This document shows, one piece after another, positions 1 through 53,065 of a stretch of DNA of 53,065 nucleotides; the first letter of the stretch is position 1, and each line of letters begins with the position of its first letter. The notes under the pieces are model-generated. The model was not told the origin of the DNA. It searched no databases and worked only from the letters and a program-made list of their open reading frames with translations. Source of the stretch: Hyphochytrium catenoides (taxonomy: Eukaryota; Protista; Hyphochytriomycota); assembly GCA_900088475.1 (NCBI GenBank), contig FLMG01003187.1, positions 1 to 53,065 of the forward strand. Reading direction: 5' to 3'. A program made the position numbers and the translations under genes.

Positions 1-412
1 AATAGTCATTCCAGAGCTTCTTGTGGCCTAGCTCAGCCCTCTGACGATCAATGTTGGGGGCCTTTCCAGCTCTGCTAGAGCTCGTGCCATCAGACAGTAG
101 ACGATGCCCGCTCAGAAGACAGTTGAGAATATTGTCTTCGTCATCATCGTCAAACATGAGGAGCCGTTGCAGATACTGCTGTTGCTGAACCTGCCATCCT
201 TCAAGAGGAGCTACCATAGTTGTTGTTAGAGGAGGAGGAGGGAGAGGACCGTGCGCTGCTGTCTCAGTGGAAGACAGACTAGATGACGATGATGATGGAA
301 ATGTAGTCGGCTCGTCGGTAGTGGGGCTCGAAGCGCTACCATCCCCCCTACTGCTGGTAGTAGTCGAGGGCATGATGGCTGTCGTGGAGCTGCTGGAAGA
401 AGAGGAGAACAT
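1..412 (-). mobile_element. 5' part of a PIF/Harbinger (Pong/Plant_tran-like) transposase ORF, running off the left edge of the window
   Basis: Manual translation shows an open minus frame from ATG 412 (or 217) to position 1, ending ...FDDDDEDNIL...SRAGKAPNIDRQRAELGHKKLWNDY. This matches the acidic patch plus G-x-x-P-N-I-x-R...GH-x-x-L-W-x-D-Y-F N-terminal motif of this family. The DDE core would lie outside the window. It is absent from the ORF track because it has no stop in the window. Confidence 0.65.
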
Positions 413-1438
413 GACTGTGGAAGGCGAAGGTTGAATGAGGTCAACCTAACTGGCAATGATGAGATCTTGCGATCACAGCGGCACTCATCTCAGTCGTCGC
501 CGCCCCACAGGATGCAGCCGCAGCGAAGAGCAGCCGAAGATCATCGCGGCTTGGTGGTGCTAGTTGTTTTTCGGTGACGACAATGACGGAGCTGGTTCTT
601 CAATACTCTGAAGCAATAAATAATCATTATTTAGTTTCCGTTCGGTTTTCACGACTGGTTCTCCTTTAGAGATGCGTTTACAGTTTTGGCGGTGCGGAAT
701 TGTGTGCTCCTCACTATCTGTAAATTAGAGTGTCAAAATCCAACCAATCACAACTCTAGAAATTTAAAGATAAAGTTTCGTTTACAGTGTCCCGGTGCAG
801 TTGCTCTAAACACTGCTAACCTTGCCAGTCTGGGTGGGCCAGAAGCCTGAGGAGGTTGTGTAGGGCAATCCTTTGACCATTCATCAATCTTTCACTTTCC
901 ATGAAATGTTTCTTACATCAGCCCAATCTAAGAGCCTCCACTTTCCCTCCTCAAAGCTTTCAAACTCTTGAAATCTTCCAATCACCACCATCTCTCACTG
1001 TCAAGACATCATCTCTTCCCTTCGTCCTCCTTCTGATTCTTATTTATCACAATGACCCATCATCCGCCGCCCCTCCCAACACTAAGATAATGTTGCTGAC
1101 AGAAGAGCCAGGCGGATGGAATCTTTGCCGTCCTAATGTATGATCTGGGGAGTGGGAGCTTCAAAGAGAGAGCAAGGATAAAAGCTTGGGTTGTGGAAGA
1201 AAGATCGGACGATTGTCCAGCGTGTCAGAGAGCTTCACCATCTGATGATGCTCATTTAGCATTGAGCGGGTGCCTCTGCAGCAGTGCTGGAGACCTCGAG
1301 TGCCCTGGTGAATAGGTGTCTACGTCTAAGATCATCTTGTTGTCGCCCGCCAGCAGGTAGCCGCCGCGCTTTTCGGTAGTACTGATTGTAGAAGAAGAAG
1401 AAGGGGTTCTTAAGCGAGGAAGAGGCATTGAAAGGATC

Positions 1439-3865
1439 ATGAGTGACCGTATCGGCTCAAACAAAGATAGCTGTCGAGGGCAGTCTTCTCCCCCACGTGT
1501 GGTAGCAGCAAGCAGTGGAACAGCAGCATACAGCGCTCTCAGCGGTTGGCAACAGCAGCAACAGGAGACTTACTATCATCAACAACAATGGAACATGGCC
1601 TACCATCAAGTCGACCAGCCACCAAGCGTCGATTCGTCACCACCACAAGCAGGTGCCGCAGATTATGCTTATCTACCGCAGCACCATTATCAGCAGCAGG
1701 TACTCGCACAGCAGAGCCCACTACCAAGCCAATACTACGGCAGCCAATACCAGCCCTTTCCACAGCACCTGCAGCAGAAACAAGAGCAAGATCACCAGCA
1801 GCTCTTTTACGGTGTGCAACAGAGTGTGCCCAGTTACTATCAGCAGCACCAGCACCAGCAATATCAGACCCACCAATATTCGGCACTCTACCCTCCACAC
1901 CAGCAGCATCACACTGACCTCCGCCACTACGATCCATATCCACAACTCAATGCAGCCGCTGCTGGTGGTGGTGCGCAGCAGCAGCAGAGACACTACTACT
2001 CGCAGACAACTGAGCCATACTGCAATCAGCCAAGCATCCCTGTAGCATCTCCCGTCGCTGTTGAAGCAAACCCCATGCATGAATCTCATAATCCTCAACA
2101 ACCTGCAGCGTCGGAGAACGCGAAAGCCCGCGGCGATGTCTACTCTGTGTGCAATCGTTGCTGCATCTACTGGCCCCGGACTTCAACTGAGAAGTGCGTC
2201 TTCTGCACCACCAGTCGCCTCCAGCTTATTAGCCCAGCAGCGGAAGTACCAAGTGACATGCTAGGGTCAAAGGAAGGACGACACTTAACGGATGATGAAG
2301 GAAAGCTTTCTGTCTGTACAGATTGCCTGATTTACTGGCCAAAGTCCTTCCATCAGTGCGCTCAGTGCAATGGATGGGCAATCTTCATTGCTGTCCGTGG
2401 AGTTGGACTGTTTGGTAGTCAAGAGCTGCTTACTCCAGACAGTGATGAGAGACAGACGGGAACTCCGCCTTGTCTAGATCCTGCAGCTTCGGAGAACGCG
2501 AAAGCAAGCAGAGATGTCTACTCTGTGTGCAATCGTTGCTGTGTCTACTGGCCCAGGACTTCAACAGAGAAGTGCGTCTTCTGCACCACCGGTCGCCTCC
2601 AGCTTATAAGCCCAGCAGCAGAAGTATCAAGCGACATGCTAGGGTTAAAAGAAGGAAGTCAAGCGGAAGATGAAGGAAGGCTTTCTGTCTGTACAGATTG
2701 CCTGCTTTACTGGCCAAAGTCCTTCCATCAGTGCGCTCAGTGCAATGGATGGGCAATCTTCATTGCTGTCCGTGGAGTGGGACTGTTTGGTAGTCAAGAG
2801 CTGCTAACTGATGAGAGACAGCCTGAATCTCCGCCTTATGTAGATCCTGAGCCGATGCATAGCCTTGTGCAGGAGCCCACACCACTCAGATCAACCCTGA
2901 CCCTTCACGAAGCTGAGGTAACCCCAAGAGCAGATTCACACGGTGCTCCTCAAAATCCTGTTATGTCGTTCACTGCCAAGTCAGAAGGTGCTGGTGGTGG
3001 CAATATTGCAGAACGACCTCACACCGTGAGGCAAGAGCTGAGTCCTTCCCAAAGAAGTAACCCTGAGGCCATTGGCCACCTAGAAGCGTTGAAGGAGGAC
3101 AAACCGGAGGTGCAACTCACAACTGTTCCTGAGGTATCGGCGGCACTTGAAGCTCTGGAGTTGACACCTAAAGCTGACTCAGGATCAACTCCCACCCCAA
3201 ATATTGCTGCTGCGGCTGCTGATGAAATTGTAGAGAACACGAGGTCAGATGTAGAATCCCACTCCTCTGATGACAACGCGAAAGAGGAGGCTCAGGTGCC
3301 AGCATGTCCTCGTGATACGAAATGGATTAAGCGCGAGTGGTATCGTGGGGACTCCATCCCAGGATGGGCCGCGTGCGTCAAATGCTGGCAGGAGGCATTG
3401 CGAGGGACAAAGTTCGAAGAGAAATTCGAAAAGAGAGTGGACGAAGATAAAGATGGGGAGCAGTCTTGCATGTTCTACTCTCCCCGCATGCGTGGAATCT
3501 ATGAAGCTGCTTGCTCTCGCGATGACTGGACTGAGTTTGAGACAGTGGCAGCTCAGCGCTGCCAGCTAGAGAAGGTGTTTCTCGAGAGGGCCATGGTGAT
3601 CAAGAAACTATTTGAGATGGCTCTGTTGCGACAGCAGTCTCTATGGCTGGCCGCCACCTATGCAAGCGGTGGAGCAGCAATTGCGGATATCGCTGGTGGT
3701 GACACTGGGTATCGGTATGGCAACTCCCAGCTTGGATGGTACAGTCAAGTGGGCTTTGCGGAGGCTGCTCAGATGAATGTAAGTGCAGGATTAGAGGGCA
3801 TGACTTCGCAGCGGCTAATGCAAGAGATGCAGCTCCACGTAGCGGAGTGGAAGAAGTGGGAGTAG
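1439..3865 (+). CDS. 808-aa hypothetical protein: Q/H/Y-rich low-complexity N-terminus, four CxxC-x(9-10)-CxxC Zn-ribbon-like motifs in a duplicated module, and a conserved-looking C-terminal domain
   Basis: Long uninterrupted ORF. The C-terminus (CVKCW...CMFYSPRMR...GYRYGNSQLGWY...AEWKKWE*) resembles an uncharacterised family I recall mainly from fungi. Confidence 0.8.
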   Translation: MSDRIGSNKDSCRGQSSPPRVVAASSGTAAYSALSGWQQQQQETYYHQQQWNMAYHQVDQPPSVDSSPPQAGAADYAYLPQHHYQQQVLAQQSPLPSQYYGSQYQPFPQHLQQKQEQDHQQLFYGVQQSVPSYYQQHQHQQYQTHQYSALYPPHQQHHTDLRHYDPYPQLNAAAAGGGAQQQQRHYYSQTTEPYCNQPSIPVASPVAVEANPMHESHNPQQPAASENAKARGDVYSVCNRCCIYWPRTSTEKCVFCTTSRLQLISPAAEVPSDMLGSKEGRHLTDDEGKLSVCTDCLIYWPKSFHQCAQCNGWAIFIAVRGVGLFGSQELLTPDSDERQTGTPPCLDPAASENAKASRDVYSVCNRCCVYWPRTSTEKCVFCTTGRLQLISPAAEVSSDMLGLKEGSQAEDEGRLSVCTDCLLYWPKSFHQCAQCNGWAIFIAVRGVGLFGSQELLTDERQPESPPYVDPEPMHSLVQEPTPLRSTLTLHEAEVTPRADSHGAPQNPVMSFTAKSEGAGGGNIAERPHTVRQELSPSQRSNPEAIGHLEALKEDKPEVQLTTVPEVSAALEALELTPKADSGSTPTPNIAAAAADEIVENTRSDVESHSSDDNAKEEAQVPACPRDTKWIKREWYRGDSIPGWAACVKCWQEALRGTKFEEKFEKRVDEDKDGEQSCMFYSPRMRGIYEAACSRDDWTEFETVAAQRCQLEKVFLERAMVIKKLFEMALLRQQSLWLAATYASGGAAIADIAGGDTGYRYGNSQLGWYSQVGFAEAAQMNVSAGLEGMTSQRLMQEMQLHVAEWKKWE
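2102..2850 (+). repeat. Intragenic tandem duplication (period 378 nt = 126 aa) of the double Zn-ribbon module
   Basis: CCTGCAGCxTCGGAGAACGCGAAAGC starts at both 2102 and 2480. The two units are near-identical, with only in-frame indels. Confidence 0.95.
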
Positions 3866-5399
3866 GCACTAAGGGAGAAGAATATCAACCATTGTAGTGA
3901 AGAGCGCATAGTCCTTGTATCTGGGGACGCTCTGCGTAATAAGATTAAGCAAGAGCTAATTTGAATAGCTGTCCAGCGTCCTGGTGAGGTCAGAAAGAGG
4001 ATACCGCACTAGGTTTACGACGATGCACTCCCTTCTTCCTATAATAAGACTATCAATCTGCACAAGCTGTCAGCTCTGGCTGAAATTCTCTTTGTTCACC
4101 TTAACAACCAATCAAAGCTAAAATGCCAAATTGCTAGCCTAGTTAGGGTCGTACTTTGACATGAGTAAAGGCTGGCAGGAGCAACAACAGACGTTTTGGA
4201 ATTATTAGCAGCCAGGCTTATGAGGACATGCCACCATCCTATGGAGCCTACTACCAGCTGCGCTTTACGGCAAGCAACAAACCGCTTTACTTGGCACCAA
4301 GCTGCTCACCGTTGAGAGTAGGATAAGGTCTTTGCCACCTCCAAAGCTCCCGCGAGTATCCAGGAGTTTAGTGCTCCAGCTTGCAAAGGCCGCTTCCTAA
4401 GGTGTCCTCGGGCCTCAGAGTCGCCTAAGACTCCTCGTGCACCCAAAGGTTATTCATAAAGAAGGTAGCTTGTGGCATGGGGTGCCTTTAAGGACCAGCG
4501 CCGGAGTGGTGGTGTCACAGGCCAAACGCTAAGATTTAGTTCTCCACAGCATCATCGAGGCATCAGCTGTAAACCTTAGGTTCCTGATGAGGATCAGGTG
4601 TTGGCCCGTCGTTAACGATTCCTTCTTGATATTGTTGTGGTGAGTCTCCACGTCTCTGTCACTTTGGCTTTGTAGAGCTACGAGGAGGAAGGAGCCGAGG
4701 TCAACATATACTGGATGACAGCCATTGGATGACAGCACTCTCTAACATTATGGGACTTCGAGTGGCCGCGGTAAAGTGGTGATGCAGAGAAGAGTTAGCC
4801 GCCGCTTTGGTTGTTTGGCTTTGAGAGCCTGTTGCCGCAAAGGGTAAAGAGGTAAAGCATGATAGACAAGACAAGAGCCATCGGCGTCATCATAGCAAGC
4901 TCTGCCCTTATAGGAAGTGCTCACAGCACGCTGCCTGTCTCTACTGACTCTTTTGATCCCTAATGTTCCATACTTCTACGACCACTGGATCATCGCGCTC
5001 TAAGTAAAAGGGTTCGTTTGGAGGCAGGCTCGGGCCATAGAGTTATTATACCTTGTTATTAGGGGAAGGAGGTAGTGACTCCACTGTCTTATTGCCGATT
5101 GATGAGGAAGGTAGACGTGAACAGAAAGTCTATGAAAGATAGAAGTGGGGATCGGAGGAAAGAGAGATGTGACATAGGGTACTACGGAGAGAGTAGGAGG
5201 GAAACAGAAGCAACAAGCCGGGCCTCAAGAACTTCTCATTGCTTCGAGAGAAGCCAAGGGAGGCTGTGATTGATTTCTCCGCCCAATACCCGTCATCACC
5301 GCCGTTCCCTGTTTCTATATTAGTCGTACGATGTGGGAAAGAAGAGGGTTGGTTGATGACCAATAACTGCCGCCCTTCATGCAGAGATCCAGCAGCACA

Positions 5400-6000
5400 A
5401 GTCCAAACGAATCTGTACAGGGACAGTGCCGATTCTCTGAGAAACGAACAGGGTTGCTGCTTGCGTCGGCAGTCGATAACGGTCTTTCTTGTCTATGATC
5501 ATGAACCAGCTGTGCATCATCACTCGTTGAAGAAGCGTGATGCCGCCATCGTAACCACCCGTCTAAGAACTAAGAGCTCCGAGAGAGCCAGCCAGCAACA
5601 ACATCAACTCCAACAGAGGAAGGGCCTCTCCCTCAATGACGACAATGAAGTGGCTGAAGCATTTTCTTTGCATTTCATGGGCAATGGGCAAGGAAGTTCC
5701 AATCAAGCTGAAGCTTCATTATTTATAAAGAAGGACTGTAAGACGATGATGAAGGGCTGTCACATCATCCTTCATGAGATGAAGGCAGGCTCTGCATAAT
5801 AATAACCTATAATAATCAATGCTTCGACCCACTTTTCCGTCCTCCTTCTGTTCAACAAGCCAGGTAGCAGCGGCACTTTTGGCCCTTCTTCTCCATCTAA
5901 TGATAAGGCACCGCTACTTACCCTATGTACTGCTGCCAAAGTAATCGCCGTCATCGTTGTCCAACAACTTCATTGCTTGTGGGTGGCTCTCAAAAACGGG
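5400..6000 (-). mobile_element. Possible highly decayed RLE non-LTR retrotransposon 3' fragment
   Basis: Broken minus-strand frames give H..NEVVG, GPKVPLLPG, DDVTALHH and KCKEN..HFIVVIE.EALPLL, in the order expected for an RLE domain. There are many frameshifts, so support is weak. Confidence 0.3.
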
Positions 6001-6584
6001 AGGCCATTGTCCTACCTTCCTTTTCCATACATTACTACCTGGTGAGTAAGCAGCCTAGGATGGCGTAGTCAATTGTTTGGCCATCAGATCTAGAAGGATC
6101 CAAGCGCTTGCTTGCTGCAGCAGGAAAGATTGATTGATTCTTCTTAAGGCGAGCATTAAAGTGGACGATGATGGAGCTGGAGAAGAAAGCACCAGGTAAA
6201 GAGGGAAAGCTACATTCTGAAGAAGGGAACCATTCTGCAGCTACTGGTCTAATAAGATGTGGCAGGTTGGGCTCCTTCTATGCAATGATAAAGGACAAGA
6301 ATGGAGGAGGTGGAATCAGAGATGACGACGAGAAGAAGACATATGGTGACGTAGATCGGTGACGAGATGAATACAAGAGAACGATGGTTTATTGAACGTC
6401 AGAGCAGAGTGGTGGTGGGTCTTTACTCTCCACGGGGCTGCACTCTATCATCGCCCGCTGGCTCTGTCTCCTTCTTCATTTATGAAGGCGACAGGCGGGC
6501 AGGACACTCCGAACTGCTAGCGGTCCCATCATCTCCCAATCAAGTGCTTTGGGCCAATTGCACCTGCACTGGGATAAGGACATA

Positions 6585-7139
6585 ATGAAGCTTCGTATCA
6601 TAGTAACCGGCATTCTAGCCACTGCGGCTTGTGTCGCCGGGGATGGTCTGCAACTGAACGGGGCCAGGAAGGATGGTAAACAGCAGGAACTAGGGTCTGT
6701 TGTTGGTGGGTCTCCTCTCATCACAGATGGCAGGTTGCTGGGCCTTACCGCTACGCCAGAGAGCAATTCTGACGGCAAAGGGATAAATGGAGCTAAGGAA
6801 GTCGCGGCCAGCAAGAAAGAGATCGATAGCTCTGGGGATATAGTAGGGAAGGCTGATGCTGTTTTAAACAACATCATCGGAGGGAAGACTGACGGCCAAG
6901 AAGAAGAAGACAAGCAGTTCTCCTCTGGTGGTGGCACTACGAGCAAAGACCAAGGCGCGTCTCCATTCCTTGCAGGTCAAGAAGCGGCAGCTCAACTTGA
7001 CAATGGACAGACCAAGATGCCCGAAAACTCTAACCAGGATAAAATGGTAGAGCTCCAACCCGACGCGAAGGAGGTGGGATATCTGAGGGGAACAGCTGAC
7101 GGGGACAGCACCGAACGTTGTCTCAAATACATTTGCTAA
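6585..7139 (+). CDS. Small secreted low-complexity protein (184 aa)
   Basis: ATG at 6585 gives MKLRIIVTGILATAACVAG, a typical signal peptide, followed by a G/D/K/E/Q-rich body. Ends ...YLRGTADGDSTERCLKYIC*. Confidence 0.6.
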   Translation: MKLRIIVTGILATAACVAGDGLQLNGARKDGKQQELGSVVGGSPLITDGRLLGLTATPESNSDGKGINGAKEVAASKKEIDSSGDIVGKADAVLNNIIGGKTDGQEEEDKQFSSGGGTTSKDQGASPFLAGQEAAAQLDNGQTKMPENSNQDKMVELQPDAKEVGYLRGTADGDSTERCLKYIC

Positions 7140-10100
7140 ATAGTTACGCGTGCTAATGACTGGTATGGTGAGAGTTGCTAAAGTATGGCCATTTCAAAGG
7201 AGATCCTTACCTTTTCAATGAAGATTGTCCCTGCATATAGAGCATTCATAGTTGCTTGTTAGAGAGAGAAATGACGACGTCGTCCCCGCATATACGCATT
7301 GAAGGCTTGCGGCCAGGCTTTGATGCTTGATGAATAGGAGAAATACGAGTTTCGATGTTGCTGAAAGATGATAGTTGTTAACTTGGTACGAGCTGCGTTG
7401 TCGGCGGCAGGAAGGTGTCTCTCTTTTGCTTGTGACTGTCGCTGTTGCTACTCGAGGACATTAGCCTTTCTGGAGGAGTAGGGGCAGCATTCTGACGTCC
7501 TGCACCGCCCTGGTGAAGACAGGTGATATAAGAGCACCAGGCCATGGCCTGGCTACCAGGGCATCAAGCCTCGCCTTGCCATGAAGGCTCCCCTGCCTCC
7601 TCGCTCTAGAGCTTGTTTGGTTAAGGTAGCCCCTAAACTAGTGGCCATGAAGGTTGCCACCGTGGCAAATCCGGTAAGCTGAGCCACAACTTTCTCTACA
7701 TCACGACGCTCTAGTAGCACCACCCGCATGTATGGAGACCCACTACAGGCGCATTATTTTTCCTTGATAGCCAGGCGCAATCTTGTTCCCTACTCCATTT
7801 CAGTGATGGTCGTTATGGTGCTTTCATACCGTTCGTCTTTTCCAGCTCATACCGGTCGCTCATCATTGATGGCTTCGAGGCCAACTGTCCATCCCTGTTC
7901 AACAAGTGAATCCACACAGTTATTATCCACCTATCGCTCATTGGCTTCTATCAAGAATAGGGAGGATTAATGGAGGTCGCCGACCACCACGGAACGAAAG
8001 GAGATTGACCTTTTCTTCTTTAATCCTGCAGCGGCCACAAGGTTTCTATTACCTGCTAGTCGCTGCTCAACAAGAAGCAGATAATCCAGCGTCACTTCTC
8101 TATGGATGGTATCTTTGATGGTATCTTGGAGGCATTGTTCAGTAATAACTGTCCCAGCTTTCTCCTTTCCAAGCACCGGCAAGTCAAAGTATCAGTTTTT
8201 TTGATGGGAGCAGAATGGCAAGACGCCGCCGTCTTCTGCCTCATGCCTCTGCGAAGATGGACGATATCCCTTCAAAGAGACACTTTGCTTAGTTGTTACT
8301 TTAGGGCCGCGCTTGTGCCGGATCCTTTTCTAGGCTGCAGAGTAGGCAAGCATTGAGTCACATTCCTCGTCGAAATCGTCTGGTTAAACGACCTAGTAGT
8401 TTGTTTGTCTGTCCGTACTCTACTGTCACTCTTGTTACTACTGGAGATGTGCGGTATGAAGGACAGCGGCACGATCCAATGACAAGAAGCTGTCCTTCAT
8501 GTGCCTGCATGACTCGAGAGTACCTTGGTCCGTCCAATTGGAGCCACTTAATGGGCCTTCTTGTCTATAGAAAGCAAGTTGACTTCATCGATAGTAATAA
8601 TGTTGACAGAGACCAAGGGAGGCAGAGGTAGTTCTAATATATTAGAGGAAGGACAGGGTTCGGCTCGTGCTCTCGGTCTGGCGGGTTGCCTAGTGTCCCG
8701 TATATATATACAGCCGATCTACTCATAATAGTAACAACCTCTTCGGTTTTGGATCTGTGGGAGAGCAACCTCATGCTGGGCCGTCTCAAGCGAACAAAGA
8801 GCCCGCCCTATAGTAGCAGTACCCAGTCTAGTACTGTTATTCCGGCTGCCGTGGCTGTCGGAAAGATAACCTGGGAGAAACCTCCTGATGTCCAACTAGA
8901 ACTCATACTTTTTATTTGTTGCCCTTCCACAAGTAAAGTAAGAAAGAATGGCAGGCCAGAGAACTACTGCCGGTTCATGCATAGAACTACTGCATCTTCT
9001 TCCGAAGAAAGCAGAATACGTAGTGATGATGACGAGATGATGAGGAGGAGGAAACAAGCAAGAGCCCTAAGGCCTTAGTATAATAACGACCAAAAGAAAA
9101 TTCTTTCTTATGCTCAAAGGGGAGACACACCATTACCCTTCTGTTCGACAGCGTCCTCTCTTTTGATTGTCGATTTACTGTCCACATCTGTTTCCTGCCA
9201 GTTTACCGGACCAAAGAACTATGCTGAAGAGGTACTTGTGTCTTCGAGACAAGCCAGAGCGCTCTCACTAGCTGTCTCACTTGAATACTGATGACAAAAC
9301 AATGAAGAGAATGGCTAGGAGAGATAAGAAGATCTAGAAAGAGCCAGAGAAAAGTGCAACGAAGAGAGACGGAGCACGATAAGGAAAAAGAACATGAGCG
9401 TGCCTCTATCTCTGGACCGAAGAGACAACCATGTGTGGGTGTGTCCTTTTGCTTCTTGCTTTGACTTCTCTGGTACCGCTACGCCTCGCCTTATTGCTAT
9501 CTTTTGCTTGTCTTCGAAAGTGTCCTACCTACGGTCTCTTGGCCGAAGACCTTGACTTTTTCAATATGAGATTGCCTGCTTCTAGAACACTAGTAGAACT
9601 ACTCGCAGTTCCGGCGTTATTATCCACTCTCTTACGTTGGTTCCTCAAGGGTCTTCTTGAACTCAATGTTGTCTCCGTCTCTCCTTTGCGTACCGTACGC
9701 TCTTCGGGGCCTTTATGATGCCCATTCGCTCTTTTGTTTCTGACAAGCCTTATTCTCTTGCTCTTCGACTGATCTTTCCCTCTCTCCCTCTTCCTTTCAC
9801 TCCTCCTCGTTCTGTTCGTTCATCACGATCTTGATTTTGGTTCCGTTCCCCATGCAGCAGATGCACGTCTATCTTGCTTGGGGCTGAAGTCGTACCGTAC
9901 ATGTGACTGGCTTTCGTGCGTTCTGGCTAGTTTCTACTGGTTACCTCTGGCGGTCCTCTGCACAGCGTGGTTCACCTTCAGGTCTCCGTATCCTGCTCTT
10001 ACACTGAAGGAATGCTTCTGGACGGCAGGAAGAGTCAAGATTCGCATCATCAAAGTAGAGAATAAAAGGTTGTGAGCGCCTTCGATTCTCCAGATAAGCA

Positions 10101-10298
10101 GGCAGAGTGCCGCAGGGTTTGATCTTTCCACATCTCCACCGTCTTCTTGTTGCTCGATTACCTGGGAAGAAGTGTCGCAGGAGACGTTCTTTTTTGCATT
10201 TCGACTCCTGAGATCAATCTTACTTTTTCTTATCAGTAGCCAGTCAACTGTGCTCTTTATCTCTGCTATTGCTCCATCTTTCGGGTGGTTGCAGAGAG

Positions 10299-12860
10299 AT
10301 GAGGTTTACCGCTGTGCTTCGTTCCTTGTGCGTTCTCCCTTTCATCCTAGGCAAGGAGAGCTTTATTGTCTCTGCTGAAGGTGGCAGCGCACAGGAAGTA
10401 AAGCTCTTCACCTTTGGCCCTTTTAGAGTTCAGGTCAACTTCAAGACTAATGATCTTCTCGTCACCACTGTCACCGGTGAAGAGGAGAAAACAGTCCTTC
10501 GTTCTCTGGGCGCCGGCTCTTCCTGGGTGAGAGCTGGGCTCAGCCCATTGAGCGTGGAAGAGTTTGATGGAGGTGTCTTCGAGTTCTCTGACGGCTGTTA
10601 CCCAGATATCTGGATCCCATCGAGGGCTAATCCTAATGCGCCGCGATGGTTCCGTAGACCCGCTCCGCAGCACCGGGACTGCTTTCTTACCTTACAGCAG
10701 ACCATCACCGGTGTGGAGACGTTACCTGAGGAAAAAGAAGGGATTGTTATCAGAGGCTCGCTGCATGGACAGAAAGGGGATAGCCCTTTCACTCTTTCTT
10801 ACTCCTTCGAGCTTTCAACCTCCAGCTTAGCTGGCGAAGCTGCTCCACCACAGCTAGAGTTCAACCTTGAAGCTGACAAAGTAGAGCCACAACAAAGTGA
10901 GATACCCGTGGTAGATCGGCTCGTGTTAACGTTAGGCTTCAGCGATAAAAGAAACGATAACGGAGATCTTTTGGATCAGGAGGCGATCTACGGCTTTGGT
11001 GAACAACCAACAAACATTAACATGCGAGGAAAAGTCTTCCCAACGGTGGTGATGGAGAACGGCATTGGAAGGGGCGATCAACCTATCTCTACCACTGTCA
11101 ACCTGATATCTTCTTCCCCTGCCTCTGGAGCTCACTATTCAACTTATGCCCCTCTACCAGGCTTCATCACCAGTGCTGGCCGCATGCTACTGCTGCACAA
11201 CTCCGAGTACAGCCTCTGGGACCTTACAGAGGACAAGATGGCAATTCACACAGTAGCCTTCCACCCCGACACTCCCGATAAACTAGTAAGACGCTTCCGT
11301 CTTCATGGCCACACTGGAAGCTTCTCTACGCCACTCGGCGCCATTGAAGCTCTCACTGTGCATACAGGGAGACCCCGCCCTCTGCCCAAATGGATCTATA
11401 CCAATGGCGCTGTGATGGGTCTCACAGGAGGATTGAGCGCTGTTACTGAGATCTATGATAACCTTAAGAAGTGGGAGGTGCCTGTCGCTGCGCTGTGGCT
11501 CCAAGACTGGACGGGTTTGCGCTTTGACAGAATTGGGAGTCGACTCTGGTGGAACTGGGAGAGCGACGGCGATCATTACGCTGACTGGCGGGGTTTCAGT
11601 GACAAACTCTTCGAGGAAGGAGTACGTCTGATGTCCTACATCAATCCCTATCTTTCCAATAGTGTGGCAGATAAGAAGAAGAACGCCCAGAGGAATCTCT
11701 TTGAAGAAGCCAGAGAAAGAGGCTTCCTGGTAGAGAAACGGACTGAGAAAGGACTAGAGCCCTACATTCAAACAAGCGGCTCAAAGGAGTTCTCTTACGG
11801 CACGGTAGATCTATTCAATCCTGACGCAGCGGCTTGGTATATGGACGTCATCAGATGCAATGTAATGGGGATCTGTGAATGCGAGCAACAGGGGCAGGAG
11901 AGCTGTCGCCCGACAGTCTATGGCTGGATGGCTGACTTCAGCGAGTCTCTCAGCTTTAATGCTATCACCTACCAGGATAAAGAAGGAAGAGAGAAGGAGG
12001 ACGCTGTGGCCCGGCACAATCACTACGTTGAGGCCTGGCAGAAGCTTAACAAGGAGGCGACAAAAGGCTATGATGACGTTGTCCCTTTCACGAGGGCAGG
12101 ATGGACACGGACACCAGGGCTCACGCGGCTCATGTGGCATGGAGACCAGTTTGTTACCGCTTGGGAAAATGATGGCATGACCAGTGCTCTTCGCTCCTCT
12201 CTCTCTTGCGGCCTCTCCGGCTTGGCACTGACTCACAGCGATGTAGGCGGTTATACGGCTCTTAAGGTTCCGGTGGTTGGAAACCTCCCAGGGTTCAGAA
12301 GCAGCGAGTTGTTTAACATTCAACGCTCAAAGGAGGTGCTTCTTCGTTGGAGTGAGATGTCAGCTTTCTCAGATGTGATTATGAGAACGCATGTTGGCAC
12401 GTCTCCTGAGGAGTCCCATCAAGTTTACACCGATCCAGAGACTGCCATGGCTTTTGCTAGGGCTGTGAGATGGCATCAGGCGCTTAGTAGCTACCGAGAG
12501 CACCTTATAGCCAATGCTGCCCTGCGTGGCCATCCTCTGACCCGCCACCTTGTGCTAGAGTTTCCACAGGATCCTCAAGTAAGGGACCTGAGCCTGCAGT
12601 TTATGGTAGGGTCGTGTCTTCTCGTCGCGCCAGTGCTTTTGGAGGAGGCAAACAGTGTGGACGTCTATCTTCCTGCCAGTAGTTGGAGGCACGTGTGGAC
12701 TGGCAAGGCGTTTGAGAAGAGTGCCGGAGGAGGATGGGAGCAGGTGGAAGCGCCATTGGGTTCTCCTGCTGTTTTTGTGAGAGTTGGATATGTTGATGGG
12801 CCTATCGCTTGTGAGACTGTTGAGGCTTCACTTCTCGCTGTTGCAGTGAAGACGAAGTGA
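10299..12860 (+). CDS. Secreted GH31 glycoside hydrolase, sulfoquinovosidase (YihQ-like) subfamily, copy 1
   Basis: Intronless 853-aa ORF from ATG 10299 with a hydrophobic N-terminus. Motifs: WLQDWTG.R....GSRLWWNW, YINPY, GWMADFSE (nucleophile Asp), WHGDQ (acid/base Asp), HSDVGGYT, MRTH, LLVAPV. Confidence 0.9.
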   Translation: MRFTAVLRSLCVLPFILGKESFIVSAEGGSAQEVKLFTFGPFRVQVNFKTNDLLVTTVTGEEEKTVLRSLGAGSSWVRAGLSPLSVEEFDGGVFEFSDGCYPDIWIPSRANPNAPRWFRRPAPQHRDCFLTLQQTITGVETLPEEKEGIVIRGSLHGQKGDSPFTLSYSFELSTSSLAGEAAPPQLEFNLEADKVEPQQSEIPVVDRLVLTLGFSDKRNDNGDLLDQEAIYGFGEQPTNINMRGKVFPTVVMENGIGRGDQPISTTVNLISSSPASGAHYSTYAPLPGFITSAGRMLLLHNSEYSLWDLTEDKMAIHTVAFHPDTPDKLVRRFRLHGHTGSFSTPLGAIEALTVHTGRPRPLPKWIYTNGAVMGLTGGLSAVTEIYDNLKKWEVPVAALWLQDWTGLRFDRIGSRLWWNWESDGDHYADWRGFSDKLFEEGVRLMSYINPYLSNSVADKKKNAQRNLFEEARERGFLVEKRTEKGLEPYIQTSGSKEFSYGTVDLFNPDAAAWYMDVIRCNVMGICECEQQGQESCRPTVYGWMADFSESLSFNAITYQDKEGREKEDAVARHNHYVEAWQKLNKEATKGYDDVVPFTRAGWTRTPGLTRLMWHGDQFVTAWENDGMTSALRSSLSCGLSGLALTHSDVGGYTALKVPVVGNLPGFRSSELFNIQRSKEVLLRWSEMSAFSDVIMRTHVGTSPEESHQVYTDPETAMAFARAVRWHQALSSYREHLIANAALRGHPLTRHLVLEFPQDPQVRDLSLQFMVGSCLLVAPVLLEEANSVDVYLPASSWRHVWTGKAFEKSAGGGWEQVEAPLGSPAVFVRVGYVDGPIACETVEASLLAVAVKTK

Positions 12861-15258
12861 ACACGACATATTATTCGCTCCTCCATGTATCCTATTCGTT
12901 ACCTTTAAGTCTTTCTGCCCAAGCCCCTGAGAGGCCAGGCTTGTCATACCTTCCTTTTTCAAAGCTCCTGGTGCCGCTCCTCCTGCCTGCGAGTTGTCTG
13001 TCTGCAGTCTGGCCCTCTAACTAGCTAGATATAATGTAGAGCTACCCTTCCTGAGGAAGGTAGACGTCAAAGCACATAATACACGCTGCCAACGCGCAAA
13101 GTTTGCATTCCCCGCCCTTAAGTAGTGCACAGGCTGCCGTCTGTTTGATATTCTCTGCGCTTTGGCTCCAAGCGGTTTCAACCCTCTATTGTCTAACCTG
13201 TTGTCAGTGCTATCCGCAAGGGTAGATGGCAAGCCCTTAACTCTTTGTTAGTGGAGTTACTCCTTCTGCAGATATCATCTTGGCAAAGGTTTAACCGAAC
13301 CGATGAACGTAGGGCCCATTTTCAGATAGTAAGGGATCTTGGTCGTCAAGAGATAACTCACCTGAGATCCTGGGCAGTGATACCGCTGAGGTTGGTTGCT
13401 ATCTGTGCATGTCTTCTGCTCCACGGAGGAAAGCGCGCAAGAACAACGGGTAGAGGGCAGATCAAGGGCCTACGAAGGCCATCTTAGTGTTACAAAGAAG
13501 CTTGGCCTATTATTGGTATCTAGCTTGACCTGGGCCTTTGTCTAATGATCTCCAATACGAGGGTCACGCCAGTCCTGATAACTAAACACCGGATGGCTTG
13601 TGGACCTCGCAGGGGCCGGAAAGATCCCAAAGAAGCACATGACAGTGCTGCCATCAACGTGGAGCAGAGGCAGCAATCAGCCGCTACTATTCAGCCTTGC
13701 AAGAAGATACTAGCTTGGGGTCACCTTCAACACACCCGGTTCTCCAGACCCATTCAGCTTGCGACTAGCATTGCCAGCCCTAGGTCCAAAGAGATCTAAT
13801 CAAAGTGCTTCAAAAGGAAAGCGCACAACTCTTCACCCCGAACTTGACTCTTCTTCTGCAGCTCTGGTTGAGCTCAGGCACCTGGCCCTCACCACCTGCA
13901 CTAGATCAGACAACTAGGCTCAATATCAAGCACAGCCTACTACTACTCACCACGCAAATGCTTAGTAAGCAGCAACTTCCACCAAAGATCACTCCTGAAG
14001 ACTGACAGTCACAGCTACAAGGACCTCTCTTTCGTACACCCTTAGGTACTATCCCTAAGTATAGGTTCTCATAGCAATCTTAGCAAGGGTTACTCGTCGG
14101 ACTTACCTACTAGCCAAGTGCAATCCCATCTTTCTGCTTTGCCCCAAGATCTCTGTTCTTCTTTCTTCTGGCTCATTGGCTCTTGATATTCTGCTTCTTA
14201 GCTCCAATATTCCTCTTTGGCGCCACACAACAAGACAAGCAAACTAGTTTTATTAGCCATTATTGGTTATTAATATAGGTCTCAGGTTCCTTGCGCAGCG
14301 ACTGAACCCTTGACTGGTTACTGAGTGATATTCTGGGTCTTCATTGGTTGAAAAAGGGCACGGTGGTCATAGCTGGAGAAAGCAAAGTGTCTGAGAGAAC
14401 AAAGTAGGCAGCCCAAACTATGCATGCTCCCAACCATTCAACCGTCATTGAAGCGCCATAGCTCTTCCTTTTATCTCACGAAACTCTTATTACGCTTGCC
14501 TGCCCTAATCCCAATTCCTAATGATAAAGCTAGTGATCATGGCGGTTTGTCAGCCTTGATTGATCCAAAGTCTGCCACCCTCCTGTCGGGTCCTAAATCG
14601 ACTTGCGACTTTCCTCCTTATCCTTGCTAAGTGATGGTGATGTCGATTGTACTTTCTGTTGTTTATCCTTCACGTGTACTCCTTTACTGCGCTTCTTCTC
14701 TTATTACTTTTTTACCGCTAGCTCTGAGAAAAGAGAAGCATTCTCCCTTCGGACCCAGATATTATGTTCGTCGTTGCCTACTGCCTGATAGGCAGCTTAG
14801 GAGTTATTGTCATTCGTAACTTCCACCAGTAGTGATTAGATGAACAAATGGTGGCAGCGTCCACTTCTTGGGGTGCAAGCCGATATTATGCGGAGGACGG
14901 AAGAAGCTGGGTTGGCGAGTAGGCTTTACTTCTTCTTCTCTTCAGTACCCTTGGCTGTGTCAGAGCTTCGATAAGCTTTCCTATGCCTGGTGGTTCACCG
15001 TACCGTCATGTACACGCAAGAGACTATGGTCCTTATGGGTACCCGCTGTCGCCCTGTACATGTACCCGTGACCGTAAGATATGGCGGATTAGATAGATAA
15101 TGTGCCATCGTCACACGGAGAACAGCGGGGGCTCAGACTGAGGGCAGTCAAAGGGGATGACATAGCTGAACTATAACGGAATATCCTAGTCAGGTTATCA
15201 CTATGAGGTTGGCAGCCCCTTCTTTTTCAAGAAGTTCCGTATGATGTCATTTCCTCGT

Positions 15259-16542
15259 TTACGAAGAAGCTATCTCTTCCCCTTCTCTTACGGCGTTCTC
15301 CTCACGCAGAAGTACGCGAGATCGTATGACGGATAGATCCTCAGATCTACAGAAGAACACTCTGAGAGACCTGAGCGTAAGTAGTGAGACGGTAAAGCCA
15401 TGGTTAAGGAAGAAGCTAGTCATTGAGATCCGCCTCATACTTGTCTGGTCGTTGTTGTCGACCTGTTGATGATTGGAGCCAAGAGAGAAGCGCCATCGCG
15501 TGAGGTCAAAGGAGTTCTGGCAGACGTTGGCCGACGCCCCAAAGTATAATAACGCCAAAAAGGTGAATTGCTGCGGTAATGTCAGCCCAATTGTAATGCG
15601 CATCATCATCCTTGAGAGCTTTGGGATGAATGAATCAGCAGCTAGTGGTCCTAAGAAGGTCCCTACGAAGTGACCCATTCCAAAGAGCAATCCCACGTCG
15701 CTAAAGCAGAACACGGGATAGTATGCGAGGCAGTATAACAGCGATTCAAAGAGGAACACTGCGGCATCAAAGGTGAGGATAGATCTCCGCCACAAGGCGT
15801 AGTTCATATGGAAGGAGTTAGCGACTGCACAAAAGACAATGGACGCGAGCTGCACCCATGCGATGACGGGAAGCCAAGAATTTTCTAGTGGGACGAAGAC
15901 CAACAGGAATTTGGCCGCGGACCAGAAGAGGACCAGGATCAGAGTAATCGCCGATAACGGTGTATACCATTCCGCCCAGAGGAGAGAGAAGCGCTGCCCA
16001 AAGACTTTATCCATGATTGTCTCGTTGCTCTGTTGCAGACTGAATTGAGTTAGTGGTGTACTCACCACTAGTGAACGCTTGTGAAAGCCTAGGATTTGAT
16101 CTCGACGGCGTATCCCTCTAGTAGAGAGCGTGGTCAGCATGTGTAGCGTGCCCGTTATGGCGGATGTTGGTGCCATTATACTAGAAACCCGTGAAGGAGC
16201 CTGAAGCTTGTGTCCAGGTTTACATGCCACCACTTTGACCACGGCAGATGATGGCATCTTTTCTCCGTCTTTTCCTTTTTCGTCGAGTTGTTGACCCAAG
16301 GCTATGTCTATCAAGCCGCGAGCTTTTGCCAATGCAACCTTCTCTGTTTCCTCGAGCACTGGCGTGCTTTGTAGTTGTTCTATCAGTGCGTTGGTCAGTC
16401 TCACTAGACCCCGGCCCTTCTTCTCATCAGTAAAAGTATCATCATCGCCATTGTTGTCAGCAACAATCCTAGCTTGATAGGTGGACGATGTCGCTGTTCC
16501 GGGACTCCACGTTGAGGAAGGTAAGGTCAACATTGACGACAT
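15259..16542 (-). CDS. Multi-pass membrane protein of unknown function (about 427 aa)
   Basis: Long ORF with a likely ATG at 16542 (MSSMLT). Hydrophilic N-terminal half, then about 6 hydrophobic segments. Confidence 0.7.
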   Translation of the reverse strand: MSSMLTLPSSTWSPGTATSSTYQARIVADNNGDDDTFTDEKKGRGLVRLTNALIEQLQSTPVLEETEKVALAKARGLIDIALGQQLDEKGKDGEKMPSSAVVKVVACKPGHKLQAPSRVSSIMAPTSAITGTLHMLTTLSTRGIRRRDQILGFHKRSLVVSTPLTQFSLQQSNETIMDKVFGQRFSLLWAEWYTPLSAITLILVLFWSAAKFLLVFVPLENSWLPVIAWVQLASIVFCAVANSFHMNYALWRRSILTFDAAVFLFESLLYCLAYYPVFCFSDVGLLFGMGHFVGTFLGPLAADSFIPKLSRMMMRITIGLTLPQQFTFLALLYFGASANVCQNSFDLTRWRFSLGSNHQQVDNNDQTSMRRISMTSFFLNHGFTVSLLTLRSLRVFFCRSEDLSVIRSRVLLREENAVREGEEIASS

Positions 16543-18633
16543 GTTGTCGTTTCTTGTTGGCTTGATAGGACGTGCTTTTTGCAATAATTTAACAAGGAGG
16601 AGCACGACGATGGAAAGGGGTGGCTTGTAGATACTATGCTCAAAACCGGCACCAGCAAAGCATCATCCTCAAGAGCGTTAGCAAGAACAATGCTAGGGCT
16701 GCCTAGCAACCGCAACGAAGTGTCCGAAGGATAGACGATGATGAATGATGATGAGTATAGTAGAGGCGACACGCCCCGCCTTGCTCGCTGGCGCTGTGCT
16801 GCGCTGCTGGTGCCGCCGCCTGCAACGTACGACAACGGAGCTGCTTCTGATGTCCACAGTGGCCTCGGCCGTCCTCGATACTCCACGGGGATCAATCATA
16901 GGCTAGGCACCTCTGTCACTTGGTCAGAGAAGAGCAGCCGGAAAACGGGGCCACTCCTGCTGCTTCTAGTAGCTGAGATAAATAACGGCTCAACACAGGG
17001 GAGACAACACAGGAGAGCCAACTGTTCAGCAGCTTCACCTTTGAACCTGGCAGAATGTGAATTTTGGATCCCCAAAGATATTCTTGACAGGTGAATATCC
17101 GCCTTCTTCACATCGCTTTTGGTTGTATGGAAGATCGAAGATGTCAAATATCAGGGCCCTGATAATGACGTATCTTTTTCCACTGTCTACTTTGGAGGGA
17201 CTATCCAAGCAAGCGTTATTACCAGGCTAGAAATGACAGCGCTTCTGAGGCTTGATTGTCCTATTGTAAAGGTCGCTGTCCATATATTGACGCTTACTTA
17301 TTAGAAAATATATGGCAAAGAGCAAGAACCACCTATGACAAGAAGGTTTGGACAAAGGAGGAATGCGGCGGTTGACACCTCTTCACAACTGCGGGCTTTT
17401 GCCTTTGATTCACATGGGGGTTGTCTCTCTCACCCAGGGAAAGCGACGGCGTTGGGTGAACCACCGAGGGGTTGGAACTATGGGATCACGGGCGAAGGAA
17501 GCGGGCAGGACTATGGGAAGCACGACTAGGACTCTGTCATGCTGCTTCGCTATTATTCTTCCCTTCCTAGAATTATGGTCTGTCCCACCCTTCAACAGCA
17601 TCATCTCTATCCTCTCTTCTTTCTGCGCCAAAAGCCGTGCTTTCTAGGGCCTTGCAGTGCACTTCCTCCCACGATCATCGCCATGATAATTCTGACTCTT
17701 GCAGTTCGAGGTGGAGATGATGTCCACGAAGGTGAGAGGCCAGCTCTATCTCTCTTCAACATCGTCTAGTCTTGCTTCTGCTAGCTGTGCCCTTATTAAG
17801 TCTACTCTTGGCTCTTCTACTGTCCTACTACCTTGCGGTCCGGGACCCCTGCCCTGCCCCCTTCTTCTCATCTTCATATATCTTGTCTCTCCTGTCTTGA
17901 TGCTTTGATTGTTCTACTACATTACTTCTTCCTCCTCTGCCACGCCTAGTAGCCTGGCTCTTTGTCGTTATTGGTCGAGAGTAGTAGCATCCGACGCTGA
18001 TCTTCCCACCATTTCCTCTCTGGAAGCTACTACTTGCCTCCTCCTCTTAACGATGAGGACTCTGGCGCTGTCTCCGAACCCCCCTTCCCTGGAAATGTCC
18101 CTTCTCGTCCTCCACCTCTCGTTTTTCCTAAGCTGCTCTTCTTCGGGTCGTTTCTCACTGCTGCGTTCATTGATGGTGATCCTTTCTGAGTCAGCTCGGC
18201 AGTTCCCCTGCAGCCTTGATGATGCTCCTCTTCCTTCTCGTCATCCCCTTCCCTCGTAAGCCAGAGCCCACGACTGGCCCACGTCGGTCACACGAGTGCT
18301 TATCCTTCCATCCTCTTCCTCTTGTGCATGCATGACCTTTCCAAGGCAGCGTGCCTGCTGTTAAAAATGTGGAAGGTGCATCTCTCTTGGAACTATCTTT
18401 CCTAGCTTCAGCAGCGTTCCCCACGACCCCAACAAACTTAAGAATATAGAATAATCAAGCTTACTGCCTTATAAGTTGAGTTCAAAGAGCTTCTCGTTCT
18501 TTCCTCCTCGGCTCAGTCTCATCATTCTCACTTTTCCCGCTCTTCGTCAGCATCGCCTCCAAGGAAACGTCCTACGATCACCGGTCGTCTCGATACCTTA
18601 GCTTTCTGCACGTCTATGCCTTAAGTTCCAAGG

Positions 18634-21213
18634 ATGTTGCAGCTGGCTAGGCTCAGTGCAATCTTTACTTTCTTTGTACTTCTCACTAGTCACGGTGATG
18701 CCGGCAGTGCGGCCCTCGCTCCAGATAATGATGGGAAGAAGGTTTTCATTCTTGGCCCTTTTAGAGTCGCAGTCAACATGAATACTATTGACCTTCATGT
18801 CACCACTAGACCTAGAGAAGAAGGAGGAGAGATGACAGTTCTACGCTCTCTTGGCGGCGGGGCGCCCTGGATTAGCGCTGGGTCCAGCCTAATCACTGTG
18901 AAGGAGTTTGATGGAGGTGTCTTTGAGTTCTCTGACGGCTGTTACCCAGACATTTGGATCCCGTCCAAGGCCAATAACAATGGGCCGCGCTGGTTCCGAA
19001 GAGATGCAGATAAGTGTACCTGTGTCCTTACTTCAAACCAAACCATCACATCAGTGGAGACACTGCTGCCCGCAGGAGACAAGAATGAAGGCGTTATCAT
19101 CAGAGGCGCCCTTCAGGGATAGAAGGGACGTAAAGCGTTCGCTCTTTCTTACTCTTTCACACTCTCCTATTCAATCTTAGCTAGCGGGAATGCTCTTCCA
19201 CAGCTAGAGTTCAACCTCGAAGCTGACAAGCTCCCGCCAAAGACAAGTGAAGAGCTACAGGTGGTTGATCGCCTGGTCCTGAGCTTGGGCTTTAGCGACA
19301 AGAAGAACAAGAACGGAGATGTGGTGGATCAGGAGGCGATCTACGGCTTTGGGGAACAGCCAACGAACATTAACATGCGAGGAAAAGTCTTCCCAACGGT
19401 GGTGATGGAGAACGGCATTGGAAGGGGCGATCAACCTATCTCTACCACTGTCAACCTGATATCTTCTTCCCCTGCCTCTGGAGCTCACTATTCAACTTAT
19501 GCCCCTCTACCAGGCTTCATCACCAGTGCTGGCCGCATGCTACTGCTGCATAACTCACGAGTACAGCCTCTGGGACCTTACAGAGGACAAGAGGCAATTC
19601 ACACAGTAGCCTTCCACCCCGACACTCCCGATAAAGTGGTAACACGCTTCCGTCTTCATGGCCACACTGGAAGCTTCTCTACGCCACTCGGCGCCATTGA
19701 AGCTCTCACTGTGCACACAGGGAGACCCCGCCCTCTGCCCAAATGGATCTATACCAATGGCGCTGTGATGGGTCTCACAGGAGGCTTGAGCGCTGTTACT
19801 GAGATCTATGATAACCTTAAGAAGTGGGAGGTGCCTGTCGCTGCGCTGTGGCTTCAAGACTGGACGGGTTTGCGCTTTGACAGGATCGGGAGTCGGCTCT
19901 GGTGGAACTGGGAGAGCGACGGCGATCATTACCCCGACTGGCGAGGCTTCAGTGGCAAACTCTTTGAGGAAGGAGTACGTCTGATGTCCTACATCAATCC
20001 CTATCTTTCCAATAGTGTGGCAGATAAAAAGAAGAACGCCCAGAGAAATCTCTTCGAAGAAGCCAGAGAAAGAGGCTTCCTGGTAGAGAAACGGACTGAG
20101 AAAGGACTGGAGCCTTACATTCAAACAAGCGGCTCAAAGGAGTTCTCTTATGGCACCGTAGATCTATTCAATCCGGACGCAGCGGCTTGGTATATGGACG
20201 TCATCCGATGCAATATGATGGGGATCTGTGAATGCGAGCAACAGAATCCGAAGCAGGAGAGCTGCCGCCCCGTAGTCTATGGCTGGATGGCTGATTTCAG
20301 CGAGTCTCTCGCCTTTGATGCTATCACCTACCAGGATAAAGAAGGAAGAGAGAAGGAGGACGCTGTGGCCCGGCACAATCGCTTTGTTGAGGCCTGGCAG
20401 GAGCTTAACAAGCAGGCCACAAAAGGCTATGATGACGTCGTGCCTTTCACGAGGGCAGGATGGACGCGAACGCCAGGACTCACACGGCTCATGTGGCACG
20501 GAGACCAGTTTGTTACCTTCGGGGAGAACGATGGCATGACCAGTGCTCTTCGCTCCTCTCTCTCGTGCGGACTCTCCGGCTTGGCACTGACCCACAGCGA
20601 TGTAGGCGGTTATACGGCTCTTAAGGTTCCCGTGATTGGGAGTCTCCCAGGGTTCAGGGACAGCAATCTATTCAACATTCAGCGGTCTAAAAAGTTGCTT
20701 CTTCGTTGGAGTGAGATGTCAGCTTTCTTAGATGTGATTATGAGGACGCATGTTGGCACGTCTCCTGAGGAGTCCCATCAGGTTTACACTGATCCAGATA
20801 CTGCTATGGCTTTTGCGAGAGCTGTGAGATGGCACCAGGCGCTTAGTAGCTACCGAGAGCACCTTATAGCCATGGCTGCACAATATGGACATCCCCTGAC
20901 CCGCCACCTTGTGCTAGAGTTTCCACAGGATCCTCAAGTAAGGGACCTGAGCCTGCAGTTTATGGTAGGGTCGTGTCTTCTCGTAGCGCCAGTGCTTTTG
21001 GAGGAGGCAAGGAATGTAGATGTCTATCTTCCTGCCGGCGGTTGGAGGCACGTGTGGACTAGGAAGATGTATGAGAAGAGCTCCGGAGGTTCATGGGAGA
21101 AGGTGGAAGCGCCGTTCGGGTCTCCTGCTGTTTTTGTGAGAGTTGGATATGTTGATGGGCCTATCGCTTGTGAGTCTATCGAGGCTTCACTGCTCGCTGT
21201 GGGAAAGAGGTGA
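18634..21213 (+). pseudogene. GH31 sulfoquinovosidase-like paralog, copy 2, interrupted by one in-frame TAG (pseudogene, read-through or assembly error)
   Basis: ORFs 18634-19122 and 19261-21213 are in the same frame and colinear with copy 1. TAG at 19120-19122 aligns to CAG in copy 1. A +1/-1 indel pair lies at about 19557 and 19592. Signal peptide and catalytic motifs are intact. Confidence 0.8.
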
Positions 21214-21505
21214 TCCAGGCAGCAAGGAGTCTCTTCTTCGGTTTCCTTTCCATAACCTTGGGTCCATTCCCACGATGCCAGAGAGTCCATACCTTCCAGG
21301 TGTTATAGCTGCTCCTGTCTGCTAGTTGGCTGTCTCCGATCTCGATGTTCTAGTTAGCTAGTAGGTGAAAGGTAATTAACTATCAACCTTTATCAAGAGT
21401 CGTAGATATCCATGGGGATACGATTATACAATGGATGAGAAGTGGCTGATGATCATTATCTGATGGTTAAGAAAGTGTGAGAACATTGGGCCGGAAGACA
21501 AGAAG

Positions 21506-21814
21506 TCACTTGTACACTTTTACCCTGTTCACGACAGTCGCTCGACAGGCTGGACAGGTATGCTCCCCACGAGTTTCAAGGGAGGCAGAGCATATCCCCG
21601 ATAGAGTGTAATGTCCACATGTGGAAAGAACAATCTCCCGTTCACGGTCTTCACACATGATACAAAGATTTGCGTTCTCTTCTCCTCTGACAGCACTGAT
21701 GTCAACAGTGGCAGGTGCCCCTTCAATTTTGGCGTGATCCTTCTTTGCGGCGGAGAGGCATTGTTGGTCTGACGAAGGCTCTGTCTTCAAGGCTTGCTCG
21801 GCCCGTACAAAGAG
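21506..21814 (-). CDS. C-terminal RING-HC (C3HC4_3 type) exon or gene remnant
   Basis: CIMC...TCGHYTLSGIC...CPACR; the fifth Zn ligand is Ser instead of Cys. The frame is closed by TAG just upstream of 21814, which may be a splice acceptor. No start codon found. Confidence 0.6.
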   Translation of the reverse strand, partial: LFVRAEQALKTEPSSDQQCLSAAKKDHAKIEGAPATVDISAVRGEENANLCIMCEDREREIVLSTCGHYTLSGICSASLETRGEHTCPACRATVVNRVKVYK

Positions 21815-22386
21815 CTAACGATGGTATCATGGCTGATGGTGCAGAGTTGTCACCTGCTGTGGGCCATGACGATGGCTCAATTCCGCATATACTTTCTATA
21901 GGCTAAACACCCCTCTCGCCCTTGCTTCTCCTTCTCGCTGCTTGCGGTCTCTACAGTACCACTATTTAACGGTTGCAACAACTAATAATATGGTAGGGTG
22001 TACAAGGCTGGCGGGTGACTGCTGCTCACTGCAGGAAGGTCCCTTACATCGGTCTGTTGTGCCTGCTTGGCAAGAAGAGGTAGCTGTTACCACTGAGAAC
22101 CAAATTTATCACTTCCTTCTCAATGCCTGGGCATCATGTCATCAGTGAAAAGAATAGTCACTCTTAGTAAAGAACTCCAAACCGTGCCACTCTCCTCAAT
22201 CTCTACCGACCTCTTTGATTGATTAAGTACCTACCTCACACCGAGAAGTGAAGAGGAGCTATCTCCAGTTGAAAATGAGAGGAAAGTAATAGGCTACTGA
22301 CAGAAGTGGAGCCAGACGACGACGACAGGGCGCAGCAGCTGGAGTTTATCTAATCATTTAGGTCATCAGAAGCACTACCGCTCAGC

Positions 22387-23905
22387 CTACATTAGATCCT
22401 TTATAGCGCCCCATCCTTCCTCACTTTCCACACGTCTGACCGTGACTCTGCACAGCGTGATTCTATTCTCCATAGAAAAAGTATAAAAGTCCAGAAAGCG
22501 CATGCGCAGTGTCTGCCTCTCTCGTTGTGGTTGAAGCTCCTTCTCTCTATCATCGTCTAGTACATTGTGCCTACCCTGAGCGTCCCCACTACCAGGAGCA
22601 TGGTCTTCGTTTATTGTTCTTTCTGGGGCATCGTCTGGTTGTTCCCTCGTCAGCGCTTCAAACGTGGAAGAGACAATAAATCTGTCTCCTCTTAGATCCA
22701 CCGCTCGGATCTCAAGATCCTTAACGCAGCACCATTTAAAGCATCGGATGTAGTCGCCCCTACAACGTAAGGCAGAGCAAGCAGGATTGATGAGACACTT
22801 TCAGAATCACTATGGATGCGGACAGGACTCTTGCTTTAATAAGTTTGGACAAAGGAACAGCGACCCGACTTTAGCGAGTAGAGACAGAAAGCCAGGTCCT
22901 GAGAAGGATACCTGAACTTGCAGAATGAAGACTGAAAGATAGGGAATAGAGAGCTGTGATAGAGGAGCGGAAAGAGATGCAGAGAGAACTAGAGCAAGAG
23001 CGAGGAGCGGAAAGAGAGAGAGAAGGAAGAAAGCGTAGACCAATGAAGAGACGACTCTTGAGCGGCAAGTAGTCCAGGTGTACTAACCATTTTTTTCTGA
23101 TCCCATCCCAACCCTTACAGTCATCAGGAGCAACCTCTAACGGCGCCCACCAATCCGAAGGGAATGCTGCCATAGGAGAATCTGAAGGGTAAGAGAGATT
23201 TTCTAGAGAAGCCGGAGAAGCCACAACAGAGAGTGGAAGCTGGTCATGCACCATTAGACTGTTCATATGAAACAGCGAAAGGTACTCTTCGAGTCGCCCT
23301 GCGTTAAAATGGTCCATCGATTGAGCAAGAAGAGCTCGACGGCAGTCCTTCACTGTCTGCAAAGAGAGAGGGAAAGATAGGGCGGCAGAAGCGATAGGCG
23401 ACATCGCAGAAAGAGAGTGATAGATCTGATCTTCGTCAGAGAGCACTGAGAGAAGTTGCAGACGTTGTTTGAGCTTCTTTTGCCGTTCTTCTGCAGCTTC
23501 AATCTTACGTTGGAGGTTAAGGATGTACTTTGGAGCAACGTTGCTTGTTACCCGTTTTCCTTTTCGTGCTGGCCTCATTTGCTCCTTGTTACTCAAGCGC
23601 TTTGGCTCTAGAGCAGAGGATGCATCGTTGTTAGTACTCCATTCGTCATGGTCAGGGGCAAAGTCCCTAGACCTTGTGAGCCTTTCCGCTATTCCAGCAT
23701 CAACAGGTGCAACTCTGCTGCGAGCCTCTGCTGTTGTCGATTGTCTTCCATAGTAGGCTGCTGGTGCTAGTATACCTTTCCTGGTGGTAGTGGAGAGAGA
23801 TTGAAGGAGCCAAGCTTCCAGAGCTTCCTCCGCCGTTGTCTTCTGTCTTTTTGGAATGGCGGTAGTCGGCACTCTCTGGCAGCTTCCTCGTATTGTATCT
23901 TCCAT
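22387..23905 (-). CDS. Spliced gene join(23905..23088, 22759..22387): basic/coiled-coil (bZIP-like) region plus SnoaL/NTF2-like C-terminal domain
   Basis: A GT(TAGT)...TTGTAG intron at 23087-22760 joins two ORFs in frame (GIRKKW|GDYIRCF). ARKGKR...KYILNLQRKIEAAEERQKKLKQRL is a basic region plus zipper. AQSMDHFNAGRLEEYLSLF...KGWDGIR...FYTFSMENRIT follows the SnoaL-like pattern. Confidence 0.65.
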
Positions 23906-26480
23906 CTTTCTCCCGCTTCCGCTTTGTAGTATAATCAGCCATCGGCGATCGATGACTCACTCTCAGACTTTCACTCTCTCATCGGATGACGCATGGTCAT
24001 CCACATGATCCTCTCTTCCAGCCGGTCATTATCACATGGACCACATGAAGAAGAAGCCGATTTACGTGTCCACCTCAACAACTGGAAGCAGCAATGCAGC
24101 AGAAAACAACAGACAAAGAGAAGACCTTCTTCGCCTCGGAGGAGCTTGAGTGAGCAATTCTATCGACGCTTGTTAGTAAGGACGATTAACTGCCACTTCC
24201 GAGTAAATCATCCTTAGATGCTCCTGCTGCTGCTCATAATCATAATAGAGCACTTCTCCCGCTCTTCTATCTTTCGTTAACGAGCGTCTTCTATCGCTCA
24301 GTGGCCCGTCATCATTGCTCTTGGTACTCATCAACTTTCTTTTCTGACAGACCAGCCAGCTTTCCGAACGAAGTCTTGTTCCTCTCTGCTTTGTTCATCT
24401 TCTTCCGGATCATCGTCTCTTCTCCTTCTTCCGCCACCAGCAGCAGCATCTGCAGGAGCCTTTATAATTAGCAGCAGCAGCAGCAGCAAGCAAGACCAGC
24501 GGCTCATCAGCAGCAGGAAAGGTCCTGGAAGGAACTCTTCTTCCATCATTTGAGCAGTTCTGTGACAACGGCACAACCAACCTTCCACAAAGAATGGTGC
24601 GCTGTTAGCTAATAGTTATCAAATGCATCACAGGGGCGATTCCACGGCACTGATCTGACTGGAAGGGGGACACCAACAAAAACGTACGATTACTGAGCAT
24701 TGCTGGCGGGTGGGGGGACCGGGTGGGGAGCATCCTCTCTCCTACAATTATTGTATAGAGTTCGGTGATAACCTCACAAACGCATAGCATGAGAATAAGC
24801 AACCAAGACAGATTAAGGAAGAGGTTTGTCAGTGGTGGGGACAAAACACTTTATTATATGATATCGTTATATCTATAGTCGTGCTTGAAGCTCGGCCCGC
24901 CTGCTTCACTTGAGGGAGAAAAAAAGCAATCTTTATTACTATTCATCATCATCATCAAGCATCTCCTCCCTCACATCACTAGGAAAACAATGCAACAGCA
25001 GCAGCAGCAGCAGCAGCGGCGGCGTGAAGCTCATTCCATGCGAAGAAGGAGATGACGAAGCTCAAAAATGCAAAGCATCTATCCACCACTGGTTGATAGA
25101 GCAAGAAGCAAAGGAAGTAACTATCCAAGAAGCAGCGGCGGCGGCAGGCGGAGGCGGCGGAGGCTTTTTCCTTCCTTCTTATTACCGCCGCGGCGTAGAT
25201 CTTTGAACCAATAATACTACTGCCAAACAAACCCTTTTAGGAACCGACTTCTTCTACTGATGAGGATGATGATGAGATGATGACGCTAATAACAACCTTC
25301 TTCTTCTTTTCAAAAAGCGACTTACTTCGTCTTCTTCTGAGAGGCTTTATTACTACGGCATTGGACTCTAGGTAGAAGAGTGCCACCGTTCATTATCAGG
25401 CGCCAACAAGACACAAAGGAAGATTGATTCTCCATTATGAGTGCGGGCAAGCAAACACTAGCCTGTGATGAGGTCATCAAGAGGTACGGTCGTTTGTCAT
25501 CTTTGTTTAATGTTAGCCGCTATAATTGATTTTCTCCCATGGTAACCTATCTTACTGCAGCAGGAATAATCATTAGCTAGCGGCGGTATACGTTAGTTGG
25601 ATAGAAGAAAAAAAGTGTCATCAGTAAGTAGTGCTATTACCTTACCTTATCCCGAATAGCGGCCAACAGGGAGATTAGCTCCCAACCTGTCTCTCTTGTT
25701 CATGATGATGGCTGACGCTCTTGCTACTTCTTGCCCCTGCTGCCTCGCAATGATGAGGCCTTACAATCACTAGACCAGATCTTCAGAGCTTCTTCTTGTT
25801 CATAGTTCTTACACTCTTCAGACCAAACCAACACTGAGACAGTAATAAACACATCGGGTTCTCCACTGCCGTCGCCCTAGTAGTAATTTTATTGGGCCTT
25901 CACTCTTTCGTCCTATAAATGTGTCAGAAGGCAGGACAACAAACTCACAAGGGTCCCGTGCTGATGCACACGTTGGCTTATTGTCATCATAGGCGTGAAT
26001 AGAGCGGGAAATCGACCATCACATCGAGATGAACCAGAATATGAGGAGGATGTACCCAGAGTAACAGCCTCTCTCAAACTAGAGGAGGGGATACGTCCTG
26101 AGGGGACTACAAGGTGCAGATTGCTTATGGACGGGTGATGCCTCAGTGCTCCACCATATCAATCTCAGCCAGCTACGAGAAGCAGCAGCAGCTACCGCGC
26201 GTTCCTCGTCATCACCGCGACGGCGAAGAACTGAACCACTTTTACTAGCCGGCCCTCAGCTACTTCTTCGCCACCTTCCTCGTCTCTAAGGGAGAGTCTC
26301 TCGCTCCAGGCGGCGGCTCCATCTTCCTTTCACACTACTGTCACTATAGCAACCAGGAAAAGTAACTGTTATGGGTGTAGAGACTTTCTATAATCGACAA
26401 GCAATGCTCATGATCGATCATGCTCTTGTTATTAGCGCTGTCATCAATCCTTCTGGCCTTAACCTAGCGACCACGGGCAG

Positions 26481-27227
26481 CTACCTAAGCCAATGTTGGG
26501 CATATTTCACCGCCATAACCATCTTCTCAACCTCACGAATGTTGTTGCTGATCATTTGGCGATAGTGCAAGTCGCCTAGGAAGCCATCGAAGACCAGCAT
26601 CCCCACGAAACTTGCTGTTTGAAGTCGTTGACCGTTCAATAGCAAGGGGAGACCTGGAACAAGAGACTCTGCCATTGCTATATGTCGCTGTGCCTGGATG
26701 GAGAGATCCTGCGCGCGTTTTAACCCTTGGTGTTGCTTAACCTCAGCTAGACGACCTAGGAGACGACCTCGAGGAGCGATGATATCGACTGTATTTGCAG
26801 ATCTAGCTCCATTTAGCTCGCGAAGGCAGAGTTCCAGCTGGCGAAGGGCGTCATTTAGATGTCTTCGTGCCTCGGCCACCTGGTAGCTGTTATCCACCAG
26901 CGGAACGGCAGGTTGAGCGACAACAGGTTGACCAACCATCACTGAAGGTGGTGCTGCTTGTGGACCGTTATAAGGAGGAGCTTGCTGATAACCATACGGA
27001 GTGGATTGAGCATAGTACATCTGTTGTCCTGGCTGTCCAGCAGATACTGATGGTGGCGGTGGCGTTGCGGCTGAAGAAACAAGGACTACATTATTCTTAG
27101 CTCCTCGATCTGCAGCACCGCCGACAGCGTAACCTGCCACAGCAGCAACAGCCACAGGATGGGGTCGGCGAAGCTCTCGACGCTCCTCACGTCTTTCATG
27201 CCGGTTATGGTGGAAGAGTGGCGGCAT
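26481..27227 (-). CDS. 248-aa hypothetical protein: P/Q/Y-rich N-terminus plus helical C-terminal domain
   Basis: Clean ATG-to-TAG ORF. The C-terminal ARSANTVDII...FDGFLGDL..RQMI..NIREV pattern resembles an uncharacterised family seen in bacteria and fungi (from recall). Confidence 0.75.
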   Translation of the reverse strand: MPPLFHHNRHERREERRELRRPHPVAVAAVAGYAVGGAADRGAKNNVVLVSSAATPPPPSVSAGQPGQQMYYAQSTPYGYQQAPPYNGPQAAPPSVMVGQPVVAQPAVPLVDNSYQVAEARRHLNDALRQLELCLRELNGARSANTVDIIAPRGRLLGRLAEVKQHQGLKRAQDLSIQAQRHIAMAESLVPGLPLLLNGQRLQTASFVGMLVFDGFLGDLHYRQMISNNIREVEKMVMAVKYAQHWLR

Positions 27228-28409
27228 TTCTTTCTTTTATATGAAAAGACAGGTTGTTCGGTGGTGAAAGTCGGTTTTGCGATGGGCTATGCTAGTCAAC
27301 TTGCTGGAAGGAAGAAGATTAGCTACTGCCAAAGAGGAAGTCGGGCCGGGCCCTACGCAAGGCAAGCACGGGATGCCGCCCGCGACGAGAACAAGGGAAG
27401 TTGACCAAGGCCATTATGAGCTCCATAAGGACCGTCAACTTTAAGGGCCCTGTCAGTATCCTTGTAAGACTCGGCGAAGGAGGGCCGAGTAACGATAGAG
27501 GAAGGAGAATGTTAACAACTTCCTTCCTCTCCGGAACGTGTACTAAGGAGAGGAGAGAGCATTGACTGCTACTATTAGCCTGCTGCTGCTGCTTTGTTTG
27601 TTAGTCCACACTATGAGTGATCAGCTGCTCTTGGTGGGCTTGACAATTATTTTTCCCCGTACTGTTCCCTATGTGGCCAGGATGGCTGTGACGACGATCT
27701 TCGTGCTGCTGCTGCCCTCTTTCTCCTCCTCCGGTCACTCGTCATCACTCTTCTTCCCTGCACACTTCTTCTTGGCGCTGCTGCTTTTCCTCTTCAAGAT
27801 TATCATCCATCCCCGCAGCAGCAGCAGCAGCAGCAGGACGCCGCCCCGCAGTAAGCGACGACAGAGGGCAGCTGTCTCCTCCTCGCTTCAATCATCTTTC
27901 TGCTGATTGCTGCCTCCTAAGCGCCCTCCTCTTCCTTTTCTTCTCTCCTTCTTCTTCTGGCAGTGATGCTGCAAGCAGAAGCTCGTTTGACAGAAGCGAT
28001 CTTTTCTTAGTGCACTGCCCTCCTCTCACCCTTCCCTTCCTTGTCAAGGAGGAAGAGGAGGGAGGTGGTTCTTTTGTCCTTACAGACCCACCCACCTTTT
28101 TTCAGATACAGAACTTATTATGGGGAAATAGGAGGGAGGGGCGTAGAAACTTGCTTTGCGTAGGGGTACTCGTAGAAGTCAGGGGGATGGGTGCGTGTAG
28201 AATTGTAAAAAGAAGCCACTCCATGAGTCTCACGGTCGCGGGGGTTTACTGGATGAAGGGTAGCTTCCCTTCTTTCTGCAGTGTTGCATACTGGCCGTGA
28301 TGATTTAAAATATGAGGCAGTAGAGCAGATACTATCATTCAATTTCGCGATAATGATTCAATATAACTATAGTACCACCATTGTCTAAGGAGTCGTTTCA
28401 GAATGGAAG

Positions 28410-28693
28410 TGAGTGAGAGAAAGAAAGAGGGATAGGGCGCGAAAGAGAGACAGACAGAGAAAGAGAGACAGAGCGTGAAAGAGAGACAGACTGAGAAAGG
28501 AAGACAGACCGAGAATGAACAGACCGAGTAAGAGAGACAGAGCGTGAAAGAGAGGAAGAGAGAGAGAGTGAGAAAGACAGACAGAGAAGAGAGACAGAGG
28601 CTGAGACAGCAAAGAGAGAGAAAGGGAAAATGAACAAGAAAGAGAGACAGAGAAGATTGATACAGAGCAGATAAGAGAAAGGGAAATAGACGG

Positions 28694-28747
<54 letters not shown>
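28410..28747. repeat. GA-rich degenerate microsatellite/minisatellite ending in pure (GA)n
   Basis: Visible AGAGAGACAG-type units and a (GA)n run at about 28705-28747. Confidence 0.9.
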
Positions 28748-28749
<2 letters not shown>

Positions 28750-29333
28750 TCGCAAAAGTACAGTTGATATGAATAGCAAACGGCGGTTTCTTCTTTGCCT
28801 TTCCCTCTCCTTGGATCCTAGCTCTCCGATCCCCTCCTCCTCATCAACAATAGACGGTAAAGAGGAGAGAGAGACGCAGCATGGGTTGATGATGCAAGAG
28901 GATGGCCACAGATGAACGATAAGACTAAGGGCCGTTCCTCATTGCTCCGGCGGCTAGCGATGATGAGGAGCGCCACCAGGAGCAAGCGCGTTGCGTCATG
29001 CCGTACTACCCCTCTCAGGAGGGCCCGCAATGAAGAGTGAAGAGCGCAACAACGAACGTGTTTAGCTCGACTTTTTCTTCCGGACGGTGGTGGCAGGAAG
29101 GACGGATGAAGCGTATGGTGAAGGAAAGCGTCTTGTCAGCTTGCGTGAGCTGGCTTTCGAGGCTCGCTGGCTCATTCGTCGCCACCTCCCTTCAGCCATA
29201 AGCAGTGCTCTTGCTCGTGCTCTCTCAGGTAGAACCTTGTCCTCTTTGTCGAGCAAGCAGGCAGCGGTCGGTGGAGGGTGAGAAGATGCCAACCATCCTT
29301 TTCAACAATATTTAACATCTAGCAAGCAGCACT

Positions 29334-31595
29334 ATGCTGACCTTGGAAAGGCTCTCTGGCCTGAGCGCCAACGAAATTCGGAGCAACATCAAGCTCCAAT
29401 GTGCCGGAGGTACGGGATCTGCAGAGGTCCTGGCCATGCAAGGCGATGCACTGCTATCGATGCACATTCTGCAGATCATCATCAGAAAGTTCCCGTCTTT
29501 GACCACAAGAGAGACCATTCACGCGATGAAGGAACGCTATACCAGCAACGAAAGCCTCGCTTTTATCGCCAAGAAACTAAGAGTCTACGCTCTGATTGAC
29601 CCTCCCGTAGCCGCCAAAGGACAGCCATCTCGCAGGTTCAGTGAGTGGGAGATGGCGACTACTTTGGAGGCCATGATCCAGCTTGTGAACAACGCAAACG
29701 GGTACTCAGCTTCAGAGACTTTCGCTGCTGCCTTGATGGACATCCTGGACAGCTCAACGCTCTCTGAATCGTCTCCTTCTACTAGGGCAATCAGGAGCGA
29801 GAGCATTGGTGCTGGAGGCATTGGCAGTCAAGGTGACAAATCCAAAGAAAGTTCAAAAGCCGCGAGAATCTTCCCTCCTCCAGTGTCAGTGGTGGTGCAA
29901 AAAAGTAAGGATGAGGCCTCTCTTCCTAAGACTGCAACGCCACCAGCGGTCAAAAGTGGAGGCAAAGGGACGAAGAAAAGCCCCAAGTTAGGGCCAACCT
30001 CGACTACCCCGAGGGCAAGCAGCACCGCTCATTCACAAGAGCAAGGCCGTCAAGATGCAAATGGGAAGGCGCGCATTGCACCTACTACCAGCCCCAGTAA
30101 AACCCTTAGTAGTATAGGTAAAAAGGAGTCTCCTACAGCTTTCAAGCAGTCCCACGGGTCCTTAACGGGCAATCCCGGTACCGATCCTAGCCATTCAATG
30201 AAGGGAGAAGCTACACCTCGAAGAGAAAGTGTGACAGCCATTCCATCATTGGAGAAAAAGGAAGGGGAACAGCCAGTTACTCCTGTGAAGCTCTCACCTT
30301 CTGCCTCCCCAACAAAGAAGCAGAATAAAAGGAAGAAGAAAAAGCAAGAGAGAGAAAAGGATGGCCAGCAGGGCGATGTCAAGAAGGAACTGGATAGTAT
30401 GGCGACACCACCGTGCTCCTCTCACCTTTCGGAAGCAGCCATGAAGGCCGAACAGAGGAAAGGAACACTTCCCGTACTTGAGCAAGCAAGCAGTCTCTGT
30501 CCTTCCGGAGGAGCAACAAAGGAACCACGTGATCTAACCTTTACTGGATGTCACCTCATAACGCCGCGTAACTCTCAAAGGGCGTTGTTTGCGCTAATCC
30601 GAGGTCAGCTAGATCGTCTGGGTCCTTTGGAGCTTGACCAGCTTATGGTCGCTCTATGGAAAGAGAGAGGATCTTTTCCTTCCAGCTGTGGTCTTCTCTT
30701 GGAGCCTCAGACCTTACCAAGGGTAAAAGGAGACTACATCGCGAACCTCATCGTTGAAGATATGACCTTACCTACACCGAAGCTTATAACTCTGGCCTCG
30801 TTGCCGGACAATCTGTCCATCCCGTGTCCAGCGTGCAAGATACCGCTAAAGAAGCTAAAGAACGTTATTGAGCACATCAACGAGAGGTGCCCCCGGCGTT
30901 ATGTTAGCTGCGACCAATGTGACTTGCTGATGACTGCTGACTGCATGAACAACCACGATTGTGATGATATCATAGAGTGCAAGGACTGCGGATACAAGGT
31001 AAACAGCACTTTGTGGCATCTCCACCTCAAGCAAGAAGGGCCAATCAAGAGTTATACTAGGCAGGACTGTCAGCACTGTGGACAAATGCAGATGATTGAT
31101 GATGATATTGGCTATGTCACACACCACAACTGCCTCCTCACGTTCATAGTCTACGATATTGTGCCCTACCCAGGACTATCGGCCCAGGAGGCAGCAGACT
31201 TAAGAGCTATCTACATCTTTAGCGAGAGAACGACGTTTGGCTCCTGTGGAGCGTGTCAGCTTGATAACGTGGCTGAACGCCCACCGGTCGCTTACCGCCG
31301 GAAGGAAATGGTTGCACATTGCTGCACTAAGACTGGCCATCATACGCGCTTTCCCCCTGAGATGCCGCTCTGTCCGAGTACCCGAAGCGCATGGTATACT
31401 CCCGAACTGAGTGAACCTACCGCTTCTCAGGAGCCAGCCATGGCCACATCTTCACCACCTGCTACGATTGCTACCCCTACTCTTCCATCTATCGCTCCTA
31501 CACCGGAGGAGGATCTGACGACACAGAGGTTAAACGAGAAATCTACTTCACCATCCACTAGCGGCGCAATAGGAACGGCGTGCAAAGTTCAATGA
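29334..31595 (+). CDS. 753-aa protein: N-terminal Mini-III-like RNase III domain, S/P/K-rich linker with basic NLS-like tract, C-terminal TRAF/C2H2-like Zn fingers
   Basis: EVLAMQGDALL..I...FP......SNESLAFIAKKL...ATTLEAMI mirrors the RNase III signature ERLEFLGDAVL...N..LA..A..L...AD.FEA.I. Linker contains KKQNKRKKKK. Zn-finger region: CPAC...EHINERCPRRYVSCDQC...HDC..IECKDC...HLH. Confidence 0.75.
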   Translation: MLTLERLSGLSANEIRSNIKLQCAGGTGSAEVLAMQGDALLSMHILQIIIRKFPSLTTRETIHAMKERYTSNESLAFIAKKLRVYALIDPPVAAKGQPSRRFSEWEMATTLEAMIQLVNNANGYSASETFAAALMDILDSSTLSESSPSTRAIRSESIGAGGIGSQGDKSKESSKAARIFPPPVSVVVQKSKDEASLPKTATPPAVKSGGKGTKKSPKLGPTSTTPRASSTAHSQEQGRQDANGKARIAPTTSPSKTLSSIGKKESPTAFKQSHGSLTGNPGTDPSHSMKGEATPRRESVTAIPSLEKKEGEQPVTPVKLSPSASPTKKQNKRKKKKQEREKDGQQGDVKKELDSMATPPCSSHLSEAAMKAEQRKGTLPVLEQASSLCPSGGATKEPRDLTFTGCHLITPRNSQRALFALIRGQLDRLGPLELDQLMVALWKERGSFPSSCGLLLEPQTLPRVKGDYIANLIVEDMTLPTPKLITLASLPDNLSIPCPACKIPLKKLKNVIEHINERCPRRYVSCDQCDLLMTADCMNNHDCDDIIECKDCGYKVNSTLWHLHLKQEGPIKSYTRQDCQHCGQMQMIDDDIGYVTHHNCLLTFIVYDIVPYPGLSAQEAADLRAIYIFSERTTFGSCGACQLDNVAERPPVAYRRKEMVAHCCTKTGHHTRFPPEMPLCPSTRSAWYTPELSEPTASQEPAMATSSPPATIATPTLPSIAPTPEEDLTTQRLNEKSTSPSTSGAIGTACKVQ

Positions 31596-32164
31596 CTTTA
31601 ATCAGAATCGTGCTCTTAACATTGCTATCTCTCATAGGATGAAATTTTTCTGGGGATGCTCCTGTGAAGCTATCTATGTCCATAGCTCCCAGCATCATTG
31701 TCTGTCTAAGATCGCCGTGAATGGTATGGGGGACTCATGGGGCATGTCTGCTATTATCAATCTTACATTCACTTCGCGGCCGCCTGCTGGTTGACTGGAA
31801 GGCTTCCGACCAAATTAATCATAGGTGGTACCATCAAGGTTGCAGGATAAGTGCTAGGAGAACTAAGGCAAGCTTCAAAAGTATGCAAAGACTTCTCACA
31901 TGAAACCTGGTCGCCTTGCAATTTAAGAACTATAAGAGGAGTTCTTATCATAGTGACTTAGCACTACGGTAGGGCCTGGCCTGTTTCAAGAGCGCCATGG
32001 CTCTTAAAATCCGATGCTGCACTTTCCTACGTGCTCCGGTGCAGTGCTAACTGATAGCTGGGAATTTGGTGGGCGAAAGATCTTGCTGGAGATAATGCCA
32101 ATAGAGGATTGAGCTTAACGAAGCATATGATGGCGTGGTGAGCTCCATAAAGTAGAACTAATAA

Positions 32165-32840
32165 TCATTAAACAGAAGGATTATCTGACGGCTTCCAATG
32201 CTTGCCCACCAGATCGACTTCCTCCTTCCTTTGATTTGAGAGTCTTCTGTCGGTGGACGGTCGACATATGTGGCGGCGGGCTTTATCAACATCATCTTGC
32301 TCAGCCCAAGCCGATCGAACGGTCGCAGCTGAGCCCGATGTCAACTATTTTAGATACCGTTTGATCACGGCTAAGCTCCCTAACTCTGCACGAGGCGGCG
32401 GCCCGAATGATTGTATCCCGGTTGGCCCCTCCTGCTGCGCCGCACCCTTTCTTGCTGCTTCCACTTTTCTCCGCTCTCTTAGAATTCTTCCTTTCTTTCT
32501 TCTTTCTCCTCTGTCTTCTCTTCAAGCCACGGCCGCCCCGGTTCCTGTTCCTCCTCCAGTTGTCGTTCAAGAGGGAAATCAAGAATCCTCTCTCTCTCGC
32601 ATTATCGGTTATGAGGATGAGTTCTCCGCTTCCTTCTCGGTGTCCCCGCAGCTCCTGCCGCTTCCTGTCGATCCTCCCCGGCCGCCCTTAGTGGCCGGGC
32701 GATTGAGCTCCCTGATGCTTCCTTCCTCTTTTTTTCTCTTTCTGACCTGCTCCTTTTCTCTCTTGTTCTAATTGTAAGCAGTAGTCTACTAGTCACTCCC
32801 TAATATGACAAGAATAAAGCGAAAGAGAGCTCCCTGCCAT
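32165..32840 (+). mobile_element. Decayed 3' end (RLE tail plus 3' UTR) of a CRE-like non-LTR retrotransposon, family A
   Basis: Frame-hopping translation gives KQKDYL...PLI*ESSVGG...SAQADRTVAAE...SRLSSLTLHEAAARMIVSR. The segment is homologous to the reverse complement of 34705-35145. Confidence 0.55.
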
Positions 32841-33652
32841 AGAGAACGGCAGAGGTCTTCGGCGAGTCAGCTCTCTCATGCCTTACCGCGTAAAGGCTGC
32901 TTCTTGTTGGGGCCTATAATAAGATCAGGGCCTGGTATTGAAGCCCCGTGCTAGCGAGCTCTTTCCTGCTGGCACCAGTTCTCTCCTCCTTCTTTTCAAA
33001 GAAGCTGGTGTAGGATAAACAGGAGGATGAACACGGTACACTTTCCTTATCCCTGCTAAAAATCTAAAAGCCTAGACATCCGACGGTCAGTTGGCGCTCT
33101 CATAGATGGGAACGAGTTGGCTATCTTAGCGCGTGATTGACCGGCCAATGATATCTTCACGGAGCTTCTAGTGAAAGAAACGCAGATAGATAACGGGATA
33201 GAAGATGGCCTTCTCCACAGACAACTTCGGCAAGAAGACAAGCCAGCTAGCGCATAACCAAGCAGCTCCGTAGTTGTTTCGACACGACGAGAGCTATTAT
33301 TGAGCAAGCAAGAGTTTTTTCTTAGATAGTTCTCGACTCTACCTCTTCGGCTACGGTTCAACCAATGATAGAAGCGCTAGATCAGAGGTCTGTGCTCAAT
33401 AGACTCAGAAGAAAGAAGACGTCCAAAAGCATTTGACAAGAGTCTTCAGTACTGCTCACGTCTCACAGCAACCAATGTAAGACATCTTCTGGTCGGTGAA
33501 CTTTATTTGTTGACGACCCTCTTCTGGCTTTCCTTGAGAAGGGCGATTGCCCTACCTCTCGCTTCAGTCTCATGTGCTACCCTTCAGGAGCTTCCACAGC
33601 GTCTCTGATTTTACTCACTGAACAGCTGGAGAAGTAACACGCTCTCTCCTCT

Positions 33653-33844
33653 TTAAGCTCTCTCGTTTCTCTTCCTGCCGCCAGCGTCTATTTCAGGGCT
33701 TCCTCCTGTGTCCGCGTACTTTGCCATCGTGTGGTACGTCATCACGCCAACAGCAAAACTAGTGACGGCAATAAGAGGCCAGGTAGCTCTGTCACTTGCG
33801 AGCCACATTCTCATGGTTTGGCGAGTGGTTGGAGTCAAGCCCAT
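33653..33844 (-). CDS. NDUFA4/B12D (MLRQ)-like single-TM mitochondrial micro-protein (63 aa)
   Basis: WLASDRATWPLIAVTSFAVG followed by a TM segment and SPEI...KR. The layout matches this family. Confidence 0.55.
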   Translation of the reverse strand: MGLTPTTRQTMRMWLASDRATWPLIAVTSFAVGVMTYHTMAKYADTGGSPEIDAGGRKRNERA

Positions 33845-34704
33845 GTTATCCTTACTTTTGGAAGGTGGTGCTAGGCGATCCGGTACTTCTTTCTGGCAGG
33901 TTGTGGCTCAAATGAGTCAAAATGGGAAGTGAACGACGCCTACATGCAGCATGGCAGCAGAGTCTTCAGTAGACAGTAGCGGGCATTATCAGCGTAGTCC
34001 TTCAGCAGACTCGTGGCGTGGTGTTCCTATCTGGACCAAGGTGTGGAAGGACATCTTCCGTATGAAGGAGAGATAATAAGTCGACTCAAGGTGGAAGAAA
34101 AAGAGCAAGGACAGGAGGAGGACACGCAGCTGCTTCCTTCCTTCATCTGCTAGTTCAAAAGGACAGATGGGAATTATTGGGGACTGAGAAACCCCACATC
34201 CTCCACCAGGAAGAGCGCAGCCAACAAGCAACCACCAGGAACGTGGCGTACTACGAAGGCCTCACAGGCTGCTAATGCGAGTAGAGGCCCGGCCACCAGG
34301 AGAGCCAAGCAGAGAGGAGATCAGGCGCAGGAGGCCGAGGACGATGAAACTCTCCCTCCTACTATGGACAGGAGTCAACAACTTGTCTCGAGAAACTCTT
34401 CCCTAGTTCTGCTTGGACAGAAAAGGAAATCTTCTTCTCCTCCTCCTTCCTGCTGGCAGTACAGAGAGTCGACACCTCCTTCTCTTCTTCTCTTCCCTGC
34501 CTTTCCCTGCCCCTGTTCCCGATGCTTTGTCCCTGCTGCTGCTGTCGTTGGAGGAGGTTCCCCGTTCTTCTCTCAGGCCAGACAGAATAGACCGGCCGAC
34601 GGGCGATAGACAGGAAGAACGAGGGTTATGTGGCCGCCTCTCCATACTGTTGTTTCCTTCTCTTCCTTCCTTCCTCCCTTGGCGTCTTGCAGAGAAGAAT
34701 GTCT

Positions 34705-35145
34705 TGCGGTCAGGTGAGCTCCTTGCAACCAGTCTCAGGTCATATTCTTTTATTTCTTCGGATTTGTTGTAGACTACTGTTTTATACAAGGAGAAGATGT
34801 GAAAAAATGTACAACGACCAAGAAGAACAAGAGCAAAAACTACTAGTAGGCCAGAAAAAAAGAAAGGAAACGAGGAAGAAAGCAGCTCCATCAGCACCCG
34901 ATCACCAAGGGCGGCGGCCGGGGAGGATGTTGGGCAGGAAGCGAGAGCTGCGGGGACACTGAGGAGGACGCGGGGAGATCATCGTCCTCACCATAAATCT
35001 AAATAAAAAAAGAAGTGGCGCCTGCCTGCTGGTCTACTAAAGGGATAGTCGTGCCTATCGCGCTCAGCTGCCACCGTTCGATCGGCTTGGGCTGCACACA
35101 TGATGTTGATACAGCGAGCCACAGAGGCCGACCCTCGCTCCACCA
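34705..35145 (-). mobile_element. Second, inverted and internally deleted copy of the family A retroelement fragment
   Basis: CTCAGCTGCCACCGTTCGATCGGCTTGGGCTG (about 35064) and GGCCGGGGAGGAT...GAGCTGCGGGGACAC (about 34916-34959) match reverse complements at about 32303-32334 and 32640-32684. Confidence 0.6.
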
Positions 35146-35286
35146 TTCGGTACAAAGCAAAGCAGTGACTGGTAGTAGACTACTGATTGCTGAAGATATG
35201 AAAATGTGGACTCCGTACTTTATTGTTCCGTACAACAATGGCCTCTTTATCTTGGAAGAAGATAGTGGTAATAGCTACTACTACGA

Positions 35287-35412
35287 TAAGAAGAAACTAA
35301 GAAGAAGAAAAAGAGGAAGGAGAAGGAGAAGATGATGAAGAAGAAGAAAAAGAGGAAGGAGCAGAAAAAGAGGAAGGAGAAGAAAGAGAACAAAGAAGAA
35401 GAAGAAGCGGAA
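35287..35412. repeat. GAA/GGA-rich purine tract
   Basis: Repeated AGAAGAAAAAGAGGAAGGAG units. Confidence 0.85.
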
Positions 35413-35414
35413 GA

Positions 35415-36050
35415 CAAGACGAGAGCTACAGAGTCCTAGACTTTTGATCAACACATTCTCCCGCACCACCCTCATTTATTATCGGAAGGGGAAGAAGAAG
35501 AATCAAATTTGAACTCTTGGACAATAACCGGAAGAGGAGAAGAAGAGGCCGAGACCACCGTCAACACGCTCAATCATCATGCAGCCAGGAGCGGGGTCCA
35601 AACGCTGAAGAGGATTACGCTTCAGAATCTGTAGCGCATTCTCTTCATGGATTGCGAGGGGATTCTGGTATGAGGAGTCACTGCCTTTGCCAACCAAGGC
35701 CAATGATGTCGAGAAACCTCAAGAAAGAAGCGCGGCACGATCACACTGAAGCTTTACCAGCTGTTGGACAGAGTCCAGGACGTGGGGCATGGCACCACCA
35801 AAAGACTCCCAGAAGACTAGCGGCACAAAGTGCAGCCACACAGCATGACACGGACCATTCTCAGACAAGCGACCTTGATAGCCAGCATGGATTGCTGCAT
35901 AGAGAAGGGGTTCTGGACTGCAGCGAATCGATCCATGAAGGACACATCAAAGGACGAGTAGTGATAGAAAGTTGAGAGGCCACGGTCCACCAAAACTCCA
36001 GGCTTCTGATGATTGGAGCCCCGGGAGAAGGTGGCGAGGTTCGTGGGAAC
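35415..36050 (-). mobile_element. Decayed RLE domain plus 3' UTR of a CRE-like non-LTR retrotransposon, family B
   Basis: Minus translation gives HEPRHLLPG/SNHQKPGVLV...FDVSF...GPCHAVWLHFVPLVFWESFGG...VKLQCDR...LAIHEENALQILKR. This fits the EP.L.PG..RPD...DV...C...F.PL..E..GG...AI...NA..IL.R pattern. Confidence 0.65.
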
Positions 36051-36663
36051 CTCTTTTATCTAATAAATAGCTACACTACTTAAGAAAAGGAAGATGAGGA
36101 GAAGAGAAAGAGAAGAATGAGAAGAAAAGGGGAACAGTAGCTTGTGATTCAAGTTAATATATAGGCTACTGCTACTATCTTTCAGAACAAAGAAGAAAAA
36201 AGGGAAGAAGAAAGGCGACAAGAGAGGAAGAAGGTGGAGACAGCGGAGAGAAGAAGAAAAAGACGGAGAGGAGAAGAAGAAGAGACAACAAGAGCCACAA
36301 GACTTTGGTCTTGTCGATCAGCCCTATCTGCCCCACACTGGGTCGTTCGTCAAGGAGAGCAACCACCAGCACTATTGTCCATAATGGGCACGATGATGGC
36401 CTTGCAGCAGAAAGACGACGCTTCAAGCTGTGAAGGGTTCAATGGCGCTGTGCCTCTGGGTATACGGCAGGTCCGTGGCGACGGTCTCCTTGAGTGATGC
36501 TGAGCTACGGTTCATATTCTTCCCCGGTAGTAAGTGCTTCCTCTAAAGAACGCCCCACTGAATCTCTTCTTTCTCCATTCTTATATACGGTAGATGATGG
36601 CTGTGTATAGCATCGGACTCCTGAACTTTTGTCTTCACTGTTGTCTTCCATCTAAACTCGAGT

Positions 36664-36764
36664 TGAAGCTCCTCGAAGGCCTCATCCATCGCACAGTCCG
36701 GCTTCTGTTCCTAGGTTCCATGCTCAGGCCGAGATCTGAAGCTCCTCGAAGGCCTCATCCATCG
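36664..36764. repeat. Exact 28-bp direct repeat pair with a 45-bp spacer
   Basis: TGAAGCTCCTCGAAGGCCTCATCCATCG occurs at 36664-36691 and 36737-36764. Confidence 0.9.
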
Positions 36765-37538
36765 TATGTGAATGACACCCGCAAAAAACGACATCAGTAT
36801 TGGTCAGCATAAGAAACTTCCCGCTATGAATTGGAGAGAGAGGAGAGGCCAGAAGACGGCTGATCGGCGCTATTTGAAACTTGGGGCCATGAATCACTAA
36901 CATCCAACGCTGTTCTTCGATCCAGGTTATCGGATACGCGTTCTTTGTGATGACAGAGGCGACCGATGGCATACCATCGGCCCAAGTATCAGTATCGGGA
37001 TGTTTCTCAACATATTCACCGCCATCTCGATGTCGGCTTCTTCAGTTATGCTCTGTGCAATGTTCCTCATTGTCCAGGTGAAGGCGTGAGGGTGGGAGGC
37101 GGAATATCTCATTCCATTGTCTTGAATGATCCCAGCAAACACCTTGAAAAGTGTTACCCTCACCATGAATGTGGCTGTGGACTGAGATCGCCAAAGGAGG
37201 ATATGCAAAGCTGGAGCTCTACATTGCACATGGGGCATCAAGATGGGAAGCCTGTCCTCCAGTGTTTATCCAAGCCTTTGACGGCCCTACTTGTACGCTG
37301 CTTAGTGCTATACCGACTAGGCAAATCACACTCGGATTCAATAGAAATGATGATAGACCTCCTGCTGGCAGTCTACTAAGGTTAATACTGACTAGGTTCA
37401 GTTCTTAGGCTAAGATGTGGCTGTCAACGAAGAGTGTCTCACAACTCGTACAGATGCTTTCTCGTGGACTACCATCCCACCGCCCATCAAACACCCTCCT
37501 CTTTTTCATGGTGGCCCACACTATGGCATGAGGTACAG

Positions 37539-38507
37539 TCAGGAGATAACTTTGTCCGCCATAGCTGTGACGTGTCTCACGTCAGTTCCACAGCATCCTC
37601 CCACCACGCGCAGGCTATCACCTAGAATCTCTTGTATGGAGCCATAACAATGGGCAAGCTCAAGCGGATCACCATCATCCAACTCATCACAATTGTCTAG
37701 CTCTTGATGGCTCTTCTTGCTTGCATTAGCACGTATGCACCCAATCCGCTTCCGCAGGCTAGCAGACATGGACTTCAAACTAGGTAAGAAATGACAAGGA
37801 TGAGAGCAATTGATTCCATAGTAGATGGCATAAGCATCAGTGGCGGCGTCCACCTTGGCGATTGCTTCAGCCAGGGTCATTCCAGTCTGAAGCTTTCCGT
37901 CTGTTTCCAGGGTGAAGGATACTACGACTGGAAGATGGAACTCCTGAGCGAGCTCCACGACAGCGATGGACTCGACAAGGCTTGACGTGGTCATTATGCT
38001 CACCACGTCCACTCCGGCTCTGCTAAAGGTCTCAAACTGAGAGTAGTAAAAGTTCTTTGCTGTCTCAACCGTCATCACTTCATTCCCGTCTGTCTGTTGA
38101 TAAGCATCACCCAGGGGCCCCACGTTTCCGCTGATAACAATTGTCATTCCTTTTTTCTCATAGTACTCTCCTTTGAGCTCTTGAAGTAGCTGAACAGCTG
38201 CATGGTTTAGTTTGATGATCTCTTCTTTAGAGTAGCCCATTTGCTCTCCCCAGTAGTCGCTTGCCCTCCAAGTGGGAGTCTCCAGTACGATCCCGCGCTG
38301 TAGCTTTGCAGCTAGCTGGACGTAGGGCTCGTAGACTGTACGCAATAGTTGTCTGCCTTCGTCAGTGACCAACAAAGTGAAGGCTGCGAAGTAGGGAAGG
38401 TCTTGTCCGTGATGGAATGTAAGAGTGGACTCAATGCCGCCTTCAGTTAGAAAAGGCTTCGTGGAGGCGAGCTGTGGTACGCTGTTAGGCTGACAGTCCT
38501 CCTGCAT
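37539..38507 (-). CDS. Homocysteine S-methyltransferase family protein (Hcy-binding TIM barrel), bacterial-type
   Basis: Intronless, likely ATG at 38507. Motifs: LTEGGIES.L.FH.G.DLP.FAAF, LETPTWRAS, GNVGP.GD.Y, SFTLETDG.L, GINC.HP and GGCCG (the three Zn-binding Cys). Confidence 0.92.
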   Translation of the reverse strand: MQEDCQPNSVPQLASTKPFLTEGGIESTLTFHHGQDLPYFAAFTLLVTDEGRQLLRTVYEPYVQLAAKLQRGIVLETPTWRASDYWGEQMGYSKEEIIKLNHAAVQLLQELKGEYYEKKGMTIVISGNVGPLGDAYQQTDGNEVMTVETAKNFYYSQFETFSRAGVDVVSIMTTSSLVESIAVVELAQEFHLPVVVSFTLETDGKLQTGMTLAEAIAKVDAATDAYAIYYGINCSHPCHFLPSLKSMSASLRKRIGCIRANASKKSHQELDNCDELDDGDPLELAHCYGSIQEILGDSLRVVGGCCGTDVRHVTAMADKVIS

Positions 38508-38864
38508 AGTTGCTTTGAGGTGGACGCAGATGCAGTCCGGCGGAGTGTTCACCTTGTTGTTAGTGTCTGGGTCAAATGTAGAATGAGCTGCTGCAGACGA
38601 GAGGCTGCTTGCTCAACTTGTTCTGGTGCGACCACTATCTGACATGATTGTCCCTTGAGCACGAGGAGGACAATAGAGGATCTCTTCCCCATACGATGCT
38701 CGTGCTCTTAGCTAACCTTTTTGAAAGCAGGACGGCGATGATGCACGATGGCAGGAGAACAAGTACTATTACCTAGCTGGCTAAGGAAGAAAGTGGGAAG
38801 AGAAGTGTGCAGGCATGATAAGGAAGAAACTGGGGCGATGAACTGAATGAACGCCAAGTTGTAG

Positions 38865-39175
38865 GAGGAAGAAGACGAGGAAAGGAGAGAGGAAGACAGA
38901 GAGGAGAGAATGAGAGACACAGTGAGAGATAAAGTGCGGGAGAGAAAGAGAGAGAGTGAGAGAGGGAGGGGAAGAGAGAGAGAGAGAAAGAGAGAGAAGA
39001 GAGAAAAAGAAACGGAGGAAAGAGGCAGGGAATTAGAGTGAATGCATTTGTACAAATAAAGCACAGTGAGTGTACAGGGAAGAGAGAGAGAAAAGAGAGA
39101 GAGAGAGAGAGAGAGAAAGAGGGAGAGAAAGAGAGAGAGAGAGAGAAAGAGAGAGAAAGAGAGAGAGGAGGGGAA
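38865..39175. repeat. GA-rich microsatellite
   Basis: Two (GA)n/GAAA blocks. Confidence 0.9.
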
Positions 39176-40660
39176 GTAACGAATAGGCCTATCAAGAGAC
39201 GGGAAGGAGAGGCATCACAATGAAGCACCTGACGGGGGCCGTATTGTTTCTCTTCATACAATTCGGGACTTTCTTGTTATATCCCAGGTCACCTTCATCC
39301 TTCCAATATTAACTGGTCACTCTTAATACCTCCGAATATAATAAATACGGTAGTTCATCGTTCTTTTCGGCCCTTGCCCCTCAATAGGCCCTCTTTGACA
39401 AGCATTTGAGGGTCTATCTTTTGGCCAATCCCAGGACGTTAAACGAGAAGCGAGGAGAATGGGCATCTCCCATTGGCTGTCCAAAATGCTTGTGCCTTCT
39501 CATTGGACCAAACTTTATACTGGCTATGACCAATGAGGCTTCTCTTTCTTATTTGCTATCATTTTATAGGCGGAAGGACTCCCTGAATCATTATTCCCAA
39601 AAATAGGCAGAGTCTTACGTTTTCAAGGTATTAGCTATGACATCTGTAGTGCTCGAGGTGGTTGAGAATGGGTAGGCCGGGGGCCTATAGGTTGCCGATC
39701 CGCGGGGGGTGCGGCAAAATTACCCATAGTTAATGTTCCTACAGTAGGAGCCCAGATTCTGACATTGTGGAGACTATAATTCATGTGGTGCTTCCGCCCT
39801 AACTTGGACATTGCGGGCGCTGTCTCCCTCATGTCCAAAAGTGCCAAGCGCAAGCCACTGACGAGGCTGTGAGCAGCCAGTGCATCAGCAGAAGTTTCCC
39901 ATCGCTCTAACTCTAAAAGAAGAGTCAGCGCACGCGCAAGAGCTCCTGCCTCGAGAAAGGTTGACGGGATGTCGGCGAAGATTAGGGGCTAGGGATGCAT
40001 GGTTTTTTACTCTAGTTGTTGCAGCGAGAAGCGCAAGAAAGAGCGGACCTGCTATCCTTGTATCTTGTATGGAGGACGTACAGTATGTGCGAGCGATGGT
40101 GGCGGCGCGAGATGGCCCACAGAGTTCATGGTGCCTGGCGATGTATGAGATTGGGAACCACTCATCATCAATAGATACTTGCTAGGTTGCTCTCTCTTCC
40201 TCCAAGGGCTATGCTTCTCTTTTAAGCTAGCCTATGGTATAGCTTCTTGATTGTAACTGATACGATAGCCAAAGACGGGGCATGCTTGGACCTATTTCAA
40301 GAAATGACTGGTATGGACAACTCATCGACGAAGATGTCCAATGGTCATTCACCATGATTGCTGTCCAACGGCATCCACTGTTAGGCGACAATGTGGAAAA
40401 GAGGTTACGTGGCTTCTTTGCTCCGTTGACAAAGATAACAAGATGCGAGCTCAGTCCAGCTTTGGGGCTCTGCTTATAAATTATAGCGAGTAACATTATT
40501 TAGCAGATCCGTGCCATCTATAGATCAGTTCCTTGAATGGCCTATTGTTCACGCCACGCCGCGCTCTTCTTTGTTCGTAGTGGAGCACTTGTTGGCTAGT
40601 CAAACACTCGGAAAGGATGCACGTAACTCTATATATTGTAAGCAAAGCCGCTAGCTTCCC

Positions 40661-43600
40661 TTAACCACTGTCTTCTTTCTCTTCGCGGTTGGTCTCAATC
40701 ACCGCACGGATTATCTGTCGCCATAGTCTTCGGAAGAAGAGGCGCCGCTCCTCTCCAGATAAAGCTTTCAACCTGTTCTTTATTACCTGATCGTTAAGCT
40801 TGTTCTTTCTCCTTTTGCTCTTATTCAAGCCTGTCCGTGACGTCTTCTCAACCTGACAAAAAAAGTGTTGAAGAATTTGAAAAGGCAGAGTGATTGACTC
40901 TTGGACGGCGCATAAAGGGTACCAACCTCGAGGCCAGAGAAGAGAATGAGCACTATCACGATGAAGGCCATACTGACAGTTCCCCAATCCAAGTTGCTTG
41001 ACGTGGCGAGAGAGAGGATGATATAGTAGGACGAGAGAAAGAACTGCATTATCAGCAGCAGTTCCTCCGTGAAGTTGTCGACCGGATCTATCAGAAGCAG
41101 CAGCGGTCAAAAGGATTAGACACAATCGGAGCTTCCTCAGGAAGACATCGGCGCCATCGAGAAAGACTCTACCTCGGAACGGCTTCTTTCTCAGCTGGGA
41201 AATAAGAGAGAAAAGCCATAGTACGCAGAGCATCAGCGAGCTCAACATCATGGATGTCTGTGTCTCCAGGATGACAGCAACTAGAACATTCTGCGTGATC
41301 TTCCAGAGGATCCAGTGCTCCATGTTGGGCTTGAGATAGTCAAATAGCACGTGAATATATCCATTTACTATGCACCGATCCACTGTTTCGGTAGCCGATG
41401 GTAATAGGAGATGAAGAGTCGATGTGGTCAGGGTTATCCTTAGCAAGAATGGAGGCCGTCAGGTCGCAGCTAGGATTGATAGCGACCTACCCTTGACAAA
41501 GCCAGCCACAATGACGTAGGGCCGGGCGCTGCTCACGTTGTGATCTTTCCATAGATAGCCGCAAGACATCTGAAGACCGGCAATCGCGGCACAGAGGAAT
41601 AGAAGAAAGTACGCAAAGCTCCGTCCTGATCGATAGTCGCTGCTCTCCAGAGTGATGCTGGCGTCAAGCTTCATCACCTAAACGGGAACGGCAGTCAGAA
41701 TGGGAGCAGGTCTCTTTGTTAAATAGCCAAAGCCTAGGGATAGGTCAAGAATGATGTTCTTACCTTTTGTCCCGCAATATCGCGCAGAACAATGAGCTGG
41801 AGCGCAGATCTCAAGAGAGGAAAGAGCAGGATATGGATCATGAGCTGGATGAAGATCTGAATCACCTGAAAGAAGAGGGACCACGTGTCAAAAAGTCTAG
41901 CCCTAGCGAAGACTCTGATAAGTGAAGCCTGGCCCTTACCCGTCTCTTCCAGAATCTCAGCTCCAATGCGGCTACAAGCAAGCAACGGAAAGTTAGTTTT
42001 GCTTCCTTTGTGCTCAAAGGGCGGATACGATGTTGGTCCTACCGTCACGAAGCGATGCTTTGGTCACAGTCTTCAACTTGAGTCGAGCGCTATAGAGAAG
42101 AGATCACGGATGTACAGAGAAAGAAGGTGAGAAGCTCCATTATGCTAAGCGAGAGAGAGAGAAAGAGAGAGAGAGAAAGAGAAAGAGAGAGAGAGTTAGA
42201 CAGAGAGAGAGAGAGAGATTATGACTATGGCAGATAGGAATTGATAGGACGCACTTGGTAGTCATTTCCTGAGGGAACATCAAGTCGACGACTTCGCCTA
42301 TATTGCGAAGGTGGTGGCGAGTGACAAGATAATAGTACACTCCGCTGGCAAGAGGGAACATCAGGGCCGCAAAGATCCAAAGGAGAGCTCCATCCACTAA
42401 GTGCGATACGATTGTGCCATAGCCTAAAAAGCCGCAGTTCTGGAGGATAGAGGTTGAAGAAAAAGACAATGTCAGGGGAAACGTCTGCTGCCATTGAGAA
42501 TGGAAAGAAGAGAAAAAAGTAACGTACATAGTCGCCATTATAGGCTGGAGGCAGGTCGTAGCCGAAGATCTCTAGGATACCCAGCACTGGCGTCCGACCT
42601 GAAGGAGAGGACTGTCCAAGCGCAAATTGTACTGCTCGGGATGCGATGTCAGGAGAGAAACTTTGTCAGATAAGAAGCGGAGAAGGAGATTAGCTGATGA
42701 TGCCAAAAGGGACAAGGCTGGTGGTGCTCTTGCATCCCGCGGCTTACCTTGTAAGAAGTAGATGACCAGTGTGGCCAGCCCAGAGATCTCGTTTGCATCT
42801 TGCAGCAGCGCAAGTAGAATACTGAAGAAGCCTAGCAGCGCCACTCCGACCCATAGCAAGACCTTCGCCTGTTGCTCCACACCAGTGCAGACTGGGTAGT
42901 AGTACACATACATGGCGACGGGAATTTTATCAAACAAGAGTAGGAACTAGTGCCGACACTTCTCTAGAGTGGTGACTTCAACTCACCTTCTGGCGCTTGG
43001 CATTGTGGCCCCAGCTTGACAAAGCCATCTTGGCAGCCCATGCAGAGCAGAGAGGTGTTAGTATACTCAAGGCCACAGCCGGAGACTGTTCCAAAGAGCT
43101 CTAATTCGTTCGGCTGCCGCTGCCCTGAACAAGAGCTTATGTTAGAAAGAATCCTGCAAGGTCGGAGCGCTATTCCATCGGGAGATAGACCGGTACCTGG
43201 GCAGAACTCGAGGCCACACTCGTAAGTGTTGGCAGTTAAGATCCGATCGGCGGCATTGGTCACAGCGTCTGACGTGGTGAGGGACCAGAGCTCCGCTTTT
43301 AAGAGCTGTTAAGCGGCAAAGCGGTCGTTACTTTCCCTTTCTTGAGCGGCATCACTGGTGGGCACAGGCTCACCTCTTTCTCAATAGATTTATGGTCAAC
43401 CCAATAGCCGGGCCGAGCGAAGAAGCGATCTTGCCCCTCACACCGTAGCATGTCGTTGACGGAGAAGCACGCAACGCACGTCAATCCGTCGATGCCAAAG
43501 AATCCTGAGAAGGCAGGATAAGCCCAGAGAAGAGAAAGAATGGCTTAGCCTTATAGAGAATAGGACATCCTCAAGTCTTAATCACTAACCAGCTCTCATC

Positions 43601-46109
43601 CCTCTTACCTGGCGGGCAATCGACACAGATCCCTTGCATGAACTGCTGACCACGCTTGCAGGCTAAGAAGGAGAACGTAAAAGAATGCTTTAGTCTGCTG
43701 ATCATCGTTGAATAATCGACAAGAGGGCAAGCAGGTACACCTACATCGCTTAAGCGCCGAAGGGTCTCGGCAGTCAAAGTGGTTCCAGCCAACGTCATAG
43801 GTGTCCTTTCCACAGCTAAAGTGTGCTGAAGACTTGCAGGTCGATGGACAGCAGTCCCCACCGTCCCAATTGCACGCTTCATTATTATTATCAGGGTCGC
43901 ACCAGCCGTCAGCCTTCCACTCAGGAAAGGCACAGACTCCCCCGTCTCTTGGTCGGGCAAGACAGGCGGGAGAAAATGTACAGGTTGTCTGCATCTGCTC
44001 CTCAGAGGCCACAAAAGCCGGCCCGGTCATAACCAGAGGATTCAGGACTGACAGACCAGTCAAGGCGTACAGCTGCAGCAGGACGATGGGGATATAGCCC
44101 TGAAGATACTGCTGCTGGTTGATGCCAAAGAGTATCTCTCCGTCAACGACAGCTTTTTGAACGGCATCACTGAGGTCAAAGGTACCGATCTTTACCCCGG
44201 AAATGGAGTTTGAACGGAGAAAGTTTAGCACCGGTGGAACGATGGAGGCTGAGGTGAGAAGCATCCCATCTGGCTGGCTAGAGTTAGGATAGAGCGCGCC
44301 TAAGGCAGCGTCAGTGACGGCCATGTTAGAGATCGAGACAATGACAATCTCTCTCGCGCTCTCACTGACTTGCAGTCCGTCAAAGTAGCCTTTGCAACGT
44401 TCCTCGAGCGCTGTGTTCCCGGCTTCTCCGATGAGACAAATGGGGCGCACAATGCCCTTGGACTTCATAAGCTTTCCTGCACCGACTCCAGCTTCATATT
44501 CTGTCTGTCCCACGTGGGTTAGGACAGTGATACCGATCGCATTGCCCACCTTATATCCTGAGTTAGCAGAGATTAGAGGCACCGTGCTGGCCTGAGCATT
44601 ACGAAGAGCGTCCTTCAAGCCGTCAGGATTAGGGATGGAGACGACTAGACCTTGAGGCTTCTGCTGGACAGCCTTCTCAATCAGATTGCTCATGACGCCC
44701 ATATCAAACTCCGTGCCTGGCGCAGAGTAAGAGAGAGGCTCTTCTCCCGTGCATGTGGATCCCACGATACTGCAGAAGGTGAAGTCCAGGCCCGTGTCGT
44801 TGCCAGCCATGCGAACGCCTTGCTGATAAACATACCAAAAGCCATCAAAGGACGCACCGTGAACCACAATGCGAAGACGGAGATCCTTCTGCGTCACTGT
44901 CCGCGGCAAAGGCGGCGTTGACAAGAACTTGGGCCCCGTGAGGATGTCAATCTGTGGCCTCTCGCCAATGGTGCCATAGATCACCATGAGGACAGTAGAA
45001 AGATAGCCTTGGAGAAACTGTTGCTGATCAACGACGAAGAACAGCTGATTGTCTTGGAGAAGCCTGGTTGTCTCTGACGTGAGGTCAAAGGTACCGATCT
45101 TCACAGCTTTCTCCTTTCCCATAGACTGCAATAGATCGTAGACAGCACTGCCCATGCCTGAGCTCAGCGTTAAGATGCCATTGATGGACGGCTTTGTCTG
45201 CAATAAGTTCTTCAGCACCTCCTTGGCCCTATAGGTGTTGCTCCCATCGACAGTGACAGTCTCCACCGTGCAGTTAACACCTTTGATGCAGCTTCCTAGC
45301 AATCCATCGGTAAAGCCCTGGCAGCGCTGGGTCAGAGACTTGTCGCTCTGGTCGTGAATGACGCAGACGGCGCCTGAGGCCTCTGTCTTGGCAAACTTAA
45401 CGCCTGCCGACTGTCCCGTCGGATAGTCTTCCATGCCGAAGTGCATCTCACTGAGAGCTAGCGTCGTGTTGGCCGTGTTGATGCTGAAGAGACGGTAGCC
45501 TTTGTTCCTCATCTCTAGGACTTTATCCTCACTACCAGCAGGGATCGTCGTGATAAACAGATGGCTCTTTGGGTCTAAGTTCGCTGTCAGTGCTCGGTTA
45601 AGCAGCGCTGAGACCACCTTCCCGCTGGAGCCCTGATAGGTGTCCAGGCGCTCCATGGCGGTGACGTACTCAAAGGATGTCTTGACTTTAAGTGCCTTTC
45701 CTGCCTCGTAGAACCCCGAGCGGACCTCTCTCCAGAGCTGGCTCTGCGTGGGATCGCCATGAGAGATCATATGCACTGTCAGCGCTTGGCGGTTAATGCA
45801 GGGACATGTCGAGGCCGCATCGTTCTGCGGATGCTCCTGCAGCCCACGATGTTGATAATAAGCAGTAGTGCTGGCCGTCGTGCTACTACGCCCGTTGCTG
45901 CTGCTAATGAAAGAGGATGTAGGAGTCACGGCGATGGCTCCGCCCGCCGCCAGCAGCCAGTTGAAGGCGAAGAAAACTGCTGGGAGAAACATGGCCAGAG
46001 ACCGAAGACGATGACCAGCAGCAGCAGCAGCAGACAAAGAAGGCAGCGCCGGTTCACAAGCAGCAGCAGCAGCAGCAGCGGGTGCCCGTAGTAGCAGCAA
46101 CAGCCTCAT
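40661..46109 (-). CDS. Multi-exon surface receptor: signal peptide, two periplasmic sugar-binding (PBP1) domains, LNR repeat, Cys-rich repeats and a C-terminal multi-TM (about 7TM) domain
   Basis: Exon 1 runs from 46109 (or ATG 45992) to 43745, with HG...W, RCxG, GTFD and (D/N)QQQ.LQGY motifs twice and an LNR (WKADGWCD..NN.EAC.WDGGDCC). In-frame GT-AG joins continue to exons 43662-43609, 43504-43374, 43305-42987 and 42891-42748 (CVDCPPGFFG, ARPGYW, LLCMGCQDGF, VIYFLQ). Later exons carry KLDASI, LFDYLKP..HW and KPFR.PVDNFTE. Junctions between about 42750 and 41400, and the last exon, are approximate. Confidence 0.85.
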
Positions 46110-46259
46110 GTTGGTGACTGTCTTCTACGGGGAGACCGACGATCCGCGAAATGGGAAAGAGCAGAAGAGAAGAGAGACTCTGATGTCTTCGGCGAGAGGG
46201 AAAAGAAAGGAGAAGAGAGGCCTCTTCCCGTCCTCCCCAAGGGAATGTCGAAGCCTCTT

Positions 46260-46263
46260 CTCT

Positions 46264-46333
<70 letters not shown>

Positions 46334-46586
46334 GTCTCTTTCTCCGTGAAACGAACAGTCACTTGAAGGGTTTGAGTGATGCATGACAGGCGTATTATTT
46401 CTTGCGTACTGTACATGATACCTTACGTTGAAGGGCTACAACGATCTTACTACGTTCCCCGGTGGGGGGGGGGCGGGGAGGAGGCACGTTTCTATGTTGC
46501 ATTACTTTCCCTCTGTCTCTCTCTCTCCCTGCTGTACGTGGCCGTTGAGAGGTGAAAAATAGAGAAAGAGAGAGAAAGAGAGAGAG

Positions 46587-46617
<31 letters not shown>

Positions 46618-46689
46618 AAAAGAGATAGAGAGAAGAGGGAGAGAAAGGAAGAGAGAGAAAGAGAGAGAGAGAAAGAGAGAGAGAAAGAA

Positions 46690-46760
<71 letters not shown>

Positions 46761-46815
46761 AAAAGAGAGAGAGAGAAGAGGGAGAGAAAGGAAGAGAGAG
46801 AGAAAGAAAGAAAGA

Positions 46816-46851
<36 letters not shown>

Positions 46852-47030
46852 AAGAGAGAGAGAGAAAGAGAGAGATGGGTGAAGAGAGAGTGAAAAGGAG
46901 AGCCAGACACAGAAAGAGAGAGAGAGAGGGAAAGAGGACAAAGAGACACAGAGAAAGAGAGAGAAGTAAAGAGGGTCAGAGAGAGACAGAGACAGAGAGA
47001 GATGGGGGGCGAGAAGGAGATAGAGACAGA
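46260..47030. repeat. (CT)n tract (46260-46342) and long GA/GAAA tract (46558-47030) in the divergent intergenic region
   Basis: Directly visible. A G-run lies between them at about 46464-46484. Confidence 0.95.
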
Positions 47031-47510
47031 GGCGGGACTGGAGGTGGTTACGGAGCGCCGAGGAGACGTCGAGGAGATACAATGGAGATACGGGAAGGAA
47101 GAGAGAGCCACAAGGAAGAGAAAGATGGTGGAGAAGGTGCTAGACAGAGTAGTTCCTACGAGGCGGCGCGGCGCGGTGCGGCCCCATCACGGGGAAGGTT
47201 GCTGGGAGGGTCTCTCAGAAGAGAGAGAGAGAGAGAGACAGCGTGAAGAAACGAGAGGAAGAGACGTGAGCTCATCCAGACGACGTCCTCTTCCTTTCCG
47301 CTACGCCTCTTCTCTTCTTCCCGCTTCCTTTCTCTGCCGGTGATACCTTTCCCTTGGTTGATTGGCTGCAGTTTACTTCTTAACTAGGAAAGAGAGAGCA
47401 AGCAGCAGCAGCAGCGCCTCTTCTGTCTGACTCATAGCTCCTCGTGGTGAGTTCCTTCCTTGGCGTGATTATTGGATTGGCAGTGGCAGCAGCGAGGAGG
47501 TTCCATCACC

Positions 47511-49109
47511 ATGCGGAGCCCATCATCAGCACATGCAGAAGGGGAGGACCGGAAGGCATATCTGGATGGCAGCCACAACGCCTGGGCGCACTCTCTGGGC
47601 ATTGCCGTGGTCGTGCTGGACCTCACAGCGCTGCCCGTCCTGCTGTTCATGCTGTGGCGACGAAGGGGCTTCTTCCCGCTCAACTCTACTCCTACTTTCC
47701 TTCTCCTCTGGACCCAGCTGGGCGCCAGTCTCTATGTCTTCTCTCTTCTCCAGTCGATCGTAGCGCCTACGATGCCTTGCTGGCTGCACATCTTCCTCTC
47801 CGTCTCAGATGGCTTTCCCTTCTTCAGTGGAAGCGCTTGTCAGCTCTTCAATGCGTGGTTTGTCTCTGAGTTGAAGCAAAGTGTTGCTCTAGGAAAGAAG
47901 AATGTGTTCACTAAGCGCTGCACAGCTGTGTCTGAAGGCTCTCTGAGGACTCTCTTTCTGCTCGCAGCCGTCATCTTTGGGATCCTTCCCTTAGTTCTGC
48001 AGTTAGCTGGTCGTCCTAGCGCCGTGCTGTCTGGATCGATGATGCAAGCCGAGTGTCTGACTTACTTTTCAAAGGCTGAGGTAAGCACATCAGGGACAGA
48101 GGATGCTTTCTCAGGCCTCCATCTCTAACCCTAAGCACTTTTCCTTCTGCCTGCCTGCTACTGCTCCGTCCACTCTTATAGAAGTGGATCCTACGGGTTC
48201 TATGGTGGGTTCCTGTCTCTTTGAACGTGCTCTTTGCCTACCTCATGCGGCACATGAAAGACGCCTTCAATCTGAAGGAGAACTGGAAGAGCATTCTCTA
48301 CTTTTTCGTCCTTGGGGCGCCGCTTAACGCTATGGCTAATGTTACCACGGGACTGGACGACACCATCCGCATCAACACCTACGTGGTTGGGCAGTTTGCC
48401 TTTGTATGTGCAGGCTTCTCTTACATGTGGTTCGCGTCTATCCTTCCGTTGAAGAGATCGATGGAGGAAGATGAAGAGCTCCGCAAGAGCAAGAATGCTG
48501 CCGCTTCCTATGCGGACTCTGGCCCCTCTGCAACCAAAAGGAACTCTATGACAAGTGGCGCGATCCCGACACTCATCCCTGTGTCCACGACCAAGGATCT
48601 CCGTCTTGCCCTACAGCGCCAAGACGTTGCCATCCAGTTCCAGTTGTACCTGGTCCGAGAGTTTGCCGGTAAGCTCTAGCAGCGGCTAATGTCCCGATAG
48701 ATAGTCAGTTAGATCGAAGTCCCTGACTTGCTCTGTGTACTCTCTAGTCGAGAATATGCTGTTTATCCAGGCATTAAGGGAGCTACGCGCGATCACGGAT
48801 AGAGAGAGTAGAGTTTCCCGCGCTCTAGAGATCTCGCGTGACTTTATCCGCGAGGGCAGTCCTTCGGAGATCAATATCAAAGACGACCTTCGAAGGGAGC
48901 TCCTCAGGAAGATAGACAGCAGCGAAAGGAAAGCGTCCTCGTCCTCCTCAGAAGATATTGATATCAACATCTTCAACCCTGCGGAGGATCAGGTGCTTCA
49001 GATGATGATAGATCCCTATAATCGCTTCATTCGTCTGCTGAGCGATCCTGCCAGCAAGAAGCGCAGCATGCAACGAAGACAGGTAACAGTCATCAAGCCA
49101 GCTCAGTAA
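47511..49109 (+). CDS. 7TM-RGS protein (regulator of G-protein signalling), join(47511..48080, 48182..48668, 48748..49109), 472 aa
   Basis: Two GTAAGC...AG introns restore a single frame. About 7 hydrophobic segments, RRGFFPL after TM1 and KDAFNLKE after TM5. Splicing creates the RGS motif FQLYLVREFA-VENMLF, followed by I.RDFI.EGSPSEINI and IFNPAEDQVLQMM.DPYNRF. Confidence 0.92.
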
Positions 49110-50759
49110 CTACGACTCTATAACCATCTGAGAGTAAACAAAGACTGAAGTCAACTTCTTCATAAGGAGATCGGCGGCTACTCGATTGGCATTGTCAAGC
49201 CACTAGAAATCTTAGAGAAGAGCAAGTGGTTTCCTTCCCTAAGGCTATGTTCCCTTCTTCTGAAGACCTCGTCGCTCCCTTGCGCACCTGGCTCCCTTGC
49301 TCTTCTTCTCTTGTCTACTTTCTACTTCGCACGCTGTTGTTCCTATTCATGGCGACCAACCTTAGCGTTCAGATCGACCTTCCGAGGATTGATGGCCATA
49401 AGGCTAGAATATATGTGGTCAATAATCAGTCGTCCTTCTCAAGAAGTTGGGCTAGGCTGCTTCACTAGCGCTAATTATGCGTCAATCTAACAGTGGTGCG
49501 ACGCTTGTAGCTCCTGTTCCTTTGCCTGAGTCCCGTCTCATCTGCTGGAGGATCCAAGCGTCGGCCTGTACTAGCTCTTCGTCACTTGCCTCTTGGTTTT
49601 CATCTATGGCAGGCTCATACCAGCAGAAGTCTGGTCTTTAGTTTGGCGCCTCGGCCACAAGGAGGTCAGGTTATCACAAGCTGGCAAGAGGTCCAGCTAA
49701 CGCATATGCGACCACCATGGAGCGGGGGGCAACATTGACAGGAGAAATCTTCCCAGGGTACTAGGCTTTTGTCTGGCCATTCTGAGAGTGGCGCTGACCT
49801 TGCTCACCTCTCAAATAGCTTCTTCGGTCAGCACGACCTGGAGCAGATACAGGTGCGATAACATGAGCCTTGATGCTGTTTTGACACATGGCTCGATCAC
49901 ATGGAGCTGGAATTGTTACTACGCCACTGTTAAGCAGTAACCCGTGTCATGAAAGGGTGGCAGCCCTTCAAACAGATCAGAGTGACCTACAAAGATAGTA
50001 CGGCACTTGCCTTGAGGTCGTGGAGGTCAGGGAGAAAATTATGGACTTTACTATTGACATCAGTGCCGGTATAATCTCTAGCTTGGTACTGCTTTTTGAG
50101 AGAACCTTATACATACCTAAGCAGAAAGGAGAGAGTATTATTTCTTGCGATGCTTTCTTCCGCGGCCTCTTAGTCTCTTCCTTTCTATTCTCTTGTAGGG
50201 CATTCACTTACTGCCGATGAATCTCCTCATAGCCTTCTTCTTCGCCGTCCCTTCTTAGCAAGCAAGGTCTCAGTGTCTTTTAGCTCCTCTCTTACCGCAG
50301 GACGCGAATGCCAGCCTGCCTGTTCTTCGTTTCCAACGAGTAAAGCTTTGCTTGGTTGTTTGGTCAGTAAAACTTTACTGAGGTCCTCTACCTTCGTCAC
50401 TGAGGATCGTCTAATAGTTATCTTACTCCCAGCCAAACTGGAAGACGATGAGTCCAAGGTACGTGGCAGCAGGAGGCAAGGACAATGCCGTGATCTAGTA
50501 AAGACATTGAGAGCTGAGATAGCAGCAGATAGCCCCTTGCGGACGTAGGATCACTATTGAAATAGAAACCTTTCCGAAGGATCAGATAGTAAGGAAAGTG
50601 GAAGAAGAAAGAGACGAAGAAGGAGTGCAATCAGGTCTCATGTTCTTTTTTGGTTATTATGCATTAGCTACTACTCAAAGAAAACCAGAGAAGAAAAAGA
50701 GAAGGATACAAAGAGAAGAGGGCAAGAAGAAGAAGAGAGTAGAGAAGAAGAAGAAGCAA

Positions 50760-51250
50760 CAATGGGAAGAAGAGACAAGGCTACAAAGTCCTGGATACTT
50801 TAACACGGTCGTCTCCTTCACTGTCATTATCGGAAAGGAGAGTAGCATCATAATAGTTGAACTCCTCGGCAATAACGATAGGAGCAGGCGGAGGAGAAGA
50901 GAAAAACTTCTTAGCGCTGAGACAATCATCATCACACTCATCAGGCAAGCAAGAGCGGAGTCCAACTGCTGAAGAGGAGGAGTACCCTCCAATTGGTAGC
51001 GCATTCTCTTCATGAAACGCGAAAGAGATTCAGGTATGAAGAGCCAGAGCCCTTGCCAACCGAGACCAATGAACAAAGGGTCGAGAAGCCTCAAGAGCAG
51101 AGCGATCACTCTGAAACTTCACGAGTTGTTCCACCACAAGATTCCCAGACTAGCGGCACGAAAAACGCGCTAGCCCCACAGCCTGGCGAGGACCCTTACT
51201 TCCTCAACTTGGCTTTTTTCAGACAAGCGACCGTGGTTGCTAGCTGATAT
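50760..51250 (-). mobile_element. Second copy of the family B CRE-like RLE retroelement 3' fragment
   Basis: Colinear with 35415-35875 (shared GTAGCGCATTCTCTTCATG, TTGCCAACC, GACTAGCGGCAC, TCAGACAAGCGACC). Translates KAKLRK*...FFVPLVWESCGG...AFHEENAL. Confidence 0.65.
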
Positions 51251-51679
51251 TTTTTGGAACTAGAGTTGCACCTTGCAAGGAGGTACAAGAAGAACGAGGG
51301 AAGAAGCAAGTAGTAGAACAGGTGCACTACTTTTTTCGGCACGACTTCCTATCTCAGGCTTGGTTGTGGCCTAGACACTCTCCCGGTCAGATTGGAGTCA
51401 TGAACATATTCACCCAGATCCTACGAGGTCCGCTGGTCGATCGATGAAGTCCGCGCGGCTGCAGCCGGCTTTGCAGCAGCAGTGCGCTAACTTTGTTAGT
51501 GCTTCTATGGGAAAGCACTGCAAGAGAAGTCGCGCCGATTAAAGTGCACCTCTTCTACTTTGATACTACTCTGTCTTTCAAGTCATTGCTGAGGACTTCA
51601 CCTATAGTTCTTCCTTCTCGTCTTGTTATGATTGCTGAGGACTTCATCTCTTTTTATATTAACTGCAGCTAGGGAATTA

Positions 51680-51870
51680 GAAGTAATAAGAAGAAGTAAG
51701 AGATGAAGAAAGAAGAAGAAGAATAAGAGGAAGAAGAAGAAGAAGAATAAGAGGAAGGAGAAGAAGAAGAAGAAGAAGAAGAAGAAGAAGAAGAAGAAGA
51801 AGAAGAAGGAGAAGAAGAAGAAGAAGAAGAAGGAGAAGAAGAAGAAAGAGGAAGAAGAAAAGAAACAAGG
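51680..51870. repeat. (GAA)n microsatellite
   Basis: Long near-pure GAA run. Confidence 0.95.
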
Positions 51871-53065
51871 AGAGCTATAACCTCCTTGGTCCCTCTTTTA
51901 TACCTTTACTGTTTTGCAATGATGTCCCATCTCTTATAGATTTTATCTGTAACAGGGTACAGAGTGGAGAACCACCTGCCAAGCTATTTGCTTCTTGACT
52001 GGTTCAAAGATGCGAGGCAGAGTTCTCTCTTGGACTTGGAGCGGAAACGGGACAAGGAGCCACTATTCTATTTGTAGAAGATATGGAATGAGAACGGCCT
52101 AGTGCTTGCATATGGTGCATTTGGACGGACAGATCAACAATGGCAGCGTAGAAGCTTGGAGCCAGCTGGAGAAGAACAGTGAGGGACGAACTGTTCAAGG
52201 TCAGTCTAGAAGTGAGAGAGAAGACGTAGAGAGAGAAAGATCAGTCATCGACGCTCTAGAGAGTAACACAGCAATGGTACTAATACTAGGGCGGCGAGGA
52301 GACTATGAGTAGGAGAGTTCTTCATCAATAGCGGTGGAGAAGAGGGAAGGAGGAGTGATGAGAAGAAGACTTCTTTCTACATCTTTAAGTCAGTCAGTCT
52401 TTTGCTCCCAGCTACAGAGAAGCACCCAGTCAATAAAGCCGTTTTTCGTTCTTTGCGCGCTTTGTCAATCTTCGGTGGTGCTTTGTAGACTCGACTGTTG
52501 CACTTTGCCAGCTCAGTCTACAAACTCTGCAGAAGAGTTTTACTATCTTTCTGTGGTCTCTTCAACTAGTGAGCTTTAGCCCCGTGCCTGTTTATCGATC
52601 CGTGGCACAGACCGAGTCTTGTGGCTCGTTCTGCTTCATATTGTCTAGATTGGACAATTCCTTTCTAGCAGTTTCCTTTTTGCAATAGAGGGAAAAGATT
52701 GCAAAATTTTGAAACGTATTTGTCAATTTGTTGTCTCTGGCTACCAGGACTACCCACTATCCCGTTCCCTCCTCACATAATGGTTAAAACGGTGTTTCAG
52801 AAATTGAATCAGGCTGGCCCTTTGTTTTAGTGAAACTTACATAGATGCTTTCTTCTACTGTTTTGTCCCGGCGGATGGCAGAGTACTGTACAATAGATAC
52901 ATGTACTGTACAGGAGAGTTTTATCATCCCTTATATACAACAGTAATATCTTCGACAAACGAACGAAGAGCCCCTGTTGCCTGTCCGCGAATATTATGGG
53001 AGGACAAGCAATGGCACGTTTTTCACTGTTAGCTATGTTCCGAGCGCTTGGTGTTCAGTAAGGAG

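Follow-up and report, generated by a model that had tools for sequence, protein, structure and literature searches.

The gene and its product

The window analysed here is a stretch of 53,065 nucleotides from Hyphochytrium catenoides (contig FLMG01003187.1 of assembly GCA_900088475.1), and one gene on its forward strand encodes a protein in which an RNase III nuclease domain is followed by a long linker and an array of zinc fingers (Table 1). The reading frame was found as a sequence-only reading of the same DNA had described it, and is most likely an intact single-exon protist gene encoding an RNase III-superfamily protein of undescribed architecture.

Table 1. Features of the gene, with positions in the window and in the protein
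Feature	Residues	Positions	Strand	Basis
Whole gene		29334..31595	+	Single ORF, 753 codons plus stop, no intron visible
RNase III nuclease domain	1-145	29334..29768	+	Pfam, alignments, AlphaFold, VIA-align, Foldseek, Atlas
Low-complexity linker, S/K/P/T-rich	~146-405	29769..30548	+	Composition; unmatched in Pfam
Region with two predicted helices (aa ~412-445)	~406-494	30549..30815	+	pLDDT 30-47; unmatched in Pfam
Two TRAF-type zinc fingers	~495-544	30816..30965	+	phmmer, BLASTP, alignment, profile, model
Further Cys/His units	~545-680	30966..31373	+	Cys/His positions, model
C-terminal tail, T/P/S/A-rich	~681-753	31374..31592	+	Composition, pLDDT <40

The start codon is probably right, because the first residues of the protein pair with the first residues of an environmental relative, P0001, in a BLASTP alignment (from P0001 residue 3), and an in-frame stop lies at a distance of 18 nt upstream of the ATG. 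GC and GC3 of the gene are similar to those of the neighbouring genes (window GC 50%). In one study, three DNA runs gave contigs identical to the stretch, with zero differences, which is not independent confirmation, since these runs are possibly the source of the assembly.

A class-1-like RNase III domain with an incomplete catalytic quartet

The N-terminal region is a genuine RNase III domain of class-1-like shape. Pfam PF00636 matches residues 31-115 (E 4.4e-10, 40.7 bits with the cut-off at 27), the AlphaFold model of the domain has a pLDDT of 93.4, and the top VIA-align match is the nuclease domain of Campylobacter RNase III (3o2r; Z 16.5, 136 of 144 residues, rmsd 2.6). The best 50 PDB matches to the model in Foldseek and VIA-align share the all-helical RNase III fold, which had been proposed for this end of the protein from the sequence and is thereby confirmed. 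NCBIfam gave one classical RNase III match, below threshold, and Pfam RM44_endonuclase a weak one; models of the mitoribosomal protein mL44 match nearly as well as enzymes do (Z 14.6 in VIA-align, TM 0.75 in the ESM Atlas). Neither dsRBD, PAZ nor helicase is found by Pfam at E<=10 anywhere in the 753-aa protein, in agreement with the earlier reading, and there is no second RNase III domain in the chain and no second copy within the window. The layout is thus neither that of class 1 (Rnc, Rnt1), in which one RNase III domain precedes a dsRBD (dsrm unmatched at E<=10), nor that of Dicer and Drosha, which have two RNase III domains plus PAZ, helicase or dsRBD.

Across 24 bacterial RNase III proteins aligned with the domain, the only invariant positions are G37, D38 and E112. 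D38 (codon at 29445) occupies the column of E. coli D45, E112 (codon at 29667) that of E117 and G37 that of G44; the Gly-Asp and Glu-Ala signature residues are all kept. The sequence-only reading had claimed that D38 and E112 are retained and had proposed a structural check of the N-terminal region; the check confirmed the fold, and neither its absence nor a displacement of the two acids from the catalytic columns was found. The motifs of the LA..GDA and AT..EA type that it described are likewise seen in the alignment, where A34 stands in place of E. coli E41, the second Glu of NERLEFLGD, and T109 in place of D114, the Asp of DxxE, so that two members of the catalytic carboxylate quartet (E41, D45, D114, E117) are replaced. 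E31 is also kept, M35 occupies the "ball" position (F42 in E. coli), and equivalents of E. coli E65 and E100 are missing from the same alignment. Eight residues (G25, G26, A34, G37, D38, S103, T109 and E112) are invariant in all six family members at an identity of only 25-32%, a pattern that points to selection acting on the active site. In E. coli RNase III, weak activity remains in the E41A and D114A variants, D45A is poorly active in vitro and inactive in vivo, E117A, E117Q and E117K are dead, and F42M is tolerated in vivo (PMC8708148). With two classical catalytic carboxylates and the E65 and E100 equivalents gone, the sequence suggests that activity could be weak or absent. For the question of how much of the RNase III catalytic center can be dispensed with, the active site is a natural eukaryotic test case. 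Elsewhere in this analysis, a reduction of this kind was met only in bacterial Mini-III, with which the Thr is shared.

The description of the domain as "Mini-III-like" did not hold up as a statement of kinship, as both the profile and the fold are closer to class 1. A profile of the family matches classical RNase III at 4e-11 and Drosha RIIIDb at 1e-10, and Bacillus cereus Mini-III (1u61) at 1.4e-5; TM scores are 0.65-0.69 for class 1 vs. 0.50-0.55 for Mini-III in Foldseek and 0.71-0.75 vs. 0.56 in the ESM Atlas, and no Mini-III entry is among the best 50 VIA-align entries. Mini-III enzymes (class 4 RNase III) consist of the catalytic domain only, with no extra domain (PMC4357697, PMC5141509), and have a helix α5b and a short loop instead of the long α5-α6 loop (PMC4357697). 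In the model of the H. catenoides domain, helix α5b is absent and a long predicted coil of 16 residues (aa 88-103) lies between helices α5 and α6, and the catalytic domain is one part of a 753-aa chain with linker and zinc fingers. The second motif of 1u61 reads STAFEALIG, compared with xTxxEA in the family, and the first motif of Mini-III is probably LAxxGD, with Ala at the E41 position; judged from the sequences, the T-for-D swap is the only feature demonstrated as common to the family and Mini-III.

Class-1 bacterial RNase III (Rnc) is the best match in both sequence and structure, and its helix order, long α5-α6 loop and GD and EA signatures recur in the H. catenoides domain. It differs in having a dsRBD and both E41 and D114, in place of which Ala and Thr are found here, and the present protein comes from a eukaryote and has an additional 600 residues that include zinc fingers. 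Mini-III (MrnC of Bacillus subtilis and B. cereus, RNC3 and RNC4 of plants) likewise has no dsRBD and carries Thr in the column of D114, but it is a lone domain of ~140 aa with α5b, in contrast to the long canonical loop and the extra domains seen here.

Linker, zinc fingers and relatives

The long disordered linker with a basic tract that had been claimed from the sequence is borne out by its composition, with 15% S, 12% K, 10% P and 9% T over aa 141-420 (the linker proper has ~260 residues), and by a KRKKKK tract at aa ~328-342 (nt ~30315-30359), which is a possible nuclear localization signal. The C-terminal tail is probably disordered too.

The two fingers bind, by their pattern, through C498/C501/H514/C519 and C526/C529/H541/C543, with the spacing C-x2-C-x12-H-x4-C followed by C-x2-C-x11-H-x-C. 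Their assignment as TRAF-type, where the sequence-only reading had TRAF/C2H2-like fingers, is upheld by a phmmer match to TRAF6 (E 0.003) and by a profile search of solved structures (PDB), which retrieved only TRAF6 and TRAF4 (E 8e-5). BLASTP aligns them with the finger of P0001 (E 1e-8, 37% identity), and all eight ligands are invariant in an alignment with the fingers of P0001 and P0006, the latter recognized as zf-TRAF at E 1e-12; Pfam zf-TRAF (PF02176) itself does not match the H. catenoides protein even at E<=10. The fingers are modeled as ββα units with a pLDDT of 89-93, in structure they come closest to the TRAF4 finger 2eod (Z 4.4), and feature matches in the Protein Atlas are the fingers of CEP104, TRAFD1 and XAF1; these and the fingers of TRAF6 and TRAF4 have the same ligand pattern and ββα units. 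A third ββα finger (C549/C552/H562/H564) is modeled with confidence, whereas the candidate units C579/C582/H597/C600 and C638/C641 with an H662-H670 cluster have low model confidence; outside aa ~489-566, the C-terminal model is not reliable. For aa 406-494 and for the fingers past aa 566, no homologs were found and the models are poor. RING and MATH domains are unmatched in Pfam and there is no coiled coil, hence the protein is not a TRAF protein. Fingers of the TRAF type are known mainly as modules for contacts between proteins, and there is very little documentation of their binding to nucleic acids. TRAFD1, a TRAF-finger protein, was recovered in poly(I:C) and poly(dA:dT) pull-downs (PMC11985509).

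The family is very rare: 1.84 billion representative proteins contained five relatives, all environmental. It is tiny in public data, and routine annotation would miss it. P0001 (208 residues) is likewise a fusion of RNase III and TRAF finger, without the linker, and comes from a different organism, with a contig GC of 43% vs. 50% for the window. The recurrence of the fusion in another organism, without the linker, argues that the two domains are linked functionally. The whole protein gave no match in a word-index search, word searches with a profile of the domain returned P0001 and P0003 and otherwise just ordinary bacterial RNase III, and a search for longer fusions, with a long first sequence, only P0005 and P0001. 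Metagenome and viral contigs scanned with a two-sequence alignment yielded no relative, and tblastn of the C-terminal region gave no match on the contigs of the relatives, where a pattern scan detected TRAF-type fingers adjoining the RNase III domain only in P0001. No paper combining "RNase III domain" and "TRAF-type zinc finger" was retrieved by literature search; the pairing is a rare, undescribed combination.

The classes of RNase III are sorted by the companion of the nuclease domain, and it is the companion that decides which RNAs are cut. Entamoeba EhRNaseIII, plant RTL4 and budding-yeast Dcr1, which are among the structural matches, also have just one RNase III domain and lack PAZ and helicase, and we know of no report of TRAF fingers in any of them. 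The literature on RTL4 and on a Plasmodiophora Drosha-like protein had no direct bearing on the gene. In trypanosomes, the mitochondrial proteins KREN1-3 and mRPN1 combine an RNase III domain with a C2H2 zinc finger (PMC8708148). They thus resemble the H. catenoides protein in being eukaryotic and in pairing the nuclease domain with a zinc finger, whereas the fingers here are TRAF-type and C-terminal and a presequence is lacking; no sequence relation to KREN1-3 or mRPN1 was detected.

Proposed function and alternative readings

We lean, at slightly better than an even chance, towards a dimeric dsRNA endonuclease of the cytosol or nucleus in which the fingers replace the dsRBD. To our knowledge, all RNase III domains dimerize, and a dimer of the nuclease domain would form a cleft for double-stranded RNA. 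The reduced active site would then cut with D38 and E112 (plus E31) holding the metal, and with A34 and T109 in place of the other two carboxylates; for the latter, bacterial Mini-III, which is active with the same T-for-D replacement, offers an analogy compatible with cutting. The active form of Mini-III is a homodimer, which ribosomal protein L3 assists and the E106Q substitution inactivates (PMC5141509). By the same analogy, substrate binding here probably needs help from another module, as Mini-III needs L3. The zinc fingers may stand in for the dsRBD by binding double-stranded nucleic acid directly, which would be a new RNA-recognition use of a fold known mainly from immune signaling adaptors; alternatively, they may tether the nuclease to a partner, either a protein or a complex, from which it obtains its substrate, in which case a nuclease would be recruited by a signaling-type module. 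A location in the cytosol or nucleus is suggested by the missing transit peptide together with the lysine-rich tract. The nuclear location, the targeting by zinc fingers and the role in RNA processing or defense that the sequence-only reading put forward are putative. More speculatively, and in our view rather doubtfully, proteins combining RNase III and TRAF fingers could form a separate, unrecognized eukaryotic class, a signal-coupled dsRNA nuclease of protist innate defense whose fingers read double-stranded nucleic acid or plug into a TRAF-like signaling scaffold.

Less probable than a dsRNA endonuclease, though a possibility to be taken seriously, is a pseudo-nuclease that no longer catalyzes efficiently and acts as a scaffold for dsRNA binding or dimerization, or as the non-cutting partner of a catalytic paralog. 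Precedents are mL44 and mL57 of the mitoribosome and, in trypanosomes, the degenerate RNase III proteins that partner the editing endonucleases. The replacement of two catalytic acids by A34 and T109 and the absence of E65 and E100 equivalents would fit such a role, as do the nearly equal match to mL44 and the weak RM44_endonuclase match. However, D38 and E112, the counterparts of the residues whose loss is most damaging in E. coli RNase III, are invariant despite the low identity within the family, and Mini-III works with the same Thr replacement. Nor is there a mitochondrial presequence, because the nuclease domain starts at residue 2; with the catalytic pair conserved as well, a mitoribosomal protein of the mL44 type was rejected.

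It is unlikely that the protein is an atypical RNase III cleaving single-stranded RNA or nicking one strand, with the fingers choosing the transcripts. R3B2, a fungal ribonuclease of a non-canonical RNAi pathway, provides the model for such an enzyme, and its core (6zdw) is among the Foldseek matches (TM 0.52), which together with the non-canonical active site speaks for the comparison. This match is much weaker than those to classical enzymes, however, and no sequence feature specific to single-stranded substrates is present.

That the gene is non-functional, whether a copy in decay, a passenger on a transposon or an artifact of assembly, is very unlikely. The stretch occurs in no RNA run, and repeats and a possible TIR element lie in the vicinity of the gene; the ORF itself has no flanking repeats, and a transposon-borne gene was rejected on this ground. 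Against decay, a frame of 753 codons would stay open by chance with a probability of ~2e-16 (estimated from 3 stops per 64 codons), and the 260-codon linker, in which chance closure would be expected, with one of ~4e-6; all residues invariant in the family are intact, the composition is like that of host genes, and the DNA contigs agree with the assembly.

Finally, a true Mini-III ortholog derived from bacterial or plastid MrnC and maturing organellar rRNA is extremely unlikely: it would account for the Thr at the D114 position and the missing dsRBD, but is largely refuted by the profile and the fold, by the absence of helix α5b from the model, by the 600 extra residues including the fingers, and by the lack of a transit peptide.

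Architecture and reading frame

The protein under study has an RNase III architecture that is real, rare and undescribed, but involves no new enzyme principle. No paper bringing together 'RNase III domain' and 'TRAF-type zinc finger' was found in the literature searched. In architecture it comes closest to trypanosome KREN1-3 and mRPN1, in which an RNase III domain is joined to a C2H2 finger (PMC8708148), but these are mitochondrial and carry another finger type, and a phmmer search of 1.84 billion representative proteins gave no sequence link to them.

The reading frame is preceded by an in-frame stop 18 nt upstream of the ATG, and the start codon is probably right, because the N-terminus aligns with P0001, an environmental relative of 208 aa, from residue 3 onward; this alignment also leaves no room for a targeting peptide. 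The frame is unbroken over its whole length, for which the estimated chance is ~2e-16, while the 260 codons of the linker alone would stay open by chance with an estimated ~4e-6, so that the linker is coding rather than an overlooked intron; no intron is visible in the ORF, which the sequence-only reading had called intronless. GC and GC3 of the gene resemble those of its neighbors, and window positions 29334-31595 show zero differences from contigs of three DNA runs of one study, which may be the assembly's own source and are hence not independent; among RNA runs, none was found to contain this gene.

Features of the predicted gene and its product
Feature	Position	Strand	Character
Predicted gene	window 29334-31595	+	single open frame, 753 codons
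Linker	aa ~146-405		rich in S, K, P, T, A, G, with a KRKKKK tract (composition and sequence)
Finger 1	C498/C501/H514/C519		TRAF-type
Finger 2	C526/C529/H541/C543		TRAF-type

RNase III fold, active site and relation to Mini-III

Pfam Ribonuclease_3 matches aa 31-115 above its curated cut-off (E 4.4e-10), and the AlphaFold model of aa 1-150, built from an input alignment of 30 sequences, has a mean pLDDT of 93.4. All of its best 50 PDB matches in Foldseek are RNase III domains; in VIA-align, the nuclease domain of Campylobacter RNase III scores highest (Z 16.5, 136 residues aligned, rmsd 2.6), followed by M. tuberculosis and E. coli RNase III (Z 15 each) and by plant RTL4 and mL44 (Z 14.6 each), so that class-1 bacterial RNase III domains are the nearest known enzymes by shape. 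The sequence-only reading had staked its claim on a predicted RNase III fold and on the placement of D38 and E112: the model has the fold, and both residues align with catalytic positions, in favor of that reading.

In an alignment with 24 bacterial RNase III enzymes, only G37, D38 and E112 are invariant, and equivalents of E. coli E65 and E100 are not kept. With E. coli numbering read from the NERLEFLGD and DxxE motifs and the residue list in PMC8708148, E38 corresponds to E31, E41 to A34, F42 to M35, G44 to G37, D45 to D38, D114 to T109 and E117 to E112. Across the six family sequences (the window protein and environmental relatives P0001-P0005), G25, G26, A34, G37, D38, S103, T109 and E112 are invariant. 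In the E. coli enzyme, E41A and D114A leave weak activity, D45A is poorly active in vitro and inactive in vivo, and E117A/Q/K abolish activity (PMC8708148). The two indispensable catalytic residues are thus conserved under divergence, while two others are lost. The Ala/Thr pair at the E41 and D114 positions may have arisen repeatedly upon dsRBD loss, since P0023, a short RNase III from NCBI (148 aa) without dsRBD, has both residues (SLALLGDA, LATAFEA).

Of the proposed Mini-III likeness, the Thr at the D114 position stands, as STAFEALIG of the B. cereus Mini-III structure 1u61 aligns with the family xTxxEA, and Mini-III is the nearest known enzyme by active-site chemistry; kinship does not. 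The profile built from the six family sequences matches classical RNase III at 4e-11 and the second Drosha domain at 1e-10, versus 1.4e-5 for 1u61. In Foldseek, class-1 enzymes have TM-scores of 0.65-0.69, and 1u61, 4oun and 6tnn only 0.50-0.55; in the ESM Atlas, canonical clusters reach 0.71-0.75 over 129-139 residues, as opposed to 0.56 over 102 residues for the Mini-ribonuclease 3 cluster. Mini-III has an extra helix α5b instead of the long α5-α6 loop and no additional domain (PMC4357697), whereas the model predicts a 16-residue coil at aa 88-103 and 600 further residues follow; Mini-III identity was therefore rejected. Mini-III works as a homodimer, with ribosomal protein L3 as a helper, and loses its activity through E106Q (PMC5141509), a precedent showing that a site with Thr at the D114 position can work.

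Zinc fingers and recurrence of the fusion

TRAF-type fingers are mostly protein-interaction modules. Within the Cys/His array noted earlier, aa 498-543 form two TRAF-type fingers, which match TRAF6 fingers directly (E 0.003), the P0001 finger (37% identity, E 1e-8) and repeats of P0006, a zf-TRAF and RING protein. All eight Cys/His ligands are invariant in the alignment with P0001 and P0006, and TRAF6 and TRAF4 are the only solved structures matched by the resulting profile (E 8e-5). Three ββα units (aa ~495-566) are modeled at pLDDT 78-93, with the rest of the C-terminal model below 50; for the confidently modeled part, the top structural match is the TRAF4 finger, though a weak one (Z 4.4), and language-model features point to the fingers of CEP104, TRAFD1 and XAF1. 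The basic-tract linker is likewise present, and Pfam detects no dsRBD, PAZ or helicase, as read before, and no RING or MATH.

The phmmer search, exhaustive at E≤1e-3, returned six matches: P0006 and the five proteins with an RNase III-like domain (31-32% identity), which all lie on environmental eukaryote-like contigs. Protein profile searches and scans of metagenome and viral contigs added no further members. In P0001, the RNase III domain is followed directly, without linker, by one TRAF-type double finger, and its contig GC of 43% indicates another organism; this independent fusion is the best evidence that the two domains work together.

In the P0002 locus (contig L009, 850-2401), an S/T/P/G-rich ORF comes after the RNase III-like ORF on the same strand and runs off the contig; it recalls the window linker, may have been split off by gene calling or an intron, and hints at a possible further long form of the protein. 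A PP[FL][TA]CG[DT]P motif directly follows the RNase III domain in P0002 (aa ~205-215) and P0004 (aa ~218-228) and is missing from the window protein and P0001. The P0001 contig, L001, is eukaryote-like or giant-virus-like; one neighbor, at 6117-7145 (-), is the gene of a protein with an IBR domain (RBR-type E3 ligase), and another has weak ankyrin matches.

Possible function and genomic surroundings

We lean, with modest confidence, towards an active, finger-guided dsRNA endonuclease. Like every RNase III domain, this one would dimerize, with M35 at the ball position, at which E. coli RNase III tolerates F42M in vivo (PMC8708148), and would cleave dsRNA metal-dependently with a two-carboxylate core. 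The fingers would substitute for a dsRBD, as nucleic-acid binder or as adaptor to a partner, for which the reported pull-down of the TRAF-finger protein TRAFD1 with poly(I:C) and poly(dA:dT) offers thin support (PMC11985509). As a presequence is missing, the protein is expected in the cytosol or nucleus, the latter being made plausible by the basic tract.

A weak or dead scaffold, or a heterodimer partner, is possible and clearly less probable: two catalytic acids are lost, and D38 and E112 are kept. The small probability that is left goes to a variant that cuts ssRNA, to true orthology with Mini-III and to an ORF without function, which are improbable even taken together.

The gene is closely followed downstream by an inverted repeat of 38 nt (arms 32302-32339 / 35057-35094, 95% complementary). 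It encloses 2.7 kb and a second inverted pair (80 nt, 75%, 32607-32686 / 34913-34992), and window 32302-35094 may represent an element bounded by TIRs. On the other side, ~550 nt before the start codon, GA-rich repeats of 18-nt period and a (GA)n run (28396-28778) give a spurious ORF of 146 aa on the minus strand, with an abundance of Ser, Leu, Phe and Cys. Elsewhere in the window lie two paralogous GH31 glycoside hydrolase ORFs on the same strand, ~9 kb apart (10269-12860 and 19261-21213), and an 808-aa ORF (1439-3865) with a GATA-type zinc finger match (E 1.9e-6).

Follow-up and report, generated by a model that had tools for sequence, protein, structure and literature searches.

A predicted receptor with tandem sugar-type binding domains and a divergent 7TM-RGS gene in Hyphochytrium catenoides

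In the 53,065-nucleotide stretch of DNA analysed here (the window) two genes lie head to head, one predicted to encode a sugar-binding membrane receptor and the other a seven-helix protein ending in an RGS box. A sequence-only reading of this locus had proposed that the two form a single sugar-sensing module, and the question is whether they do or whether they are simply neighbours. Firmly established are two well-defined genes and a receptor layout for which the searchable literature gave no description; coupling between the receptor and the 7TM-RGS protein is a hypothesis which adjacency alone suggests. On balance, though with limited confidence, we favour the interpretation that both are intact signalling genes with separate functions in a stramenopile-like protist, and that they share a 5' spacer by happenstance.

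Gene models, spacer and assembly

The features of the locus are collected in Table 1. The first exon of the receptor gene is open over 834 codons and is followed by 13 more. In the predicted splice model every junction is GT-AG, the introns measure 68-165 nt and there are no internal stops; the acceptors are ambiguous at two sites (43305 or 43290; 41382 or 41367), the frame being kept either way. Translation might instead start at Met40 (45992), at the head of the signal peptide. The predicted product begins with a signal peptide; two Peripla_BP_4 domains follow, then an LNR-like module and a Cys-rich stalk, and after 9-10 helices the chain ends in a short basic tail. Downstream of the receptor sits a gene for homocysteine S-methyltransferase. 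The two introns of the 7TM-RGS gene are of the form GTAAGC...AG (101 and 79 nt). The genes are divergent, no gene lies between them, and their starts are indeed 1.4-1.5 kb apart, as had been claimed: the two ATGs, at 46109 and 47511, are 1402 bp apart, and with Met40 as the receptor start the distance grows to 1519 bp. No paralogues of the pair were found within the 53-kb window, and no G-protein-related genes near it.

Table 1. Coordinates of the receptor gene, the 7TM-RGS gene, their domains and the spacer, as positions in the window
Feature	Position	Strand	Description	Basis
Receptor gene	40661..46109	-	14 exons, 1399 aa	hand-built model from DNA sequence
Receptor exons 1-5	46109-43745, 43662-43609, 43504-43374, 43305-42987, 42891-42748	-		
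Receptor exons 6-10	42598-42528, 42439-42255, 42089-42043, 41971-41940, 41865-41764	-		
Receptor exons 11-14	41677-41491, 41382-41173, 41087-40927, 40852-40661	-		
First Peripla_BP_4 domain	44940..45812	-	residues ~100-390	Pfam PF13407, one of two stretches
Second Peripla_BP_4 domain	43995..44897	-	residues ~405-705	best Pfam stretch 460-681
LNR-like Cys-rich module	43746..43937	-	residues ~725-788, motif DGWCDP..N..C.WDGGDCC	
Cys-rich stalk	42987..43662	-	exons 2-4, C..C..CP.G repeats, ephrin-receptor-like in look	translation
Membrane domain	40927..42891	-	exons 5-13, 9-10 hydrophobic helices, residues ~965-1340	hydropathy peaks
Cytoplasmic tail	40661..40852	-	exon 14, ~60 aa, basic, amphipathic stretch RRLFFRRLWRQIIRAVI	translation
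Shared 5' spacer	46110..47510	.	(CT)n 46255-46344 and (AG)n 46561-47002, mutual reverse complements	TRF
7TM-RGS gene	47511..49109	+	3 exons (47511-48080, 48182-48668, 48748-49109), 472 aa	predicted model, translation
Seven-helix domain	47595..48451	+	residues ~29-280	seven hydropathy peaks (residues 31-278)
RGS box	48584..49040	+	residues ~325-450, interrupted by second intron	Pfam PF00615

Both genes are intact and under purifying selection, since the differences between strains or alleles are almost all synonymous. In a comparison with the organism's own reads, which like every run containing this stretch are DNA reads, all 20 of the listed variant positions in the receptor ectodomain (19 codons, a two-base Arg-to-Arg codon change being taken as a single unit) were protein-neutral, and eight of the nine coding variants of the RGS gene were synonymous.

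The spacer had been described as mostly CT/GA microsatellite. This is roughly right: homopurine/homopyrimidine tract, by a criterion of 20 nt with 90% purine or pyrimidine, occupies 60% of the spacer versus 7.7% of the whole window, and the (CT)n and (AG)n arrays called by TRF together make up 532 bp, or 38%, of the spacer. The inverted arms are 85-91 nt long and 86-88% complementary. The 53-kb window has GA tracts of this kind at six further sites, and the tract is therefore not special to this pair. With its 1.4-1.5 kb the spacer is not tight.

One may ask whether the two genes are neighbours only in the assembly, through a join made across the long GA microsatellite, and not in the genome itself. 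Short-read contigs of the organism reach both flanks and none, in three runs, crosses 46604-46991, so that for the connection across the array one depends on the assembly of the window itself; in addition, loose ends at 46033 and 46506 (run X1) reveal an alternative to part of the spacer sequence. Yet on either side the contigs run through unique sequence as far as the arrays, and the tool that produced them skips repeats by design. The window is itself one contig of 53 kb, and the longest contig in the runs reaches 53,978 bases. We consider a false join very improbable.

The receptor and its distant relatives

The description of the minus-strand product as a multi-TM receptor with sugar-binding domains agrees with our searches. 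By homology its ectodomain is a tandem sugar-type PBP, with matches to Pfam Peripla_BP_4 in two stretches (E 1.7e-41). The sugar-binding proteins PDB 2qvc, 2h3h and 3c6q align to residues 124-387 (E ~3e-9) and the CUT2 monosaccharide binding protein 4ru1 to residues 473-702 (E 7.6e-21), CUT2 monosaccharide binding proteins being the nearest solved relatives. The ligands in Peripla_BP_4 structures are monosaccharides or autoinducer-2 (PMC10443332). In alignments the LNR-like module matches two database proteins, P0006 and P0002, column for column, and the corresponding segment of P0006 is LNR/Notch by Pfam (E 1.3e-4); on the receptor protein itself Pfam reports no LNR at E 0.01.

An exhaustive HMMER search with the receptor gave 2488 matches, none above 31% identity, and consequently there is no orthologue for synteny. 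A word-index protein search with the 834-aa exon retrieved only P0001, a bacterial tandem binding protein located in an inositol-catabolism ABC operon, and two scans of metagenomes returned nothing, or matches to the LNR only. The best database matches are proteins with tandem Peripla_BP_4 and 7tm_3 domains, some with LNR (P0002, P0006, P0012, P0065, P0074).

With these protist PBP-7tm_3 proteins, and with class C GPCRs such as the T1R sweet receptors, the receptor shares the layout of an outer PBP or Venus-flytrap domain joined by a Cys-rich linker to a membrane domain of several helices; class C receptors with heads resembling ABC sugar-binding proteins have been published from the diatom Phaeodactylum (PMC3727952). 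The outer domains here, however, are of the sugar-ABC type and not ANF_receptor, and the seven-helix 7tm_3 of class C contrasts with 9-10 helices in the receptor. A profile made from 30 protist 7tm_3 domains scored ~0 bits on both the receptor and the RGS protein, and a class C identity was rejected for either membrane domain. With its 9-10 helices and no 7tm_3 signal, the receptor cannot be assumed to couple directly to a G protein. Its membrane domain showed no homology by BLAST or phmmer to the best 151 of the 2488 matches.

The only database family found to share this non-class-C layout is that of P0010, Picozoa-type proteins composed of two PBP domains, PA, ephrin-receptor-like repeats and a multi-TM region. 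It has in common with the receptor the tandem sugar-PBP head, Cys-rich repeats, a non-class-C multi-helix domain and one motif segment; PA is present and LNR absent in the family, whereas the receptor has an LNR-like module and no PA. The family profile aligns weakly to the stalk repeats. Similarity between the membrane domains is marginal, consisting of a single weak match of 60-70 residues at HWILWK...LRKKPFRDPVDN (HMMER E 1.7e-5, one target; hhalign probability 15.7%).

An AF2 model of the P0010-family membrane domain, of middling quality (pLDDT 62.6), matched clusters of Pfam TRP (PF06011) in the ESM Atlas, with a TM of 0.65 over 324 residues and TM values of 0.52-0.62. A language-model search likewise arrived at PF06011 and Ephrin_rec_like clusters, and P0157, another distant relative, gave a sub-threshold match to PF06011 (E 0.007). 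Comparison of this fold with the PDB yielded nothing meaningful, E being 0.026 or higher with Foldseek and Z 8 or lower with VIA. From the family model and searches, the receptor membrane domain may be of TRP/Flc type with an output of its own. Looser likenesses are the PF06011 TRP/Flc proteins themselves and, by description only, the apicomplexan CRMPs, which are nine-helix, Cys-repeat receptors of unknown output, GPCR-like by PANTHER prediction (PMC9670195).

The tail of the receptor contains no recognisable output domain, and therefore a partner or a pore would be required. Perhaps the receptor acts alone, as a ligand-modulated TRP/Flc-type channel or 'ionotropic' sugar sensor, analogous to the PBP-derived glutamate receptor channels, and its RGS neighbour is irrelevant. 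The 9-10 helices fit the P0010/PF06011 family, and the basic amphipathic tail would suit control by calmodulin. Nevertheless, the link of the receptor to that family is confined to the one short segment, the family model is of middling confidence and matches nothing in the PDB, and exon-wise Pfam scans of the receptor did not report PF06011; we judge a channel of this kind distinctly unlikely.

The 7TM-RGS protein

The plus-strand neighbour had been named a 7TM-RGS, and the assignment stands: along with the hydropathy peaks, exon 3 matches PF00615 with 39 bits versus a gathering cut-off of 23.9 (E 1.2e-9). No Pfam family matches the seven-helix domain. Cys90 (top of helix 3) and Cys182 (second outer loop) occupy the positions of the conserved GPCR disulfide. 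Alignment with RGS16 revealed that the RGS box retains the E-N pair and the Asn of the SxE(V/I)N motif (EINI versus EVNI); the Asp/Arg of the last helix (DPYNRF) were assessed by eye only. Only ~29 residues lie outside the membrane ahead of the first helix, so the protein has no ligand-binding ectodomain.

As judged from its sequence, the product follows the receptor-GAP design of AtRGS1, having seven N-terminal helices and a C-terminal RGS box in which the G-alpha contact motifs are retained. Its length is similar to that of AtRGS1 (~459 aa). In plants the 7TM-RGS is single copy, whereas the gene described here has paralogues, since own-read contigs match it only at short conserved parts (47715-47746, 48245-48306) and then diverge. 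The 7TM-RGS design is widespread among 'bikonts', and an RGS family may reach considerable size, as the 47 of Ectocarpus illustrate (PMC3971589).

Chance neighbours or a two-gene sensor

If the two genes formed one sensor, the PBP receptor would sense a sugar or polyol and act in the membrane on a co-expressed 7TM-RGS, altering its GAP activity or trafficking and setting the level of G-alpha-GTP, and both genes would be driven by the GA/CT spacer as a bidirectional promoter. The divergent arrangement with nothing between, a receptor that has no output domain and an RGS protein that has no ligand-binding ectodomain all argue for such a sensor. There is also a precedent: in plants, receptor kinases are proposed to act on AtRGS1 and so to control G-protein activation (PMC5575782), and AtRGS1 has a link to sugar (PMC5575782, PMC3718340). 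The receptor kinase with AtRGS1 is the nearest known analogue; the plant partners, though, are kinases which phosphorylate RGS1, whereas the receptor here has neither a kinase nor another output domain. The sugar effect on the plant 7TM-RGS is possibly indirect (PMC3718340, PMC5575782).

The synteny check that the sequence-only reading had put forward lent the pairing no support. There is no close relative of the receptor in ~15 billion proteins (best identity 31%), and the adjacency is not kept in any relative, all of them distant, that could be located. In this check the loci carrying distant relatives of the receptor (L002-L010) had no RGS-like sequence, and the contigs of P0157, P0162, P0153 and P0007 no RGS gene, although these relatives are so distant that the evidence is weak. 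An RGS domain is fused to a sugar-PBP receptor in none of the best 151 of the 2488 matches. Most sugar-PBP receptors of other protists possess a class C 7TM domain of their own (30 of those best 151), which shows that a single chain, rather than a pair, is the common arrangement. The RGS paralogues in the organism's reads, and two membrane domains that no sequence signal joins and of which neither is class C, further weaken the case, and we regard the two-gene sensor as possible but doubtful. It seems to us unlikely that PBP/LNR/9-10-helix receptors and 7TM-RGS proteins make up a recurrent, co-duplicating two-gene cassette, in which an outer receptor for nutrients would gate a membrane GAP and, through it, a self-activating G protein; such a cassette would be the protist counterpart of the plant pairing of receptor and RGS1.

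Under the interpretation that we favour, a shared spacer by happenstance, binding of sugar would close the two outer monosaccharide-type domains of the receptor, and the signal would travel through the LNR-like module and the Cys-rich stalk. The stalk would pass it to the non-class-C membrane domain of 9-10 helices, possibly of TRP/Flc (PF06011) type, and the output might be an ion flux or the recruitment of a partner via the short basic tail. The 7TM-RGS would hold G-alpha as the GDP form until a signal removes or inhibits the RGS protein. The head-to-head position would then be due to chance or a leftover of a local duplication, and is no proof of a module.

The pairing was believed to be undescribed, and the searchable literature indeed holds no description of it; a separate receptor acting on a 7TM-RGS has its plant precedent (PMC5575782). 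Nor did that literature yield a description of the receptor layout, with two sugar PBP domains, LNR, a Cys-rich stalk and a non-class-C multi-helix domain. How a 7TM-RGS perceives its signal is still unclear, even in plants. If the two-gene sensor were true, a 7TM-RGS together with a receptor whose ligand class (monosaccharide or polyol) is predictable would provide a tractable test system.

Receptor gene and its probable ligand

The DNA of the window is eukaryotic and its introns are short, with GT-AG borders. Exon 1 of the receptor gene is open over 834 codons on the minus strand and contains two stretches matching Pfam Peripla_BP_4 (E-value=1.7e-41). Joined to 13 downstream exons, it specifies an uninterrupted protein of 1399 amino acids ending at 40661, the introns measuring 68-165 nt with GT-AG at every border. 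The seventh intron (165 nt) harbors a (GA)34 microsatellite at 42151-42218. The tail contains no recognisable output domain; the sole candidate output element within the receptor is a basic amphipathic stretch, RRLFFRRLWRQIIRAVI (40664-40760, minus strand), which resembles a helix for binding calmodulin or for lying on the membrane surface. Downstream of the receptor, the next gene that could be recognised carries a homocysteine S-methyltransferase domain (37539-38552, minus strand, Pfam E-value=2.6e-39) and is unrelated to signalling.

Features of the receptor gene, the spacer and the 7TM-RGS gene
Feature	Position	Strand	Description
Signal peptide	from Met40	minus	N-terminal element of receptor
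Two sugar-type binding domains	after receptor signal peptide	minus	Pfam Peripla_BP_4
LNR-like module	receptor, after binding domains		aligned to a segment of the related protein P0006 that Pfam calls LNR
Cys-rich stalk	receptor, between LNR-like module and membrane helices		
9-10 hydrophobic helices	receptor, after Cys-rich stalk		hydrophobicity peaks
Basic tail	receptor C-terminus		~60 residues
(CT)n array	46255-46344		spacer, TRF
(AG)n array	46561-47002		spacer, TRF
7TM-RGS gene	47511-48080, 48182-48668, 48748-49109	plus	3 exons, 472 aa

The closest solved relatives of the binding domains are CUT2 monosaccharide binding proteins, 4ru1 being the best for domain 2 (E-value=7.6e-21) and 2qvc, 2h3h and 3c6q being found for domain 1. 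The sole word-index match to exon 1 is P0001, a bacterial tandem binding protein in an inositol-catabolism ABC operon. This 690 amino acid protein (locus L001, 10001-12073) carries tandem Peripla_BP_4 domains, and its operon also contains iolD-, iolE- and iolG-type Pfam domains. Since, in addition, the ligands across the solved Peripla_BP_4 proteins surveyed were monosaccharides and autoinducer-2 only (PMC10443332), we may fairly infer that the receptor ligand is a sugar or polyol. Two-domain bacterial proteins like P0001, perhaps inositol binders, may be the source of the tandem head in the eukaryotic receptors.

An exhaustive search gave 2488 matches with a top identity of 31% (P0002, from the labyrinthulomycete Mucochytrium), and no close relative of the receptor was found in the protein collections or metagenomes searched. 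In one relative, P0007 (locus L005, 10001-16570; 2189 aa), a sugar-type PBP is joined to HisKA, HATPase and receiver domains; since it adjoins a Vps4-like gene, we take it as a probable hybrid histidine kinase of a eukaryote, headed by a sugar-binding domain.

Membrane domain of the receptor

Among the best 151 of the 2488 matches, 30 combine a sugar-type PBP with class C 7tm_3, an arrangement already published for diatoms (PMC3727952). The window receptor shares the PBP head with class C receptors but has 9-10 helices and no 7tm_3 signal, which rules out a class C identity for its membrane domain. Of the database families, only the Picozoa-type family of P0010 shares its non-class-C layout. 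A profile of the P0010 membrane domain matched the window receptor in one segment, HWILWK...LRKKPFRDPVDN (E-value=1.7e-5, single target), and hhalign gave a probability of only 15.7%. An AF2 model of the P0010 membrane domain (pLDDT 62.6) had no match in the PDB, and resembled clusters of the ESM Atlas that are annotated with Pfam TRP PF06011 (TM 0.65 over 324 residues); a language-model search and a sub-threshold Pfam match on P0157 also link the family to PF06011. These two weak steps, from the window receptor to P0010 by the segment match and from the P0010 model to the PF06011 clusters, provide a lead that the membrane domain may be TRP/Flc-like, possibly a channel. That the receptor is a channel in its own right seems quite unlikely. 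CRMPs, which are receptors with nine helices, are GPCR-like by PANTHER prediction (PMC9670195).

The 7TM-RGS gene and sequence variation

The 7TM-RGS protein displays exactly seven hydrophobic peaks and its RGS box clears the Pfam cut-off (39 vs 23.9 bits). In the alignment to RGS16, it retains G-alpha contacts: the E-N pair and, in the E(V/I)N motif, the Asn. The two divergent genes noted in the sequence-only reading are confirmed, and the domain identities it had assigned are correct. Contigs built from reads of the organism itself agree with the RGS gene over short conserved parts only and depart from it beyond them (loose ends at 47715/47746 and 48245/48306), which indicates paralogues. 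The 7TM-RGS design is common among bikonts (PMC3971589).

The sequencing runs in which this stretch was found are all of DNA. Comparison of the window with contigs of three such runs from this organism revealed many differing sites. All 20 variant positions listed for the receptor ectodomain, which fall in 19 codons, are protein-neutral, one being a two-base codon change from Arg to Arg, and the receptor's four amino-acid changes are clustered in the signal-peptide region (45960-45999, codons 39-50). Eight of the nine coding variants in the RGS gene are synonymous, and three additional variants fall in its predicted first intron. The mostly silent variation supports the reading frames of both genes and shows them to be under purifying selection.

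Shared spacer and adjacency of the two genes

The starts, thought to lie some 1.4-1.5 kb apart across mostly CT/GA microsatellite, are separated by 1402 bp from start codon to start codon (1519 bp from the signal-peptide Met), and by a criterion of 90% purine or pyrimidine over 20 nt, homopurine or homopyrimidine tracts occupy 60% of the spacer vs 7.7% of the window, in rough agreement with that description. The two arrays, (CT)n and (AG)n, are mutually complementary inverted copies (46254-46344 and 46554-46898; arms of 85-91 nt, 86-88% complementary), so that each gene, read on its sense strand, has a GA-rich tract upstream; the arms could fold into hairpin or triplex DNA. Six further sites in the window carry GA-rich tracts, which are therefore a habit of the genome, not a mark of this pair. 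In run X1, one of the three DNA runs, one contig follows the window only as far as 46033 and a second meets it at 46506, which suggests an alternative allele with the receptor-proximal part of the spacer, CT array included, replaced. It is very improbable that the head-to-head adjacency is an assembly join.

For the hypothesis that receptor and 7TM-RGS are functionally coupled as a two-gene sensor, plants offer an analogue: receptor kinases are proposed to act on AtRGS1 (PMC5575782). Against this, the synteny check found no RGS-like sequence near P0157 and P0162 (P0010 family), P0153 (class C type) or P0007 (histidine-kinase type), all distant relatives of the receptor, and the organism's own reads indicate RGS paralogues; RGS families can be large (PMC3971589). 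We regard such coupling as rather doubtful, and its stricter form, a recurrent, co-duplicating receptor/7TM-RGS cassette, as unlikely. The specific pairing, believed from sequence to be undescribed, indeed has no description that we could find in the searchable literature. The distant relatives lacking an RGS neighbor and the indicated RGS paralogues favour an incidental adjacency, and the best reading, which we consider somewhat probable, is that these are two independent signalling genes with a common GA-rich spacer.

What the first reader, a model, noticed from the sequence alone, without database searches (positions are those of the whole stretch)
40661..46109. Chimeric receptor: tandem bacterial-type sugar-binding domains + LNR + Cys-rich stalk + multi-TM domain
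Seen: two PBP1 domains (about 45780-44925 and 44885-44015), one LNR (about 43935-43760), CxxC/PGY(F)W repeats, then a TM domain with F.Q, DASI, LF.Y...W and PF...DN..E motifs, and no obvious enzymatic tail. Established: class C GPCRs use a Venus flytrap + Cys-rich + 7TM layout. Inference: this is an independently assembled analogue built from ABC-transporter sugar-binding domains. Domain 2 (HGASFDGFW, NTALEERC) keeps the canonical binding residues better than domain 1 (HGDPTQSQLW, DKSLTQRC), so the two may differ in ligand.
Basis: partly seen in the sequence, partly recalled or inferred. Interest (0 to 1): 0.75.

Follow-up and report, generated by a model that had tools for sequence, protein, structure and literature searches.

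The report
Inositol-type sugar sensor on CRMP-like membrane core
This is one intron-rich protist gene that joins two bacterial-type sugar/inositol-binding domains and a Notch-like calcium module to a roughly nine-helix membrane core related to the poorly understood CRMP receptors of malaria-type parasites; it is an unstudied variant of a known receptor family, not a wholly new invention.

Summary
On the minus strand, a 14-exon GT-AG model with consistent phases (46109 to 40661, 1,401 codons) encodes the following parts:
- a signal peptide;
- two CUT2-type periplasmic-binding (Venus-flytrap) domains, both closest to inositol/rhizopine-type bacterial binding proteins;
- one LNR module;
- a 14-cysteine stalk;
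- seven clear and two weak membrane helices;
- a basic 63-residue tail with no enzyme domain.

Allelic SNPs in these frames are 26 synonymous to 7 non-synonymous.

The membrane part gives no class C GPCR (7tm_3) signal. It looks like a divergent relative of the DUF7630 + nine-helix core of apicomplexan and ciliate CRMPs. That family has a weak link to Pfam TRP (PF06011, Pkd2/Flc). For this gene the link rests on two exon-level profile matches and colinear motifs. The full-length test on the joined model was left out.

In other protists the same sensor cassette sits on 7tm_3, histidine-kinase and nine-helix outputs. Proteins with PBPx2 + Cys-rich stalk + nine helices already exist, unstudied, in public data. 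Earlier notes of this scan describe look-alike genes on other pieces of the same genome. No RNA data exist.

Best reading: a small-solute (inositol-like) sensor on a CRMP-type core, a new variant of a known kind.

The parts
45930..46109 (-). Start codon and N-terminal leader. It has two hydrophobic stretches; the second, after Met40, looks like a signal peptide. The true start may be Met1 or Met40.
   Evidence: ORF start. Hydropathy segments at residues 3-19 and 38-54. Four non-synonymous SNPs and two 3-nt indels that keep the frame lie at 45856-46016, partly just downstream of this span.
44901..45902 (-). Binding domain 1: Peripla_BP_4, a CUT2-type Venus flytrap. This is the more divergent copy.
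   Evidence: Pfam. Domain envelope at residues 70-403. PDB 4ru1 at 5.8e-12. NF052284 at 116 bits, cut-off 420. Groups with first domains of histidine-kinase-type receptors, support 0.96.
43977..44921 (-). Binding domain 2: Peripla_BP_4, closer to bacterial inositol/rhizopine-type binding proteins.
   Evidence: Pfam best stretch at residues 460-681. Envelope at residues 397-711. PDB 4ru1 at 1.9e-20. NF052284 at 204 bits. Groups with the second domain of P0002 and the single domain of P0006, support 0.98.
43740..43964 (-). LNR (Lin-12/Notch repeat) module, the last part of exon 1.
   Evidence: PF00066 at 21.1 bits against cut-off 21.2. Pappalysin LNR hits in the PDB. 46-56% identity to LNR-repeat proteins P0003 and P0037.
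43739..46109 (-). Exon 1 as modelled. Its donor GTACCT is weak. If it is not spliced, the ORF runs on to a stop at 43605.
42987..43662 (-). Exons 2-4 (43662-43609, 43504-43374, 43305-42987): Cys-rich stalk with 14 cysteines. The end of exon 4 aligns to the juxtamembrane DUF7630-like block of the family profile.
   Evidence: Splice sites and phases. Family HMM at 6.8 bits on hmm positions 3-47, the second-best of 2117 six-frame pieces. PSSM shuffle 42/1000. SNPs are 4 synonymous and 2 non-synonymous. No Pfam hit.
40927..42891 (-). Exons 5-13: the membrane core. Coordinates are 42891-42748, 42598-42528, 42439-42255, 42089-42043, 41971-41940, 41865-41764, 41677-41491, 41382-41173 and 41087-40927. 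There are seven clearly hydrophobic helices plus two weaker ones: one across the exon 5/6 junction and one at the start of exon 12. The micro-exons 8 and 9 are the least certain.
   Evidence: Exon 12 scores 12.8 bits against a profile of 84 DUF7630/nine-helix cores (the six-frame piece holding it scores 12.1 bits), the best of 2117 six-frame pieces in the window (E 0.0077). Shuffles reach this score 0/1000 times. Exon 7 SNPs are 4 of 4 synonymous. No 7tm_3 signal.
40661..40852 (-). Exon 14: basic cytosolic tail of 63 residues (19 K+R) and the stop codon. It is reached through a weak GTTGGT donor. The alternative is that exon 13 reads on to a stop at 40825.
   Evidence: No Pfam family.

Best explanation
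This is a single gene for a membrane receptor of about 1,400 residues.

**Outside the cell**
- Two Venus-flytrap domains of the bacterial CUT2 sugar-binding type, of the inositol/rhizopine branch.
- One LNR calcium module.
- A disulfide-rich stalk.

**In the membrane**
- A core of about nine helices. It is a divergent relative of the DUF7630 + nine-helix core shared by apicomplexan and ciliate CRMPs and by many uncharacterised protist, algal and cnidarian proteins.

**Inside the cell**
- Only a short basic tail.

**Most likely mechanism (inferred)**
1. A small polyol or sugar, with myo-inositol or a derivative as first guess, closes one or both flytraps.
2. The rigid LNR/Cys stalk passes the movement to the helical core.
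3. The core signals in one of two ways: by opening an ion path (suggested by the family's weak link to Pkd2/Flc-type TRP-like proteins), or through partner proteins as in the CRMP complex.

**What is shown and what is inferred**
- Shown: the domains, the exon chain, purifying selection, and the existence of the same architecture elsewhere.
- Inferred: the ligand class, the topology, the family assignment of the membrane core, and all signalling.
For: **Gene structure**
- 13 GT-AG introns of 68-165 nt, consistent phases, 4,206 nt ending in a stop.
- SNPs are 26 synonymous to 7 non-synonymous, and two 3-nt indels keep the frame.

**Ectodomain**
- Pfam Peripla_BP_4 twice.
- Both domains are best matched by PDB 4ru1. 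PMC10747050 describes 4ru1 as the binding protein of a verified myo-inositol transporter.
- Both domains are best matched in NCBIfam by the rhizopine binding protein NF052284.
- The nearest bacterial tandem protein, P0001, lies in an operon with IolD (904 bits) and IolG (373 bits), both above their cut-offs.

**Membrane core**
- A profile of 84 nine-helix cores places its two best hits in the whole 53-kb window on exon 12 (E 0.0077) and exon 4, in colinear order.
- Shuffles reach the exon 12 score 0/1000 times.
- Exon 12 hits 56 of the 84 cores at the homologous place.
- A 7tm_3 profile finds nothing in the gene.
- Motifs are colinear by eye with the family consensus: Q in YFLQ, NC, FPL, D-x-S-I, Y...W, PFR, N..E.

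**Family identity**
- 27 of 44 cores carry DUF7630, and 8 of 44 hit PF06011 (best 1.4e-8).
- The TgCRMPA core printed in PMC9815656 S2 Table matches the family consensus block by block.

**Same architecture elsewhere**
- P0010 and eight relatives are PBPx2 + PA + Ephrin_rec_like + DUF7630 + nine helices.
- The AF2 model of that core has pTM 0.71 and matches Ephrin_rec_like/DUF7630/TRP-bearing clusters at TM 0.75-0.80.
Against: - **No transcript evidence.** Only DNA contigs were found.
- **Weak splice sites.** Two junctions use weak donors: exon 1 GTACCT and exon 13 GTTGGT.
- **Few exons carry the family signal.** Only exon 12 (significant) and exon 4 (marginal, 42/1000 shuffles) match the family profile at the expected place. 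Exons 5-11 do not rise above shuffled controls. The best match of exon 13 is at an unexpected profile position.
- **Many family-invariant residues are missing.** By my by-eye alignment only about 5 of the 12 family-invariant columns are kept. Both loop cysteines, the GxP proline, and the E, I and K of the Y..WE block are lost.
- **No Pfam support on the gene itself.** Pfam gives no hit on any downstream exon. The language-model search of exon 12 gave nothing.
- **The CRMP link is by eye.** The comparison of CRMP to the family consensus is mine, not a score.
- **No solved structure resembles the core.** Foldseek probability is at most 0.33 and VIA Z at most 8, so the channel or receptor mechanism has no structural anchor.
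- **Ligand not established.** Both domains score far below the equivalog cut-off (116 and 204 against 420 bits), so the ligand may differ from inositols.
Confidence: 0.6

Rival explanations
1. It is a class C GPCR analogue. The flytraps drive a G-protein-coupled helical bundle, possibly working with the divergently transcribed neighbour that another note reads as a 7TM-RGS protein.
For: - Many protist proteins carry the same PBPx2 cassette on a true 7tm_3 domain.
- Our domain 2 groups with two of them, P0002 and P0006.
- CRMPa is called GPCR-like in PMC9670195.
- The head-to-head neighbour was noted by the scan.
Against: - No 7tm_3 signal in this gene by Pfam or by a dedicated profile.
- About nine helices, not seven.
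- The family model has no convincing GPCR fold match: Foldseek E at least 0.18, TM at most 0.2.
- The three neighbour ORF pieces that I scanned gave no Pfam hit, so the RGS reading is unverified here.
Confidence: 0.08
2. It is a CRMP-like contact or adhesion sensor. The flytraps and LNR recognise glycans or surface molecules of prey, mates or substrate and trigger regulated exocytosis, as CRMPs do for rhoptries and mucocysts. Free solutes are not the signal.
For: - The core family includes CRMPs, which are needed for rhoptry discharge in Toxoplasma and for exocytosis in Tetrahymena (PMC9670195, PMC9815656).
- Ciliate relatives combine LNR, beta-helix and PMP repeats with the same core.
Against: - The ectodomain here is a pair of closed-pocket small-molecule binding domains of the inositol/rhizopine type, not lectin or adhesive repeats.
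- Whether this organism has extrusive organelles is unknown.
Confidence: 0.12
3. It is a tethered-binding-protein transporter or channel for uptake. The flytraps capture the solute and hand it to the helical core, which moves it across the membrane.
For: - The binding domains descend from ABC-transporter binding proteins.
- 8 of 44 family cores hit PF06011, whose fungal members (Flc, Pkd2) are linked to FAD/haem import and calcium permeation.
Against: - No transporter fold was found for the core.
- The same cassette is mostly fused to signalling outputs, namely 7tm_3 and histidine kinases.
- No energy-coupling module is present.
Confidence: 0.1
4. These are two genes: a secreted PBPx2-LNR protein (exon 1 read to the stop at 43605), and a separate membrane protein encoded by the downstream exons.
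For: - The exon 1 donor is weak (GTACCT), and the ORF runs on to its own stop.
- No RNA data exist.
Against: - The downstream exons start with a Cys-rich extracellular stalk but have no start codon with a signal peptide of their own.
- The phases chain from exon 1 through to the final stop.
- Public proteins show the PBPx2 cassette or LNR on the same chain as a membrane domain: P0006, P0009, the P0010 family and the Blepharisma LNR proteins.
Confidence: 0.1

Closest known systems
CRMPs (cysteine repeat modular proteins) of Apicomplexa and ciliates: TgCRMPA/B, PfCRMP1-4, TtCRMP1/2
   Same: - A large modular ectodomain, then a Cys-rich (EGF/ephrin-receptor-like) stalk, then a nine-helix core with a short cytosolic tail.
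- The published TgCRMPA core (PMC9815656 S2 Table) matches the consensus of the core family block by block. Our exons 12 and 4 hit that same family.
   Different: - CRMP ectodomains are adhesive (Kringle, lectin, EGF). Here they are two small-molecule flytraps plus LNR.
- Our core has lost many family-invariant residues.
- No link to rhoptry- or mucocyst-type exocytosis is known for this organism.
- The CRMP comparison is by eye only.
Uncharacterised public proteins of the P0010 type (EukProt COSAG05 and eight metagenomic relatives): PBPx2 + PA + Ephrin_rec_like + DUF7630 + nine helices
   Same: The overall logic and length are the same, 1,388-1,683 residues against about 1,401. Sources annotate them only as 'simple sugar transport system substrate-binding protein'.
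   Different: - They have a PA domain where ours has LNR.
- Their PBP cassette is a different lineage: ours groups with the histidine-kinase-linked and 7tm_3-linked cassettes.
- Membrane cores are only weakly alike (exon 12 E 0.05-1.4 against single members).
Protist class C-type receptors with a PBPx2 cassette on 7tm_3 (e.g. P0002 of Mucochytrium quahogii, P0063 of Seminavis robusta, P0006 with LNR)
   Same: - P0002 is the best overall hit for exon 1 (31% identity, 2.1e-98).
- Domain 2 forms a clade with P0002 and P0006 (0.98).
- P0006 also has PBP followed by LNR.
   Different: Their membrane domain is 7tm_3. Ours gives no 7tm_3 signal.
Bacterial CUT2 binding proteins of the inositol/rhizopine branch (PDB 4ru1 ACEI_1806; NCBIfam NF052284; tandem protein P0001)
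   Same: - Same fold and sequence motifs, including the H..D.FW loop in domain 2, R-C-x-G, TFD and QQxYxQGY.
- A tandem arrangement already exists in bacteria: P0001 is 690 aa and lies in a myo-inositol operon.
   Different: - The bacterial proteins are soluble or lipid-anchored partners of ABC permeases.
- Ours is fused to a eukaryotic membrane core.
- Our scores are far below the equivalog cut-off.
Fungal Pkd2/Flc 'TRP-like' proteins (Pfam PF06011)
   Same: - A signal peptide, an extracellular ligand-type domain, a multi-pass 'TRP-like' core, then a tail (PMC6727746).
- 8 of 44 cores of the family that our gene weakly matches hit PF06011.
- Pkd2 is reported to be calcium-permeable on membrane stretch (PMC9727806).
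   Different: None of our own exons hits PF06011. The relation is at second hand and says nothing firm about channel activity.

Membership tests
Peripla_BP_4 / CUT2 sugar-binding proteins | Match to the Pfam model above its gathering score, present twice | tested here: met
   142.9 bits against 35.1, two stretches. Two envelopes each cover at least 60% of a PBP profile.
Rhizopine/inositol binding protein (NCBIfam NF052284, equivalog) | Score above the curated equivalog cut-off of 420 bits | tested here: not met
   Domain 1 scores 116 bits and domain 2 scores 204 bits. NF052284 is the best family for both, but they are relatives only.
LNR (PF00066) | Match above the gathering score of 21.2 bits, with the Cys/Asp calcium-binding pattern | tested here: inconclusive
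   21.1 bits for the isolated segment. The pattern C..DG.CD....C.WDGGDC is readable in exon 1. Strong matches to proven LNR proteins.
Class C GPCR (7tm_3) | Seven-helix domain matching PF00003 | tested here: not met
   No Pfam hit on any membrane exon. A 7tm_3 profile built from tandem-PBP receptors has none of its 11 listed window hits in this gene. About nine hydrophobic segments.
DUF7630 + nine-helix core (CRMP-type) | Conserved block spanning helices 6-7 (Y..W ... PF) | tested here: met
   Exon 12 at 12.8 bits, E 0.0077 across all 2117 six-frame pieces, top hit in the window. Shuffles 0/1000. 56 of 84 cores hit at the homologous place.
DUF7630 + nine-helix core (CRMP-type) | Cys-rich juxtamembrane element (DUF7630) directly before helix 1 | tested here: inconclusive
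   The end of exon 4 scores 6.8 bits at profile positions 3-47, the second-best piece in the window. Shuffle 42/1000. Pfam itself gives no DUF7630 hit.
DUF7630 + nine-helix core (CRMP-type) | Nine membrane helices | tested here: inconclusive
   Seven clear segments scored per exon. Two weaker candidates were identified by eye from the exon translations, one across the exon 5/6 junction.
DUF7630 + nine-helix core (CRMP-type) | Family-invariant residues (12 invariant columns of alignment A2) | tested here: inconclusive
   By-eye placement keeps about 5 of 12: C after the helix-2 loop, P in helix 3, Q, P of PF, and possibly G. Lost are both loop Cys, the GxP proline, E/I/K of the Y..WE block and G368. 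This was not an objective alignment.
DUF7630 + nine-helix core (CRMP-type) | Full-length profile or fold match of the spliced membrane domain | not tested
   Exon-by-exon tests only.
CRMP complex (functional sense) | Heterodimer of two paralogues; needed for regulated exocytosis | not testable with these tools
   Known only from Toxoplasma and Tetrahymena experiments (PMC9815656, PMC9670195). Look-alike genes in this genome are reported in earlier notes.
Pfam TRP (PF06011, Pkd2/Flc) | Match of the membrane domain to PF06011 | tested here: not met
   No hit on our exons. Only 8 of 44 family relatives hit it.

The most novel reading that the evidence does not exclude
The nine-helix CRMP-type core is an ion-conducting module, and this protein is a solute-gated channel. 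It would be a protist counterpart of ionotropic glutamate receptors: two stacked binding-protein domains on a pore, opened by an inositol or sugar. If so, the apicomplexan CRMP complex would trigger rhoptry discharge by ion flux, and this gene family would be a ligand-defined model in which to prove it.
Probability: 0.15. Interest if true: 0.85.

Novelty: new variant of a known kind. Interest (0 to 1): 0.55.

Why it matters
CRMP-type nine-helix proteins are essential for host-cell invasion in Toxoplasma and Plasmodium. How their membrane core signals is unknown, and their ligands are undefined. A relative whose ectodomain is a pair of closed-pocket binding domains, likely with inositol or sugar specificity, would give the family a simple soluble trigger. 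One could then add the ligand and measure ion flux, partner recruitment or exocytosis.

The finding also shows that microbial eukaryotes reuse one bacterial-derived tandem flytrap cassette on at least three different outputs: class C 7TM, histidine kinase and the CRMP-type core. This is a clear case of sensor-module shuffling after transfer from bacteria.

Tried and rejected
1. **Word-index homology search with exon 1.** It returned only one bacterial protein, probably because words were drawn from the low-complexity leader. The exhaustive representative search was needed.
2. **tblastn and a narrow P0010-family HMM against the membrane exons.** These gave nothing significant. A broader profile of 84 cores was required.
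3. **Profile-profile comparison.** Protein comparison failed internally four times. Local hhalign first crashed. It then gave the same score of about 130 for every exon, even a 10-residue one, at a gappy template region. I rejected this as an artefact.
4. **RNA evidence.** The run search found only DNA contigs. Laying them showed no joints.
5. **Solved-structure relatives of the core.** There was no sequence hit. Foldseek gave no hit at E 0.001 or better. The VIA-wide best Z of 8.0 is within the range expected for helical bundles.
6. **ESM-Atlas feature search of exon 12.** No usable hit.
8. **Neighbour gene.** Three ORF pieces gave no Pfam hit, so I do not use the 7TM-RGS reading.
9. **Literature.** Nothing was found for DUF7630, or for CRMP together with periplasmic binding protein.
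10. **CRMP sequences from the paper.** I compared them by eye only and did not type them into any tool.

Full report
**What is there**

The window is eukaryotic: about 50% G+C, short GT-AG introns and CT/GA microsatellites. On the minus strand an 834-codon ORF (43605-46109) starts the gene.

Pfam finds Peripla_BP_4 twice (142.9 bits, cut-off 35.1) and a weak LNR. A domain profile places the two binding domains at residues 70-403 and 397-711. The LNR segment alone scores 21.1 bits against a cut-off of 21.2. It aligns at 46-56% identity with proteins that are confirmed LNR repeat proteins, and with the pappalysin LNR region in the PDB.

**Gene model**

I read the minus strand downstream of exon 1 and found a chain of 14 exons: 46109-43739, 43662-43609, 43504-43374, 43305-42987, 42891-42748, 42598-42528, 42439-42255, 42089-42043, 41971-41940, 41865-41764, 41677-41491, 41382-41173, 41087-40927 and 40852-40661.

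- All 13 introns are GT-AG, 68-165 nt long, and have pyrimidine-rich acceptors.
- Phases fit throughout, and the coding sum is 4,206 nt ending in a stop.
- The weak points are the donors of exon 1 (GTACCT) and exon 13 (GTTGGT), and the two micro-exons 8 and 9.

No RNA run exists for this organism. The three holders are DNA contigs, and they show no joints. They do carry allelic differences. Of the listed variants that fall in my exons, 26 are synonymous and 7 are non-synonymous. Membrane exon 7 has 4 of 4 synonymous changes at third positions, and two 3-nt indels in the leader keep the frame. The frames I propose are therefore under purifying selection.

**Binding domains**

- Both domains are best matched in the PDB by 4ru1 (domain 2 at 1.9e-20, domain 1 at 5.8e-12). 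PMC10747050 describes 4ru1 as the binding protein of a verified myo-inositol transporter.
- Both are best matched in NCBIfam by the rhizopine binding protein model NF052284 (204 and 116 bits). Both are far below the equivalog cut-off of 420.
- The only word-index relative, P0001, is a bacterial tandem binding protein. It lies in an ABC operon beside IolD (904 bits) and IolG (373 bits), both above their cut-offs.

**The cassette elsewhere**

The exhaustive search found 2,533 relatives. The best is at only 31% identity, so this organism's own proteins are not in the library. The long hits fall into four groups:
- PBPx2 + 7tm_3, for example P0002 of Mucochytrium quahogii and P0063 of Seminavis robusta;
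- PBP + LNR + 7tm_3 (P0006);
- PBPx2 + histidine kinase (P0005, P0008);
- PBPx2 + PA + Ephrin_rec_like + DUF7630 + a multi-pass domain (P0010 and eight relatives).

A 7tm_3 profile built from them gives 28 matches among the 151 proteins held.

I built a FastTree of 219 single domains. Our domain 1 sits with first domains of the kinase-type proteins (support 0.96). Our domain 2 sits with the second domain of P0002 and the domain of P0006 (support 0.98). The cassette is therefore a shuffled module. Rows left out of the tree were domains covering less than 60% of the profile.

**Membrane core**

Pfam sees nothing in the downstream exons. Following the rule to search a spliced model exon by exon, I built a profile from 84 cores related to P0010 and P0161.

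- In a six-frame scan of the whole window (2,117 pieces), its two best hits are the pieces holding exon 12 (12.1 bits, E 0.0077, profile positions 293-342) and exon 4 (6.8 bits, positions 3-47). They are in the right order.
- Shuffled versions of exon 12 never reach its PSSM score (0/1000). Exon 4 is marginal (42/1000), and the other exons are not significant. Exon 13 matches best at an unexpected place.
- A 7tm_3 profile finds nothing in the gene.
- By eye the exons follow the family consensus helix by helix, but about 7 of the 12 invariant columns are not kept.
- Hydropathy gives seven clear helices; two weaker candidates were read by eye from the exon translations.

**What the core family is**

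- 27 of 44 cores carry DUF7630, and 8 of 44 hit PF06011 'TRP', with a best E of 1.4e-8.
- Named members include Blepharisma stoltei 'LNR domain-containing' proteins and an Ostreobium 'TRP C-terminal domain' protein.
- An AF2 model of the P0010 core (pLDDT 71, pTM 0.71) matches ESM-Atlas clusters from ciliates, green algae, haptophytes and cnidarians at TM 0.75-0.80. It matches no solved structure convincingly.
- The TgCRMPA and TgCRMPB core sequences printed in PMC9815656 agree with the family consensus block by block. That paper defines the CRMP core as EGF-like domains plus nine helices, and notes Dictyostelium relatives with other ectodomains.

**Verdict**

The membrane part is CRMP-type, not class C GPCR-like, and the assignment for this particular gene has moderate strength only.

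The architecture already exists in public data but is unstudied. No paper was found for DUF7630, or for CRMP together with binding proteins. Earlier notes of this scan report look-alike genes on other pieces of the same genome and reached a similar reading. I took the CRMP lead from one of them and tested it in part.

Noticed in passing
window 46150-47300: Long GA/CT microsatellite tracts fill the roughly 1.3-kb spacer between this gene's start and a divergently oriented ORF at 47472-48128(+). Another note reads that ORF as a 7TM-RGS gene. Three ORF pieces of that neighbour gave no Pfam hit.
   Followed up: partly
window 42144-42231: A CT-repeat tract lies inside intron 7 of the gene. The reads tool skipped it as a repeat.
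   Followed up: no
window 40600-46200: The DNA runs show about 1% allelic differences, plus 3-nt indels at 45856 and 46016 and a 4-nt insertion at 41918. The source is therefore heterozygous or a mixed population. By my model, 41918 lies in an intron.
   Followed up: partly
window 40927-41087 (exon 13): The exon 13 stretch ...SSNLDWG... matches the family profile best at the helix-2 motif (SLNLNWP, positions 98-120; 30/1000 shuffles), not at its expected place. This may be an internal repeat of the core, or chance.
   Followed up: no
L001 1-22073: This bacterial metagenome contig carries a 690-residue tandem binding protein between two ABC permease genes, next to IolD, IolG and IolE-like genes. 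The tandem arrangement of inositol-type binding domains therefore already exists in bacteria.
   Followed up: partly
window 10299-21213 and 29334-31595: Other notes on this window mention duplicated sulfoquinovosidase-like genes and an RNase III/zinc-finger fusion. I did not examine them.
   Followed up: no
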